Shown: positions 1 through 64,000 of the stretch, piece after piece | How positions within the stretch are numbered: position 1 is the first letter of the stretch | Layout: every line of letters begins with the position of its first letter | Assembly (NCBI GenBank): GCA_036172245.1 | Contig: JAYWIR010000050.1 | Coordinates: forward strand, 682,001-746,000 | Direction of reading: 5' to 3' | Length of the DNA stretch: 64,000 nucleotides | Origin: Raillietiella orientalis | Lineage: Eukaryota | Notes under the pieces: model-generated | The model's input: the letters and a program-made list of their open reading frames with translations, nothing else | Told to the model about the DNA's origin: nothing | Databases searched by the model: none | Position numbers and translations under genes: made by a program

Positions 1-641
1 AAAATGAACCGCACGTCGTGTAAACACAGCGGCGTTCCGCCGACCACGGGGGGAACAAAGTTGCCGTCATTTTCTACATTTATTCATTTATTTATTCTCC
101 TATGGGAATTCCACCAACCATTCCTGCCAAAAGTTCGCGATCGATTCCCACAATAATCCATCTCGACTTTATAGGGATGACGATGGAGACTTCTTAAACA
201 CTGAATGGCGTTTCAAATTTCCGCTCTTCTCGTAGCAAAGATTCGCGGTCCTCATTTGGTTTCAGAGCCACCTGGACTTGGGCGTGGCTACCACAAAAGC
301 ACGAAGCCTCTTCCCACCCACCCCTTTATCTCTGAACCTCTGAATTTTCTCACACCTCAGTGTCTTCGTTAGGCGGGAGGCAAATTCTTGGAGATCCTCA
401 GTCGTTTTCTGAGCAGCCCCCAAGGTCTCTGCTCGCACGAGATTTGCCATCCCTCTTGGAACGCAACCATTCGTCTTCCCTCGCATCTCTTCCGCGGCTC
501 CACCCCCACGCGAGCTCTCTCTCCGGGGAGAATCTCGGAAGCATTTCCCCCCTCCCCCTTTCTCGCCTCTTTATTTTTCGTCTTTTACCATCTTCCAGAA
601 GCCGTGCGAATTCGCCGCAGATCACCCCTCTGGAGAGTTCC

Positions 642-1172
642 ATGTTGGACTGCAGCGCCCTGGAGGACTTGTGGCGGCGACCCGCTTTGGCGCTCCTCAG
701 ACAACCGCAGGACACCGCTTTGGACTTGCTGCGACGCCTCTTCGCCGGAGGCTGGCTGAAAAAGGGTGCTGAGATGATCTCAATGAGACGTTGCATGACA
801 GCAGCCACTTGTTGGAGTCAGGTTCGCGGCGAAGAGAGGCCACCAGCATGGCAGAAGATCCCCATGAGGACAGCAGCAAGGTGGCCAGACGAAGTGGCCA
901 GGGAGATCGCCACCGTCAAGAGTCGCTTCTGGAACGTTGAACCAAAGACCCCTATCCCAACCCTCCTTCCTGCCTTTTTTAATGTATCCATTGTCCGCTC
1001 CCTCGGTTCCCTACTTTTTGGAAGCCCAAAGTTCTGCGTGCCAGTGGTGAACCTCAAAGAACGTCTTTTTTGTGCGTTTTGGCATTTCTTGTTTCTGAGA
1101 GATACCCTTCCTTCCCTCTTCCTTGTGGTTTGTTTTTTTTTGAAATAAACGTCTCGGCGTAACCGGGTTCCA
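642..1172 (+). mobile_element. 5'-truncated L1/Tx1-clade LINE 3' end (family A)
   Basis: ORF2 C-terminal remnant (LDCSALEDLW...ALDLLRRLFAGG...EIATVKSRF) shared with other copies, a T-rich 3' UTR, and the AATAAA+hairpin end. Approximate TSD ccctctggagagttcc (626-641) / ccctctagagattcc (1175-1189). Confidence 0.75.
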
Positions 1173-2454
1173 ATCCCTCTAGAGATTCCGGTCATTCCAC
1201 GCGATCATTGCGGATTTCGGGGACCGACGCGAACTCTCGCTGTTGCTCGCTCGAGGCGAAGATGAACCGTGTCACAGTTATCGATCTTCTCGGAAGCTGC
1301 CAACCTTGGAGAGCGGGCGTGCATCGGTAAGCTGGCAGAAAGGAATTCGCAGCCAAGAAGTACTGTCGAGCTGTTCGCTGACCGAGGGTTCCGACCTGGC
1401 TACACTGCAGTCCCGTCAATGCCACCTCCGCCCCTGCCGCGAACAGGGCAGCGCCGGGTCGCGGGGGGAGCAGGGACCGGGGGGTAAGTGGGGTGGGTGG
1501 GGGGGAAACGTCTCTGCTCGTTTTCGATCCGCCCGTAGCGGGAGGAGGCTCTGCTGGCTTCGCCTCCGTTTCACGATTTTCCGTTGCCGGGCCCGACTCT
1601 TCCACGTCATCCCCGTGTCTTCGCTTGGATGACGGTGCTGCCAGGCTGCTGACCAGTCTGCCTCGTCGCGGTTGCCGTTTCGCAGAGTGACGTGCTCCAT
1701 CTTCCCATTCGCTTCGAATGATCCTCTGCTACAGCAGCGGCTGCTCAGCTGTCGCAACCCCAAGGACTGCTGGCCGCGCTAGCACGGTAGTGACATGAGG
1801 ACGCTGATGGTTCCGAGGACCAGATTTTTCTCCTAGATGAGTTTTCAGGATGCTCGCGGAACCGGCTCGAAGTGGACTCGTGGCGCAGAGGTTCCGGCAT
1901 CTCCAGCAAAAGTGCCGATCCATCCCGGTGGATGCGGCAGAAGATGGAAACAGACATTTGCACAAGCCGATGGATGCACTCACCGCCGGTGCCGCGAAAT
2001 TAGACCGAATGTCCCGCAGAATGGGATGAGAACGGAAGGTTACTCCATTGTGGAAAGCAGCGATTTGCATACCCTGTCTTCGAGACGGACTCCTCCGGTG
2101 CTTATTCCTGCTTTGACCACGTCAGCCCTGCAGTGTCACACATCGCGGCGTGTAGCCCTGTCCACACTCTCTGGCTGGATCTCCGCTTCCAGGCTGCAGT
2201 GGCGAGGCTGCGACCTCTGTTACGAGCAGATGATCATTCCTAATAATGAAAAAACTAACATTCAGTATTCCTGCCGAAAAGCAGACGCACATGCTATTTC
2301 TCCGATCTGCTTTTTCAGCTCATTTCGCATCTGATGTTATGCTGCCACTGTTGCAACATCGAAGCCTTCGATCAATATCCTCCTTGCGATGAGCAGCTTC
2401 CTCTTACATGTAACGAAATCATCAATCAAGCTCCAAGGCATTTGGATGAGCTTG

Positions 2455-2565
2455 AGGAATAAGAAGGAGAAGCGGAAGAGGAAGAAGAAGAGGACGAGGA
2501 AAAAGAGGAAGAAGAAGAAGAAGGAGAGGAAGAAGAAGGGGAAGAAGAAGGGGAAGAAGAGAAAT
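2455..2565. repeat. (GAA/GAG)n purine-rich microsatellite
   Basis: Directly visible aagaagaaggag runs. Confidence 0.9.
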
Positions 2566-3464
2566 ATTCTAAAGACCTTCGACGAGATGAAACGTCGAGG
2601 ATGACGCAGGGGGGAAAGATGAGATGAGATTGCACTCTGGAGAAGAACTCCGCATCGAGACAGGAATGAAAAGCCAGGAGGGAACAACCACCGACTTCGG
2701 ACCCGAGGTCACTGCTGGGGCAGCGTAGAAGACGGGATCAAAGAAGCGCACCCGTGATCGACCCACCGTCTGCTCTCCCTTTGTTTGTGATGCCGACGAG
2801 TTTGGTGTTCCTCAGGAGAGAGGATGCAGAACGTGGCCAGGTGGACAGAGATGGCAGCCAGCGGGAGAAAGCCGGGAGTCATCTCGTCTCCCGCGGTGAG
2901 CTGAGAGCGACAGTAGCTTCAGGGCACTCAGGGTACCCCGACCCTGAAGGAGAGCGAAGACCGAGATTCAGAAAGGGATCTGTCTCCCCGTGACGGGTCC
3001 CTGCTCCCTCCCGAAGGAACGTAAGGAAGGTGGGAAACCCTCGAATCGAGGGCGGCGAACCTCCTTGAACGCAGCCGCCGCACCCTGGAACCCCCCCCCC
3101 CCCCTCCCCGAGGCGGATCCGCAGAGGAATTTCTGAATTCGCTAGGCGGAGGAGGAGACGGCACCTGTGAAAGCTCCGGACGTGGACCACTGCTTTCGAG
3201 AGGCGCAACGGAAAAGCGTCGGGGGAGGAGGTCCCCTTGCCTTCGCAGCAGGGTGCTGGAGAGACCTTGGTCTCCCACCCCACTACTTCCTTGGTCTTCA
3301 CCCTGCAAGCAGTGACCCGGGTGTGCTGCTTGCGACCATCTCCAGTGGGTGGAGGGGGAGGGAAGGAGAGCTCGTCGGCGACATGCTGCGTGGGCGTGCC
3401 ACCGAACCGCGGACGGGGGACACGCGTTCACGCGGCGAACGCTATCCGCCACGGGCTGAAAGGG

Positions 3465-4765
3465 AAAATGGAAATCCCTACGGGGTTCTGCTTTCGATGC
3501 TTCCCTTTCATGCCTTTTTTCTTTTCCGGTTTTTTTTTTTCTTTTGCTTTTCCAAGTGCCGAAAAACCACCCGCCTTCTTAGGGGGAGTGGCCGCGAAAC
3601 TCCTTAAGCACCGTCCATGCTACCCGAGAGTCCATGCCCTCTTCGGAGGCCATGTGGCTGCTGAGATCTCCGTGAGTGGCACCAGGAACCGTGGGTTCGA
3701 ATACTCGGGAAGAATCGACGCCGAGAGATGGGGGTGCGTCGCAGGTTTGCACTTCTTCCGCGAGATGACGCTGGTCGGTCTCTATTCGGGTGTGGCACTG
3801 GTGGAAACTGCATGCCTACGACGAGTGGCTGGGATTGGGAGTCGACCTTCCAGGGTCCTTCCAGGAAACAGAATCAAGGAGTCCCTTGGGATTCACCTCT
3901 GGTCGTGGAAAGCATCCATCCTTCCCCCCTCGTGGATGGACATTCCGTCTCGTGCCATGGAGCTGGCGGATTGATGATGCCTCTCCACAGAGTGTCAAGA
4001 AGTGCGCCGCTGCCTTCAGGGAGCTCCTTTCAGAGAAAGTGGGGAGCATCCCTTCGTGGTTCTCCTCAGAGGAGGAGGAAACAGGAAGCGGTTCCTTTGT
4101 GAATTCCCTTCGGGAAAGAAACGAATGGTCGCCCCCTCAAGAGGACCCCTCCGGAAAGAATAAGGAAGATGAAGTTCCCTTCTGAGACACCCAGGGAGGA
4201 GGTCCCCTTTGGGGTCCCCCTCCTCAGGAGTGAGAGTAACGGACTCCCTTCTTCGGAACCCTTCCTGCATCCATAGGGTGAATCCCTCCCGGGGCATCCC
4301 CTATCTCGTAGAACCGCACGCACCCTCGGGTGGCGTGGAACAGCGTTGAAGAGCTGCGTGAGCCGCCGCCAGGGGCGCGGCGGTTCTTCAGGGACTTGTC
4401 GAAACAAAAAAAAAACTAGAAGGAAAGCAGAGAAGTCAGGAAGGAACCCCAGAAGGATTCCCATCATGCTCTTCAAGTAATGTAACTCTTCAGTCCGAAA
4501 GGGGACCCCCCCATGAATCCAGGAGTCCAGAGGAAGGAGTCCGTTCCTCTCATGCTTGGTGGGGAGTCCCGGAGGGAACCTCTTCCTTGCTTCTTCTCCG
4601 AAGAGAACCCGGAAAGGATCCGCTCCTGGAATTTATTCTCCGGAGGGAACCCGCAAGGCAATCTTCCTCCTAGTTTCCTCCTCCTCTGAAGAGAAATCCT
4701 GAAGGGGCGTCTCCGAGTTTCTCTGAATGGTCGCTCTCCGAAGGGAGCGACGCGCGCTCTTCTGG
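3465..4765 (-). mobile_element. SINE-like repeat copy interrupted by a nested antisense copy of the same family
   Basis: 3465-3644 joined to 4475-4765 aligns by eye with the continuous copies at 26400-26790, 52160-52640 and 56500-56960. Confidence 0.7.
3645..4464 (+). mobile_element. Full-length ~820-bp tRNA-headed SINE-like element
   Basis: Starts GGAGGCCATGTGGC, has a B-box-like GGTTCGAATAC at ~3694, and ends ...ggattcccat(cat). Flanked by catgccctcttc (3633-3644) and catgctcttc (4465-4474). Confidence 0.75.
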
Positions 4766-6429
4766 CACTCTGAGGAAGTGTCATCGATCCACGGGCTTCA
4801 CAGTACGAGACGGAGGACCCCTCTCCCCCTCTCCCTCTCCCCCCGAGGGGGAGGGATGGCCACCGACGCAGGTGAAAGCTTTTTGCTCGAGGGCTGCTGG
4901 GCAGCGCGCGGCCTCCTCGCGAACTGCGCTTGGACGAAACTCCCCGCAGGAGCTTACGAGGCCGAGCCGCAAATGGACGAGAACCTGGCAAGAAGGCGGG
5001 ATGGATTCCGGCTCCAGGCTCCGATCAACCGGCATACCTTGCGGCGAACTCCCCCGGGGCGCCACGGTTTCCGTTCCAAGGCTCCGAGTTGTTCTGCATG
5101 TGCGACAGCACGCGCGCACCTATGTGGAAGGCAGGCAGGGAGCAGGGAGGGGCTCCGTCGCGACGAGTCCAGCCCGGAGGCACCCGAGTCGCCCCTCGTG
5201 CGCCCCAGAATCCGCTGGACGCGAGCCAGCTGCACCGATGAGCGGCTCCGCTGTCTGCGTGCCCCTGGCGGAGGACTCAGGCTAAGCCCAGAGGAACCGA
5301 CTACGACGGCGGAGGAACGGGTGGATCTTCAACGTCCGGTGACCATCGCCAGAACAGCGGCGGCAGCGCTGGCGGACGCCCTGGAAGCAGAGGAAAGTCG
5401 GGCGCAGATGCAGGCTCTTGGAACGACGGAGCTCGTGGCGGGACCAGCGGTTTCCCCGGAGACGGAGCACTCGGACCGTCGCCCCCAGAATGGACGGCGG
5501 CAGATAACGGGGAAGAATTTCCGGAGGAGGGGATGCGACACGCCAGCGTTCCGTTCCCAGTCGACACGGATCTCTCGAGGAAGGAGGAACGGAAGTGGGA
5601 CGCTTCCGTGGCACTCCTCTCTCAGGCATCTTCGTCTCCTCTGATGCCAGTCACACGCAAAAGGAAAAAAAAAAAAAAAAAAATTGCCACTTTGTTTCCG
5701 AGTCCTTTTTCAACTTTCCCGTTGATCATGCGTTTCTTTTTGGTCCAGCGTTTCGTCCATCCTCACTCGCAGTACGCCCAGGGACCCTGCACTTCCGTCG
5801 AGCACGTGAACCGAGTTCGGATTTCAGCCTTCCGTGAAGAAGCGCCGCAGAGAGCCATTTTCACAGAGAGAGAGAGAGAGAAAGCAGCACGCGTTCAAGA
5901 AGAATGCGATTACAGGAGCAGCACTCCGGGGTGGTGTCCACTCACGGTGTCCATCGTTTGCGGCTTCAGAGATTCGTTCCGGTTAAAATTCATACGGGAA
6001 CGCTGTGCTCGATTTTTCTCGCCGGTGGATGCTCTCCGGGCTGCGGAGGACAGCTCCGAATGAACTTCCGTTTTATCCCCGGCATTTCGCTATTTTATCT
6101 TTCCATCGGGAACAGCATACAAAGGGATCATTCCAGAGTTTAATAATCATTATCGACTGGTAAAAAAAAAAATGACTGCAGGTTTTTTTTTTCCTTAAGA
6201 AAAACAAAACAAAACAAAAGGAGGAGGGAAGGAAGGGTGGAAAAGAACGTTCCTCGTGCGAGAGACAGTGCCAGACGTGACGTAAAAGAGGGATGGACTT
6301 CTGGTAGGATCTTTCGTCGCTGCTTTGCATTTTTCCGTGGCATTCGGGCAGATTCTTTCAAAGATGGGCAATTTGCTCATCAAAGCGTCTCCCCCCCTCT
6401 CTCTCGTGAGAGAGAGAGAGAGAGAGAGT

Positions 6430-6600
6430 CAGTTTATCGATCAAAGTACATCTTTTATGATCTTGTAATCGATACCCCGCTGCACAGTGATGACTGCTTC
6501 TCCCAGTTGAAGTGCCAGCACACACTCGACCACACTGCATCTTCGGCGGCCCTCGGGAACTCTTTTGAGGCCACGTCTGCCGAGCCGCTAATTAAAGCAG
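6430..6600 (+). pseudogene. Possible decayed DDE DNA-transposase fragment (Sola-like)
   Basis: HSDDCFSQLKC...GNSFEATS loosely resembles SDGCxxQxK...NFFxxSHGK motifs. Weak, by eye only. Confidence 0.2.
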
Positions 6601-6759
6601 GACGTCGGAATCAAGGGTAGGGGCGACTTAACGATCGAACGCACCCCACGCGCCGAGCTTCCGGAAGTTTCTCCGAGCTCGGGTTGAACTCCGTCGTGTG
6701 GACGTCGCCCTCGAGTGGACCCTCATGGGAGCGCTTCGTTGCTGGGTTCCCTTCTCGGT

Positions 6760-7620
6760 TCGTGCCCGGTCGCTCCGGGGCGTTTATTTGAAAAAAATAA
6801 ATAAATGAGCCACAAGTCATAGGGAAACGGCGCCCTTCCCCCACCCCCCCAAATGAAATTCCGTGAGGATGGCCACTGGCACGCAGGCCGACTTTTTAAG
6901 GAAGTCCGGGACGGGAGGGGAGGGACGATGAATAAATAAATAAAAACAGAACGGGAATGTAGGGACACTTTCGGTTTCAGTCGTTTCTTCTATCCGAGAA
7001 GCGGCTGTGGTTGGCCGCGACCCCCCTGGCGCCTCCTTCTGGTAGGTGAGGCCACCTTGCAGACGTCCTCTTGGAGGCGGCTGCAAGGTGCCTGCAGTCC
7101 GCTAGGGCGCTGCAGTCCAACAGGAGGTGCGGGAGCGATTCGATCGCATCGGGCTGCTGCCGTCGCTCGCCCCTGAAGGCAGACAGTGCTGCGGCCAAAG
7201 GGCGCATCCGGGAACACTCGCGGTGCTCGCGACAACATCGCCTCGCACCTCAAACACTTCCGGGAGGAGGCAACTCCCCTGGGAACCGGGTGCCCCAGAG
7301 CAGAAGCAGCAGGACTTCCCAGCAAAGCGGGAACACGGAGGTGTCCACACGTACAGGGGAGGAACTGCGAGCTCTTCGAGGGAGGGGGGGGGGCACACCG
7401 TGCAGGTCTCTCCGCCGAAAGAGTCCCTCCTCCTCCCGGGAACGAGGAGTAGGCACCGTCCGCCATCCAACGCGCCGCTCGTCTTGCAGCTGTCCGGGAG
7501 TCTCTCGACTCCTGAAGTCGCGCAGGGCAACTCCCACCTCGCCGGCTAGCTGCTATCCTCGTTTGCCCTCCGAGGGCAGATCCGGGACCACTGCCCACCT
7601 CCGGCCCTGCAGAATACCTC
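6760..7620 (-). mobile_element. L1/Tx1-clade LINE 3' fragment (family A)
   Basis: zf-RVT-like ESLPHLLLDCSAL and ...VAANHSRF, a 3' UTR, and the AATAAA+hairpin end at 6760-6790. Confidence 0.75.
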
Positions 7621-8859
7621 CTAGCGGTCGCGTGGGAGTTTCCACAGCAGACGACGCTCCTCTAAGCACACACCTCGAGAGCGGCAACCCGAACTCCAGT
7701 GCCTCCAAGCTTCCCATTTTTGAGGGGGATTGGGGGGGGCAGGAATTTTTTTACTCGGGAGTGGAGCCGCGACGATCGTTGGTTCCCTGCAAACTTCACT
7801 GACTCCGTGAGCGCGCTGACTGTGGGAATCGCGATGCGCGAGGAGCGGTTTGTTTGAGCCAGGGGGGATTTTGGTGCTGGGGTGGCGTACCGATCCATTC
7901 CGCCAGCCGCTCCTGCAGGCGAATCCCTCTACAGGGACACCTGCAGCGAAAGAGACCCTCATCGAGGACCAGGGAGCTCCGTCCATCTCAGCTAGCGACC
8001 CGCGGAGGTGGCGTCCAAGATGTCGCGCGTGTTTGCCATCTGACGGACGCGGTGGCCTGCGTGAATCTCCCTCCGCGCGTGCGCGGACGCGCGCGCAGCA
8101 GCAGCAGACCGAAACCATCCACACTCCACGTCTCGCGTATGACCAGGGGAATCTTCGTGGGTTCTGCGTGGGCCGAAAGCGCAGATGCTGGGCGGTGCGG
8201 ACCGAGGAGTCCAGCTCGCGCAGGCGGGTCGTTGGGAGGAACGGGGAAACTCGAAAGGTGGGCAAGACCTCCCCCCCCCCCCTTGGCCACCATGCCCACC
8301 TCTCGTCCGTTTCCCTCCCGCTGCGGTCGGGGCTCGCGTGCGTCTCTCCCTACTTCGCGGGAGGTGGCCGGTCGGCCCGCGAGCGTACGCGGTAAAGCTC
8401 CCGCAGCGCGCCAGGATCCGAAAGATGGAGGACCCGTAGCTGATCAGGACGACAGCCAGAAAGGAGACTCCGGCGGAGGTCCGCGGCGATTCCAATGCGC
8501 GAGTCGGTCATAGGAGACCGGGCGCAAGGGTGAAAGACGAATCGAACCACCCAGCAGCTGCGGTCCTTCCTCCCCCCTTCCCTCCCAAAGTTTCCCTCAG
8601 AATAGGTGTAGTCCGTCGAAGCGGAAGGGAAGGGGGGGGGGAGTACTCGTCCAGTAAAGCTGAGAATTCGAGGTCTCGGGGCCGAAGCCGACCTCGACCC
8701 GTTCTCGAGCTTTAAAAAAGGGTGAGACGCGCGAGGCTTGCTCGAGCACTGAAGCTCGGATCCACGAGCGGCCTATGGGCCCATTTTGGTGAGCAGAACT
8801 GGCGCTGTGGGCGAGCCAGATGGTGGATTGCGGGGCGAGCGCTCGACGTCCGAAGAGAA

Positions 8860-10440
8860 CCCTCAAAAAGGATCCGTTCCCTGTTTCCTCTTCGGAAGAG
8901 GACCCGAAGGGTCGTTTCCGAGGGGGGAAGCATCTCCTTTGCACGAACGGAGGAGAATCCCGAAGGGTCCCTTGGTTCCTGGAAGGACCCGGAGGGTGGG
9001 CTCTCAATCTCGACCACGCATAAGGGGTATCCGGAGGATTCCGTCTTCCACCAGTGCCACCGCACGTCTTGTCCAGCAAGCCACCGGCAGCGTGGGACTC
9101 GCGTCCTTCCGTCTGCGCCGTCCACGTAGCCTCATCCACTGCGGACTGCACCGTCGGCAGGTGGCCGCGCTGTCCAGGAAGAACGGATGGATCTCGCGCC
9201 GCCCCGCGAACGGGAGTACCTGGTTGCAGGGAATCGCTCGCCACGTGGGCGAGGATCCAGGAGCCAAGCGCGGAGATCCTGGAAGATCCCATAAACAGGG
9301 TGTGTGGGCAAGCAGAATCTCCCTCGCCACCGCGCTGCCCTCCCTTAAGGAGCACATGGGTAGCAAGCAGCCTTACGGCTAGATGGGTGGCTAGATGGCT
9401 TTTCTCCTTCTGGAAACCTCTAGAAGGAGAAAAGGACTGAGCGAGTGGACGATGGGCCAGCTCACTGACGCTGTGATCCCGAGTGCTCGACCTCGTGGAC
9501 TTCTGATCTGGGGCATGCTACTGGGTATCCCGGAGGAAGACTTGCAGTGGCCCCCGGTGCTCCTGAACACCTCACCCTCCCTTTAAAGTGTCAGGAGTCG
9601 GCGTTGATGCTGCTACACTGAAGTCTCCCGTGCAACGCCCGCCGGCATCACTGTACACGAGGGGAAAGGGGTGAACCCGAACAGTGCCAGGTGCGGAGAG
9701 CGGGAATTCCTCCCATGCCTCCTAGTGGACTGCGTTGCCCTATGACCCCTTTGATCCAAATTGGCACTCTTCCGCGACCCTTGGAACCCTCGGTGGCAGT
9801 CCCAGAGACGTTTTGAAGCGCCTCTTCCTGAGCGACGCCCTCATGCCGGCCGCATCCCCAGCAGCACTTTACTGCCCACGCGGCGTGACCGTATTTGCAT
9901 GGAGAAGCAACTCCAGAGGGGATCAGAACGACAGGGACGCCCTCCATGAGAAACTATTGTGCTGTCCTCTTCATGAAGATGGCGTCATCTGGAAGTCGCG
10001 AAACAGGAATTTGCCGGCGTCCTGGCAAGGATGCAGAGGACGCCCTTCAGCACCCAGTGAACCCCCTGCCTATCCCTCCCAATTTTTTTCGTATATATTT
10101 TTCTGTTTTATTTTTTTCTTTTTGTTTATCTTCCCTCCCCTTGTGCTGCCGAGGCGAATCCTGCTGGCCTGCGTGCCAGATCCCGGCAGGTTCTTTTTCG
10201 TATTCATAAGTAACGTGGCAGGTTCGAACGTCTTGCCACATACATGTAGGTTTTTTTTATAAATAAACGCCCGGCGTGACCGGGTGTCAATCTGCCGCCG
10301 TACTCGAATAGAGGCCGACCAGCGCTATCTCGCGGGAGAAACTCGAAGTCACGACGCACCCATTCATTTCCCTGGCGTCGCCCTTCCCCGGGCGGGATTC
10401 GAACCCACGACGCCTCTAGCCACATTGCTTCTGACGCGGG
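8860..10440 (-). mobile_element. SINE-like repeat copy split by a LINE insertion
   Basis: The head with B-box GGTTCGAATCC (~10395-10405, minus) and the body (8860-9065) align with the uninterrupted copy at 3645-4100. Confidence 0.72.
9066..10289 (+). mobile_element. 5'-truncated L1/Tx1-clade LINE (family B), ~1.2 kb
   Basis: Zinc-finger remnant near 9670-9740 (NPNSARCGEREFLPCLLVDC) and DVLKRLFL, homologous to 37776-38264 and 23240-23910. AATAAA+hairpin end; degenerate TSD at 9050-9065 / 10290-10303. Confidence 0.78.
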
Positions 10441-10904
10441 TGCCCATCCCACGGAAGGTGTCCGTTGCTATGGGCAGCAGGACCGCGGGGTCGTGCAATT
10501 CGGCATCCCCTGACGAGCGTTGCCAGCAGCGAGTCCTCCCTTGAGCCGAAGCAACGGGAACTGAAGACGGGCAGCGCATCGAGCGTCTCGAGTCCGCCCT
10601 GCCCGAAGGCTGGGGCAAAGCAGTTCCTGCCCCCGGCGCACCGCCGCCGGAGGGAGGAGGGGGGAGGGGAAGAGGTTTCCGGAGAGGGCGGGAGGATCGC
10701 GACGGTGGCAGCGGGAATGCTCCGGCGAGATGCCGGATGCGCCATGGTCCGGTGCGGAGGAGGCTGCATGCGAACGGTCGGCCCTTAGGGCACGGTCCGG
10801 TCGATCTCGAGTTGTCCCGGTGGCTGTCCATCCTCTTCGGGAGCGTATCGGCGTCGAACACGCGCGGCACACCCGCGACCGACAGAGCACTCGCGAGAAG
10901 ACGA

Positions 10905-11400
10905 TGGACGACTCAGCCTCTGGACCGGAAACCGAGAGGCAGAGTCGTTTTTTTTTTTTTTTTGGTTCTCAAGGAGTGCTGAAGAACCGCACACCTCACG
11001 GGGGCACATAAAGGTCTTCAGCTCTGTCCACATCGCTTGAGGATCCGTGTAGTGAGCTTTCAAACTGTAAGGGGTATCCCGGGAGGGGGCCGCCCTATGA
11101 ATCCGGCAAGGGCTCCGGAGGAAGGAGTCTGTTCCTCTCTGACTCTTGGTAGGGGGACCCTGAGGGGAACCGTCTCTTCCTCGTTCTTTCTGGAGGCATC
11201 CCCGAAGGAAACCCTCACCCTGGCTGCCTCCGGATTGACCTTCCGGTTTGTGAGGGTTGCTCCTCATCCCCTCCCCGGAGGAGGAAACCCGGAAAGCATC
11301 CTCTCCCTGTTCCGTCCTCCCCTGAAGAGGAACCCGAAGGGCTGCTTCCCGATTTGTCTGGGGGTCGCTTCCCGAAAGAAGCAGCGCTCTTCCAGGCACT
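10905..11400 (-). mobile_element. SINE-like repeat, 3' portion
   Basis: Shares the gtgctgaagaaccg, ctatgaatccgg and cccgaagg sub-repeat blocks with the other copies. Confidence 0.68.
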
Positions 11401-13644
11401 CTGTAGAGATGTCGTCAACCCGCCAGCTTCACTAGTCCCTCAAGAGCTCTTCGTCGCGGCGGCGCTGGCGAGGCGGAGTGAAGAGGAAAAAGGGAGCGGC
11501 AGAGGAACGTCGCCATGCCGTGTAGGACGGAGCTGCTCCCGCCTGGAGCCTCCCGGGCATAACTGTGACCATCTGTGGATCCTTTTTTTCTTTCTTCGTT
11601 TGTTCGTTTTCACCACGGAGACGGGTCTATAGGATGGAGCCAGAGGGCCACACGACTGAGAGGGCAGGTTAGGGTGGCATGGAGCGTGCGGGCAGGGGGG
11701 CCGGCATCAACCCGCAACACCGTCCGGGATGATCGCCTCGGGCCCTCCTTCCAGGGAAAAGGCGCACACTCCAGATACTAGGGGAAGAGGGGACACGCAT
11801 GTGGCACGCGACAAGCGCCAGAGGCGGCGTACACTCCGAAGATGGCAAGGGTCCTGGCCAGCTCGGTGGTCTCTGGCGCTCTTCGTCGAGTCGGCGCTGG
11901 CGATGCGGAGCAAGGAGCGGAGGAGGAGGATATTTGTCGGGAGGCGGACACTCTGTGGATGCTGCGCAGGGTCGAGGCGCGCGTGCGACAGCAGCGTGCG
12001 TGGTCCCGTAGCGCCAGTCCGCGTGTGTTGGAGTCCTGACGGTTGCGCGTCAGGGAAGGGTCGGATGGACGGTCCACGGATGGCGAGGAGCTGGCCGATT
12101 CCGAGTCCTCCGGAGGGGGACGGGTTCGCCTGGAGCCGCTGGCCCGCAGAGGGCTTCGGCGCGGCGCCCAGGACGCTCCGTATGACCTCCTAGCGCGCGA
12201 ACGCAAGCATGAGCCGCTATCTTTCTCCTCCTCCTCGCCGCCGTGACCGTCGCCGACGTCATCACGGCTGCCGCCGGCGCCTTCCCTGTAGCCGTCGTCA
12301 CCGCCTTCCTCCTCCTCCTCTTGACCGTTGGTCTTCGCGCTCCCCCAAACTGGCGCTACTGCCTTCGCCGCCATCGTCATGGTCATCATGACCGTCATCG
12401 ACGTCGGAGCATACGTTCGTGGCGTCTTTTCTTTGGTTTCTCTGCTTCACAGAGTTCGATGAGTCGCTGATCTCAAATGGACCTGAAGTTCTGATTCACG
12501 CAGCCACGGTCCTGACTTTCCCTCGACTTCCGTTTTGCCGCGCTGAGATGATTCTTCTTAGCGTGGCAGAGATACCCGGGAGGCAGGTGCTACCGTTCGA
12601 CAGCACCGTGTGCGAGGGTTGCTCTGGAGTTCATCTGCAACTCCCTGGAAAACTCTCGAGGGTGGCAGGTGGGATAGCGAGCAGCAGGTGTTTCACGCAG
12701 GGGGTGCGTGGCCACTGGACTGGGAGTTTCGGTGCCGGAGTGGAGAGTTTTTCTCAAAGGATTCTGGGCTCTTTGCTCTTTGGTGAGGCTCCTTAATGGA
12801 ATCGAGAGATGACGGTGCTGCTTCGGCAGCAAGTGGGTAAAAAGCTTAGGGCGAGGTGAAATCTTAGGGTGGCTCAGATGGGGCCAGTGTTCCGATGCGC
12901 TGTTGAATGTCGCCAGAGCGCACCGGGATTCTTTTGCGGGTGGAAGGGAAGACGATGAAAAAATGATAAAAGCACGTGCAATCGCTTCCGAAGCAACAGC
13001 ATGAAGCTCTTTCCCTCCCCCCTCCCCACTTCCCCTTCCCCATCGTGCCGCTACGCGAATGGTGCAAAGAGCACAAGAATCCTGAAGCAGTGTTATCTAC
13101 AAAAATCCAGCTTGAGGATCGATTCCATTAAGAGGGCACTGCGTTTTATGGGGCACAATACAAAACCGTGAGAGAGGAGAGCGAAATAATTAGCTTTTCC
13201 GAATTCTGAATTCTGTACGAAAAGAATGCTTCAGTGCAGATGTAATACACAAGAGAGAGTGTAGAACGATCGGGGTACAACACCGGATTGCATGTTTAAT
13301 TACTCCTCGTGTTTTTTTTATAAATACTAACAGGATCTTCTTCCTGAGTGGTTCTTGCAATCAACGGTTTATCAATGGTTTATTTATGGGGACGATCTTG
13401 ACGGGCACAAGAGCTCCGAGTTCCCTCTTCTGAAGTTCATTTCAATTTTCGATAGATGGCGCGTGAAGACCACGCACGACCACATTCCTCCGTAATCAGC
13501 GAAACGCACTTGAAGTGGTTGATTGCGGAAACTCGCGCATCAGGGAATTTGCGAGGACCTTTCCATAATTTCGTTTGCAAATTGCGCTCTCGAGTCGGAT
13601 CGAAGAACAAAGACATTTGCTCTCGCAGCCAAGGGAAACGCGCA

Positions 13645-14170
13645 CCCTTCTTTTCAGCCGGCTGGGCTGCTGCCGTGCTGGTGGCCTCCCCTCGCCGCGA
13701 ACCTGGCTCCAGCAAGTGGCGGGATGTCACCATGGCGCGGATGCAACGCCTCGCCGAGATCGTCGCAGCACCCTCCTTCAGCCCGCCTCCGGTGAAGAGG
13801 CGTCGCAGCAAGTCCAGAGCGGTTGCCTGCGGGTCGCCGCCGCAAGCCCTCCAGGGCGGCGCCGCAGGCCAGCAGTTCAGGAAGGCGGCTCTCCCGGAAA
13901 CCAGGTGGAATCGGCGCAGAAGCAGCACAGCATCCCGTTCGCCACCGGGGAGGGAACGCGGGGGTGTCCGTGCGGAGGGAAGGGACCACAAGTCCTTCGG
14001 GGGGGGGGGCACCGAGAAGCTCTCCCCACCGAAGGAGTCCCTTTGCCCGGAAGCGAGGAGTGGCGGCGTTCAGCAACTCGCTCGTCTTGCAGCCGTCCAA
14101 GGGTTTTTCGCGACTCCTGCCATGCTGCAGGACAACCCCCACCCCTTCGGCTGGCTGCTGTCATTTCTTG
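13645..14170 (-). mobile_element. Family A LINE fragment with internal deletions
   Basis: ALDLLRRLFTGGGLKEGA motif; lacks the CxxC...ESLPH segment present at ~21960-22010. Confidence 0.7.
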
Positions 14171-15084
14171 CCCTGAGGGCTTCATCCATAGGGAGGTAAA
14201 CCTCCGTCAGCATTCCAGCACGTCCGTTTCCTGCGTGCAGAGACTATATGGACGAGCGAACACGCCGGACGCCGACCTCATGAAATCGAAAAGAGCTAAA
14301 AGAGTCGCACTTGAGGATTTGCGGGGAAATACGCTGCGGCAGCGAACTTTGAACTTCATCGCGGTGCTTTCGTGCTGCAAACCTGCAGCTCCCTCAAATC
14401 GGGAGCCGAAGACCCCGCAAAAGCGGCGGACGGTCCTTTCGCCGCCGCTTTCTGGGTGCTCGCGAGAGGACAACGAACTGGGCGTTTTGAGGCCTGGGGG
14501 CCGAAAGGACCGAAAGCTTGGCCTGGAAGGTCAGCAGCTCGCGGGGCTGCCGGGTCGGTGACCGGTGGCGCGGCGGGGTCAGCGGTGCAGTGACCATCGA
14601 CTGCATCGCTTCAGGCTGCGTGCCTCCGGATCAGTTCGCCGTTCGGTCAGGGACGGGGGATGGATGACGGCCTGTGTTGGTGTGGAAATGACGTAACAAT
14701 CGAAAAGAAGATCAACATCCGTCGGGCGCAGCCTCTCAGTTCCGTTCGATTTTCGCGCTTCGCAAGAAGCTTTTCCATCCGATACCTGATGTGCAGTGTA
14801 ATGGCAATAGCAGTATCTTGAGAGATTCGAGATAGGTTTAGATTATAAACGAATAATTAACAATCTGTGATATGCTGGGGAAAGAAAGAAAGAAAATGAT
14901 AAAACTGGAAATTTCAGAAAACATATAGGGGCACTCGTTCACAGTGCAAGAGCCGCAAGAGGAGGTTGCCTGCAAGACCACTATATGATAACGGCGCTGT
15001 CACTTAAGGAAAGGGTGCAAACGTTAAATAAATTATAATTGTGCGCGGTGAATATTCCCGAAATCTTTCACTACTTTCCTGCTC

Positions 15085-15300
15085 TTTGACCACCCTCCCT
15101 GGAAAAATCTCGGGTGTCCTGCATCCTCATCTCGCGGAAGCAAGCAGGAGCGACAAGCAGTACCTTCTTGTCGTAGGTCTTCCGGATCCCGTCGTCCCCC
15201 CCTTCGGGCAGGAGTCCTCCAAAACACACCCAACAGCCCGTGCCGACTCCGATGCGCCGACGGAAGGCGAGGGAGGCTCTGCCGAAAAGAGAGGTCAAGC
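15085..15300 (-). mobile_element. Possible LINE ORF2 C-terminal remnant
   Basis: LFGRASLAF...CWV...FREMRMQD loosely parallels the other LINE C-termini in the window. Confidence 0.3.
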
Positions 15301-17064
15301 GCTGACATGGGAGGCAGAAAACTCGTCGAAGACCACGGAAACGAACCTACAATTTTTTTTTTTCTTTTTTTTTTGAGGGGGAGGGGCACAGATTCTTCAC
15401 CTGGAGGTAATTCACTTAGCAGACAATTAATCTATGGCATTCCCGGCTCTAATGAATAATTATTGATGCTTAATCGACACTACACAGATACTAGAGAGGG
15501 AAGTATTGTCTAAAAATGTATAGGTGATGGTCGTAATCGTCTTTGGACAGCATTGATGCCTGAGGGAGAAGCAAATTACGCTTCTTATCGTGCCGAAAGC
15601 AACCAATTCAACTCACTTTCAAGGAACAAACCGAACAATTTGTCTTCATCAAACGATGGAATGATTCGAACGAATAAAGGTGGACGTGGAAAAAGGCAGC
15701 TGGGTTCCTGTTGAAATCAAGGGATCCAAGGAACCCTCTGAAAGCGTTCAGGAGAACCATGGGATGGACGTGGCAGCTGTCGGCATCCCTGTGTTTTCCA
15801 GGAAATCTGCTCCCTTCCGTCAGTAGCCGGGAAACGGCACTTCCCTTTTCCAGCTCCAGATCCCGGAAGGCCGACGACACATCTGTCGTGGGCCATGAGC
15901 GAGCGGGAGTTTCGTCACAGTGAACCATGGCGTGGGTATAGGTGGTCATAAGGGTCAACATGCCCATGCATAGGGATGTATGGGTATGTTAATTCGTAAT
16001 GCATTCTTATGCAATACCTGGTATGCAGTATAAGATAATAATGATACTCAGTATAAGGGTTGTACTAATTTCTTGAGAGATTCGAGCAGATATGGCTTGA
16101 TTGGTAAAATACCCTGAATATTTGCATTATTAATAAGTAATCAACATTCCAAAAGACAAAGAGTACATAAAATGATAAAACTGAAATGTTCACAACGTTA
16201 AAAGAAAATTAGTTTGTGATGTATGTATATATTTGTTTGTATATAGATGTTTGTATATATATATTGAAACCCACAAACTAATTTTCTAACCACTATTCTA
16301 TTTCTAACCACAAACTAATTATATATATATATATATATATGAAAGCCGATAAACCATAATAATTTGGCAGTATTTGTATATATGGTGTAATAAGAACAGC
16401 ACAATTTAGTGTACATATATATATATGTGTGTGTTCTTATTAAGCTTTACATACAGTTTACTAAGAATGGGGTCATTTTGAATCCGACTGTATGCAATGG
16501 TGGGCGGGCGGCCAATTTCCCGAATCCAACGTCGGGCAGCAAAGGGAAGGTGAGGACTGGGAAAAAGCCTGCTGCTGTCTCCGTTTCTCTTGTTCGAGAA
16601 AATTCTCCGGGAGCAGAGCGTGCGCGTCAGGGTTAGGAGAAGACATGAAAGGCCCTTTGATTCCTTGCATCCCAAATTGCATTCTTCTGGAAGCGAAGGA
16701 ATCAATCGGTTCATTTGCTGCTGCTGCGCTTTGAAGATGGAGCTGGTCCCAAACGAAGAGCGACGTGATGTTTCGCTTCAGGCAGTCGGGGAGCTTCAGC
16801 AGCTGCTACGTGAGTGGGTCCGTCGTCACCGGGTCAGCTCTTTGATGTTTCATCTGCCACGCTGCACGAATCGCATGTTGATCAGCAGCAAGCGAGCCAT
16901 TTCATTCCTCTGCTGCAGCCGCATGAACTGCAGCAAGATCTCTTGGGGTTTGCACGGAACAAAAATGGCAGCACGCTGGTTGTTGAGGGGGTGCAAAATC
17001 GCAAGAAAGGGTTCGCGAGTCTGAGGGGAAATGGCTGGACATACACCCCAGGAGGATGTGCCTC

Positions 17065-17320
17065 GGGGTTCCCGGCATCCGACCCCTTGACTCCCTCCCA
17101 TGTGTGTGGACACCTCCGTGTTCCCGCCCCGGTGGCAAGGGGATGCTCTGCCGCTTCTGCGCCGATCCCACCTGGTTTCCGGGAGAACCGCCTCCCCGAA
17201 CTGCTGGCCTGCGGCGCCGGCCTGGAGGGCTTGCGGCGGCGACCCGCAGGCAGCAGCTCTGGACTTGCAGCGACGCCTCTTCACCGGAGGCGGACTGAGC
17301 AAGGATGCTGCAATGATTTC
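17065..17320 (+). mobile_element. Family A LINE fragment with the same deletions as 13645-14170
   Basis: gaactgctggcctgcggcgcc...gcggcggcgacccgcagg is nearly identical to the reverse complement of ~13790-13900. Confidence 0.7.
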
Positions 17321-17479
17321 ACACCCGGGTGCGCTCTCTCTTAGAGGAATCAATGAAGCCAAAAGGATCACCGATTCCAATTATTACACTAAAAAAAGGG
17401 GGAGACCGGCGAGGTCCACCACGTTCACGAATGGAAAGGCGGATAAAACAGAAAATAGAAAAAAAAAAAGAAACAGACT

Positions 17480-17695
17480 ATAACGAACAATAAAAACTAA
17501 CGAAAAAAAAAAAAAAGATCAACTGGGGGGAAGGGAAGGGATCACATTTCGTGGTGGGTGAGGCCTCTGCATCCGTTGAAGGATGCTGGCGAGCTCCTCC
17601 TTCTCTCTTTCCAGGTAGGGCAACCTCAAAGCTATCTGCAGGAAGCGGATGGCATGCAGGACAGCCCCCCCGCCACTCTGACCTCTCTCTCGGGG
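17480..17695 (-). mobile_element. Family B-like LINE 3' end
   Basis: EELASILQRMQRP followed by gtgatcccttccc matches the ends near 23560-23625 and 10010-10080. Confidence 0.55.
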
Positions 17696-17696
17696 T

Positions 17697-18087
17697 CGCA
17701 CTTTGCCGCGACTGCCCGCACGTTCCAGACAATCCAGGAATTCAAATGGGAGCTTTTTAACATCACCCACCTCCCAGTCCTGCCCAGTGGCTACCACGCC
17801 TTCCTTCCGGCGCCTCCAGGAGTGGCTCAACCACTCGATGGGGGAAGGTGAGGAGTGGAAAGCGGCAGTGCTGCTGAAGTGGATGAACTACCAGGCGGAG
17901 GAATTCCCTGCAGACGGTTTCGAAAAGCTTCTTCTACGGTGGCAGAAGTGTTTGCAAAAGAATGGCGACTACGTGGAAAAACGACACGGGGATGCGCGTG
18001 TTCATAGCCACCGCCAATGCATTTCTGCTTCTCTTATTCGTTCTTTATATTCTTCTATCCTCCCTCACTTTTGAAATGAGCCTCGTA
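17697..18087 (+). mobile_element. Decayed mariner (Tc1/mariner) transposon: transposase C-terminus and right TIR
   Basis: Frameshifted FKWELF...LPSGYHAF (degenerate WExLxHPPYSPDLAPSDYHLF) and DGFEKLLLRWQKCLQKNGDYVEK. The terminus cttttgaaatgagcctcg-TA resembles a mariner TIR plus TA target. Confidence 0.85.
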
Positions 18088-18094
18088 GACAGAA

Positions 18095-18350
18095 TCGTTC
18101 AAACTGAATAGAAATCAGCCAAACGCTAGAAGCTTCTTTCACTTTAAGATACATTCTAATTTCTTTAGCCTTTCGTTTCAGGATGAAATATAATAGATAT
18201 TGTACAGCTATGACGTTTAAGGTACATTTTACATCTTTGATGAGCATAGTCATATCATCCACGTACACGAGAGGTCTGCTGTACTTTGATTCCAGATGCG
18301 TACGAGAGAGACCTCTCTAGAAGTTGCTGCCAGGCAATCGATACTCAGCC
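18095..18350 (-). mobile_element. Non-LTR reverse transcriptase fragment
   Basis: PLVYVDDMTMLIKD (YxDD catalytic motif) followed by KEAS. Confidence 0.6.
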
Positions 18351-18869
18351 CATCTTTTCAAGAGGGAGGAATGGGGCTGCTCCTTTCTTTTTGTTGCTTT
18401 CGTTTCCATTTCTTCTTTTTTATTTTTGCAAGAAAGTAGATAAGTGACATCGTACAAACGGGAGTCTTCAGAGTGGGGGATGGGGCTGACCTTTCAGCGG
18501 GGTCCAACACGCCAGCGCCAAGCCAACAGCAAAGCCGAGTGCGCTTTCTCCAGGCTTGCATGTCTTCCGTGTCTCCTCTGCGTTGCCCGTGGGTGTCCTC
18601 CCCCCGAATCTTTCAGAACTGCCGAATCCACCCTACAAGATCTGAAAATTAGGGCGACCCTAATTCGCCCGATTCCGGATTGCTGGATCCCGAGGGGAAT
18701 CGACCAAACGCTGCTGCTGCTGCACCACGGGGGCGAGCTGTGCCATCTCCAGCCCGTTGCCTTCCGATCTTCCCGTGCACTTCCCAATGCATCCGAGCTC
18801 GTTCGCCGGGAGGGAAGGAGAGGACGGGAAAGAGAGGGGGTGGGCGGGTGGACAACTTGAAAATGTGGT

Positions 18870-19260
18870 GGTGGCGAACCAGGAGGCCGCCACCCGGTCC
18901 GGTCGAGTCCACGAAAGAATTCGTGGACTTCGATGTCTCACGTGCGGGCAGGCAAGGAAGGGTGAGAGAGGCAGCAGCAATGCTCTCTCACTCCGTGTGG
19001 TGATTCCATCGGCAACGGGGGGAATCTCTGCTTTTGAGCTCTTTAATTATGCATTTTTTCTCCCTTCTTCCTCCTCCTCCTCTACACGGCTCGTTGCATC
19101 GGTGCATGCAGGCAGCATTCGTTTCGGAGGCCGAAACGAAACGAATCATCGAATTTTCACGTTTTATCATTACGAAAGAAAGCAAATCGAATCTGCTGGA
19201 TGTTCGGAAAGGAAGTTCTTTCTCCAAAGCAGGAACGGAAAAGACGGTCGCCGGATCCTT
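18870..19260 (+). mobile_element. Possible LINE ORF1 zinc-knuckle / ORF2 start remnant
   Basis: LRCLTCGQ followed by a weakly APE-like segment. Confidence 0.25.
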
Positions 19261-20499
19261 TAAGGAGCGGCAAGGCTTCGTTCCGGTGGACGAAGAGAGC
19301 GTTCGCCCGCAGCAACTCGCAACGCCAGCTGAGTCACTCTTCTGCGGAGATGCGCTCTCGCATTACTTCCTCTTCCCTCTTCTTTCTTTTTCTTTTTCTC
19401 CTGCATGCTTTGCAGCTCCCCTGCGACCAATGGGGACAGAGTGCCCAACGATTCCCGAGTCTGCTCTTCCAGAAGGAAGCAGAGAACAGGAAGCGTCTCC
19501 GAATTTCCCCCCTGTCCGATTCGCGGTGGGGAGGACGAATCGGTCCAGAAACAGAACAGAGAAACGAGCTAACAAGGCGCTGCTGCCACGGGCAACGTCG
19601 AGCGTGCTTGTTTTCGGAGTCGCAGGTAGGACACGCGTCTCGCAGGTGCGGGGAGGGTAGAAGAAGCTCGGGGAGATTCAGAGCACCGCGTTTTGCACCA
19701 GGGGGTCTTGCGGCGAGGGAAGTGCCCGCTTCGTGAAGTTTCCGGAGGGCGTAGCCGGACTGAGGAAGAGTCCCCTCTTCCTTAGTCACGGATTCCCATT
19801 TTGTTTCCTCAGCAAACCCATTTAAAGGTCTGTTGCTGTCAGTTCTCCGGGAGACGAAGCATCGAGGCAGTTTCGTGAAGCGGGGTGTTTCAGAGCCGGC
19901 ATGAGTAAAATGGTCAGCCTCCTACTCAGGGACCACTGGCTGGCTCCCTCCGTCACAGCGTGAAGGTGAGCGCGTGAAGCGGGCCGGGTGAAGGCGGAGG
20001 GGGCATTCGCCGTCGCCGGTCACTAGTCGACGGGTCACGCGGGGCGCGCGCAGGCGAGACGACGTGCTGCCGCTGGGCGCGCGAATGCCGGAGCCGTCCC
20101 AGCGTCACTCTCACAGTGGGGATCGAGACTCACGACGCACCCAACAAGGCGACGACCCCCTTCAAGGCAGTCCGACTGGATCTGAGTGAGAATCCCCACG
20201 CGTAGGCACTTCAAGTGCTTCTGCGTTCCGTCGGGAGACTTCTGCGTCGAGGAAGCGCGGTCGGGCTGTTTTGGGAAAGGCCGAGACGGTTCTCGAACCG
20301 TTCCTCGATGGCAAGTTCATCTTGCCTCAACGGACCACGATCTGGAACACTTTCGTGACCCTCCTTCTTCTTCGTCCCTATCCCCCCCCCCCCCAGCCAT
20401 CCTCGCCTTCTATTCGACGAGGATCCGCACGCAGCGTCTTTTAAGGAAAGCCCTGTGGGGGCGCTGCAAGGTCCCGGTCCGCCTAAAACACACCGCGAA

Positions 20500-20940
20500 G
20501 CCCCGGCTAGGACATCCTGACTTTAGAAAAAATCGAATTCCAGGTGCGCTACGCGCCAAATCGAGGACTGTCCGTGGTGTATTCCCGTGCACCTCCTCCT
20601 CCGGCATTGCACTGGCAGCGAAGGGCAACTCCCGTTGCTACCGTGAGGGAAGAAAGGGGTTCCGCTTCCCGCGGAGGCGGCCAGTCTCACTTTTGGAAGG
20701 CCACCTGTGGACCTCCCGCCGCTGCAGGAACCAGAAGGCCTGGCGGCAGGGGGTAGAGAAGAAATGGGCCTCCCCATCGGAAGTACACCCAGAAATACTC
20801 CATCCTTTGTGGGACTCTCTCCTCATCTCCCGTGTCCGCTCGGAGTGTCCTGCAAAACTGGACGAAGTGTTCCCGACAGGTCGCGGCTCTTTTTGCCGCA
20901 GCGCTGCCTGCCCTGAGGGGAGTTCGTCTTTTTTCCCGCA
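20500..20940 (-). mobile_element. LINE RT C-terminal remnant
   Basis: MEYFWVYF resembles the K/EYLGVxF motif of the RT thumb region. Confidence 0.35.
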
Positions 20941-20959
20941 CCACTGTGGGAGCTCCCGG

Positions 20960-21400
20960 GCAGCTGGAAGACGCGCGGGTTTTCGAACGGCGCCGCTGCT
21001 CGGCCTCGGGCGAAGCGGCCCCTTCGGAGAAGCTGACTCTTCGAGTGCGCTCCCCTCTCTTCCCCGAGGGAGTTGCGGGGCCTCCTTGGTGTGTGGGCAC
21101 TTCGGTGCTCCTGTTGCGCTGGAGACAGGGCGCCCCGCCTCCCCGAGCTGTCCCTGGCGCCGGACGGTCGAATCTCCTGTGCGCCTCTCAGCTAGCTGTG
21201 ATGGTCCGGGGGAACCGTCGCGGAGGCCGCCGTCTTCACCGCCCTATGCGGGGAGGACGCCGTCATGGACGTTCTGCGGCGATTCTTCGCGCGAGGAGGA
21301 CTCTCGGCTGACGCAAAGATCGCAAGGGCGAACGGCCGCATCCGCTTCATCGTCGCAGCCCGTGGCGTGCGGGAGTCTCGGACGCGGTGAAGGGAGGCGC
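20960..21400 (+). mobile_element. L1/Tx1-clade LINE zf-RVT fragment
   Basis: SPSCPWRRTVES...C and DVLRRFFARGGL; ~120 bp is highly similar to 25045-25200. Confidence 0.6.
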
Positions 21401-21449
21401 CACCCGCAAGAGGCCGGCTGCGAGGTGGCCTCACGTGCGAGAAGTCATT

Positions 21450-22835
21450 TGTTACCCGGTTGCTTCGGGACGTTTATTAATAAGAAATCATCTGGGAACA
21501 CAGTTCCCAGGCAAGGGGAGCAGAAGTTGAGGAGGAGCGTTTCCCGACACGCAGGTCGGGCATACTGAGAGCTCGGAACGTCAGGAAGGGGACAATAAAC
21601 AAATACAAATAGTGGGGCGGGTAGGGACAGAGCTCTGCAGTTTCAGCCATTCCTATTCTCAGAACCGGCGATGAATGCCGGCAATCTCCGTCCTCACTTC
21701 TTCGTCAAGATGTGGCCACCCAGCAGCCAGTTGCAGATGGCAGCCTGCACTGTCGGGGACCGATGTGGGGACCGCTCGCAGCTGCAACACGTGGTGGGTC
21801 CTGGCAATGGCGCGAACGCAGCAGATGATTGAGACGACCGCTCCCAGAGAAAGACCGCCACGCGTGAAGAAGCGGCGCATCCAGTCCATCGCGGTGCCCC
21901 ACGGATGCAGGAGCACTGAAGGCAGCAGCTCCTGGAGGGCACCGCATTCGAATAGCAGGTGCGGGAGCGATTCCACCAATCCGCATTTTGCACAGTTCGG
22001 GGACGAGACTCCCCCGGAAACCAGGTGCGCGCGCTGGTTGCAATACAGACCCCAATGCACCAGCAGAAAAAAGTCCTGCTTCCACCGAAGGGGAACACAG
22101 TCGCGTCCAAGCACGGGGAAGGAACCACAAGTTCTTCGGCGGGCACCCCGAGGAGCTCGCTCCAGCGGAGAAGTCCCTTGGCACGAATGCGAGGCATGGC
22201 AGCGTCTGCCAGCTAGCTGGTCCTCCAGCCGCCCAGAGGTCGGGTTTCGCCTGCGATAGCGCAGGCGACCTGCCACCTTGCCGGTAGGCAACTGTCTTCT
22301 CGTGCCCTTAGGGCAGACAGCGCTTCGGCGAGGGGCGTAGCGGCCAGGCGAGTCCACTTGTCCTGGTCTTGCATCACCTCCCCCACTGGACAGTATGGGG
22401 AAAGGTTCACGCAACGGAGTTCCAAACGGGACACATCCTGTTGCGCTGCCCAGGACGATGGGGATTTCTGCCGCCGCCAGGCGTTGAAGTTCGTCGGCCG
22501 GCAAGAGATCCACGAATGCGTTCCCAGGAGCGAGGCGAGCTGCCTCAGCGGGAAGCCGAATCCTCTCGTGGTACACTCCGTATGCGGGTGCAATGCAAGC
22601 AGTCCGTGGCCCCCCGTGCAGCGCCGCAGCAGCAGCCGTGCGGGAGCACACCAGGGAGTCGTCCAAAGCTGGGCACAAAGTGCGAAACTACACGAGCAGT
22701 ACGATCCGCTCCAGCGTCAGGATGCCCAAGCCGGCATCCCACCGAGGAGACGCCAAGTCCTTGAGGCGGATGCTGGACCTCGCCGGTCCCCACAAAGCGT
22801 TCCGCAATAGGTGTTTCGCCCGGAGCTTGGCTGAG
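21450..22835 (-). mobile_element. Longest family A L1/Tx1-clade LINE 3' fragment (~1.4 kb)
   Basis: NALWGPARSSIRLKDLASPRWDAGLG (FLW...P...GGLG motif) and zf-RVT SPNCAKCGLVESLPHLLFECGAL, with stop at 21659, a 3' UTR, and the AATAAA+hairpin end at 21450-21479. Confidence 0.88.
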
Positions 22836-22904
22836 TAGGGAAGGGGACAAACAAAAAAGAGGGGACGGAGGAGGGGGGCAATGAAAATGTTCCACACGAA
22901 GGCC

Positions 22905-23236
22905 CGCTCCTGCAGGACGAACCTGCGACCTTGGAACTGGCCCAGAGCAGTCTCGGCCTTGTGAAGGCAGTCTGACGGCGCTTCTGCTGGACGGAAGTCG
23001 TGGAGGAGATTGCCGGCGTCGGGCGCCGGTAGTACCAAAAGACACCTGACCTTTTGGTTCTTTATTAATTGTCCCCTCCTGCCTATTGAATGATTTGTTT
23101 TTTTTATCCTCCGTGTCGGAGGAGCCTCCCCACGAATTCATTTTTTTTTCCCCGTGTTTTTGTTTCGAGGACTGAGTTCCCTGCTTGTTTGCTTTGCTTA
23201 CTTTTTCAAATAACACCCCGGCGTTGACCGGCAGTA
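22905..23236 (+). mobile_element. Family A LINE extreme 3' end
   Basis: EVVEEIAGVGRR matches EVRTEIAGIHRR; T-rich UTR; degenerate AATAA+hairpin end. Confidence 0.6.
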
Positions 23237-23239
23237 CGT

Positions 23240-23910
23240 AAAACCCTCTTTCCCCACTCCTGTGCGAGACAAGAGGGAGTGCAACCCCACACTGTGCCAG
23301 GTGCAGGGAACGGGAAATCTTCCCCGTACCTGTTGCTGGATGCGTTGCCCTCCTGGGTGTCCGAGAACGCTTCTCTCCCGATGGACAACGGAAGAGGGGT
23401 TTCGCGGCGCCTCTTCGCGCGCGACTCGATGTCGCCTGCGGGTTCGTGGGATCGTGGCATCAGGAAGCCGCTCCGGAAGAGGCCAGTCAAACGGTGAGGT
23501 CTACTCCTTCATGAGGAAGGCGACAAGATAACGGCATCTCTAGCAACAAGAGGAGGAAGTTGCCAACATCCTCCAGAGGATGCTGAGGACGCCAGGAAGA
23601 AATCTGTGATCCCTTGCCTTCCTCCCCCCCTAAGCATTTACAAACCAAACTTTTTTGTGTATATGTCTGTGTGTGTGTGTATGTTTTTTGTTTTTGTTCA
23701 CCCCTTCCCCCACTCCTCCTGTGCGGACCTCATCAGGGGCGCTGCTGGCGAGAAGCGGGGTGCCTCCGAGGCGGCATCTCCTTCCTAGTGACGATGTGAA
23801 GCCACCATGAAGAAGAATGACATTTTTTTTAAAATATTTTACATGACTCTTTTTTTCTGTGCATATTTTTTTTTTTTTTGCAATGAACGCCCCGGAGCGA
23901 CCTGGCGAAA
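23240..23910 (+). mobile_element. Family B-like LINE 3' fragment
   Basis: cacactgtgccaggtgcagggaacgggaa matches 9675-9710 (zinc finger); RRLFARD; ends caatgaacgccccggagcgacctgg. Confidence 0.65.
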
Positions 23911-24419
23911 ATGAAACGCTTTTCCGGGAACGCGCGACGTCTGGTGCCGTGGCCACGCGGTCGCCAACGCGGACGGTGTGGACGGAACGGCTGCGAAAGG
24001 CGTCGTCTGGAGTCGAGGTCGTCTTTTTTCATTTGTTCTACCGGCTGCCACTGTCGAGGTACCTGACCGAGTAAAGGCAGGATCCTGGAAAAGAGAGAGG
24101 AAAGCACCGAAAGAGACATAGTCGGCACTTGTTAACATCCTCGAGGCTGGACTAATGTTGTGTGTCCCTAATGTTGCTTTTATTAAAACACGGAAAGTGC
24201 ATTCCACTAAGAGCAAATAATGCACAGACTTCTATCGGAGGGAGGAGTTTCCTGTTTTAATCACCCGTTCCCGTTTGCACCCCGTGTCTCCTTGGGGTTT
24301 GTTCCAAAATAATGCTTGAAAACAAACCGCTGTTCAGGAAGAAGGCAGCCATTCATCCCCCCCAGAGGGATTCTGAATCCCATCGCATTCGTCACGGCCC
24401 GAAGGGTGTCCCTGTTAAC

Positions 24420-24640
24420 CGGAAACAGGATGAGCAGCAAGGTTCGCTTCGGGAAAGGTAGGAGAGGAAGTAAAAATAAATAAACAAACGTCTTCGCGTA
24501 AGAAGAGGAGCAAGGGAAGGGATCACCGACCGTTTTCCAGGAGATTTCCTCATCCTCCCCCAAGATGCTTGCAGGTTCCTCCTCAGGTGTCGTAAGGTGC
24601 GGCCGACCCGTCGTGACCTCCAGGAAGGAAGGGATGGCGT
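24420..24640 (-). mobile_element. LINE 3' end remnant
   Basis: RRNLQASWGRMRK followed by gtgatcccttccc, as in family B termini. Confidence 0.45.
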
Positions 24641-25039
24641 CTCTGTTGGTCGGACCACCTGCTTCCTAAGCAGGAAGTCATACCTTCCATTCTTAGATCG
24701 GGGAAGGAAGGAAAAGGGGGGAGGGAGTTTGTCTTCCCTATGCGAAGACTTTGGAGCTTTCAGCATGCACCTGATTCGGTCCTCCATGTCGGCATCATGC
24801 ATTTCAAACTGGACGATGAGTCCAGGTGCACAAAACCAAGCTCGTGACCCTTTTTTTTGCCACCGAATACAATGTGTGGAAAACAATCCCAAGTCGGCAT
24901 GGAGTGTTGGGAATTGGCGTTGAGAATGCCGGAAACACTCATCCTTTTGCATACTTTGTCTTTCTTGACGACACCATTACCTCGAAGCGGATTTCTTGTG
25001 TGGGTATAAACCATCGTCATCTGTGCGAGCCAGAGGGTC

Positions 25040-25200
25040 TCTGGGAACAGGGCGCCTCGCCTCCCCGAGCTGTCTCTGGCTCCAGACGGTATCGAATCTC
25101 CAGCGCGCCTCTCGGCGGGCTGCGGTGGTCCCGGGGAACCGTCGCGGAGGCCGCCGTCTTCAGCGTCCCTGCGCCGGGAAGACCGTGGTCATGGAAGGAT
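25040..25200 (+). mobile_element. LINE zf-RVT fragment, homologous to 21120-21270
   Basis: Shared cagggcgcc..gcctccccgagctgtc and ggggaaccgtcgcggaggccgccgtcttc. Confidence 0.6.
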
Positions 25201-25399
25201 GGTCAGTGTCAAGGCTTCCCGCCTTTTTCCGATTGTAGGATTCGATTTCCTTCCTCTTTCCTTCCAAGTTCCTCGAGAGGCCTGTATCTGTAATCGAAGT
25301 CTATCCCATCTTGGGCGAACCGTTCTTCGGCAGACTCCTGAATGATATCCAAGGCTCGGCTGTTCGTGTTTTCTTACCCTCTTCACAAGAGAGATGCGT

Positions 25400-26210
25400 G
25401 ATTGAAAGACTGTCGTCACTCGAAATGAGGAAATGGGATGGCTCTGTAGATTGTAGATTCTCACACTGGAGAAAGATCGACACCCAGGACTGGCGCTCGG
25501 AGAAATTCTCCACGGAGTTTATTCGGTTAAAGGAAATCATTTTCTGAAGCTTTCAGGATTTCATCCGGATGTTTCGGTTTGTGTGAAGATAATTGGACAT
25601 CGACTACATGACCATCGAAACTTCCTTCATCTCCTCAAAGTTGAGGTTTGATTGGCTCCAGTTCTTCGATTCGAGGAAGAAACTCCGAGATGAAGCAAAA
25701 CGTGTTGAGCATGTTGTTGAGTAGCCTACACTGTTCCTTCCACTTTGGCTCCCTCCTCGAGAGAATACAAGAAGGGTTCTCCGGGGCAGGTTGGAAATCG
25801 GCTGGCAACAAACGGCTCTCCATCACTTTCCCAGAACCATCCAAACGTGCACGTAGTCCGGAGAATTGCGAGGACCAGAATTCCTCCAGAACACTCAGTG
25901 GTAGAGGTTTGGGAAGTGCCCAAGGTGCGTGCCTAATAAGACGTATGCTCTTCAGGAAAACAGCAAAAGTACTTGGACTGTGGGCTGCCATTCGCCACAA
26001 CGCGTTCCTGTGGCAGCTCTGGCTAGCAGCGTCGCCGCAAGAGTGGAGCAGCATCAAGGTTTGGGGGTGAGCCTTCGAAGCCCAACATGGCTCCTGAGGA
26101 CCGAACAGCCCCAACTTGGCAAAGAAGAAGAGAGGAGCGGGCCACGATGCGATGAGTTTTTCCCATAAAAAATTCGGCGACACCGCCAGTCAGGTTAGGC
26201 AGACACGCAG
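25400..26210 (-). mobile_element. Decayed LINE ORF2 post-RT region
   Basis: NFLWEK and HRNALWRMAAH resemble L1-clade post-RT motifs. Confidence 0.35.
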
Positions 26211-26384
26211 GAGTGTTCGTTCCTCATCTGCTGGTTCTGCTGCAAGCAGCATGGAGGGTGGCGAGCTGAGCAACTCTGGAACGGGTCTTCTGTGTGCCCC
26301 CGAGTGCAGCGGAGGCTGCGAGCACGTTCAGGACGCATCTACCTCTCGACAAGATGGAACGGTCAGTCCATTAAGGGTAGGTAA

Positions 26385-27085
26385 TCCATGGAAAGGAAAG
26401 ATTGGGCGCGTCCTCTCCTCTACGCTCTCGCTTTTTCGGGTTTGCCAAGTGCTGAAGAGCGGTTCGCCTCCTAGGGGGGTGCTCAAGAAGCTTTTCAGTG
26501 CTGTCCACGACACCCGAGAGTGCGAGTGACTCTTCAAGTTAGGGGGGTAACCTCGGAGGGACCACTCTATGGAACCAGGGAGGCTGCGGAGGAAGGAGTC
26601 CGTTCCTCTCACTCTTGGTAGGGAGTCCTGAAAGGAACCTCCTTTTTGTTCTCTCCAGAGGGATCCCCGGAGGGGGGATATTCCTTATTTCTCCTCCGAA
26701 GGAAACCCGCAAAGGAACCGTTCCTTGTTCACTTCTCTGAAGAGCGCTCTCGGAAGACAGCAGCGCTCTCCTTACGCTCTGGAGAGGCAATCTTACGAGA
26801 GGGTGTCAACAAGCTACCGAGGTACCGTACGGCTCCATTTTCCCAGCCGGAGGGGAACTCTGAAGGGAACCGCCTCCTCCATTCCTGTAAGGACTTGGAA
26901 AGTCGACTTCCTGTCCCAGCCAGTCGACGGGGGCATTCGGCTTCCAACAGTGCCGCATCCGAATGTGAACCAACCAGCGTCATCTTGCGGGGGAGACTCG
27001 CAACCCACGACGTACCCATTTCTTGGTGTCGATCGTTCCTCGGGCGGATCGCACCCTCATGGTCGCCGCCAACGCGGGTCCTAAT
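26385..27085 (-). mobile_element. Near full-length SINE-like copy with an empty LINE target site
   Basis: Aligns end to end with 3645-4464. The target reads ggatgcggcactgttggaag on the minus strand at 26941-26960. Confidence 0.75.
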
Positions 27086-27749
27086 TATAAAAGTGCAGCT
27101 TTCCTCCTCTCCAGGAAGTGGCTTCGGACATGCTGGCAGGACCTCCAAGACAGGATCGATTTCTTGCGGATGTGCTGCTGCCATACTGCCGACCGAATAG
27201 TAACGGTGGGTTGATGCAACGGCAGTCATGGAACGCCCCTTTCCTCTCTTCTCACAACCTACGGAAGATCATTCTGTGGTTCCTTGGGCTCTTTCACCTG
27301 TGAAGAACAAGAGACGTGGAGTCGCTGGTTCTTGGCTAGAAAGGCTGGGTGGCCTCTTCACGTTTGGGTAAGAAAAGAGTGCGGCGATGAACATCCCCGG
27401 GAACAGCCGCAAGCCGCAGAGCAAGATGGTGGTGTACACCAGGAGTCGGGGCACGGTCTGGGAGCACATGCTGTGCCCCCGCCGGCCAGGATGAACAGCC
27501 GCCGGCACGTCTTCCGGCCGGCTGGCCAGATGGTGTGAATCGTGGGACATCCCCACTGAGCTCACCATCTCTGAATGGGTGGGGTATCGCAACGGGATGA
27601 GGATGCTCGCTAGCAGCTGCGAAACTACGGATAAGTAGGCAGTCTTACTCATTTACGGAGTCGAGATCGCTCCCGAAACCCGGGAGGCGGTCGGGTAGAC
27701 TCTGGACGACTGGAGGCTGCGGGGCGGACTGGTCCGCGTCTCCTTTTGC

Positions 27750-28460
27750 GCGCGGTTCATTCGTGGAAGAGCGTCGCTCACGGCAAGGGCGCCTTGTGCT
27801 CGGACATGGAACTGCGGTCCAAGGGGCGAGTCGCCATTCTGGACCCCGCCTGCCCAGAATGGCCCCTCTGGGTGACCGGCAGCTGGCTGCCTTGGGAGGT
27901 GAAACCCTCATCCGTCGGCAAGATCCTTCGGGAGGACCACTGCACAGCCGCGTTCGTCCAGCTCAACGCTTCGAGACTGACCGACGCCTGCGGCTTTGCC
28001 GCCCTCTTCACGCGGGTCCGGAAAGCCACGGAGTCTCTTTGAGAGGTCAGCGCGGACTGAGGCCCCAGTCGCCCCGCTCTTCAGCAGCCTCTCCGTGTCA
28101 CTGCTAGGGGATGTCCAGCAGCGCTTCCCCGCACGATCGTTAGGTGACCTACGGGACCGAAAAGAGTCAGTCAGCAAAGATGCCGCCCTTGCCGTTCCTT
28201 CCTACACGTGACCTTCCTACCCGCTGCCACCAACTACATCGTCCCCTCACGGTACTGGGAAAGGAGACCCTGCAGGTGAGCCAGGCCAACCATCGCCTGG
28301 GGCAGTCGGGTCCCACCGCCGACATATGACGGTCCGGCAGACTGAATGTGAGGAGTGAGCGCAGAGCCAAAGTGAGCAAAAAAAAAAAACCCTCGGGAGC
28401 TGGAGTAAAGCTCCAGCCAGAGCAGAGCTGGCACTACCGGGCATTTGCCACATGTCGAAA
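27750..28460 (+). mobile_element. Decayed L1/Tx1 ORF1 (gag-like) remnant
   Basis: VTGSWLPWEVKPSSVGKIL resembles the ORF1 VxVxxLPxE motif; knuckle-like residues (TYDG..., GTTGHL) follow. Confidence 0.35.
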
Positions 28461-28879
28461 AATCGCGACAGAGTTCTGGGAGGAAGGAGGGTGGGATTAT
28501 CATTTCTCCTCCAGGGCAGTACAGGACACGTCTCCGGATAGCAAGTAACCTGATATCAAGGTATCTCCTAGGAGGTGGAGTCGTCCTAGGGATACTCCAG
28601 ATCCCCGCACGTGCAGTGGTGCGCTCATCCAGAGCACGGCGTGTCAGGCAACAACCCATTGCACATGCGTCGTCCGGATGAACAAGCCGCGCCGAATGTG
28701 CGACGTGTCCAGAGGATGCGAGTCGAATACGGTCGACAAGGGCGCGTTTGTCAACGATGCTCGTAGCGCTGCGAGGAGGAGAGAACGCGGAAGTCCGATC
28801 GCGAGGACATGGGTTCGAATTTCGCGCGACCACGCTCGTGATGCATCGCGACGCTTTCATGCCGGGCTAGGGCAGGAAT

Positions 28880-29170
28880 GTAGGCACGAAACAGACGAGT
28901 CCATGAGCAGCTGCAGACGGGCGGGGAGAACGCTCCACGCTTCCTGGAGTCCGAGAAGGGTTGCAGCTTCTCCTGCGGAGACGCTGGACCGAAGGAGGGG
29001 AGACGTCTTCAGGATCTCGGAGATGGCAGTCAGACGCACCGACGGGCAGCAGCGATTCTGTCGCAGTGCAGGTCCTTGTCGACCCTCCTCGAGGTGAAAC
29101 GAGTCGATTAAATCCTCCAGGCCACTCTCGCGCATCTTTGCACCTTAAAAGAGAAGTGAGGAATCCTCTC
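28880..29170 (-). mobile_element. LINE APE endonuclease C-terminal remnant
   Basis: LEDLIDSFHLEE...GP...SVRLTAI resembles the L.D...P.T...SRLD.I pattern. Confidence 0.35.
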
Positions 29171-29792
29171 ACCTACTTGTTTCAGAGCTGCCTCGAGAAA
29201 GGATCCCACCCTCCTAATCGATGTTAAATTTCTCCTTCCTCAGTCTGACGCTGAAGGATGGATTGCTAGAAGATGAAGGGAGGCTGCGCCTAGCATGAAA
29301 GTGAAGTGAGAGAAAAAAAAAAACATAGGTCATGTACACATTATCTGACGACGGGAATGAGGGTCGTCACCAAGGGGCTTCTCTTCCGAGCCCCTAAACG
29401 CTCCTCTCCTCCTGTTATGTTCACTTCGTCTCTCTCGGAAGACCATGCACGTGCCCATGAACCGTTCTAGAGCAAGAGACAGATACCGAGACGGCGCAGG
29501 TCAAGGAAAGGAGAGAATGGAACCCAGGAACAACGGGAACGCTAGTCTGATGCGCGCCGTCCGTCGGTCGCACTGGAACGACCAGTGCAGCTCCTCTTCG
29601 TGCTGCCATCTTCAGTAGGGGAGTGCAGCGTCATCTTTCAAAGCGGCAGGACGTGCGTACAGCCCACGAAGGCCGAAGATCGTGCCAGCAGTTTCCCTGT
29701 TACCTCTCCTTCTTGCCTGCGCGCGGCGCCGTTCTCGCTAGTTCTCTCACTGCCTGCACCGCCGCGACCTTTCAGGAGCTGCTGCCCGTTCT

Positions 29793-29867
29793 GCACCGTA
29801 TCCCCCCCCCCCTCGGAAGGACCGGACATGAAATCCTCCCTTCGAGCCTCGCCAAGTGCTTGCTGAA
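29793..29867 (+). repeat. 75-bp inverted repeat, left arm
   Basis: 29821-29860 is the exact reverse complement of 32481-32520 (40/40). Confidence 0.95.
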
Positions 29868-31994
29868 GCGGAAGTTTCTCGATCAAAATAGGCGACACCC
29901 CTGTTGGCTGCTCACACGGTCTCCGGCATCACAGGCCGCAGGGCGCCTCAGCTCCTTCGTCAGTCTCCACGGAAGGAGGAAGAGCTTCTGCAAGACTGCA
30001 AGACCCACGCGACCCGATCAAAAAAGTCCTTCCTGGGGACCCTGGACTGCCTGTGTGCTTACCCTTCTCTTCTTCGCGCGGCGGACCCAGGCTGGGGAAG
30101 TTCCCTCGAAAAATGACGTCGCAGAACCCTGTCACACGCGCGTTTCCTCCTGTGACTCCCATCTTTGTTAGCAGGCGGACCGGCGTTGCCGGAGTTCACA
30201 TCAACACGTCTGTGAAGGTCCTGAGTTCTGCTGCTCAAATGCACTCAACGGTTGCTGGGAAAGCACGACGCGCGCGAAAGCACGAGAATAGCCCATCGCG
30301 GCACCGTGCGTGCAACTCTTTGTGCATCAGATATGCGAATCGAATCCGACTTCTACACGGATGGAAATGCACTGGAAGAAAGGGGTTGCTTGGTAACCGA
30401 CTGCTTACGGAAAACGAGTCCACGTACGTGAGAGGTTTTTTGATGACCAGGAGCGACTTCTCGACTTTGCTATGGCAGCGTCTTGAGGTAGATTTCCGAG
30501 TAGGGTTCATACCTCTTCACAGGGTGTAGGGGCTGGGTTTCGCTTGGACACCGAGAAGATGAACTGATTCATGAAGAGAATCTTGGGCTTTGGGTCTCTT
30601 GATTGGTCAGCACATTCCATGATTTCGAGACTTTCAGCTGCCAGCTGTTCGGACATGGAAGGGAATGCGAAGTGCAGGCTCCGTTTATGTGTGAGCCTGT
30701 CCAGCCCCACACAACTCAAGAGAGCTCTCGGGCCTTTACCGTCTCGAAGATAGACGGCCCTAACCCGTGTCTTTTTCCGCAGTGCTCCTCCGTTTCTGGA
30801 AAAGCAACGTTGCCAACGAGACCTCATCGCCTCTCCCGCGGATACGCCTGTCCGCCCCCGCACATCGCGACGGAAACTCGGATAGTCAACCACTTCCACA
30901 TCTCTCCGAGGTTCGCATTCCACGTGCGTCGTCCACCGGCTGGGATTAGGGAGGAGAGGGGGTTCCGCCACCGTTCCAAGCTTGCGCGCTCGACCACTGT
31001 CGCTGCGCGGGCATAAAAAGGAGTCGTCGCCGTCGTCGTCGTCGTCGGGGGATGGGGGAGGGGGGGACCCGACTGCACAGGTTTGCTCTCGCAGCGGTGC
31101 GCCCGACCCGTATCGGACGGGTGGGTATCGCCTCCTGCCTGCCTGCCTGCCTGCCTGCCGCGCAGGCTCCTGGGTGTTCCCAGAACTTCCAACTCCCACA
31201 GGACGGCTCATCGTTCTCGGGTCCCCTGAAGCCACATGACTTGATAGCGTGAGCCCGGGTTCGTCCCGGGAGCGATAGAGAGGTCGCGTGGCACCCATGT
31301 GTTTCTTTCTCTTTCTTTCGTGCAGCTTCTGGAACGCTGCCGACGTGCTCCTGACTGAAGAGCACGGGAACGGTGTCATGACGACGACGCTGCCTTTCCC
31401 CAGCACGAGGCCAGGTCGTAACGGAGAGGTTGAGTGTTTCCTTCTGGCACTTCCCATTGTCCGTGGGTCTCGTCAGCTGTTGACACTACGGAGCCGCAGC
31501 GGATATGATTAAACCGGGGGTGCTTCCTCAGACTGCGGACCGAACCCTAAATCGAAGATGCTTTGCCGCTCCCGTGCAGCACGATGCTCTCGTGCGGACA
31601 ATGCTTACAGCCTCTCGAATTCAATCGCCCTCTGAGCTGCCCGAAAACAATCGTTATGATCGTACATCGCTTTGAAAGTTGGATATCTGTTAAAGGACTA
31701 GGGAGAAGGAGGAGGAGGAGGAGGGGATGAGAAGGGTATGCGTGAAACGTCTCCGAGATCCGTCACGGAAAACATCTCTCATCTCACGCAAACAAAAACA
31801 CTTTATGCATGCAGCAGCTACCGAGTTCGCGGAGTTGATTGGTGTACAGCAGGTATCTCGGGCACAGTCCTGCTCCCGTTGCTAAGACAATCGGACGGTG
31901 TTTCTCTATCTGTGCCTTAAAACCGATGGGAGAAGTGTTCGCATGCATCTTCTGTCTCGGAGTTCCCTCGTGCTCTCACAGAAGTGTCGAGAGA

Positions 31995-32223
31995 ATGAAA
32001 TGCCTGGGTGCTGTCGTCGTCGTGTCTCTGATGTGCGTCGGCGGCGTTCCTACGGAAGAGGGAGAGCAGCTAGGCGAGAAGGTGCCTTCCAAGAGGCTTT
32101 GCAGAGTCATCAGGGATGAGGCATTCTACAGCGAGAAGACTGGACGGGAGGATTTGCTCATCCACCTGACTCACCCGTCCTTCAACCCGTCTTTCAGCAT
32201 CGTCAAGGAGTTGACTTACTCAG
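31995..32223 (+). CDS. Coding exon 1 of a secreted or membrane CUB/C-type lectin multidomain protein (signal peptide)
   Basis: ATG at 31995 gives MKCLGAVVVVSLMCVGGVPTEE..., a signal-peptide-like start. The exon ends TCA G|GTATCT (phase 1), which matches the acceptor at 42954. Confidence 0.7.
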
Positions 32224-32473
32224 GTATCTGCCAAAAGAGATCGTGTGTGTGTGCACGGAGGAGGAGGAAAGGGGGAAGGAGAAGAGTGACTGCATGGAGA
32301 AAAAGCACACACAAGATGACCGTTTCGTTTCGAGCGTGAATGACTGAAATTTTTGCTTCTGTACCGAGACGCATCTCCTCCCCATACACGCCACCCCCTT
32401 CCGAGTAGCAAAGGGCAGCCCCTCAGACCGGGTTCCGAACTTTCTGCCTCGAGCCGACCCGAGGCAGAAAGAG

Positions 32474-32547
32474 TTCAGCGAGCACTTGGCGAGGCTCGAA
32501 GGGAGGATTTCATGTCCGGTTCTTCCGGGGGGGGGGGGATATGGTGC
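32474..32547 (-). repeat. Inverted repeat, right arm
   Basis: Reverse complement of 29793-29867 with about 4 differences. Confidence 0.95.
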
Positions 32548-32632
32548 GTCTAGGTGAAAGTATTCGTCACGAGAGGGGCACCAAGAACGATGCACCTTCA
32601 GTGGAAGGCAAGGGAAAGAGTCGGGTATGGCT

Positions 32633-32760
32633 CATTGTTGCGGCTGTGCGGCGCGGAAACGCGAACCCCATTGTTGCGGCCGTGCGGAACGGAAACGCGA
32701 ACCCCATTGTTGCGGCCGTGCGGAACGGATACGGGAACCCCATTGTTGCGGCCGTGCGGG
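32633..32760. repeat. 36-bp minisatellite, ~3.5 units
   Basis: Unit cattgttgcggccgtgcggaacggaaacgcgaaccc starts at 32633, 32669, 32705 and 32741. Confidence 0.95.
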
Positions 32761-33399
32761 CGCGGCAGTCCTTGTCACGTGTATAACCTGCAGCATTCGT
32801 GTGACACGGAAACCGGAGGGAAACACATCGTCGGAAGAAAATCGATGGGACTGTGTGATCCGTGCCACTCCCTCTCTCGCTCCAGGGCACGGCATTGGCT
32901 GCGGACGCAAGGATGCTCTTTGGCGGGTTCCGGAGTGAAGAATCTCGGAACGGAGGACGCGTGGCTCCCTGGGGAGGAGGCCCTGCCTATCTTTCCCGCA
33001 AATCACTACGCCAGATGCCGATAATCAGACTCGAAGTGGAAGCGGATGATGAATTCGCTTCAGACATTTCGGAGCACTCTTTGCGCGGTTGTTGACAGGA
33101 GGCGGACCGAGAGTGCGCTCCTTGCAACACACCGCGGCCGCAGAGGCGAAAGACCAGATGCGGCGAATTGCTGCAAGGGAATTCGGATCTGGAGTCGCTC
33201 GGGAGCCGAATCTCCAGGCCAGGCCAGGTGGTGACCCGAGGGGTGAGGGAGACGAACCACTCCCCGGAGAAACTGCATCCGAATCCGGTTCCTGGCCGAA
33301 CAGAAACCCTTCTGCGCCTTCGGGTAGAGAAGCGGCGAGTTCACTCGGCGTGCGTCTGCGGAAGCCCCGCCCTGCAGATCAACGGCAACGTGGGGATGC

Positions 33400-36300
33400 A
33401 TTCCTGAACCAACACGAAAGTTCTCGAGTCGTAGTTTCCCCTTCTCGCTAGATCGTACGGAACCCTAAGGGACGATTCCTGGAAAAGTTTTCCTCGGAGA
33501 TACCCCGTGCTCAGCAGCCGCGCGCAACGTCCGTAACGGCGGCACCATCGAAGCTCGAGAGCTCCCGCGAACTGCATCCGCGGCTCATGCGGGCAGTCAA
33601 AGAGAGCGCTCGAAAGTGCTGAACCGCAGTAGCTGGAGCGCGGTCCAACTCTTAGGAAGGAGACGGGCTTGGCGTCCTGCATGTGGGTTCTGGTCGCTTA
33701 CTGGTCCGTTCTGGAGAGCTGCTGGCCACCTGCCTCGTCGTATCTCCGCCTGCACTCCCCGTGAGCGTGGCTGTGTCGCTTTGCAAAAGCCGCCGCTGCG
33801 GATGAATCCGCGGGCATCACTGACCTCGACTTGCTTAATGAGCCCGGGGTCTTGTTATTTGATTGCTGGAGTGACGTATCTGTAAATCGAGCTGTGGCAG
33901 CATTTCTTGATGAGGGTTCGTGTGCGCTCTGGGATGTCCGGTGCGGCAATCTACCACTCGATCGTGCTGCGAGATCTCCCATTCCGATGCCTGCTTGCGG
34001 GGGTTCTCCCAACTGCCCACGGAAAGCTACCAAAAAACTTTCCCAATCGTCCGGAAAATCAGGAGCTCCTGCAGAGAAAGGGTTTCGGCATCTCTCTTCC
34101 CACAAGGATCCCCGCCTTTCTCTTCCTCCGGATGGTGCCTCATTTGCCCATCTGGGACGATCCGGAATCCTGCATGTAGTGGACGTGATGCTGCGAACGT
34201 ATCGCAGCAGCGGCTCCAGAAACAGCTGGGGAAGGGTTCATGATTTTGAGGAACAATTCCGCCGTGGCCTTCGTCTCGATTGGATCTTCGTGTCCAAGAA
34301 ACGAATCGATTTGCCAGGTTTCCATGGAGGTGAAGTTTTCCACACGAAGGTTCTCTTTCCTTCCTCTGCTTGGATTCTACGATTTATTCAGAAGAACGAG
34401 CAAAGTTCGAGTGGAATCGAAATGGGTTTTAAGCTCTGCTTGGATCTTCATGCAATGGGAATCTGCTAGGATGTGTCTTAGCAACCGCGCCATCCACCCG
34501 ATTCCGTCCGAAGCACTCTCTCCCACTTTGGAGTGCAGCGTAGAGACGAACGCATGAAAAATCAGCCCTCCTTAATTTCATCAAGCTGGAAGTTGGAATT
34601 CCGAATTTACGGTTTTGTTTCGATGCGGATGCCATCTAGCGACGCCATGTAAAATATGGGATTCATCCATCACTAGTTCTGGAAGTCAAACTTTCTCGGT
34701 TCAAATTACTAAGAGCGCTGTTCATTTAGTCAAGGCAAGGAAAGCAAGCAGTCCCTCCTTCCCTAAGCAATGGGGATCTTCCAGCGGTTTCTACGGAAAT
34801 TGATGATTTTAACCTGAATAAGCGTTAGATCACTGATTCCGAGTGACACTTGGGAATGGAACTCAGGTGGAGGAAAACTAGATGACTCTTATTCTCCGTC
34901 CACTGAGGAAGTTATCGACTTCCAAAAGCGTCCAGGATTCCAAACGCTTTTCTTCTTCGCCTTTCATTTGATTTCATTTATTTGTTTGTTTATTTGTTTT
35001 TTGCGATGCAACAACTGGAAGGGGAAAAGCCACGGGCGGCAAACGAAAGCCTGGAAGGAATTCCGCTCCGTCGTCCTCTTTGGATTGTTCTCCTTTAAGA
35101 ATTATCGCCAGCCTGCCTTCCCCAAGGAAGACCGTACCCGAAACGGTCTTTTTTTTCCTTCCAGCTTCCGAGCATCTGCACCTCCGCTCTTGCGAAAATC
35201 TCAGATCAAATATCCTGAAAACAGCACTTTGGCGGAAGGAAGAAGAAGAAAAAAGTGGAGCTCCAGTGGAAATTTTTCGATGTTTCGTACGCCTAGGAGG
35301 AGGAGGAGGAGGGAATTTTCCCCAGCCATCCAGTCCGGCGATTACGTTTGGCTGAAGAGATGCAGTTACGAGTTGCATGTCTCGGGGAAGACGGCATGTC
35401 AGACGGTTCGTGCGTTCCTCTGGGTTGCAGCAAAAACTGCGACGCAGCGCGAGGTTACGGCACCTTGAGCTGGGGCTCCGCCGCCGTCCTCGCGGGTCAC
35501 ACGGGTGGGCGCCACACGCGCGAGGGTGCACGGTGACCCCCTCCCCAGAGCAGCCCGCACTCCCCCTGACTGCCTTCTTAGCAGCGCCCACTGTCCTCCC
35601 CCAACCGCACGGTTCGCGACGGAGACGACGCCGTTTCTGTTCCGCCCTCCGTCCCGGAAGCAACTCCTTTCAAGTCGGGCATCTTCTGACACCTTCTGGC
35701 GCCCTGATGACTTTTGAGCCCGCGTGCAAGCTTGGCGGATGGAATTCTCGAACCGGCGATGCCGCCACCTCCATCTGCTCGCTTCTTTCGAATTCGTAAA
35801 CAGTTTGTTTCGGCTGCTTCATTAGCCTTGCTGGAGGCGTTCATGTCGTGAATGCAGGAGTCGAGCCAGTCGCTTCCCTATTCACCAATTCTCCTCTTTC
35901 GAAAGGGTTAAGCGTCCGCCATTGATTTTCCTGCGAGTAGAAACCCTTCCCAGCGGAAACCTTCAATTTGACCGCCGTCCTCTCTATCAAAGGCGTATTT
36001 CAAAGCTGGACCGGAAAAGCAAATGGCTCCGTGAAGTTCTGAACGCGGCCTCTGTCATCATCCATTTCTTAATTGAAAGTCAAGTGATTGGTCATCTCGC
36101 AAAACCCTCAATGTCATTGAATCCCGAGGGCTGTCATCGTCAAGTCGCAGCCGTTTTACGCAAACAAAGCCGTGCATCTGTTTAAGGCGAAAAGGTTCCT
36201 CATGGCTGTGGTCAGTCTTCTTGCGTCTTGGTAGAAAAAAAAAAAAAGTTACGTGCTATGCGCGTATCATCGGAAATGGCCGAAACCTTCCGCATCCGCT

Positions 36301-36700
36301 TTTCCGAGTTGCGCGGATCCTATCAATCGAGCAATCAGCCTCTGAAACTCGGATGCCATTCCAAGATTATCCCTTAGCCAACGGATGTGCAAATCGAGGG
36401 TCGCAACTCCTTTTTTGCCTAATCTCCTAATTCGCGGGTTTTCACGGGTTCTCACGTCGCCATATTGGAACCTGAAGAACAAGCGCCACCCTGCAGGATC
36501 TTTCCAGAGAGCTTCGTTTGAGAAACCCGGATAACTTGCAGTCCCAAGTCATCTAAACAGCAGCCAGATACGCATATCCGATGATGATGCGTGGGCCAGG
36601 AGAGAAATTTAGGATTCCCCCAGAAACGTACAACCCTTTCGCCCAAGCACTTCGGTTCGGCGATGGTCCGGATAAACTCGCCCCAAATCGCATTCAGGCT
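33400..36700 (-). mobile_element. Highly decayed LINE ORF2 remnant (intron 1)
   Basis: Scattered minus-strand motifs (KYAFDR near 35990, KFGIP near 34600) in the expected order, with many stops and frameshifts. Confidence 0.3.
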
Positions 36701-37627
36701 CGGAAGATCATCTTTTTTTTTTTTTTTCCTTTTTCTTGCAAAAGACCGTGAAATATGTGCCTTCAGGCACACTTGTGAAATACGCAAACTGCTTTTGATT
36801 CCTCCTTCGATGCCGGCTGACCCAAAAAGGCAATGCACGTCATTTAAAATCTGATATATTTTTTTTTTTTCTTACAAAAACTGGCGCTATTCTAAGTAAA
36901 TGATTGCGTGTTCCAGAAAATCAATTCACTTCGACTCGAACGTTCTTTAGATTTATGTCTTGATCAGATAAGAAACGCACAAAACGCTTTTAGTGCCTCG
37001 TCGTCGGGTAATTTTTCGGAAAAATAAATACATGGCAGGTCACAGAAGTGCCTCTCCTCTCCTCTCCTCTCCCTTCTCCAGATAAAATTTCTGCAGCGAG
37101 GAGACTCTCGGCTGCCTTCTCCCCTTCCTTTCCCCAGCCGCTCCCCTTCCGGTCTCTCTCTCCCAGCGTGGAGAACCCCCATGAATCAAACTCTCCTTTT
37201 GATTGTCCTTCGTCTAGTTGCTGTGGTTTCACAATCGAACCGATCCTTGTTTCTCGGGGAGGAGGAAAAGGAAGGAAATGCAATTCTCCTGCTTCCGCGT
37301 ATGCACCCGCAGGTTGTCCAGGTCAAACGCGCGAAACCATCCATCCCTGGCAACAACTCCCTCGCGAACCCCTAGACTCGCAGATGGGTCCAAATCGGAG
37401 GCGGGCAGATGCATCCCTCCGAATGGTTTCCGGCTCGAAGCTTTCCGGCCTTCCCGTCTGCCGGAGGCTCCCCTTGCACGCCGGCGACACGGCTCCTTCG
37501 AGAAGATAAAACTGCGTTATTGCCCTGAGATACTGTTTTTATTGCGCTGCTGCTTGGTTACGTTCCCGCGTGCCGTAACAGCGCGTTGTCATTGGGCACG
37601 TGACCAATCGAACAATTAGGGTCCGCG

Positions 37628-38420
37628 TTGGGGGCGTGTGGCTGCGGCCCTCGCGCGTGGTGCCAAACGTTGGCGGGTCCGAATCCCCCACGAGGGGGAT
37701 CGACGTCAGAGAAATGGGGGGTGCGTCGTGGGTTTCGAGTCGCCGCCGCAAGGTAACGCTGGTTGCGGCACTGGTTGACACCCGGTCACGCCGGAGCATT
37801 TATTTATAAAAAATAAGCGTCTGTGGCAGGACGTTTGATCCTGCCACGCTGCTTATAGCTACGAGAAGGAACCTGCCGGGAACCGGCGCGCAGGCCAGCG
37901 GGGTTCGCCTCGGCCCCACAGGGGAAGGGATCACCGTGTGCTGGAGGGTGTCCTCTGCATCCTTCGCAGGATGCCGTCAAGTTCCTGTTTTATGATTCCC
38001 AGATGGGAACCATCTTGACGCTGTCCTCATGAAGAGGACGGCAAAACAGATGGTGTCCCTGTGGCTCTGGCCTCCTCTGGCCTTGCTCCATGCAACCACG
38101 GTCCCATCGCCTGGACAGCAAACTGCTGCCGGGGATGTCACCTGCCGTCGTGAGGGGGTCGCGCAGGAAGAGGCGCTTCGCAACGTCTCTGGCGTTGCTG
38201 TCGGGGGTTCCAAGGGCCGCAGCAAAGCGTCCCCAAACGGGTCGGAGGGCAACACAGCACACTAGGTTGCGGCATCGGTGGAAGCCGGAAACCGGATGCC
38301 CTCCCCAACCGGGCGGGGATTGGAAGTTGACCCTCCGGGATCCTTCCAGGAATCAAGGAGCCGTTCCCTCTTCTGTTGAGAAAGTGGAGTCGTACTTATT
38401 CCACGGAGGGTTGGCTGATA
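37628..38420 (+). mobile_element. SINE-like copy split by a family B LINE
   Basis: The head (ggggcgtgtggctgc...gggtccgaatccccc) and the continuation from 38265 align with 3645-3900. Confidence 0.7.
37776..38264 (-). mobile_element. 5'-truncated family B LINE (489 bp) with a 15-bp TSD
   Basis: ALGTPDSNARDVAKRLFLRDPL matches 9780-9850; AATAAA+hairpin end; TSD ggttgcggcactggt (37761-37775) / ggttgcggcatcggt (38265-38279). Confidence 0.82.
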
Positions 38421-39249
38421 CCCCCCCCGTTTCCTGGGGGGGGTTGCCTCTCCAGAGCATAAGAAGCGCGCTGCTCTCCCATGCTCCGCAGAAATTTGGA
38501 GGCGTCCCTTCTTGGGGTTCTCTTCAGCATACACCCCCATCATCGCACCTTTGGGTGGCGGGGACAGGGTCAAAGAGCTTGTGTGAGTCCCCTCCAAAGG
38601 GGCGAATGGTCCCTGAGTACTTGATAAACCAAGCCCCCCCCCCAAAAAAAAAAAATCATCAGGAAACGGAACTCTGATGGCGCTGGCAGTATATCTTGGA
38701 ACATGTGTGTGATGTACGTGATCTCGCATGTATGTGCTGGAGACGCCGTTGCATTCAGTTTTCAGGTTTTGTTCACTTTATGGGACGCACTTAGGGTATC
38801 CTTAGTTAATGGAGCTCCGTGACCCACTCAGCAGTGTGTGTTTACATCCTGATTCGTATATTTCCGATATGGGAGCAATCACACCTTCTCCATGGAGACC
38901 CATAAAAAAAAGCAGTTTCTTCTCTTTCTACCTCCATCTATAGACAGCAAGTTGATCGACGGAAACATCGCTCATGGCAAGAGGCGAGGCAAAAGACACC
39001 GAGCTTTTTCAAAGTGCTTTACGGATGGTGCTTCTCCGTAGTGATGCGTTCACGGCACTCATGAAAGGCTTTTTCCTCCCATCCTGAATCCTGGAAAACA
39101 TAGCCTCTTTCGGACTGACCCGCGAGGGACCACCCTCCTTCTGTGTGGACACGATGCTTTCCTGTTTGGAAGAACATCCTAACCGACACACTCTAACACG
39201 AAAGATGGGAGCCGATCCGAGGTTCCCATTTCCGAAAACTCCGTCTTGT

Positions 39250-42200
39250 TCTATTCTCAACACTCGACTTTCCTTGAAGTGCAGCCCAAACCGAGCCCTA
39301 TAGATAAGCAGCACTGTTCATATACGTGTAAATGGATGCTTTCTCTGCTGTTATGGAAGCCCATTCACCAGCGTTTGTTGTTGTGTAAAGCGTCTTATCA
39401 GTCTGACACATTCTTTTGACGTAGTTTGTGTGTTTTTTTGCTCTTGGATGTTGTAGGGGTGGGCCTAACTCGGATTCAGCGAACTGCGTGGGTGTTGTCA
39501 TTTCGGATCTCTTGGTGGGTTGTCAGGTTCGTCACACGGTGAATACAAGGAGATTTACCTCGTCCGGAAGAGTAGGATGCGTTTTTGATATAGGGAGCTT
39601 GGAGGCATTCCTGTGTGAGCTCCCGGTGGACTTTTCTTGAGTTGTGGACGGGCGGAGGGTAGTCGAGGTTCAAAGAACCCTCGAAGGTGAGCTGTGTCAA
39701 AGACCGACGATGTCCCTGCATGTCTTCGGGTTCCGGAGGCTGGGATCGCCCTCCGGGAACAACAGCAACTGGAACCCGTTCATGAGTCGTGTCGGAGCTG
39801 CTGACCAGAACGAGCCCAACCATTTCCGTCATGCTCGAGCCCGAGGAGCGACGCGACGAGCGTGGTCGAATGCTGTTCGACCACTCCCGTGCCACACACA
39901 AAGGAGGTACCCGGCAACCTATGGAGGGTTCGTTTAAGTAAACGTGGGTTTACATTGGAAGCTCAAAGTGCCACTTGGAGGAATACTTGAGATACCCCTA
40001 GGCGCACGGATGCTTAGTTGCGTGCTATCTTGCCTGGGATGGAATACTGAGAGTGAAGAGGACACAGTTTTGAGGAAGATGTAAGGTGTGCTTTCTGAGC
40101 GTGCAAAGTTCAGTAGTTTCTCTCGATAAGAGCGAAGGGGGAAGCCCATGTAAGTTGTCGTCATGGCTGGATGGCGGAAAGTATTGGATTCTGTAGCTAT
40201 GATTCTCGACTCGTCTTGGATTGTAAGGGAGAAGGGGAGACCTCGGTGTTATGTAAAAGGAACGGGAGTTTCTCTCCGCAGGTGCCCAAGGGTTCACCTT
40301 GTTGCCTGTCGTTTCAAGGGGTTTCCCTCTCGGGTTTCGCGGGATCTCACGGGATCGTTGTGATGCATTTGGTCATGAATTTGCTCATGAGTCGAAGGAT
40401 CATTCGCAACGTGGTTGCTGTGTGTGTTTTTGAATTGAAGAGTTTTGGAAAGGGTTGGATGAAGGTTGGTGATGGATGCCAAACGGAACAAAAAAAAAAA
40501 AACTACCGCAGTAATTGCCATTTCGTGCGTTCTCGAGCTTTTGTAAGCTGTGCGTGAAACGGCATTGCCGGATCTCACCAGAGGATGCTGGGATCAGTCC
40601 GCGTGCTGTTTGTGCCGCCGTAACGTCTCTTTGGGGATGCCTGACAGAAGCATCGTTTGAGGAGAGCCTCTGTAGATTCGCCTCCGGGCAAGGACTTTCG
40701 AACACTGCCCATATCAACATTGTGAATGGGTGCAAAAAGTGCTCACCAAACATGACACTTGTCGGACCATCGTCGTTCCAGCTGGAGAGGGTTGCGATGA
40801 TTATGATGGCACGGCTGCGTTTCGCAAAGATGAGGTCTCCATGAATTCATCACGGCAAAAGTACAAAGGTCGTTCTAGCGGTCAGATGAGGCCATTTTGG
40901 CATCCACTGGTTCGTCCCCCTTCTAGAGCATAATTCTTTCTTTAGACTTTTACTAAAGAATCCAGTGAATGGGGACGTCTAAATGAGCCTTTAGACGAAT
41001 TCTTGGCATCTACTCCTGGTTTGCAGCTAAAGATCGCATGGTTGGGCGATCCAGGGAAGCTGGGGTAGGAAGAGCCGAAGAAGTTTGCTCTTGGGACGGA
41101 GCGTTTTACCAGTTTTATCTAGAGCTTCAGCAGCTTAAGACAAACTGGACTGGTCTCTAAATATAAAGACCTGGTAATGAATTATTTTTATTGCACTTAT
41201 GAAGAACGAAGCTCCTTTTCTATTTCATCCTGGAATGGGGTGGACTGCTGTACCTTCCTTCAGGTCCCTATAAGGGTGAATCTCGATTCGCTAGGAAAAA
41301 AAATGCCGACCAGGCAGACAACTTCCTGAACATAGAGAATTCTTTTTCCTTCTTACTTTCCTTTCTTGGTGCAGTTAAAACTCCCGAAGCCTCAATTTTC
41401 GCTACCCTGTTTTCACTGACTGTTTTTGCTGCTAATTTCTTGCCTGGAGCCTTGCGATGTGGTGATCCTCTTCGCTGTGGGACTTTTTTGTTTCTCAGGA
41501 CCGAAGATTCGTGGTGCGCGGGAGTTCTGCCATGTCAACAAGATGGGAAGAGTTCCCTCAAGATAAGCCGAGTTCCTGCGAAGATCGTTCGACTGATGCT
41601 TGGTCGCACGCTTTCGCCACCCGAGGTCCAGTTGTTCCAATGGAACTCGTTTTGCTGTGCTTCTTCCATGGGAGTGATGTCTAGGGAGTTTGCTCGAGGA
41701 AGGTTTTGCCCGGGGCTGTCCTCGATCTCTGCCCTTCCGGAGCATTTAGGGGAGCTCTTTACGACAGGAGCGCTGTGATCATCTCCGCCGCTTCCCAAGC
41801 GCGTAGAGGAGGAGGCAGTATCGGATGCGTTCTTCTGGAGTGGAGGATTCACCGCGGGCGGAGAGGATTCGCGTTCCACGGTCCTGACTGGTGCAGAGTC
41901 TGGGATCCGTCCCGCAGCTCTCTATGCTCATTCGCCTGCGAGTGGGCCCACCGAGAAACACATCTTCTCTTTCGAGCAGCTCTCTGAGATCCGGTCGTTC
42001 CCAGTCGCGACGCAGCTCTGCACAGCTTCCATACCTGCGGTGCCTTCATCAGTTGCGAAAACTCTCCGGGCATCGTCTTGCAATTTTTTTGGTTGGCGGG
42101 TCCTTTTCCCCTCATGCCCGCTCTCGCACGCCTTCTCCTGGAGTGAACACCTTTCGCCTGGGTGTTCCGAGAAGATCGGTACGTCCAGCTCCCGTACAAT

Positions 42201-42300
42201 CCTTTGATTCACTCCATTCACTGATGCTGCTGCGAAAGGCCTCCTCCTTGTTCCGCGTGGAAGAGCGATGGGGCGGAGCAAGAGGGGGGGCATGTTCCAG
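39250..42300 (-). mobile_element. Decayed near-full-length non-LTR retrotransposon (ORF1 knuckles, RT)
   Basis: In order on the minus strand: knuckle-like KLCRAASRLG...RC (~42000), PFTML (RPITL-like, ~40720), FQNS (~40445), QGEPLG (~40290), SHDD (~40160) and TYMGFPL. Confidence 0.5.
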
Positions 42301-42953
42301 CCATGTTCCGCTAAAAGTCAGATCCGTACCAGCTGCACCGAGAGACAGGTGCGAAGTCACTCTGCCTCCCCTCCCCTCATCAACCACTTTTCTTGCATGC
42401 TTCGGGACCCCGTCAAAGAGGCTTTCCGCGAGCCTCTCGCCGTCGAAACGGCGGTCCAGATTAGCGAATGCTGCGCTGCCATTATGGGCGAGAGATCATT
42501 GATCCTATTCTCTCCTCCCTCCTCCCTTTGGTCAAAGCTCCCGTGTGTGTGAAGGAGACCGAACAGACGTTCGATAGCGAAGGATTTCCACGTGACGCGC
42601 AATGGCCACAGGGAGGAGGAATGGAGGAGGACGACGAAGTGGAAAAGAAAAGAAAGAGATGGAAGAGCACGTGGAGCAACGCCAGCAAGTTTCTGTGCAG
42701 TTCGGTTGAACTCCCGAACCCACGTACGATATTTGCCGCAGGGCACCGTAGGGGTAGAAAGGGGCCTCCTTCCCTCGTCTCCCCCAACGCGCGATGGTGC
42801 GTCCCGTATCCCGCTGTCGCGGGAGTCGGGAGTCGCAGGAACAGACTCTTAACCGATGGGTCTCCCCCCCCCTCCTTCCCGACGACAGCTCTCTCCGTGA
42901 GTCTCGGAAGGACAAGCTCGCTCGTCCCAAACCTGCTGACTCGTTCCACTCAG

Positions 42954-43275
42954 GAGTCTGGGTAATGGGAAACTCGTCGCTCCTCCAGGAGTGCAGCGTC
43001 GAAGACTTCCAGTCAAGAGGGTACCTTGCTTTCTTTCCAGTGTCCGTCGTGGGCAAGGAGGCCATCTCTGAGCTGCTGGTGCTGGTCCGTACCGTCCACG
43101 ATTCTGGAGGGAGGCTCCCGGATTATGGAGCGCAGCAGGGTGGAACGAGCATCTGCGACCAGAAGGGGGAGAACGAAGACTTCGTCTACGTGACGAATCA
43201 GAGGGGGAACCGGAACATCACCTTCAACTGGCACTTCAGCTCCACCGATTCCCGCAGGATGAACATCACGATAAG
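42954..43275 (+). CDS. Coding exon 2 of the CUB/CLECT gene (possibly a divergent CUB-like region)
   Basis: Acceptor ctgactcgttccactcag|GA with a branch-like ctgac. Open frame GVWVMGNSS...CDQKGENEDFVYVTNQRGNRNITFNWHFSS...MNITI with coding-like codon usage. Donor AG|GTACGG (phase 2). Confidence 0.8.
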
Positions 43276-44249
43276 GTACGGGGTGGGAAGGGGGAGTGAA
43301 GGAAGGGCGTTGGCTAAAGCGTCTTTGAGTGGGTGGGTGGGGCTCGAAATGGGCCATCTCGCTCCGTCGACGCCGTCTCAAAGCGCCACCGCTGTCGCTG
43401 GGGAACGAGCGAATGATGTAAAAACATGAAAAATAGCAATATATATATATATACATATATACATAAAGAGGGGGTAGGAGACGGGTAGGACCCTTCCCGC
43501 ATGCCAGCATTCTGCACAAACGTTTTCGCGAGGGGATCGTCAGCGGCCGGAAGTCCAGAAACAACAGGCACTCCGTTTCTGGCAAGAAGCATGGGTTTTC
43601 AGGGCCACGGATAGGGCGAGAGGAGAGTGCACTGCCGAGAGACTCTGTGCTCGGGGGAGGAATGGATACGTTTCCCGGGCAGCGCGTAGTTTCGTTCGCT
43701 GCCAACCCCCCACCCCCACCCCCGTTGCCCTCCAGCCTGCCCCTTGCAATCGCGGCAATCAGCCAGCGATCATCGACCCGAACGACTCCAGGCCACACTT
43801 CTCATATTCCAGAGATGGCCTTCCAAGACGAGGTGAAACTTTCCCTCAGGCCACGTACACCGCGCTGGTATTGCAGTGCACGTGTTTGAGAGATGCATGT
43901 TGAACGACCGTATCACCATGCCGCACTTCCGAGTGCCCTTGTTTTTGGGAGATGGATCACGTGACTAAACTCACTGCACGGATCCCTGCGATGGGGACGA
44001 CATGTGCACAATGTTATTTGCGAATATTGTCCACTAGTGACGCATTAGTGTGCTCTTAGCGCAACACACGTCCGCGAGTGACTCTTTCATGAGAAAACCA
44101 ACCTGGCATCCCGGAGGCGAGCCTGACGATGCGCTGTGAACACCCATCTTAGCGCCCACGGGCCTTCTAGTTCAAACAGCCGTTGCTGTTTGTCGCTTCC
44201 GCGGCTTTCTCAGGTACCCCGAGGAAAGTTCTCGATGTCCCGAGTGATT

Positions 44250-46150
44250 CCAGAGAATCGAAAGGAGGCGGGAAGAGATGACGGAAAGGACCGAATTTCG
44301 GCGATGGGAGGAAAGCAGCTTCTCCTACAGCGCTATCTCGCCCTCACATGCTACTTGCCGGGAGAAATTGGATGGAGCAGTGTGCACTGCGTGTTGGAGC
44401 TCCCGGATCGAACGTTACCAAAGTGCCCTTCAAAGCAGAGAGTGTTTGCTTCTCTCAGAAAAACAAGGAGAGCGAAGAAGAGAATGTAAGACGGCGCTGG
44501 AGAGACCAAAGACTGTGAGAAAAATGACGACAGGTTGTCAGGGGAAAAAAGGCGTTGAGGATGGTCGCTTAGTTTCATGGGTGAGCGGGTGATGGGCAAA
44601 ACCCTGGTGTTCTGGACATACTTGGAGCAATCACATAGTTTAGAAGAGGGGGAAAAATGAATCTGCATGGAGGAGATTCTGGATTCTCTTGAGGCATTAG
44701 CAGACTCCTCCAAGAGGGTCACCATGAATTCCCATCCCAGATCTATTAGGGGCGTGCTGATCGCAGGCTGTGAAGTTCAAGGGATTGCGGGCAGCGGAAG
44801 CACGTCAAGACGCCCTTTGAGGCAAGGCAGTTTTCCTCCCTGGGACCCCCGAACTGTCCACGGGCCTGCTGACGCTCGCTCGGTAAATCTCGCTGCTCCT
44901 GGCAAAGTCCCAGCTGGAGGAAGAAGGGAAGAAATCATTACCCCGCGACAGCTTGCCCCTCGGTCCCTTCGGCCGCGCAAACGGCTTGGCGGGACGAAGC
45001 CTATGGGGTTTGCCAGGGATTGGGCTGGAGAACGCATTAGGGGAAAGCGCGTCTGCGAGGAGGTATCGGGACCATTCGGGTTCCTTCGCTTCCACATTTG
45101 GGAAGTCGTCATTAATTCTGAGGAGGATCTGGCAGGATCAATGACACAAGAATTGGACGAATCCTTCCTTCCTCTCGTCGTAAGAAGAAGAAAAGGCGTT
45201 TGAGGAAGATCTTGTATCGAAGAAGCCATCAGCAATAGAGAGCCCAGAAAGTTTAAGACCGTTTTAAGCTACCCCTTCATTTCTTCGCTCAGCCCATTAA
45301 ACGAAACTTCACTCAAAGAGGCTGAACAGATGTGTTTATCTCTTACCACAGTAAGAGATTAACACGGATTGGTAAGAACGGTAAGAGATTGCACGTCTTC
45401 TCATGGCCCACAACTAAAGCCGCTGCTGTCAACAAATGGAATGCGCTCAAGAGCCCTTCCACTTTTGATGGGTGTCTTTGATTTTCCTACTCCTAGAACG
45501 CATTTGGAGCTCTATCATCCCAGCCTTCATAACGACGTTCCCCCCTTTCTCTTCCTGCTTGCTGCAGTCGTTAGAAGATTTGCAAGAGGATGCTGATTCG
45601 CAGTAGCTGAACAGGAAACAGAAGTGAAAGCAAAGGAAAACGAAGAGCGGTGAAGCGAATTTCTAAGGATGAATCTGGCTGGAAACCGAGCAGTACCAGA
45701 GGCGCCATGCAGCATGCCATGTGCACATCCATTCCATTCACCCTGCCACAGATCGGGGAGGGCACCAATTGGGCGGACACACAAAAAGTTGGGTGATCAC
45801 GACACGAAATTCGAGTGCATCGTTAAGAGACGTCGTGATGAAGATGAAGCCTCACAGTGATGGATGAGTTGGAATTTCGAAAGGTCAGGAGGAGGCCACT
45901 CAGGCCGTTGCTGCGGTGCAGGCACAATAGCCGCAAATAGGTGGGAGGGGCAGAAAGAAGAATCAAGGCACGTCTCGTGCTTTGAACGCAGAGAAGAACA
46001 TCATCTCTTCCACCATCCAAGGTCGGAAGCTGGGAAAGGACAAACGAGCCCTCGCAAGAGCAAGCGGACTTCCAAGTTGCAAGGGGACAGAATGGAAGAT
46101 CACCGCGATTGGAATCAGCTATCCAGGGAATAGGGACTTCAGCGTTCCAA
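44250..46150 (-). mobile_element. Decayed LINE ORF2 (APE endonuclease and RT N-terminus), intron 2
   Basis: LATWK, DVLLCVQST and PLVLLGF correspond to APE TWN, LQET and LGDFN motifs; RVLPIT follows in order. Confidence 0.55.
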
Positions 46151-46682
46151 GGCAAGTGCCAGAGAGCGAACTGGTCGAAAAGCAAATCGAGTGGGCAAAA
46201 TCACTGACGGCCGGTGTCGATCTGTATTCCCGGGGGAAGCGGAGAGTCGGGTGATCGTTTTCCCGAGGTAAGGGCAGAATTCGGGAAGAGCTTCTTCATG
46301 CATGCAGCGGTTTCCAATGTGTGAAGCGCAGGAGCTCGAAGGAGGAGGTCAACCGGATCACACGGTATTTTGGGTGCGAGAGTTCCAGATCAGGCGAAGA
46401 AGGGGATGGTGGGGATGATGGGGAAAGAATGAAAAGAGGAACAAGAACGAACTACAGAGCGCTCTTTTTTTTCTTTTTTTCTTTCTTTTTTCAATCCGCG
46501 ATCTCAGAGATTTCGACCTGAAACGATGAATTCGAGCCTTCAGGCCGGAAACGAAAGAGCTGCTGTTCCACTCTCATCGACACTTCCTTCACCTTAGAGG
46601 AGAGGTTCAAGAAAGATTTGAAAATCCGATGGCTTTTAAGCAGCGTTTCTTACTTTTTTATTTTTTCTATCAGTAGCAGTAG

Positions 46683-46798
46683 GTTGACTTTCATGCAGAA
46701 CTCCCAGTCAGGAGCTCCCCAGCCGGTCTTCTCCGAGGAATTGGAACATTCTGCTGTCAGAACGTTCGCGTACGCAGCGGTAGAACTTCATTGCAGCG
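46683..46798 (+). CDS. Coding exon 3 of the CUB/CLECT gene (alternative starts 46674, 46677, 46680)
   Basis: A long polypyrimidine tract is followed by CAG TAG CAG TAG. Frame RLTFMQNSQSGAPQPVFSEELEHSAVRTFAYAAVELHCS; donor G|GTGCGT. The phase 2-to-1 structure exactly bridges exons 2 and 4. Confidence 0.65.
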
Positions 46799-46799
46799 G

Positions 46800-47170
46800 T
46801 GCGTGTGTATAGCTGTCGATGTGCACACGCACGCACACATACTCACGTATACGATGTATGTGTATATATGTGTACGCGGTTATACACAGTTGCAATCAAA
46901 TTCTAATGCGTCTGTATCTATGTATCTCTATCTATGTCGATATCTGTATCTATCTATCCACACATATAGAAGCGGGGAGAGAGAGAGAGAGAGACAACAG
47001 TCAGAATATGGATGGATAGATAATATATACAATATGGATAGACGGTACAGGTATCGATAGATAATATAGGTATCTATATACTATCCATATCCACATATAT
47101 ACATACATATCTAATATGTGTATATAAACAGATAGATCTCTCTCTGTGTGTGTACTTATAAAAAATAGAA
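46800..47170. repeat. Compound (TA)/(CA)/(TATC)/(GA) microsatellite tract
   Basis: Directly visible low-complexity tract just after the exon 3 donor. Confidence 0.85.
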
Positions 47171-47229
47171 GATATAAAGAATAATTCTGTTTGCATGAAG
47201 GATATAAAGAATGAAAACATGAAACTTTC

Positions 47230-49080
47230 ACGAGCTGGAAAGGCTGGAAAAGTCATAAAGTGAATGTCACCATCTTGAACTCTGCGCAGATGGCCTCTTA
47301 AAACGCTCATGAACGCTGTCTTTTCCAGGGCAGCAGCTTACAGCCTCGACGGTCAGTTCATCAATGGGGAGCTGAATCTTACTCTTCTAGACGGTTAGTC
47401 ATTTGCAGAATGGTAGAAAAGATTTGAATGACCATCTCGCGCAACTGCCCGTTTTCGTTCAACATCGTTGCCTTTGGAATGGGAGGCGCCGAAACCCCGT
47501 CGTGTGCTCTGGAAGGCCTGTGTGCCTGGACACTAGTGCACTGCTTCGGAACACGGTTGCCCGTTTGGTGGTGCACGGTTGGGGGCAAATTTCCCGGTTT
47601 TGCCGGGTCCTTGACGGAAAAAATTCCTTAGAAGCCCGGCGAAGAGCACGGCTGGAAGGCGAAGGCGTCCCGGAATGTCTGTCCCTCGGAAAGAGGAACG
47701 TGGGGCCTGCCTTAATCGAAGGTTTACGATGATTCCGTGATTTCCATAAATGCAGAGCAGTCGAGTAGCGGCAAACTCGCGTTATCCGCAGACGAATACC
47801 GTGGAAACAGAAGTCGGGACTTCAAAATGAGCGAGATGGAGGGAGATGTAGAATGTTCGTGTGCAAACAGTACGAAATTTATCCACTTTTTTTTTTTCAA
47901 CCAGCCGTGCCGCTATTTTGTGGCTGAAGGACTGTTTACCCTTTCTTTAGCGTTCCGATCTCGTTTCCGTTCTTTTCGAGCGACATCTTTCCGCTTCCCT
48001 TAATCCCAGTGATCTCTGTCCTGACTTCCTGGTGGGAAAATTTTGCTCAAGTGGGTTGGATTGAAACCTTCTTTAGGCGCGGAGGGAGGTAGACAGATGT
48101 GCCACTGCTACAGAAAGCATCCGGGACATTCTGGATGAGCGAACAACGCCAGGAATAATCGTGTGTGAGCGGCATGAATCCCTGCGCCCAGATGCCCCCC
48201 CTTACTCCCCATCAATTAACCGAGGCTGTCCTGCGACCTCTGTGTGTACCCACGCCCTTCGAATGCGACGGATTTGATAGTCTGTCTCCAGGAAACTGTG
48301 CACCCACCCGTTCAACGCCACTGACATTTTTCTGCACGGGAATCGCCCTGGGGGCACGTGAGGCCCGCGTGGAAGCACAATTCGCAGAAGAGGAATCGGG
48401 AGAAATCGTACTTGCTGGAAGGGACGCACATGACGCTTGCCGTGCGCGCCTTCTTACGCGGAGCTCCCCAGCAACGCGGATGCATGCGCAGCCCGCACTC
48501 TGGAAGCGTTTCCCTTCTTGCGGGTTCCCGAAGTGTTTCGGTTCCGCAGGACCTCCGGATTGAGGGCCGGAGGGCAGCAGAGTGAGTCGGGCGTGGTGAC
48601 TCACGTACTGCGGAACCTGGGGCCGAAAGTGGGAAGAGCTCCGGTGCACCCCACCCCACCCGCGTCTTCGGTGAGACTTCACTGGCAGGCATCATCGAAA
48701 CACCGGCGCCGCTCCGTCTCCGAAAGCCGGAGCGGCACGCGCCATCTTCAGCCAGGTGGTTCCTCAAGACCAACTCCGTCGAGAGCGGCGACTTCAGCAA
48801 AGGAGTGGAGTTTTCGGAAGGGAGGCGATCTTTGGCAATGCACGCAGCCAAGGTGTGCACGGAGGTCTTGCCAAAAAGGGAAATGTGCGCGCACTTCGCT
48901 TCCTCGGGGCACAGCACGTGACGTCCCAGGGTCTCAGCGTCTTCGAGGGAGCGAAACCTCCGGGCTCAGAGCTGGAAACCTGGTTGCGTATGCGGGAGCG
49001 GAGAACGGTAGGAGGGTTTCTTGAGAGGAACGTGTGCGTGCAGGGGGCCGCCAGGCAAACCGAATGGACCGTACCCTGAT
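47230..49080 (+). mobile_element. Possible decayed LINE post-RT region
   Basis: HRCLWNGRRR (FLWxG-like) and weak downstream similarity only. Confidence 0.25.
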
Positions 49081-49399
49081 TGTTTCCTCCTCGGATGAAA
49101 GGAGGAGAAGCATCGAAATTCAGCTCCGCTACCCATTTCCCGGATGCGTCCCGCTCCTGATTCAGCAGCCCCCGTCGCGTTAGCGTTTGCATTCGGAGTT
49201 CATCCCTCGGATTTCCGGTCATTCCTTCCCGACCCACCGTTCCTTTCGGCAGCTCGGTCTTCCGGGGAAAAAAAGAGCTCGCTCTATCTCAAGGCACTGA
49301 TCTTCAGCATCCTCTCGTCCTGGAGGAAAAAAATGCATGCGGGATCAAATTTGCGGTATCGGGGGCTTTTGCGGGTCAACGTACGCATCCTCGGCATCG

Positions 49400-51000
49400 C
49401 ACTCTTTACGCTGTGCTCCTTGGGTTCCCGAAACCTCCCGCGTTGGCCAGCAGTGTGGCTGCGGTCTCCGCGCGCATCCAGGGATCGCACGTCCACAAAT
49501 TTGGCTCCAAACGCTCTCGGTGGCGCAGCTTCCCCGCTCGCCGAGCCGCAGCTCCTCGCGAAACGGACGGATCCGTGGTCCGATCCGTCGTGACAACGGT
49601 GCTAAGCGAGCACCACCTTTCGTCCGCCGGAACCGGACATCTGGAACCGACTGTCCGGCTCACAGTCGAAACAAGGCGAGGGGTCCTCTCGCCCTGGCGC
49701 CACTGGCTTCCAGGTTCCACTTCTCCCGGAGCGCCTTCAAAGCGCTGGTGCACAACCCGACTGCCTTTCGGAAGGAAAGCTGCCCCATCTTGCATCCCCC
49801 CGGTTTTCAAAATTCTCCCGTTCTTCGACGCTGAACGATCCGATTTTTTTTTATCTTCGCTTTTTTATTATCGGACGTTGTCCTTATTCGTTTTTATTTT
49901 CCTTCTCGGTTTTCATCTTCAGCGTCTGCTGTGCGACGGATCCTCGCGTCTCCGCGAGCAGGGCGTAATGTGCTGATTGAGGTGCGGCACACAAAGAGAC
50001 GTTTTCTGCGTACATGCACACCCTCACAAGATTTGGATCTTTGCCGTATTCATTCCCCAAGCATCCGGGAGAAGGAAAGGAATGCGCTTTTTTTTTTTTT
50101 TTTTTTCTTTTATTACTGTCTAAATCATAATGAAGGCGGTCGCGGAAGGGACCGTAAATTACCGTTGTGTGACTCTCGTGGCCAGGGTTGCATCCGAAGC
50201 TCGCCCTGGGTGCAAAGGCGGACACGGCGCCGGCACGGTTGAAACAGTGGGGCCTGGGAGAGCGAAAACGGCTGCCAAGGAGGCAACTTGCTCAAGTAGG
50301 TTTCCCCTTCTGATGTCTGCCTGCGTTGGAAAGCCGAGCTGCAAGGCGACGGGGCTGCAGGAGCATCAGGTCGGTTGCGACGACCCCATCCGTAAAAAAC
50401 TCATCAGGAAGAGTGCCCCATCTTCCTAAATTAGCACGGCATATCAGATTTACCAGAGGAGCTCCACGGAATGCATTTCATTCGGGACTTTTCCCTCCTC
50501 CGTAACTGGTTTCGGGAAGCAAAGACTTACGATGGTCATTTGCCGGGAGCCACTGAGGAAATCTTCTTCCGTAGCGTAACGAGGAACGATGTAGGAAAAC
50601 TTTTCACTCTCAGAGAACATCTCGGATCGCACTGGGGAAGACAAAAAAACGGTACCCAGGAAGCACGTCGATGAAGAAATGCTTGCAACCGGATCGGAAG
50701 ACTGTCTTGAGCTTCCCGAATCCTGCTTGCTGTGGCTGGATGAATCTTTGGGACGTGCAACCCTTTTTTCTCAAGGCAGGCTGGCGATCTGCCGAGATGT
50801 TGGACAGATGAGGAAAGCGGTCTCGATTGCGCGGCGCTGGGGTCACGCACGATTCAACTAGCTAGTCTCGACCACCCTCGGCGACCTCTTCCCTAAGCCT
50901 ACGGCGCAAAGCATCCCCAAAACAAACATCCGAATCGTCGTGCAAATAACCGAAGGCTCGAGATGCCTGCTGTTTCCCTGTTTCTGTTCCCCTTTCTCTG
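49400..51000 (-). mobile_element. Decayed Ty3/Gypsy-like pol (RT-RNase H-integrase order)
   Basis: TIRMF (IRLC-like), PAPRNRDRF (PLPRIEDLF-like), ASDATLA.VTQ (RNase H DAS-like) and VWSQI...C..R.HC (integrase zinc-finger-like) occur in Gypsy order. Confidence 0.4.
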
Positions 51001-52159
51001 GAGGCGAGGAAAATTGTGGCACACCGTGGGCCTCCACCGCGGAACTGGAGGCGGTCCCCGCGCAGCGTGGTGAATCAGTCCCCGTGCGACGTCGCGAACG
51101 GATGAACCCCGCGATCTTGTGGCGTCGTGCAAGCCGCCTTCCAAGCTGGCAAGAGTGGATGGACCGGGCAAGCAGTGTGCGAGAAAAGGTGATGGGAGGG
51201 GGGGTCCCTGCCCCACTCGACATTCCCGTGGTGAAGGAAGCGACGCAAGACCACGGCGAAGGACGGGCGCGCTTTTCAGCAACGGGGAAGCGGAGCAGCC
51301 CTGAAACTCCAGGATTTTGCGGACGTCAGCTCAACTCGAAAGCCTCCCAGCTGTCATGGGGTCTTAAGACACGCTCTGTATCCCTTGCGACGATATGCAC
51401 GTATAATCCTCAAGGCTCGTGCGGCGCCGCACGAGTTATACGCGTTATATTGGGATCCGCTGTCTTGTATAAGCGTCCGGTATCTGTATACGTTCATTAT
51501 GCCCATGGGCGAAAGCTCTTTTATAGACGGCAAGAGCGCCTACCCATCTTGAAAGGAGATTAACACGGATCTGGCGGCTTAGTTGCAGCCGTAAAGTCCG
51601 GATGCGACCACCCTACTGATGAAGCTTTCGGAAGCTTTTCGAGATTCTTCGAGATTCTGGTGCTGCACGTTCGCCTTCCGCGGCGGGTCCACTTCAGAAT
51701 CCTTTCCGGGTCTTCGGGAACGGCCTGCTTGCAGGTCCGCTCCCTACCGCCAGGAAGCAACAGCGGTTTCCCTTTGATCGCAGGGAGCTGAGCTGCTCAA
51801 GTGAGGGAGAGACGCCCCCGGAGGCGCAGACCGGCGATGGAACTGTCCCGTTGAGGGATGCGCCGTCGGCGCGCCAAAAAACCGTGCACCTGCGGAAGTA
51901 ACACCCGAAGCGGTGGCGTGCATTCCGCGCACGGAACGGATCAAAGTCGCTACCTCCACCCACCCCGCGCGCGCAATCGCGCCCCTCGCTGGAAGAGCGA
52001 GAAAACCACACCGCTGCAAGGCGGTGGCGGCCCCCCGCGTTCACCTTCGCGTTTCTGGTCTTTCCCGGAGTGGAGCTCCGCTTCCGGTTTGCGTCTCCAT
52101 TCGGAATGGCGCCGCAGGTGCTGGAGGAACGCCCTGCTCGACTTCTGGTTGGCTCCGAT

Positions 52160-52680
52160 TGATGACGGTAAATCCTTTTGGGTTCCTCTGCTTCCCCACC
52201 TTCCCTTCCAGTTCTTTTCCTTTTCTTTTTCTTGGTTCGACAAGTGCTCAAAAACTGTTCGCCTCCTTAGGGGGAGGGAAGGGGAGGTCACGAATGTCCT
52301 TAACGCTGTCCGTGCCACCCGAGGATGCGTGCAATTCTTCGAGTTAGGGGATAACCCATGAGGGAGATCACCCTATGAATTCTGGAAGGGCTCTGGAGGG
52401 GGGAGTCCGTTCCTCCCTCACTCCTCAGAGGGTACAACGAAAGGAACCTCTTCCTCGTTCTCTCTGGAGGGACCCCAGGAAAGAATCCGCTCCTGGAATT
52501 TTTTTTTCTCCGGAGGGAAACCGCGAGGGAACCGCCCCCTGTTTCCTCCTCCTATAAAGACAACCCTGAAGGGACGCTTCCCGATTTCTCCGAAGGATCG
52601 CTACCCGAAGGGAGCGACTCGCTCCTTGACACTCTGGATAGGCGCTCCCCGCGAGGGGGGTGTCAGCCGGCTCCAGGGTA
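52160..52680 (-). mobile_element. SINE-like repeat, 3' two-thirds
   Basis: Aligns with the reverse complement of 4040-4464. Confidence 0.72.
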
Positions 52681-52689
52681 CGCAACGGA

Positions 52690-52860
52690 GTTCACTTCCG
52701 GATTCCCAGCCCCCAATTTCCTTCCTGGTTTCGGCTCAGGAAGGGGACAGGGAACCGCTCCTTGTAACAAAGAGTACGGTTAGGGGACTGCGCAGGCTTC
52801 CCGGAAAGGGCACGTCGGTTTCGGGAGTCCCCATTTCGAGCTCCCTCCCCTTTCCTTAGC
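52690..52860. repeat. Dispersed repeat shared with 54295-54430
   Basis: Shared acttc.gg...agccccaatttcc.t.c.tggtttcgg.tcagga.gg block. Confidence 0.55.
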
Positions 52861-54959
52861 CGCGATTGCAGAGGGTGAGCCCGAACGGGACTCTGCAAGT
52901 GCACACCTGGACCGGAAAATGGGGTCAGGGGCGTCTCTGAGATAGGACAGTCGTTCCGACGCCCCAGACCGCGAGCCGCGTGGAGGCGTTCTCAGCTCTT
53001 CCGACGCGGGCGGAAGCGCCACCGCGACCTCTTTTCTTCCCCGCCAGCTTTCCTTTTTTCTTAAATGTCAGAAGCCACCTCACGGGGGGGTCGTCACTAC
53101 TGGAAAGTCTTCCGGGGCTCCAATCCTCTTCTCTCTTTCCAGTCTCCTTTTTTTTTCGAGAGAACCCTCCCTCAAAAAAAAAAAAAAAGAAGGCCAAGGA
53201 CCAAAAAAGGAACCCTCCCTTCTTTTGGTCCTCGGCCCCCCGTGCTGCACCGGTCGGTTCGGGTCTGTCTCTCTCTCGGCGCGCGCGCGCGCTCCCGGTC
53301 GATGATACTCTCTGCAGGGCAGAGAGCAGCAGCAAAGAGGAGAGAAGAGGAGGAGGAGGAAATGAACCGAGAAGCACCGAAGGGAAGCGGCTCCCGCCCA
53401 GCGGCTCGTAGAATGCGAGGACTGGGCGTGGAGAGGGCGGCAGGTGGCTGGTGAAGGACTCGCCGGGAGCGCAGCGCCGGTCCGCGATCCACATCGATTC
53501 GCTCCACGCGCACTCATCTCGCATTCCATTATTTACATGCGACGGGCTCAAGCCGCCTCATGCCGAAGGAGGGACGCTCGATTTGTTCATCCGCATCTTT
53601 CTAAAGTGGATGAATAATTAACCACGGTCTTTCCAGCACGAACCCATCTAATATTCATACAGGATTGATGAATAATAGAGCGATGTTATTGCTAATGACT
53701 TCTGCGAGGAAACCGGAGAGATGGATCGGCGCCGTCCGCGATGATTTCCTGGCATCCTCCGGAACGACGTGCCCGGGAAATAATACCCCGGCAGCGCATC
53801 CCGAATCGTCGAAGCTGCCGCGCTTCCGGGATGGGCGATTTGGGCAAGGCAGGCTCGCTGGAGAAGAGTTGACTCCGGCGGCGGAAGCGCGCCATCCACC
53901 CTCCCTCCCAGGGATCCTTTGTAAGGGGAAGGAAGGGAGAGGACGGAACGGTGTCGCTCGCCCCCTGTTCTGTAGGGAACGGAAGGAGGGGCTGAGAGAG
54001 GAAGGGAGGCAACCAACGAGGAGCCCCCTGCCCCAGGGATAGGTCTACTTTGCGTCCACTTGAGGTACGGCGAGAGCGCCCTCAACGAGAAACCTGTTGA
54101 CCTTGCTTCTTTCGCTCACAGCCGTCGAGTGACTTTTCTCCTACTCTTGCCTCGGGCCATGACGCAGACGGGGAACCGACGTCCACCCTTCCATGCTTTT
54201 CGCAGACGGCATGGATATGTCCCCCCACCCCTCCCGAAAAAGGAACGAAAGACTGGAAAGAGGAATCCAAAGGTGGTGGGACGGGATTTGCCGAGACCGG
54301 AATTTACTTCTGGGTTTCTGGAGCCCCAATTTCCCTTCTTGGTTTCGGTTCAGGATGGGAGAACCCTCCTGCTGACGAGGGATGAAATTCCTGGGAGAGT
54401 CCCTCGGTCCTCTTTTGGGACCACCACAGGCGCCTTCCACTGTCCTCGCATCGATTCCCTGGTGAGCCTGGGAGAATGGCAGTGCCCCATTGACGATGAG
54501 GTCAGCGTTCCTCCAATCGGCCACTGAGAGCGCGTGTCGAGGACGGGAGCAGTGGTGACCTCGGCTCCTGCGCGCTCGGCGTTCGCACCGCTTTTTGGGA
54601 CAGCATCCCAATCAGGAGAGCAGGATGGTCGGAGTTCCTCTCATCGAGGAAGCGAGTTGGTTCCCTTCCAAGCCTCCTAAGAGATTTTACAGGGTCGCTC
54701 CTTCGATGCGCCGCCAAGCAATTCGAACCCATCCCTTTCTCCCTGTTGCTGTACCACGGTGGGTCGCTTTACTAGATGGCACAGCACTGAACCAGAAGCC
54801 ACTGGCATCAGACACTGAGGGCTGCACTTGGGAGATCCCTTGGGAACAGGGAAGTCGGGCTGACGATTAGGCAGGCCATGGTGCGTTCATCGGTGTCGCG
54901 AGCAAGGATGGTCGAAGGCAGGAAGATCCAGAAGGGAATAAGCAGTGTTAAAACAGGAT

Positions 54960-55250
54960 AATTATTACGACGACAACGACGACGATGCCGATGACAATGA
55001 CGATGACGGAGATAACGATGGCGATGATGGTGATGGCGACGATGATGACAATGATAACGATGACGGTGACGACGACGAAGGTGATGGTGGTGGTGACGAC
55101 GAGACGGTGATGACGATCATGGTGGTGGTGATGAAGATGATGATCATGCCAATGGCGATGGTGACGATGACGGTGATAACGAAGACGATGATAATGATAA
55201 CGATGACGATGGTAATAATGATGGCGACGACGAGGATGATTATGATGACT
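54960..55250. repeat. Cryptic (GAY/GGY)n trinucleotide microsatellite
   Basis: About 290 bp of gacgatgatggt-type triplets with a single-base phase shift near 55101. Confidence 0.9.
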
Positions 55251-56459
55251 GAAGGGGATGCCCCACTATTGGAGGGTTGGTCACCAATGAGAAGGGAGAT
55301 GGTGGTTCTCTGGCCAGAGAGGACGGTATTCTGTGCAGGGGTCCGCCCGAAGGCAGCCTTCGCCTCGTCCACAGGTGCAAGAAGTCCATGCTTAGTTTGG
55401 AGGGTTCTTCCAGTCCTGGGAATCCTGGTTTTGGGGAGGGGAGGGGCAAGCGTCGCAAGCCAGACCTACGTTTTCACTGCGTTCCGGCAGGGCGAACGTC
55501 GGTCGAGGAAGGTCTCGAGGTGATCTCCGCGGGATGCTGCTGTCCTCTCAGGATGGTGTCTGAGGTTCCGAAAGCGACTCTTTGGTTCCTCTAAGAGGAG
55601 CGACTACGGACACCCGTGAGGGGAAGACACCAGCGTGGCGGGAAGTTTCCAGAGGTCCTATCAGGTGCGGCGGATGGAGAAGGCGAGCGCACGCTGGCAA
55701 GAAAGGGAGAATCCACATCGGGGGTACCACCGTCCCCCGAGGCGAAATCGAACATGCGACCGCGTGTGCAGGAAGGAAAAGGGAGGGGAGGGAAAGGTGG
55801 ATTCGAACGAACGGAAGAGGAAGTGCCGGTGCTCAGCCAACCAATCAGACGGTTGTTTCGATCCCCGTAAGCTCCACACTGCGGGAATCTACTGCAACCC
55901 TGGAGGAGATGAGTCCGTGAGGTGGCCACCGAGTGGATCGACGAAGGGAAGAAACAGGCGGTGCCGGACAGCAAGCGGATCCTCACGAGCGCCCCATCGT
56001 TGAAGGTCGATCGCGAAGAAACACAAATGGAGCAAAACTTCCTGTTGAACAGTCCCGGGTACTCCGAAAAGAAATTGGCAAGAACGCGCGCGTTCCGGAA
56101 GCTTCCTGTGATGGACCGTTTCAGGCCAGGCCAGCAGTCCCCTCCTCCAGTTCGCTCTAGCGTCCTCCTCCCCTCCCTCCTCATCTTCCCCCTTCCCCTT
56201 TTTTCGATGGTGAACCTGGAAGAGGAAGCTTCGGAAAATCTGGGGCAGTCAGCCAAGTTGTATTCACTGTTTATGAAGTACGCTTGGTGTGTGTGTGTCC
56301 CCTCCCCCCGCTAAACCTGCCCGCGGGAAATAGATGCTCGCTGACTCCTCGGTCTTGGAGGAAGGGGGCGGGGGGGAGGGAAGTGCGCCATCTTTGGGGT
56401 AAGGAGGGGAGAACGAACTAAAGCAGTAAGAGTGTCTCGATGGCCGCCACCATGATGGA

Positions 56460-57305
56460 TTCGGTGCCCGCGCACCCCGAGCAAACGCGTTCAGAACCGC
56501 CGCTTCCAGTTTACCCTTTTTTTGTGTTCGCCAAGTGCTGAAGAACCGTCGCCTTCCTGAAGGCTCACGAAGCTCTTCTTGACCGATGCCCACTCCACCC
56601 GGGAGTGTGTGCCTCTCTTCAAGTTAGGAGGTACTCCAGGAGGGGACCACCCCATGAATCCAGGAAGGCGTCCGTTCCCCTCACGTCTGAGAAGGGATCC
56701 CCGAAGGGAATCCCCTCCTTGGTTGTCTCCGAAGGGACTCCGAAGGGAATCTGCTTATCCTCACTCTCTCCGGAGGGACTCCCCAGAGGCGAACGCTCCT
56801 CATTTCTTCTCCGGAAGGAACCCGAAAAGGACCGGCTCCTGGAATTTCTACCCCGAAAGGACCTCCCGGAAAGGATTTGCTCTTCATTTCCTCCTCTGAA
56901 GAGAACTCCGAAGGGACACCTCCCCATCTCTCCCAAGGGAGAAGCGCGCTTGTTGACCCTCTGGACGGGTGTCAGTTTGCTAGCTCCATGGCACCTGATT
57001 GAGGTCTTCCTTCCCGAGGGGAAAGGGGAGGGTAACGGCTCACTTTTCGTAATCGGGGAGCAACACAACCCCGAAGATCTCTATACTCCTGGAAGGACGC
57101 CGGAGGGCTGACTTCCAGTCCCGCCTGGTCCACCGGTGCGTCCGCACCCTATGCCTTCAGGCCAACCAGCATCACTCTTCGGGGGGAGTGGAATCGAACC
57201 TCCTACGACGCTCACCCCGTTCTCAGGATCCGGACTTCATCGGGCGGGAATCGAACCCGCGACTCTCGGTGCCGCGCGCGCCGAGGTCGCAGCTGCGCGG
57301 CCTTC
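56460..57305 (-). mobile_element. Full-length SINE-like copy with two B-box modules and an empty target site
   Basis: Minus-strand head gaaggccgcgcagctg...GGTTCGATTCCC (~57246-57257), a second GGTTCGATTCC (~57190-57200), ~41-bp sub-repeats, and a ...ccatcat end. Confidence 0.78.
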
Positions 57306-58029
57306 GGCTCGGACTGCCCTCAACTCATTAGTTGTCTCGGGAGACGAGGCCCAATCGCGAGCGAAACTTGACGGAAGCGAAAGAATTACGGGTGGACTTG
57401 CTCCGAGTCATCGGAAGTGGGTCGACCGGGGATCCGCGACCAGATGAGGTCGCTTCGAGCAGCAGGCGCATCCCGATCGTAATGAGCCACCGGCGCTCCC
57501 CCTGCCCTTGCGACTTGGGAAGGGAAAGAAGAGAGAGAAAAAAAAAAAACCTGGACATAGTGCGCGCGCGTCTCCAGGAAACATGCTCGGGATTCCCAGC
57601 TTTCTGAGATGCAAGGAACCGCTTCCGAGGCAGGGATAGAGGAACCCGCTCCGCCGGGTCGATGGTCGCTGACGAGGAGCAGCGAAAGAAAACCCGTGCG
57701 CGTAGCCGAATTTCCGGGAACGGGGCAGTTGCGCATTCGGGGACTCGCGGGCATCATTAATTTCCCCCCCTCAGGTTTCGGAGACCCAGGATAAAATTTT
57801 GGGGAGGTCGCAGAAGATTCAAAGTGCCTAGGACCCACTCCTTCTAATAGGTCGGTTTCATCGCTCCGCAAGGTGTGCGCCCGAGGGCCATTCTCCGTCT
57901 CTCCAAGAGGGGATGGTCACTCGGCGGCTCGTCCGAAGAGATTGAGATGCAGAGACGGAGAACGGAGATGGCTGCGATAGCCCCGGATGGATGGAGAGGG
58001 ATGGGGAGCCGGGGTTTCCTGGAGACGGC

Positions 58030-58420
58030 AAGATCGATAACGCGCGCCTTGCGTGGATCCTGGCTTGTGGTGCCATCGGGAGGGATGCTGTTCCTGCATC
58101 CCTCCCGATGTGCCTGGTGCCCACTCCGCGGAGGGAAGAGCCTTGCTGAAGAGCCGGGGATGCTCAGGTCGACCTGCGAGAAGGCGCAGCCTGAGGGAAG
58201 GTGCAGACTCCGCTGGCGAGAGGCGGACACTCGAAGGTCAATCTTGGTCACATCAGAAAGAGCACGCCCTGGGTGTTCGGACTGAGCGATTTGCTGGTGT
58301 GCGCAGGGCATCCCTCTTCAGGGTGAGGTGTCCACCCTGGGGAGATGTCCCCTTCCCCAGCACCACCACCATTCCGCTCCTCGTAGACCTCTGCGTGCTT
58401 CCAGACGCTGCGCTTTGATG
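58030..58420 (-). mobile_element. L1/Tx1 ORF1 zinc-knuckle remnant
   Basis: SLHLPSG...VDLSIPG...GHQAHREGC resembles LPS...YxGQ...CxxC...H...C. Confidence 0.4.
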
Positions 58421-60462
58421 AAACTCCGAACTCGAAATCGCCTCCAATAGCATGTAGTGCAAGGGACGGTCGGCATGGCAACGATACTGCCAGGAGAGGA
58501 GGAGAAAAAGAGACGGCTGGGACGGCCGAAGACTCAGATCCCTCCTACCTCCCCGCTCTCCCTCCATCAAAAGAGAACCGCCGATCTATGTAGAAAGAGG
58601 TTCATCCAGGATCCCTTGCGATGGCTCGAAAGGAAACAGAGAAGAGACCCCGGTGCGGTCTCTTAGCAGGAATCCATTGTGATGGACTGATGCGAAGGGG
58701 CCACGACCGTGGTCGGGACGCACCTCCTGCGTCTCTGCGGACGGTCCCCCGTCAAGGATTTGCCCTGAAGCCGAACGGCGGCGGGTCTCCGGGTGGAAGA
58801 AAGACCCGATTGCACGCACCCCAGCCGGAAATGGGCAACGCCTGACGTGAAAGTTTGCACGAAGCGGGAGAGGTCGAGCGAGTTGTGCGCGCGGTACGGA
58901 TGGTGACCGCTGGGAGGAACACCGCGTTGCATCCCGCTGGGTCCAGAAGTTCTCCCTTCGGCGCGAGGAAGACCCCCGCGGCCATGCTTGCTTCGTCCCC
59001 AAGGCCACCCCCCGAGCCCTCGAGCCCTGATTCCGACCCCGAGAAGGTCCTCGCTGGTCAACCTGCGGGTCGCCCGTGTATATGACTGACCTACAGTCTT
59101 AGGCTGGTTCCTTTCCCCGCATCTCCCTTTTCGATGACTGCGGATCCTTTCAGCATCGCTTCCGAGTCGACATACCCCAACGAAAGTCCGCTGTCCAGCT
59201 TGGTCTCTAGCGAAGGAGTTGGATTGCTCTTTTCGATCCCGAGCAAGATTCTGGGCTCGGTCCCGGGGAAGGAAACGCCTTGCAAAAGAGGCGGGTGGCG
59301 AGGAAGCGCCAGTAGACCTCGCTGGAAACTGGCCGGTGCCCTCAGGGCCAAGTTCGCAACGAGGTTGACCTGAGACCCGCTTGGTGGGTGGGTGGGAGGA
59401 GGATTCACTTCCTCCAGAGGGAGTGAGCACGTGGTTTCCTCCCCAGCAAAGAAAGATTTCACGGCCTCCATCCTTTTAATTGTCCCATCTCTTCGACTTC
59501 AGCAAGGTGCTCAGTTGCACGGACCGGCGCTGCCACGGTTTCGGATCTGCATGCGCGCTCAGCACTCATGCAGAACCCGTCTCACCTGGCAAGCATGCTG
59601 CGAACCGGTCGATTTGAGAGAGGGCGGTTGCTCCGCAAGGCAGACTCGGAGAAGACATGATCTTCCGCGGAGGGAGGCGGATCCGCGTTCCGCGGAGTCC
59701 CGTGGTCAAACGGAGAGCGGATGTCCTCCTCGGGGCAGATGGCCTTCCTGAGTTCGGCGGCGGCCTGTAGCTGTGGAGTGCCCCCTGTCGCCCTTTCGGT
59801 GGACGTGGGCACGCGCACCGGCAGCCTTCGCTCTGCCGCGCAGTCCCTCCGTCATGGGGCTCGAGGGGACCTCTCGTCCGGCACGCCCGGCCGCTAGGAG
59901 GAAGCGGAACCAGCGGCCGGGAAGATGCGCGCGGCACCTACCCGCCGTTGCCAGGACGAGGATGCTGGGCCGTTCCCTCACATCTCGCACTCTGTTCTGC
60001 TTCTGAATTCGGCTGGACATCTGCCGCAGCGTCTCCATCCCATATGGAGGCCAACATATCGGACTAATTCCCAGCACCGAGCTGGCACGTGCTTGGTGCT
60101 TGCGTCTACGTTCCTGCGAGGAAGCGAACCCGTGCGGCGCTCCCCAGCTGATGTTTCCCACCGGAGGAAGAAAGTCCTTCCGCGCGGTCGTCATCCGGAA
60201 CCCTCCCCTCTTCCCCCCCCCTCAAAGAAAAAAAAACTTCGCCTTAGTGGAGGCTGCCAGGCTTCCGGTTTACTGCCTCGTGCCGGCGGGCACGGTGGCA
60301 CCATCGGACCGGCTCGCGCTGGCGCTCCCTTTCGAAAGCGCAGCGCACTTCCCCCGCCGATTGATCAGGGGGTTGACCGGCATCAACTCCCTTCCAGACC
60401 TCCTCACCGAAAAGAGCAGGAAAAGAACGAAAAGAAAAAAAAATCACTCTTTCCCTTTGCAG

Positions 60463-61381
60463 ATTGCGTGCTGCTCCTGTTCCCTCCCGAAGGCGTCCTG
60501 ACGTCATCGAGCATCCCCTCCTCCTACTCCCACTGCCAGATACGCTTCGAGCTGACAGACAACGAGATGTACGAGATGTTCCTGCAAGGGCTGCAGACTC
60601 GCGGGAGGTGCGACGAGAACTACGTGTCACTGAAGACGTTCTTCCGCGACGAAGGCGGCGACCAGGAGCATACCGACTCCCAGCAGCGCTTCTGCGGGAG
60701 CGTCTGGCACTACAGTTTCAGCGAGCGGAGCTTCTTCGCCACCCGGGGGAGCGAGCTGTCCGTCTTCTTCGCCGACAGGGGCAATGGCTCCTTCGAGATC
60801 CGCTACCGGCGCTGGAAGATGTGCTCCGGCAGGGACATCCAGGCGAGGAACGCGTTGTTCCGCATCAGCACGAGGGCGCTGCCCGCATTCCCTTGCACCA
60901 TCCGTGTGAAGCTGCCCTTCGGCGTGCGCACGCGCATCAGCGTGCGCTTCCACGGAGGTGGTGGAGCCGTCGGCAGCGACCTCGGAGAGGTCACGACCCC
61001 TCCTCCGGGATTCGCCAGCGAGCAGTGCTCGGAGGCCTTCTTCTGCATCAAGTCCGGCGGCAGGCAGAGGTACTGCTTGTGCGGCGGAGACGTCGTACCG
61101 GAGAAAAACTACAGTCTGGACCTGAAGACGAATAAAATGGATGTAAACATCAACTATGACGCGCCTTCAGTGACCGAGATCGACCTCAAGCTGTCCTCCT
61201 ACATGGAAGACAACGTGTCTTGTTCGTACGGGTGGTTGAGATCGTTCTACCTCTGCTACTCGTTGTTTACCGTCTCCATGAACTGGAAGGAAGCGCAGAA
61301 CACTTGCCGGATGTACGAAGGCACCTTGGCGACCGTGGACAGCAAGGCGAAGCACGAGTTTCTGAACAAATGGCTGAAGAA
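60463..61381 (+). CDS. Coding exon 4: two CUB domains and the N-terminal half of a C-type lectin domain
   Basis: Acceptor ttccctttgcag|AT (phase 1). CUB pattern DCVLLLFPPEGVLTSSSIPSSYSHC...RCDENYV...RFCG...SFEIRY, then a second CUB-like repeat, then CTL motif CSYGW...CYSLFTVSMNWKEAQNTCRMYEGTLATVDSKAKHEFL. Donor AA|GTAAAC (phase 2). Confidence 0.9.
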
Positions 61382-62099
61382 GTAAACCGCCCCATTTCTC
61401 GTTCTAGGAACACCTCTCTCGAATCCCTACCCCTTCCTCTCTATCCTCATCCCGCCTCAAAACGAGCACAGCACCTTCCCCCTTTCTTGCGAGCGCTCCT
61501 GCGGACGAAAGGCGTGCGTGTTCGCCGTGCCCAACCACCTGCAAAGGCAACGGCGGCCGCTGCACCGGTGTAACTCTCGGGATCACCTGAAAAGGCAACC
61601 TGCCCTCGGAACGGACTCCACCCTCCCCCACACTCCCTTCCGAACGACCTTTGAGCCGAGTTCGAGAGGGCGGTTGTCACTGGACCTGGATAGCAGCGAA
61701 TCCGAGCGAGAGAAGGACGGCCGGTAGCTGCTTTTCGGCGTGGCAGCAGCTCGAGCATGGGAACAGCGAAAGATTCTGGTCAGCCCGGGGTCGCGAGCGC
61801 GGCTGGAAACGAGTTGGGAGGAAGGGAAACCTGGCCCGAGTCCGCTGACCACGGAAGGACGCGGGGCAAACTCCTTCTTCCCTCTTCTCCCGCGAAGAGC
61901 GCGCCGACGGCGTTTCCTTTCCTCGGGACCCCAATCGGACGCTACTCCCCTTCCACCCCCATATCCCCCGCCTAGCCCGCTCGGGGGAACCTGTTCTCCC
62001 GGGAAGAAATGCGGCGCGCATCGCAGTGCAGACCGCATCACGTGACGAGCGGTCGCCGGGGACGCGGGCTCCACTGGCAATCGAGCGATCGCCGCACCC

Positions 62100-62330
62100 G
62101 TGGAGGAGCTGCAGAGACAGCAGCCTCCCAACCACCATCGCAGACCAATCCGTGGGAGGAGGGGGGGCATGGACGGAAGGATGCTTTCCTGAGAGGACCC
62201 TCTTTCGCGAGTGCTGAGCTTCCCGGGAGAGGGGAAGAACACAGAGGGGAACACTTCCCAGGGCTCCTCCCCTTTCCCTTCCGGTGCCCACAACACTGAA
62301 GGCTGGAAACCGGCGCCGCTTTTCCTGCCT
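62100..62330 (-). mobile_element. Possible zf-RVT remnant
   Basis: PLCVLP..EAQH loosely resembles C..C...E...H. Confidence 0.2.
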
Positions 62331-63104
62331 GTCGTCTGCAACAATGCAAGATAACAACCGACCATTGTTGTAGGCGACTCTTTCCCTGTCCGCCGTCCGC
62401 AACAATGCAGGCTAAAAAACGGCGATTGTTGCAGGCGGAGCCGATCCGGATGTTGGTACTCCCTGGTGAGGCTATCCGGCTCGACTTGCCGAGCCAGACC
62501 CGCAGGGCAACGTGACGTCACGCGACCGGAGTGGTAAACCGTGGGCAAGCCGCGTTGGCGCGCTGCCGGAATCGCAGACGGGGATGGAACCGCGTGGGAA
62601 TCCTCTGTTGCATGATCGCGGTCCCGAGGAGCTGCGACACTTCCTGAAAGAAATCACCAGTTCCCTTTTGTTCTGGTGCGGGAGAGCTCGCGGCGACGGA
62701 TGGGGTTCCCGACCTTGGAGGCTCTACGAACGTGGGCGGAATGGCTGCCGTCCCCCTCGATAGATCTTTTCGGAAGAAGAACAGGATTAGTTATCTGAGA
62801 CCCCTACCTGCCGCTCTTTGTATGCCTCAGGTGCGCGCGCGCCATCGGAATAGGGAAAGAGTCGCGATGGCGTGGGAGGGAGGAAGACAGAGGTGAACTA
62901 GAGTCTGGCAATACACGCCGCTGTCAAGGTCGCTGCTGCTGCACCTGGTCGCTGATGAGAATGGAGCTCTGAAGCCGCAAGCAGCTTCCGCGGTGCGCCA
63001 TCGACCGCTGCTGACGCGTCGGTTCCGTCTCGCCGCTGCCCCGAGCGCGCCACCGCCTTCGTCGCCATCCCCCTCCCCCTCCTCCTCCTGCCTTTGTCTT
63101 TCAG

Positions 63105-63202
63105 GGAGAAGCTGGGAGACGAAGGAGTCTGGACGGGAGCCAGCAGCTGGAGAAACGAGAACCTGCTCTCCTGGACGGACGGGAACCCGGTCGTCTTCGC
63201 CC
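63105..63202 (+). CDS. Coding exon 5: C-type lectin core; the gene continues beyond the window
   Basis: Acceptor cctttgtctttcag|G. EKLGDEGVWTGASSWRNENLLSWTDGNPVVFA matches the CTL WIG...W-x-DG motif. Donor C|GTAAGT; phase matches exon 4. Confidence 0.88.
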
Positions 63203-64000
63203 GTAAGTGTCATCGCGGTGGCCCTGCAGGCGGAGGCAGAAGGGGGAAGCCCGCGCCTCAGGTCTTCGGGAAGGAAAGGTCGCAAGCAGTCTCAAGGGGC
63301 AGCAAAGCAAAAGATGCCCTTGCCGCCGTCCTCGTCCCTCCCGCCTTCCGCTGCCGCGGTGGGGTAAGGGGGCTCAGAGTCCCTCCATCCCGGGGTGCCC
63401 GCGGCATCCGTCCGGTCCGCAAGGACGCTCCTCTTCGTAGACGCGTGCCCCACCTCCTTCCCGATGGACCCTACGGGCAACTCCCGGAAAGTCACTCTGG
63501 AAGAGAGAGGAGCACGCGGTTGCTGGAGCAGAGTCTCGAGAACTGCACGAGGTGAAGAGAAGGAAGGAGGAGGAGGAGGAGGAGAAAGAAGGCCCCTGAC
63601 CCGTTCACACCGGAGGGCTCCAGCAAGATGGCGATCAGGAATCATGAGGGATGATCCGAAAGAAATCCGGACTCGCGGTAACGATGGAGACTTTTTCCAG
63701 AGTGCGTGACCGCCACGAAGGCGGAAGTCAGGGAAAGGGGGACTCTCGGTCGCGACTGACTGAAGAAAAGTAGCAAGAGAGTAAAGGGAGGAGGGGGAAG
63801 AGGCAGCATCGTTCGATCTCGCCCTTCCGGAGCGCTCGTTCGGGGGAGCACCGGAAGGCGCTTGCGTTTCCGCTTCGGCATCTCCCTTGTTCGAGGTCAC
63901 GTGACTCGTCTCGGGGGAATGTCTGGCGGGCGGGCGCTGCCGTACTCTGTTCCGCCGCGCCCGCTCACGTGACGGGCGGGCCCGCAGCCCGTTGCACGCT

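Follow-up and report, generated by a model that had tools for sequence, protein, structure and literature searches.

Several described systems bear on how a LINE 3' end is recognized by its own reverse transcriptase (RT). In the account of UnaL2, the stem contains a single bulge and carries a GGAUA pentaloop, the second G of which is recognized (PMC1636434), and the ORF2p of ZfL2 is reported to bind its cognate loop (PMC4176376). Within the L1 group, families lacking a 3' repeat make up 9 of 233 in flowering plants and 5 of 15 in green algae (PMC3472496, Table 1); a conserved terminal hairpin is described for the monocot 1a group, and a shared tail for Chlamydomonas L1-1_CR (PMC3472496, PMC3747384, PMC5135761). 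In vertebrate L1, AATAAA followed by a poly-A tail was reported for all species examined (PMC5381506), and in the human L1 work cited here, four terminal T pairing with poly(A) suffice for priming, with an influence of the last ten bases (PMC3649969). SINEU elements, which are attributed to Tx1-Mar, are described as poly(A)-tailed (PMC4494074). Whether the ancestral L1 state was stringent (structure-recognizing) or relaxed (poly(A)-recognizing) has so far been argued, in the account cited, from plants and algae (PMC3472496).

Results

The DNA analyzed here, referred to as the window, is a stretch of 64,000 nucleotides of Raillietiella orientalis (GCA_036172245.1, contig JAYWIR010000050.1, positions 682,001 to 746,000, forward strand), and all coordinates are positions within it. 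An earlier note on this DNA had described seven LINE 3' ends, from at least two families, that finish in AATAAA and a conserved hairpin with no poly(A). Its coordinates are retained as copy names (1144, 6790, 10261, 21479, 23208, 23881, and 37805), with 10261 as the focal copy. All seven sites are present and had been placed correctly to within 1 to 2 nt; the hexamers start at 1144(+), 6788(-), 10262(+), 21478(-), 23209(+), 23882(+), and 37804(-). Anchored on the stem, the 3' module is ordered as T-rich tract, hexamer, 2 to 3 nt, 5' arm, loop, 3' arm, and about 5 nt, and the consensus of the seven 5'-truncated copies from two lineages is the hexamer followed by a CCCGG-MGYRA-CCGGG hairpin. The AATAAA ending stands as a hexamer at every site but is exact in only five of the seven, the others reading AATAAC (23209) and AATGAA (23882). 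The recurrence is far above chance: when up to 3 mismatches were allowed, a 24-nt pattern matched 5 times, compared with 0.01 expected from 100 shuffles, and a stricter gapped pattern gave 2 matches compared with 0.00 expected in shuffles. A covariance model built from the seven copies recovers those seven at 42 to 57 bits, by construction, and its next match scores 12.3 bits; neither this model nor a relaxed motif scan of the window detected a further copy with the full motif.

In the focal copy, the hexamer (10262..10267, +) follows the T tract, the terminal hairpin (10270..10284, +) consists of a 5-bp GC stem, extendable to 8 bp in this copy, with the pentaloop CGTGA, and the final 5 nt of the element (10285..10289, +) end in CA without an A tail. 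The copies do fall into two lineages, A and B. In lineage A, the module at 1144..1172(+) ends a copy at about 642-1172 with a target site duplication (TSD) at about 621-641/1173-1189; the module at 6760..6788(-) ends a copy at about 7577-6760 (copy 6790), for which a TSD was sought and none found; the module at 21450..21478(-) ends a copy at about 23005-21450 that was inserted antisense into the ORF2 end of copy 23208; and the module at 23209..23237(+), which has AATAAC and a 6-nt loop, ends copy 23208 itself, at about 20162-21444 plus 22995-23237. Lineage B comprises, besides the focal copy, a copy that follows copy 23208 in tandem at about 23265-23910 and ends in the AATGAA module at 23882..23910(+), and a copy at about 38262-37776 ending in the module at 37776..37804(-), which has a 15-bp TSD and occupies the same host-repeat site as copy 10261. 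An eighth copy, also of lineage B, lies at about 17720-17317, and its decayed end (17317..17340, -) falls below detection by the seven-copy covariance model: the T-rich UTR, the 3' stem arm, and a TG-like terminus are kept, the hexamer and 5' arm are gone, and there is no A tail. The full motif is found at 7 of 8 ends and poly(A) at 0 of 8.

Outside the window, the exact 24-nt motif had no match in metagenome contigs, and it was absent from 7 metagenome loci with distant RTs (best segments 22-61%, short). A search of viral contigs for relatives returned no loci. The loose motif gave at least 120 matches in viral contigs, which we take as chance, an ORF2 relative being encoded at none of 120 loci.

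Each motif site terminates a decayed, 5'-truncated ORF2 C-terminus, and the copies are old and frameshifted. Aligned body segments among the copies are mostly 58-80% identical, with the bodies of the two lineages at about 60-75%, and copies 10261 and 37805 are 71-80% identical to each other. The focal element (9065..10289, +) is a decayed, 5'-truncated L1/Tx1-group LINE copy of lineage B that retains the C-terminal part of ORF2 and the 3' UTR; tblastn of the metagenome protein P0004 matches it from 9065 (53%, E 4e-12). P0004 was the best match (58% identity over the thumb region) of three proteins, among 1.84 billion representatives, that matched a read-through translation of copy 21479, and it matches the window at 23005-22435, 9065-9241, and 20162-20830. 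Because the window has no RT core, RT membership was judged on this relative, which carries an RVT_1 domain (E 5e-24). Compared with solved structures, the P0004 RT is nearest to human L1 ORF2p (E 7e-40 to 5e-39), with R2 at 7e-17 or weaker. Its database relatives are mostly endonuclease plus RT plus zf-RVT proteins of 23-32% identity, and in a quick RT tree of 49 rows with no named Tx1 reference, it forms a long branch without a reliable place. The zf-RVT match of the window copy is weak (14.9 bits, E 0.043, under the curated cut-off of 27.5), and the copy aligns to the zf-RVT region of the full ORF2 proteins P0005 and P0006; of 382 candidates from a protein search that used the zf-RVT part of P0001 as query, none scored. 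As in the L1 group, 5' truncation is accompanied by TSDs, readable for 37805, 1144, 10261, and 21479. Taken at group level, the earlier L1/Tx1 assignment is upheld by the proximity of the P0004 RT to human L1 ORF2p, and the protein matches support identification of these elements as ORF2 ends of L1-group (L1/Tx1) LINEs, the L1 and Tx1 clades being left undivided.

Three further ORF2 pieces lack any recognizable 3' end, whether motif or tail, and are uninformative on this point: 13667-14180, 17092-17320 together with 18504-18556, and 25041-25195. The lineage A pieces at 13667-14180(-) and 17092-17320(+)/18504-18556(+) are 87-90% identical and apparently have a common break from ORF2 end to a UTR-like stretch, possibly marking a deletion derivative. 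Antisense nesting in the ORF2 end of a copy of the same group occurs twice, with 21450-23005(-) in 20162-23237(+) and 17317-17720(-) in 17092-18556(+), at different positions of the host LINE copy. Elsewhere in the window, a fragment at 17850-17984(+) is similar to the C-terminal end of mariner transposases (SETMAR, E 0.0013; Mos1, E 0.13). The large open frame at 59898-61385(+), likely a host exon, runs into the beginning of a C-type lectin domain (E 5e-5); by eye, the same gene may have further exons in the frames at 42758-43429(+) and 44661-45203(+). At 32633-32759, 54962-55248, and 2436-2576 lie a 36-nt tandem repeat, in 3 copies, and two arrays of purine-rich, triplet-like sequence.

The loops of the terminal hairpin, in copy order from 1144 to 37805, are CGTAA, AGCGA, CGTGA, AGCAA, CGTTGA, AGCGA, and CGTGA. 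The conserved hairpin described earlier is real in outline, with 32 of 35 stem pairs standard and G at loop position 2 and a final A in all seven copies, but it is not perfect: the loop is 5 nt in six copies and 6 nt in one, and the 5-bp stem is all Watson-Crick in two copies, has one G-U pair in two, and has one mismatch in three. None of the three broken pairs has been repaired. An extra G-Y pair beyond one unpaired base is present in 6 of the 7 copies. The terminal 24 nt are conserved across both lineages, with a mean pairwise identity of 0.80 within lineages and 0.80 between them, compared with 0.42 for random 24-mers. Identity is 0.57 in the T-rich 24 nt upstream, 0.39 in the last 5 nt, 0.41 in the downstream flank, and 0.40-0.45 in further UTR bins, where fixed offsets and indels depress the values.

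Although a 5-bp stem is predicted by RNAalifold, the compensatory changes proposed as a check were not found; the earlier note had listed a stem lacking covariation among the outcomes that would refute it. A two-sided change occurs in 0 of 5 pairs among seven copies, and the covariation score of the terminal stem is 0.150 compared with 0.197 in shuffles; with a nearly invariant stem and seven decayed copies, this is a low-powered comparison that neither supports nor refutes pairing. Since there is no two-sided change, conservation of the terminal stem could be of sequence only. Single-sequence folds in short context do form the stem, and in five of the seven copies most of its pairs have probabilities of 0.5-1.0; for copy 10261, it is 0.99-1.0 in a 61-nt context and 0.86 in a 156-nt context. 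In a 156-nt context, with 150 nt of upstream sequence, the terminal stem is dominant in only two of the seven decayed copies. Folding z-scores are unremarkable for six of the seven ends, and only 10261 reaches -2.3. Of the features expected of stringent-type elements, a conserved 3'-terminal sequence able to form a stem-loop is present, compensatory stem changes are absent from this nearly invariant stem (0 of 5 pairs), and no partner SINE with the same tail was found in the 64-kb window.

Further structure may lie upstream. In the focal copy, a UTR hairpin designated H1 (10164..10179, +), with loop CTGCGT, is shared with lineage A, and a second, H2 (10215..10239, +), with an 8-bp stem, is present in copy 37805 too. 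H1 with a CTGCGY loop is also found at 37881-37898(-), 6876-6891(-), and 21543-21560(-). The loop motif occurs 99-134 nt upstream of the stem end with 4 matches compared with 0.44 expected, plus two degenerate extra matches, and is found in both lineages; it was not found in copy 23881 or the eighth copy. The description of the UTRs as otherwise divergent does not hold throughout, this H1 motif being common to both lineages about 100-135 nt upstream of the stem end. The H1 stem is 5-6 bp in four copies, with one mismatch in 6790, and is broken in 1144 and 23208. Two-sided change was found in 3 of 6 H1 pairs; copy 21479 is the source of all three, of which one may reflect CpG decay. Among the sequencing runs listed, one DNA run contained this sequence, at a small share, and no RNA run did. 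Contigs from the DNA run, aligned to 5500-24500, are mostly diverged (189 of 274 under 90%) and resolved no 3' junction, and among related contigs, the commonest differences are C>T and G>A. A further hairpin stands ahead of the T tract in 10261, 37805, and 21479. The evidence is thin, but it suggests a structured 3' UTR. One fold of 21479 pointed to a long-range pairing between H1 and the terminal stem; this was rejected as a conserved feature, the arms mismatching by eye in the other copies.

Two of the copies interrupt a SINE-like repeat. This host repeat, about 800 bp long, has a B-box-like head (by eye), contains short repeats internally, and ends in a tail of 5-16 A; ARAGORN found no tRNA. 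Copies are located at 3650-4421(+), 26423-27077(-), and 56506-57300(-), tail parts at 3532-3644(-), 4467-4859(-), 10948-11455(-), and 52216-52698(-), and interrupted copies at 8849-10439(-) and 37636-38655(+); several copies are without the head. The focal insertion separates the head part of its host copy (10294..10439, -; nhmmer) from the other side of the same copy (8849..9061, -; nhmmer model positions 145-291 and 397-473). The 5' TSD copy, of about 15-16 bp (9050..9065, +), matches empty sites at about 3790(-) and 26945(+), and the 3' TSD copy (10290..10303, +) is decayed, with a 2-nt gap and mismatches. Copies 10261 and 37805 interrupt the repeat at one position, both antisense, with insertions of about 1225 nt and about 490 nt, respectively, separate TSDs, and different 5' ends. 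Their insertions were therefore independent, since the lengths differ and each has its own TSD. Two host-repeat copies without an insertion, at about 3790 and 26945, contain the target but not the motif (a third copy is deleted there), and the motif is likewise the terminus of copies that lie within other LINE copies or in unrelated DNA. The motif thus belongs to the element, since the empty sites lack it, and the concern that it might be flanking target DNA is settled.

The TSDs fix the ends less uniformly than had been supposed. In a blind TSD search scored against 500 random segments, 37805 was significant (0.8% of random segments as good) and 1144 marginal (4.8%), but the other five copies, including 10261, were not significant, and the 10261 end at 10289 is instead set within a base by the empty sites of the host repeat. 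The 37805 TSD is 15 bp, of which 13 are identical, and starts 5 nt past the stem; that of 1144 is 17-21 bp. Copy 21479, antisense inside copy 23208, has a duplication of about 12-14 bp by eye. Copies 23208 and 23881 are in tandem in the head of another host-repeat copy (13.3 bits, compared with a maximum of 5.3 in 1000 random joins), with three TSD-like stretches by eye; their TSDs are suggestive. A target preference is possible, with 2 of 8 copies at one host-repeat site (9050/10290 and 38277/37775); the tandem pair (nest 20162-23910) lies about 55 nt from that site in another repeat copy, and the remaining copies are elsewhere.

No A tract follows the stem, as the earlier note had stated: the longest A runs in the 25 nt past the stem of the seven copies are 2, 2, 2, 3, 4, 4, and 2. 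The stop about 5 nt past the stem is likewise confirmed, with 1-4 A at the junction and a distance from hexamer start to 5 nt past the stem of 29 nt in six copies and 28 nt in one. The readable TSDs (1144, 10261, 37805, and 21479) begin with A, are not A-rich, and abut the end within 0-1 nt; the primer strand would therefore end in a single T, in contrast to the four of human L1 (PMC3649969). Neither feature of relaxed-type L1, a tail on genomic copies or a T-rich primer, was found (0 of 8 ends tailed). In all 7 host-repeat ends examined, A runs of 5-16 nt have been retained, including an A12 at about 38644-38655 that belongs, by model position and strand, to the host-repeat copy cut by LINE 37805. 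That host is older than its insert and keeps its A12, so decay does not explain the missing tail of the LINE, and the conclusion that tail absence is not due to decay is supported. Tail absence is read here from genomic copies, which do not tell the poly(A) state of the RNA.

Discussion

We propose that the motif would act in cis as the 3' end of an L1/Tx1-group LINE lineage of stringent type, whose RT would start at a fixed register beside the hairpin and leave any tail uncopied, and we give this reading a probability of roughly 55%. Under the direction of AAUAAA, the RNA would be cleaved in the ordinary way, close to or at the terminal CA and 28-29 nt past the start of the hexamer, and for that reason the element RNA is probably polyadenylated; the spacing falls inside the zone of -10 to -40 described for the hexamer (PMC6771402). 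ORF2p would then bind the terminal pentaloop hairpin, probably aided by the upstream UTR hairpins. L2-clade tails offer an analogy that makes such a role of the hairpin in RT recognition plausible. The bound hairpin would fix the cDNA start at the first A or two past the element end, where the starting A(s) could pair with the one T at the 3' terminus of the nicked strand of the target to form one or two A:T pairs; with the start fixed there, the remaining tail would not be copied into the genome.

Internal initiation on read-through RNA would account for the same ends if AAUAAA were weak, or hidden in a pairing with the U tract upstream, so that transcripts continued into the flank, and the hairpin-bound RT started at a fixed internal position, with no poly(A) junction involved. 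In a 61-nt context, four of the seven copies have a hexamer predicted to be 61-99% paired with sequence upstream of it, but pairing between AAUAAA and a U tract is expected from composition, and the figure is 5-22% in the other three copies. SART1Bm and other R1-clade elements are reported to show internal initiation in the 3' UTR and 3' read-through (PMC7265360), and transcripts from a repeated target could carry target sequence. Nevertheless, the hexamer is retained in both lineages at processing distance, and 3' transduction was absent at every end examined. We regard read-through as unlikely.

A fold of several 3' UTR hairpins could also be at work, in which the nearly invariant H1 CUGCGY loop would contact the terminal module, with 3-4 possible pairs, by eye, to GYR of the terminal loop or to the ACGY linker after the hexamer. 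Such a fold might set its own 3' end and hold the RT at the poly(A) junction, or might replace polyadenylation. If true, it would amount to fully tail-independent, repeat-free priming within the L1 group and would support, outside plants, the view that ancestral L1 recognition was stringent, but we consider it doubtful.

The hairpin may instead serve 3' processing or RNA stability only, for example by setting the hexamer-to-cleavage spacing, with an RT that is not structure-specific and a tail that is short or missing for some other reason. It does sit exactly between the hexamer and the end, structure around the hexamer is described as influencing processing (PMC6771402), and the window holds no partner SINE. 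Relaxed priming, however, predicts variable A tracts and T-rich primers, neither of which was found, and this makes the explanation improbable. It is very improbable that the motif is inherited sequence of no function whose tails were lost by post-insertion decay. The age and frameshifts of the copies and the stem without covariation would fit that explanation, but the terminal 24 nt show the highest identity across lineages, older host-repeat copies have kept their A tails, and the TSDs abut the end within 0-1 nt, which variable-tail decay would not give every time.

The earlier note likened the geometry to histone mRNA ends, with a dedicated cut about 5 nt past the stem-loop and an RNA that is never polyadenylated. 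The stem-to-end distance of about 5 nt and the frequent terminal CA of these copies are indeed like those of histone mRNA ends, which counts in favor of the likeness. The histone stem-loop, however, has a 6-bp stem, a 4-nt loop, a conserved downstream element, and no AAUAAA, compared with a 5-bp stem, a 5-nt loop, and a conserved AATAAA here. Identity in the downstream flank, the place for any U7-type element, is no higher than random (0.41), the window has no Rfam match at the gathering threshold, and the three weak Rfam matches around the focal end (E up to 10) include no histone family. The analogy is therefore unsupported, and a histone-like end is highly improbable. That the motif is target DNA, as the two to four copies in one host repeat with their shared flanks could suggest, is refuted, since the motif is missing from the empty sites near 3790 and 26945 and is found at ends nested in other LINEs and unrelated DNA.

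If the preferred reading of a stringent-type 3' end is right, L1 3'-end recognition would gain a third data point, an animal-type lineage whose copies end at a fixed hairpin and carry a poly(A) signal but leave the tail uncopied. Such a lineage would also be a clean test case for start-site choice by an L1-type RT. The gain is moderate, since the mechanism class is already known, stringent tails having precedent in the L2 clade and in monocot and algal L1, and the function here is proposed from sequence. In the literature searched, from which Repbase, subscription journals, and supplements were set apart, we found no animal L1/Tx1 family with AATAAA and a hairpin and without poly(A).

Like the described tails of UnaL2, ZfL2-1, and ZfL2-2 (PMC1636434, PMC4176376), the ends in R. 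orientalis have a terminal stem-loop and a pentaloop with G at position 2 and a last A, as well as one unpaired base between the upper and lower stem. In L2-clade tails, reverse transcription is described as beginning just 3' of the stem, and our proposed start site would be the counterpart. The clade is different, however, and UnaL2 is reported to end in UGUAA repeats, whereas a 3' repeat is absent here and a conserved AATAAA precedes the stem; the function of L2-clade tails is proven, and that of the present ends is proposed. The monocot LINE1-1_ZM ("monocot 1a") and Chlamydomonas L1-1_CR also combine an L1-group ORF2 with a 3' hairpin conserved far above the body of the element (PMC3472496, PMC3747384). 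As described, those monocot and algal stems covary with free sequence and have partner SINEs, whereas here the stem sequence is fixed and the window contains no partner SINE; L1-1_CR ends in poly(A), unlike the copies here, and the host here, judging by its C-type lectin exon and mariner fragment, looks like an animal. Vertebrate L1 shares the RT (nearest human L1 ORF2p, as tested on P0004), a T-rich 3' UTR, and AATAAA near the end, but it is described as priming on T-rich targets (PMC3649969), and here the hexamer is followed by a hairpin without a tail, and targets are not T-rich. Independent insertions at one repeat position with TSDs of about 15 bp recall Tx1L in Tx1D and Tx1-Mar in Mariner-N4_AMi as reported (PMC4494074), although the target here is a SINE-like repeat and these elements are placed at the level of the L1/Tx1 group. 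A fixed hairpin end without a tail is unusual for an animal-type L1-group element.

Follow-up and report, generated by a model that had tools for sequence, protein, structure and literature searches.

Organization of the two filled loci

Two copies of a retroposon, here designated B, were found antisense in two copies of a SINE-like repeat within the 64-kb window, by which the whole stretch of DNA analysed is meant. At the first locus, the left arm of the filled SINE (37616..37775, forward strand, nhmmer model positions 4 to ~153) comprises the tRNA-like head with the B-box-like GGTCCGAATCC and runs to the insertion point. It ends in GGTTGCGGCACTGGT (37761..37775, forward strand), the left copy of the target-site duplication (TSD), which has a private T in common with the right copy (GGTTGC versus GGGTGC in the consensus). 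TGACACCCGG comes next. The short, 5'-truncated B copy of ~490 bp (37776..38266, reverse strand) was delimited by BLAST, nhmmer, alignment and folding and has its 3' end at 37776, with an AATAAA at 37804-37799 and the terminal hairpin and TGTCA tail at 37798-37776 on the reverse strand. The SINE restarts with GGTTGCGGCATCGGT-GGAAGCC, of which GGTTGCGGCATCGGT is the right TSD copy (38265..38279, forward strand), overlapping the ambiguous 5' junction by 2 nt. The right arm (38280..38666, forward strand; nhmmer matches 38260-38527 and 38543-38666) carries an internal deletion (model positions ~413-662) and an A-rich tail near 38650. Just 5' of the TSD this host SINE lacks ~13 nt, which are present in the other filled host.

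The second locus lies on the opposite strand. Its left, head-side arm (10290..10446, reverse strand, nhmmer) ends in GTACGGCGGCAGAT, followed by TGACACCCGG, and includes the left TSD copy at 10303-10290. The long B copy of 1224 bp (9066..10289, forward strand) has its AATAAA at 10262-10267 and its hairpin and TGTCA tail at 10268-10289, and only the part from 9640/9700 to 10289 has homologues in the window. On the reverse strand the right arm (8836..9065; nhmmer matches 9061-8916 and 8920-8836) restarts with GTGCGGTGGCACTGGT-GGAAGAC, GTGCGGTGGCACTGGT being the right TSD copy at 9065-9050. The span of this copy is the one proposed in an earlier note on this DNA; the short copy, which the same note had ended at 38264, was found to extend in homology to ~38266 (‘cactagg’).

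In SINE orientation the consensus around the insertion point (^) reads ...ACGCTGGTCGGCCTCTATTCGGGTGCGGCACTGGT^GGAAACCGGATGCC. Both B copies are antisense at this one position, after CACTGGT and before GGAAG, at the same nucleotide in both loci, and both junctions read TGACACCCGGTCACGCCGG immediately behind the insertion point in SINE orientation, as had been noticed earlier. One T/A is ambiguous at the B 3' junction, and the other junction lies 14–16 nt upstream. A BLAST alignment of the two loci (10132-10406 versus 37930-37675, 74% identity over 277 nt) is co-linear through the 3' junction into the SINE. Each copy has its own TSD, of 15 nt with two mismatches for the short copy (37761-37775 / 38265-38279), and degenerate and of 14 versus 16 nt for the long copy (10290-10303 / 9050-9065). 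By eye, the TGTCA tail and the target showed no complementarity.

Within the long copy, the stretch 9700-9725 (ATTCCTCCCATGCCTCCTAGTG), which coincides with the truncation point of the short copy, is by eye loosely similar in antisense to the target plus TSD (CTTCCACCGATGCCGCAACCTAGTG), and microhomology at this place may have set the 5' junction of the short copy. A third candidate filled site at 20099-20142 was rejected; it holds a degenerate piece of SINE only, without a B end.

The target repeat

The target repeat was defined by two rounds of nhmmer in the 64-kb window, with the copy at 3600-4450 as seed. It has a length of ~770-800 nt (profile of ~770 positions). Five long copies span the target region, and four more pieces do not contain the site. 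Three of the five are empty: the full copy at 3646-4427 (forward strand), with the target GGGTGTGGCACTGGT^GGAAAC at 3788..3808; the copy at 27059-26430 (reverse strand), with the target at 26940..26960; and the copy at 57304-56503 (reverse strand), with the variant target GCGGACGCACCGGT^GGACC at 57127..57149. These empty sites (3788-3808, 26960-26940 and 57149-57127) are close to where the earlier note had placed them. The nhmmer matches of the filled copies are 37632-37775 plus 38265-38666 (forward strand) and 10424-10290 plus 9061-8836 (reverse strand).

The four pieces without the site (11432-10948, 52699-52217, 4860-4494 and 3642-3525) start at profile positions 259-301 or later. For 11432-10948, 52699-52217 and 4860-4494 the start falls at 259-301. 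These are either 5'-truncated retrocopies or point to another zone of breakage or landing within the SINE; upstream of these three pieces no B-type 3' end was seen.

An A-rich tail was present at all seven SINE ends inspected, and no Pfam match was obtained in the ORFs overlapping SINE copies. The repeat is short, dispersed and non-coding, ends in an A-rich tail and has copies truncated at the 5' end, and can safely be called a SINE-like retroposon. Support for the description of its head as tRNA-derived stayed below threshold. On reading the sequence, a B-box-like GGTTCGAATCC is present in the head of the SINE copies. ARAGORN found no tRNA genes and neither did Rfam at the gathering score; relaxed Rfam searches gave only sub-threshold matches to tRNA-Sec (15.3 bits versus a gathering score of 47, at 10384-10456) and to tRNA (14.2 bits versus 29), with no match in the copy at 3.6 kb. 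A tRNA-derived origin is plausible.

The 3' end of B and its relatives

BLAST aligned the long and short B copies at 81.8% identity in the 3'-terminal 159 nt and at ~71% in the adjoining 360-379 nt. Both end in AATAAA-N22/23 with the terminal sequence CCGGCGTGACCGGGTGTCA, and the last ~100 nt of both fold into two hairpins (z = -2.4 and -2.8). The terminal stem-loop, CCCGG-CGTGA-CCGGG, is followed by a tail of 5 nt.

With a B profile, nhmmer recovered 10 B-like pieces at E≤1 in the window, seven of which have a recognisable 3' end. The order T-rich stretch, AATAAA-like signal, hairpin and short tail is common to all seven, with the TGTCA tail confined to the long and the short B copy (~10289, forward strand, and ~37776, reverse strand). 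The tail is TTCCA at ~1172 (forward strand), CACGA at ~6760 (reverse strand) and TAACA at ~21450 (reverse strand), and is not legible at ~23233 and ~23907 (both forward strand). In most of the delimited B-like ends the tail is followed by an A.

The other eight fragments are located at 731-1172, 23060-23233 and 23250-23907 on the forward strand and at 6962-6760, 17706-17403, 21735-21450, 24666-24435 and 43480-43384 on the reverse strand. They have the 3' module of B (T-rich stretch, AATAAA, hairpin CCCGG-N5-CCGGG) with other 5-nt tails and other flanks, and look like several sister subfamilies. Two of them stand head to tail at 23060-23907, separated by ~15 nt (TAAAACCCTCTTTCC, ~23236-23250) that by eye resemble TGAAACGCTTTTCC (~23908-23921) behind the second copy; the arrangement may have arisen by two insertions in tandem with a duplication sandwiched between them. 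That the B-like ends at 1172 and ~17300 might have a target in common was rejected, as alignment gave no convincing homology between the flanks. The 19-nt 3' end of B also matched four metagenome loci, none of which (0/4) had the AATAAA/T-rich context, and these were set aside as chance matches.

Coding content and class of B

The Tx1 clade, in the L1 group of LINEs, has an APE-type endonuclease and a C-terminal CCHC motif in ORF2. The assignment of B to Tx1-like LINEs, suggested in the earlier note, found no support, since a reverse transcriptase (RT), endonuclease or zinc-knuckle signal was absent from B and from the scanned part of the window. Pfam returned no match at E≤10 for ten ORFs of the long copy that lack stops. 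A further 300 ORFs of at least 90 aa from ~1-51.9 kb were likewise without a match, and no RT was found in 330 ORFs of the window. The window contains 393 ORFs of at least 90 aa; of the 93 beyond 51.7 kb, a few of the longest were scanned within the 30-ORF Pfam set. When 9066-10061 was read through into 332 residues, with X at stops, phmmer found no match among 1.84 billion representatives, and a protein atlas returned no usable match for B. A codon-phase test on the mismatches between copies gave no periodicity (p = 0.49 and 0.35). By eye, a decayed C..C...H....C-like stretch could be read near 9900-10040; no tool supported this reading. An old LINE ORF2 has a poorly conserved final kilobase, and for this reason the absence of a protein signal is not evidence against a LINE.

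Several features of B are of the Pol II or LINE type: it exceeds 1.2 kb, is truncated at the 5' end, is flanked by TSDs of 14–16 bp and has internal oligo-T runs, which would stop Pol III. The AATAAA 22-23 nt before the CA end and the two 3' hairpins are likewise retroposon and Pol II-type features.

In a rather unlikely alternative, B is a non-coding, non-autonomous retroposon mobilised in trans by a site-specific LINE, and the specificity belongs to the enzyme of the partner. A length of 1.2 kb is considerable for such a passenger, AATAAA and the internal T runs fit a Pol II transcript, and the poorly conserved last 1 kb of an old ORF2 can escape all of the above searches. What favours a passenger is the lack of any coding signal over 1.2 kb, together with the conservation of the 3' hairpin region, which is the part that the RT of a partner would recognise; SINEU-3, mobilised by Tx1-Mar, provides a precedent (PMC4494074).

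Proposed mechanism of insertion

The preferred reading, which we regard as fairly probable, is that B is a retroposon inserted by target-primed reverse transcription (TPRT) with a preference for one sequence in the ~770-800-nt SINE, and most likely represents the 3' part of a LINE or else the non-coding passenger of one. We infer that the endonuclease confers the specificity, that B is itself a LINE, and that the preference for the SINE site would extend over the whole genome.

An endonuclease encoded by the element or by a partner would nick the sense strand of the SINE between ...GCGGCACTGGT and GGAARCC. From the freed 3'-OH, cDNA would then be made starting at the extreme terminus of the B RNA (...CCGGGUGUCA), where priming may take place on the leading A of a poly(A) tail. 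The element would in this way come to lie in antisense relative to the SINE and would lack an A tail. The ambiguous A/T at the junction and the A behind most tails fit priming on the first A of poly(A). The other strand would be cut 14–16 bp away, giving rise to the duplication, and cDNA synthesis would often stop early and so produce 5'-truncated copies. In consensus coordinates the second nick differs by 2 nt between the two events, which suggests that it is set by a measured distance and not by a second recognition site.

The site could also be set by homology between RNA and target, if B transcripts read through into the SINE and the SINE-derived tail annealed to other SINE copies and started reverse transcription there. 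This is unlikely. It would account for the missing A tail and for a junction that is base-precise in both copies, and SINE sequence does follow every TGTCA-tailed copy seen, so that read-through RNAs would carry SINE. However, the AATAAA 22-23 nt before the element end should limit read-through, and a staggered duplication of 14–16 bp would still need positioned nicks; two copies fit this model and cleavage by a specific endonuclease alike.

Site preference versus chance

Two of the five target-bearing SINE copies in the 64-kb window are filled. Both TGTCA-tailed B ends are in the site (2/2), against two of all seven B-like 3' ends. The flanks of four other B-like 3' ends were compared with the window by BLAST and none (0/4) matched the SINE, and the fifth, at ~23233, adjoins the next B-like copy on reading the sequence. 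Since the other B-like ends are not in the SINE, the pattern is specific to the TGTCA-tailed subfamily.

For a pair of random insertions in 64 kb, the chance of striking the homologous SINE position (±1) in the same orientation in different copies was calculated at ~5.6×10−6, or ~1.2×10−4 over the 21 pairs among the seven B-like 3' ends. A small simulation of the same chance gave 1.5×10−6, a value derived from very few hits. A site preference of B is likely, and B is probably a target-specific retroposon.

It is very unlikely that an ordinary LINE with a loose nick preference struck an exposed spot of an abundant repeat twice, by coincidence or at an unspecific hotspot. The SINE is indeed abundant, with five target-bearing and at least four truncated copies in 64 kb, and only two events are at hand; but these agree in base and orientation, they involve the sole two copies with this exact tail, and the expectation is ~6×10−6 per pair and ~10−4 over 21 pairs.

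Independence of the two insertions

Both insertions show the hallmarks of retroposons, namely a fixed 3' end, variable 5' truncation and TSDs (15 nt and 14/16 nt). The 5' ends lie at different positions of the element, at lengths of 1224 and ~490 bp. GGTTGC, in place of the consensus GGGTGC, is present in both TSD copies at 37.7 and 38.2 kb and absent from the other pair, while both TSD copies at 10.3 and 9.06 kb have three extra bases (CGG/TGG, i.e. YGG). The empty copy at 57.1 kb has a 3-nt insert at the same place, and YGG may thus be a trait of a SINE subfamily and not a private mutation; the two hosts differ regardless. As each TSD carries the variants of its own host, the two copies result from two separate insertion events and not from the amplification of one composite.

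Over their left arms the two filled SINE copies agree at 72 of 100 positions, no closer than pairs of a filled and an empty copy, which range from 0.58 to 0.72. Homology between the two filled loci stops inside the SINE (BLAST). Both insertions are old, with copies 71-82% identical and TSDs degenerate. B (~74%) and the SINE arms (~72%) have diverged to about the same extent between the loci, and the order of insertion and host is therefore not given by age alone.

The proposal that these were independent target-primed events was therefore upheld, in view of the different 5' truncations, the separate 14–16-bp TSDs, the host-specific variants and hosts that do not cluster. A common 5' junction together with common diagnostic SINE mutations, by which one amplified composite would be recognised, was not found within the window. 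That one ancestral SINE+B composite was copied by segmental duplication, gene conversion or retroposition, and that one copy later lost 735 bp of B, is disfavoured and scarcely credible: the about equal divergence of B and SINE arms (~74% versus ~72%) would suit it and the loosely target-like stretch near 9700-9725 could favour a deletion, but the breakpoint would have to fall exactly at the B/TSD boundary, the two TSD pairs carry different host-specific variants, the ~13 nt missing from the 37.7-kb host are present in the other, homology between the loci ends inside the SINE and the filled copies do not cluster.

Relation to known site-specific retroposons

Some families of the Tx1 clade prefer other transposons as target: Tx1 inserts in Tx1D, Tx1-Mar in Mariner-N4_AMi, and two families in LTR elements (Kojima 2015, PMC4494074). 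That study took a family as target-specific when the same target stood in over 20% of flanks; further targets are given in supplementary figures S3-S6 of the paper. The crocodilian Tx1-Mar and SINEU-3 are found antisense around position 240 of Mariner-N4_AMi, with an expected duplication of 16 nt, and tandem insertions sandwich a duplication (PMC4494074). They resemble B in that an abundant transposon is hit at a fixed region in opposite orientation with a duplication of ~16 nt, and in that 5'-truncated copies mark independent events (PMC4494074). The target is a DNA transposon for Tx1-Mar and SINEU-3 and a SINE for B, and hundreds of events were counted for the former against two for B (PMC4494074). 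In addition, the RTs of Tx1-Mar were placed in the Tx1 clade and SINEU elements have poly(A) tails (PMC4494074), whereas no RT was found for B, which ends in a hairpin plus TGTCA without an A tail.

Tx1 of Xenopus laevis inserts in the piggyBac-type Tx1D, Keno in U2 snRNA genes and Kibi and Koshi in microsatellites (PMC4494074). All four are APE-type LINEs, in which the endonuclease is thought to choose one multicopy sequence (PMC4494074). The targets of these elements as given in the introduction of PMC4494074 include no SINE, the target of B. In its terminal hairpin and short tail B is similar to UnaL2 of eel, a LINE of the stringent type with a 3' stem-loop (PMC1636434, PMC4176376); the hairpin of B is common to several subfamilies, and the likeness is one of architecture only. 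Unlike B, UnaL2 is not described as site-specific in the available text of these two reports (PMC1636434, PMC4176376). A description of a LINE targeting a SINE was not encountered in the part of the literature searched, a body that lies outside subscription journals and Repbase reports. Targeting of one spot is a known habit of some LINEs; the landing pad, a SINE, would be an unusual one.

Site-specific LINEs are of interest for how a simple APE-type nuclease and a reverse transcriptase get aimed at one DNA sequence, and for how mobile elements avoid harm to the host by landing in other repeats. More tentatively, it is possible that the SINE is a dedicated pad for B, and that B belongs to a wide radiation of sister retroposons which share the 3' module (T-rich stretch, AATAAA, CCCGG-N5-CCGGG, 5-nt tail) and each have a mobile element of their own as target. 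In that case re-targeted LINE endonucleases would be present in the genome as a natural series, B being the member specific for the SINE, and if there are many sister lineages with different targets, a comparison between these enzymes could show which residues govern the choice of target. In the window alone, B is represented by two decayed fossils.

Other features of the window

The window is GC-rich, with a GC content of 0.49 to 0.62 per 4 kb, and has a eukaryotic look. The only Pfam match among the first 30 long ORFs is a C-type lectin fragment (Lectin_C). The start of the domain lies at 61275-61382 on the forward strand, in ORF 59898-61382 (E = 5×10−5, ORF residues 460-494), and probably belongs to an animal gene as one of its exons.

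Two pairs of inverted repeats were observed, 13756-13939 / 17137-17320 (184 nt, 90% identity, arms 3.2 kb apart) and 29803-29867 / 32474-32538 (65 nt, 95%, arms 2.6 kb apart); they could represent the terminal inverted repeats of DNA transposons, or else copies of a repeat in inverted orientation. A direct repeat of ~150 nt (21119-21269 / 25041-25195, 84%) has its copies 3.9 kb apart, with several of the B-like fragments between them.
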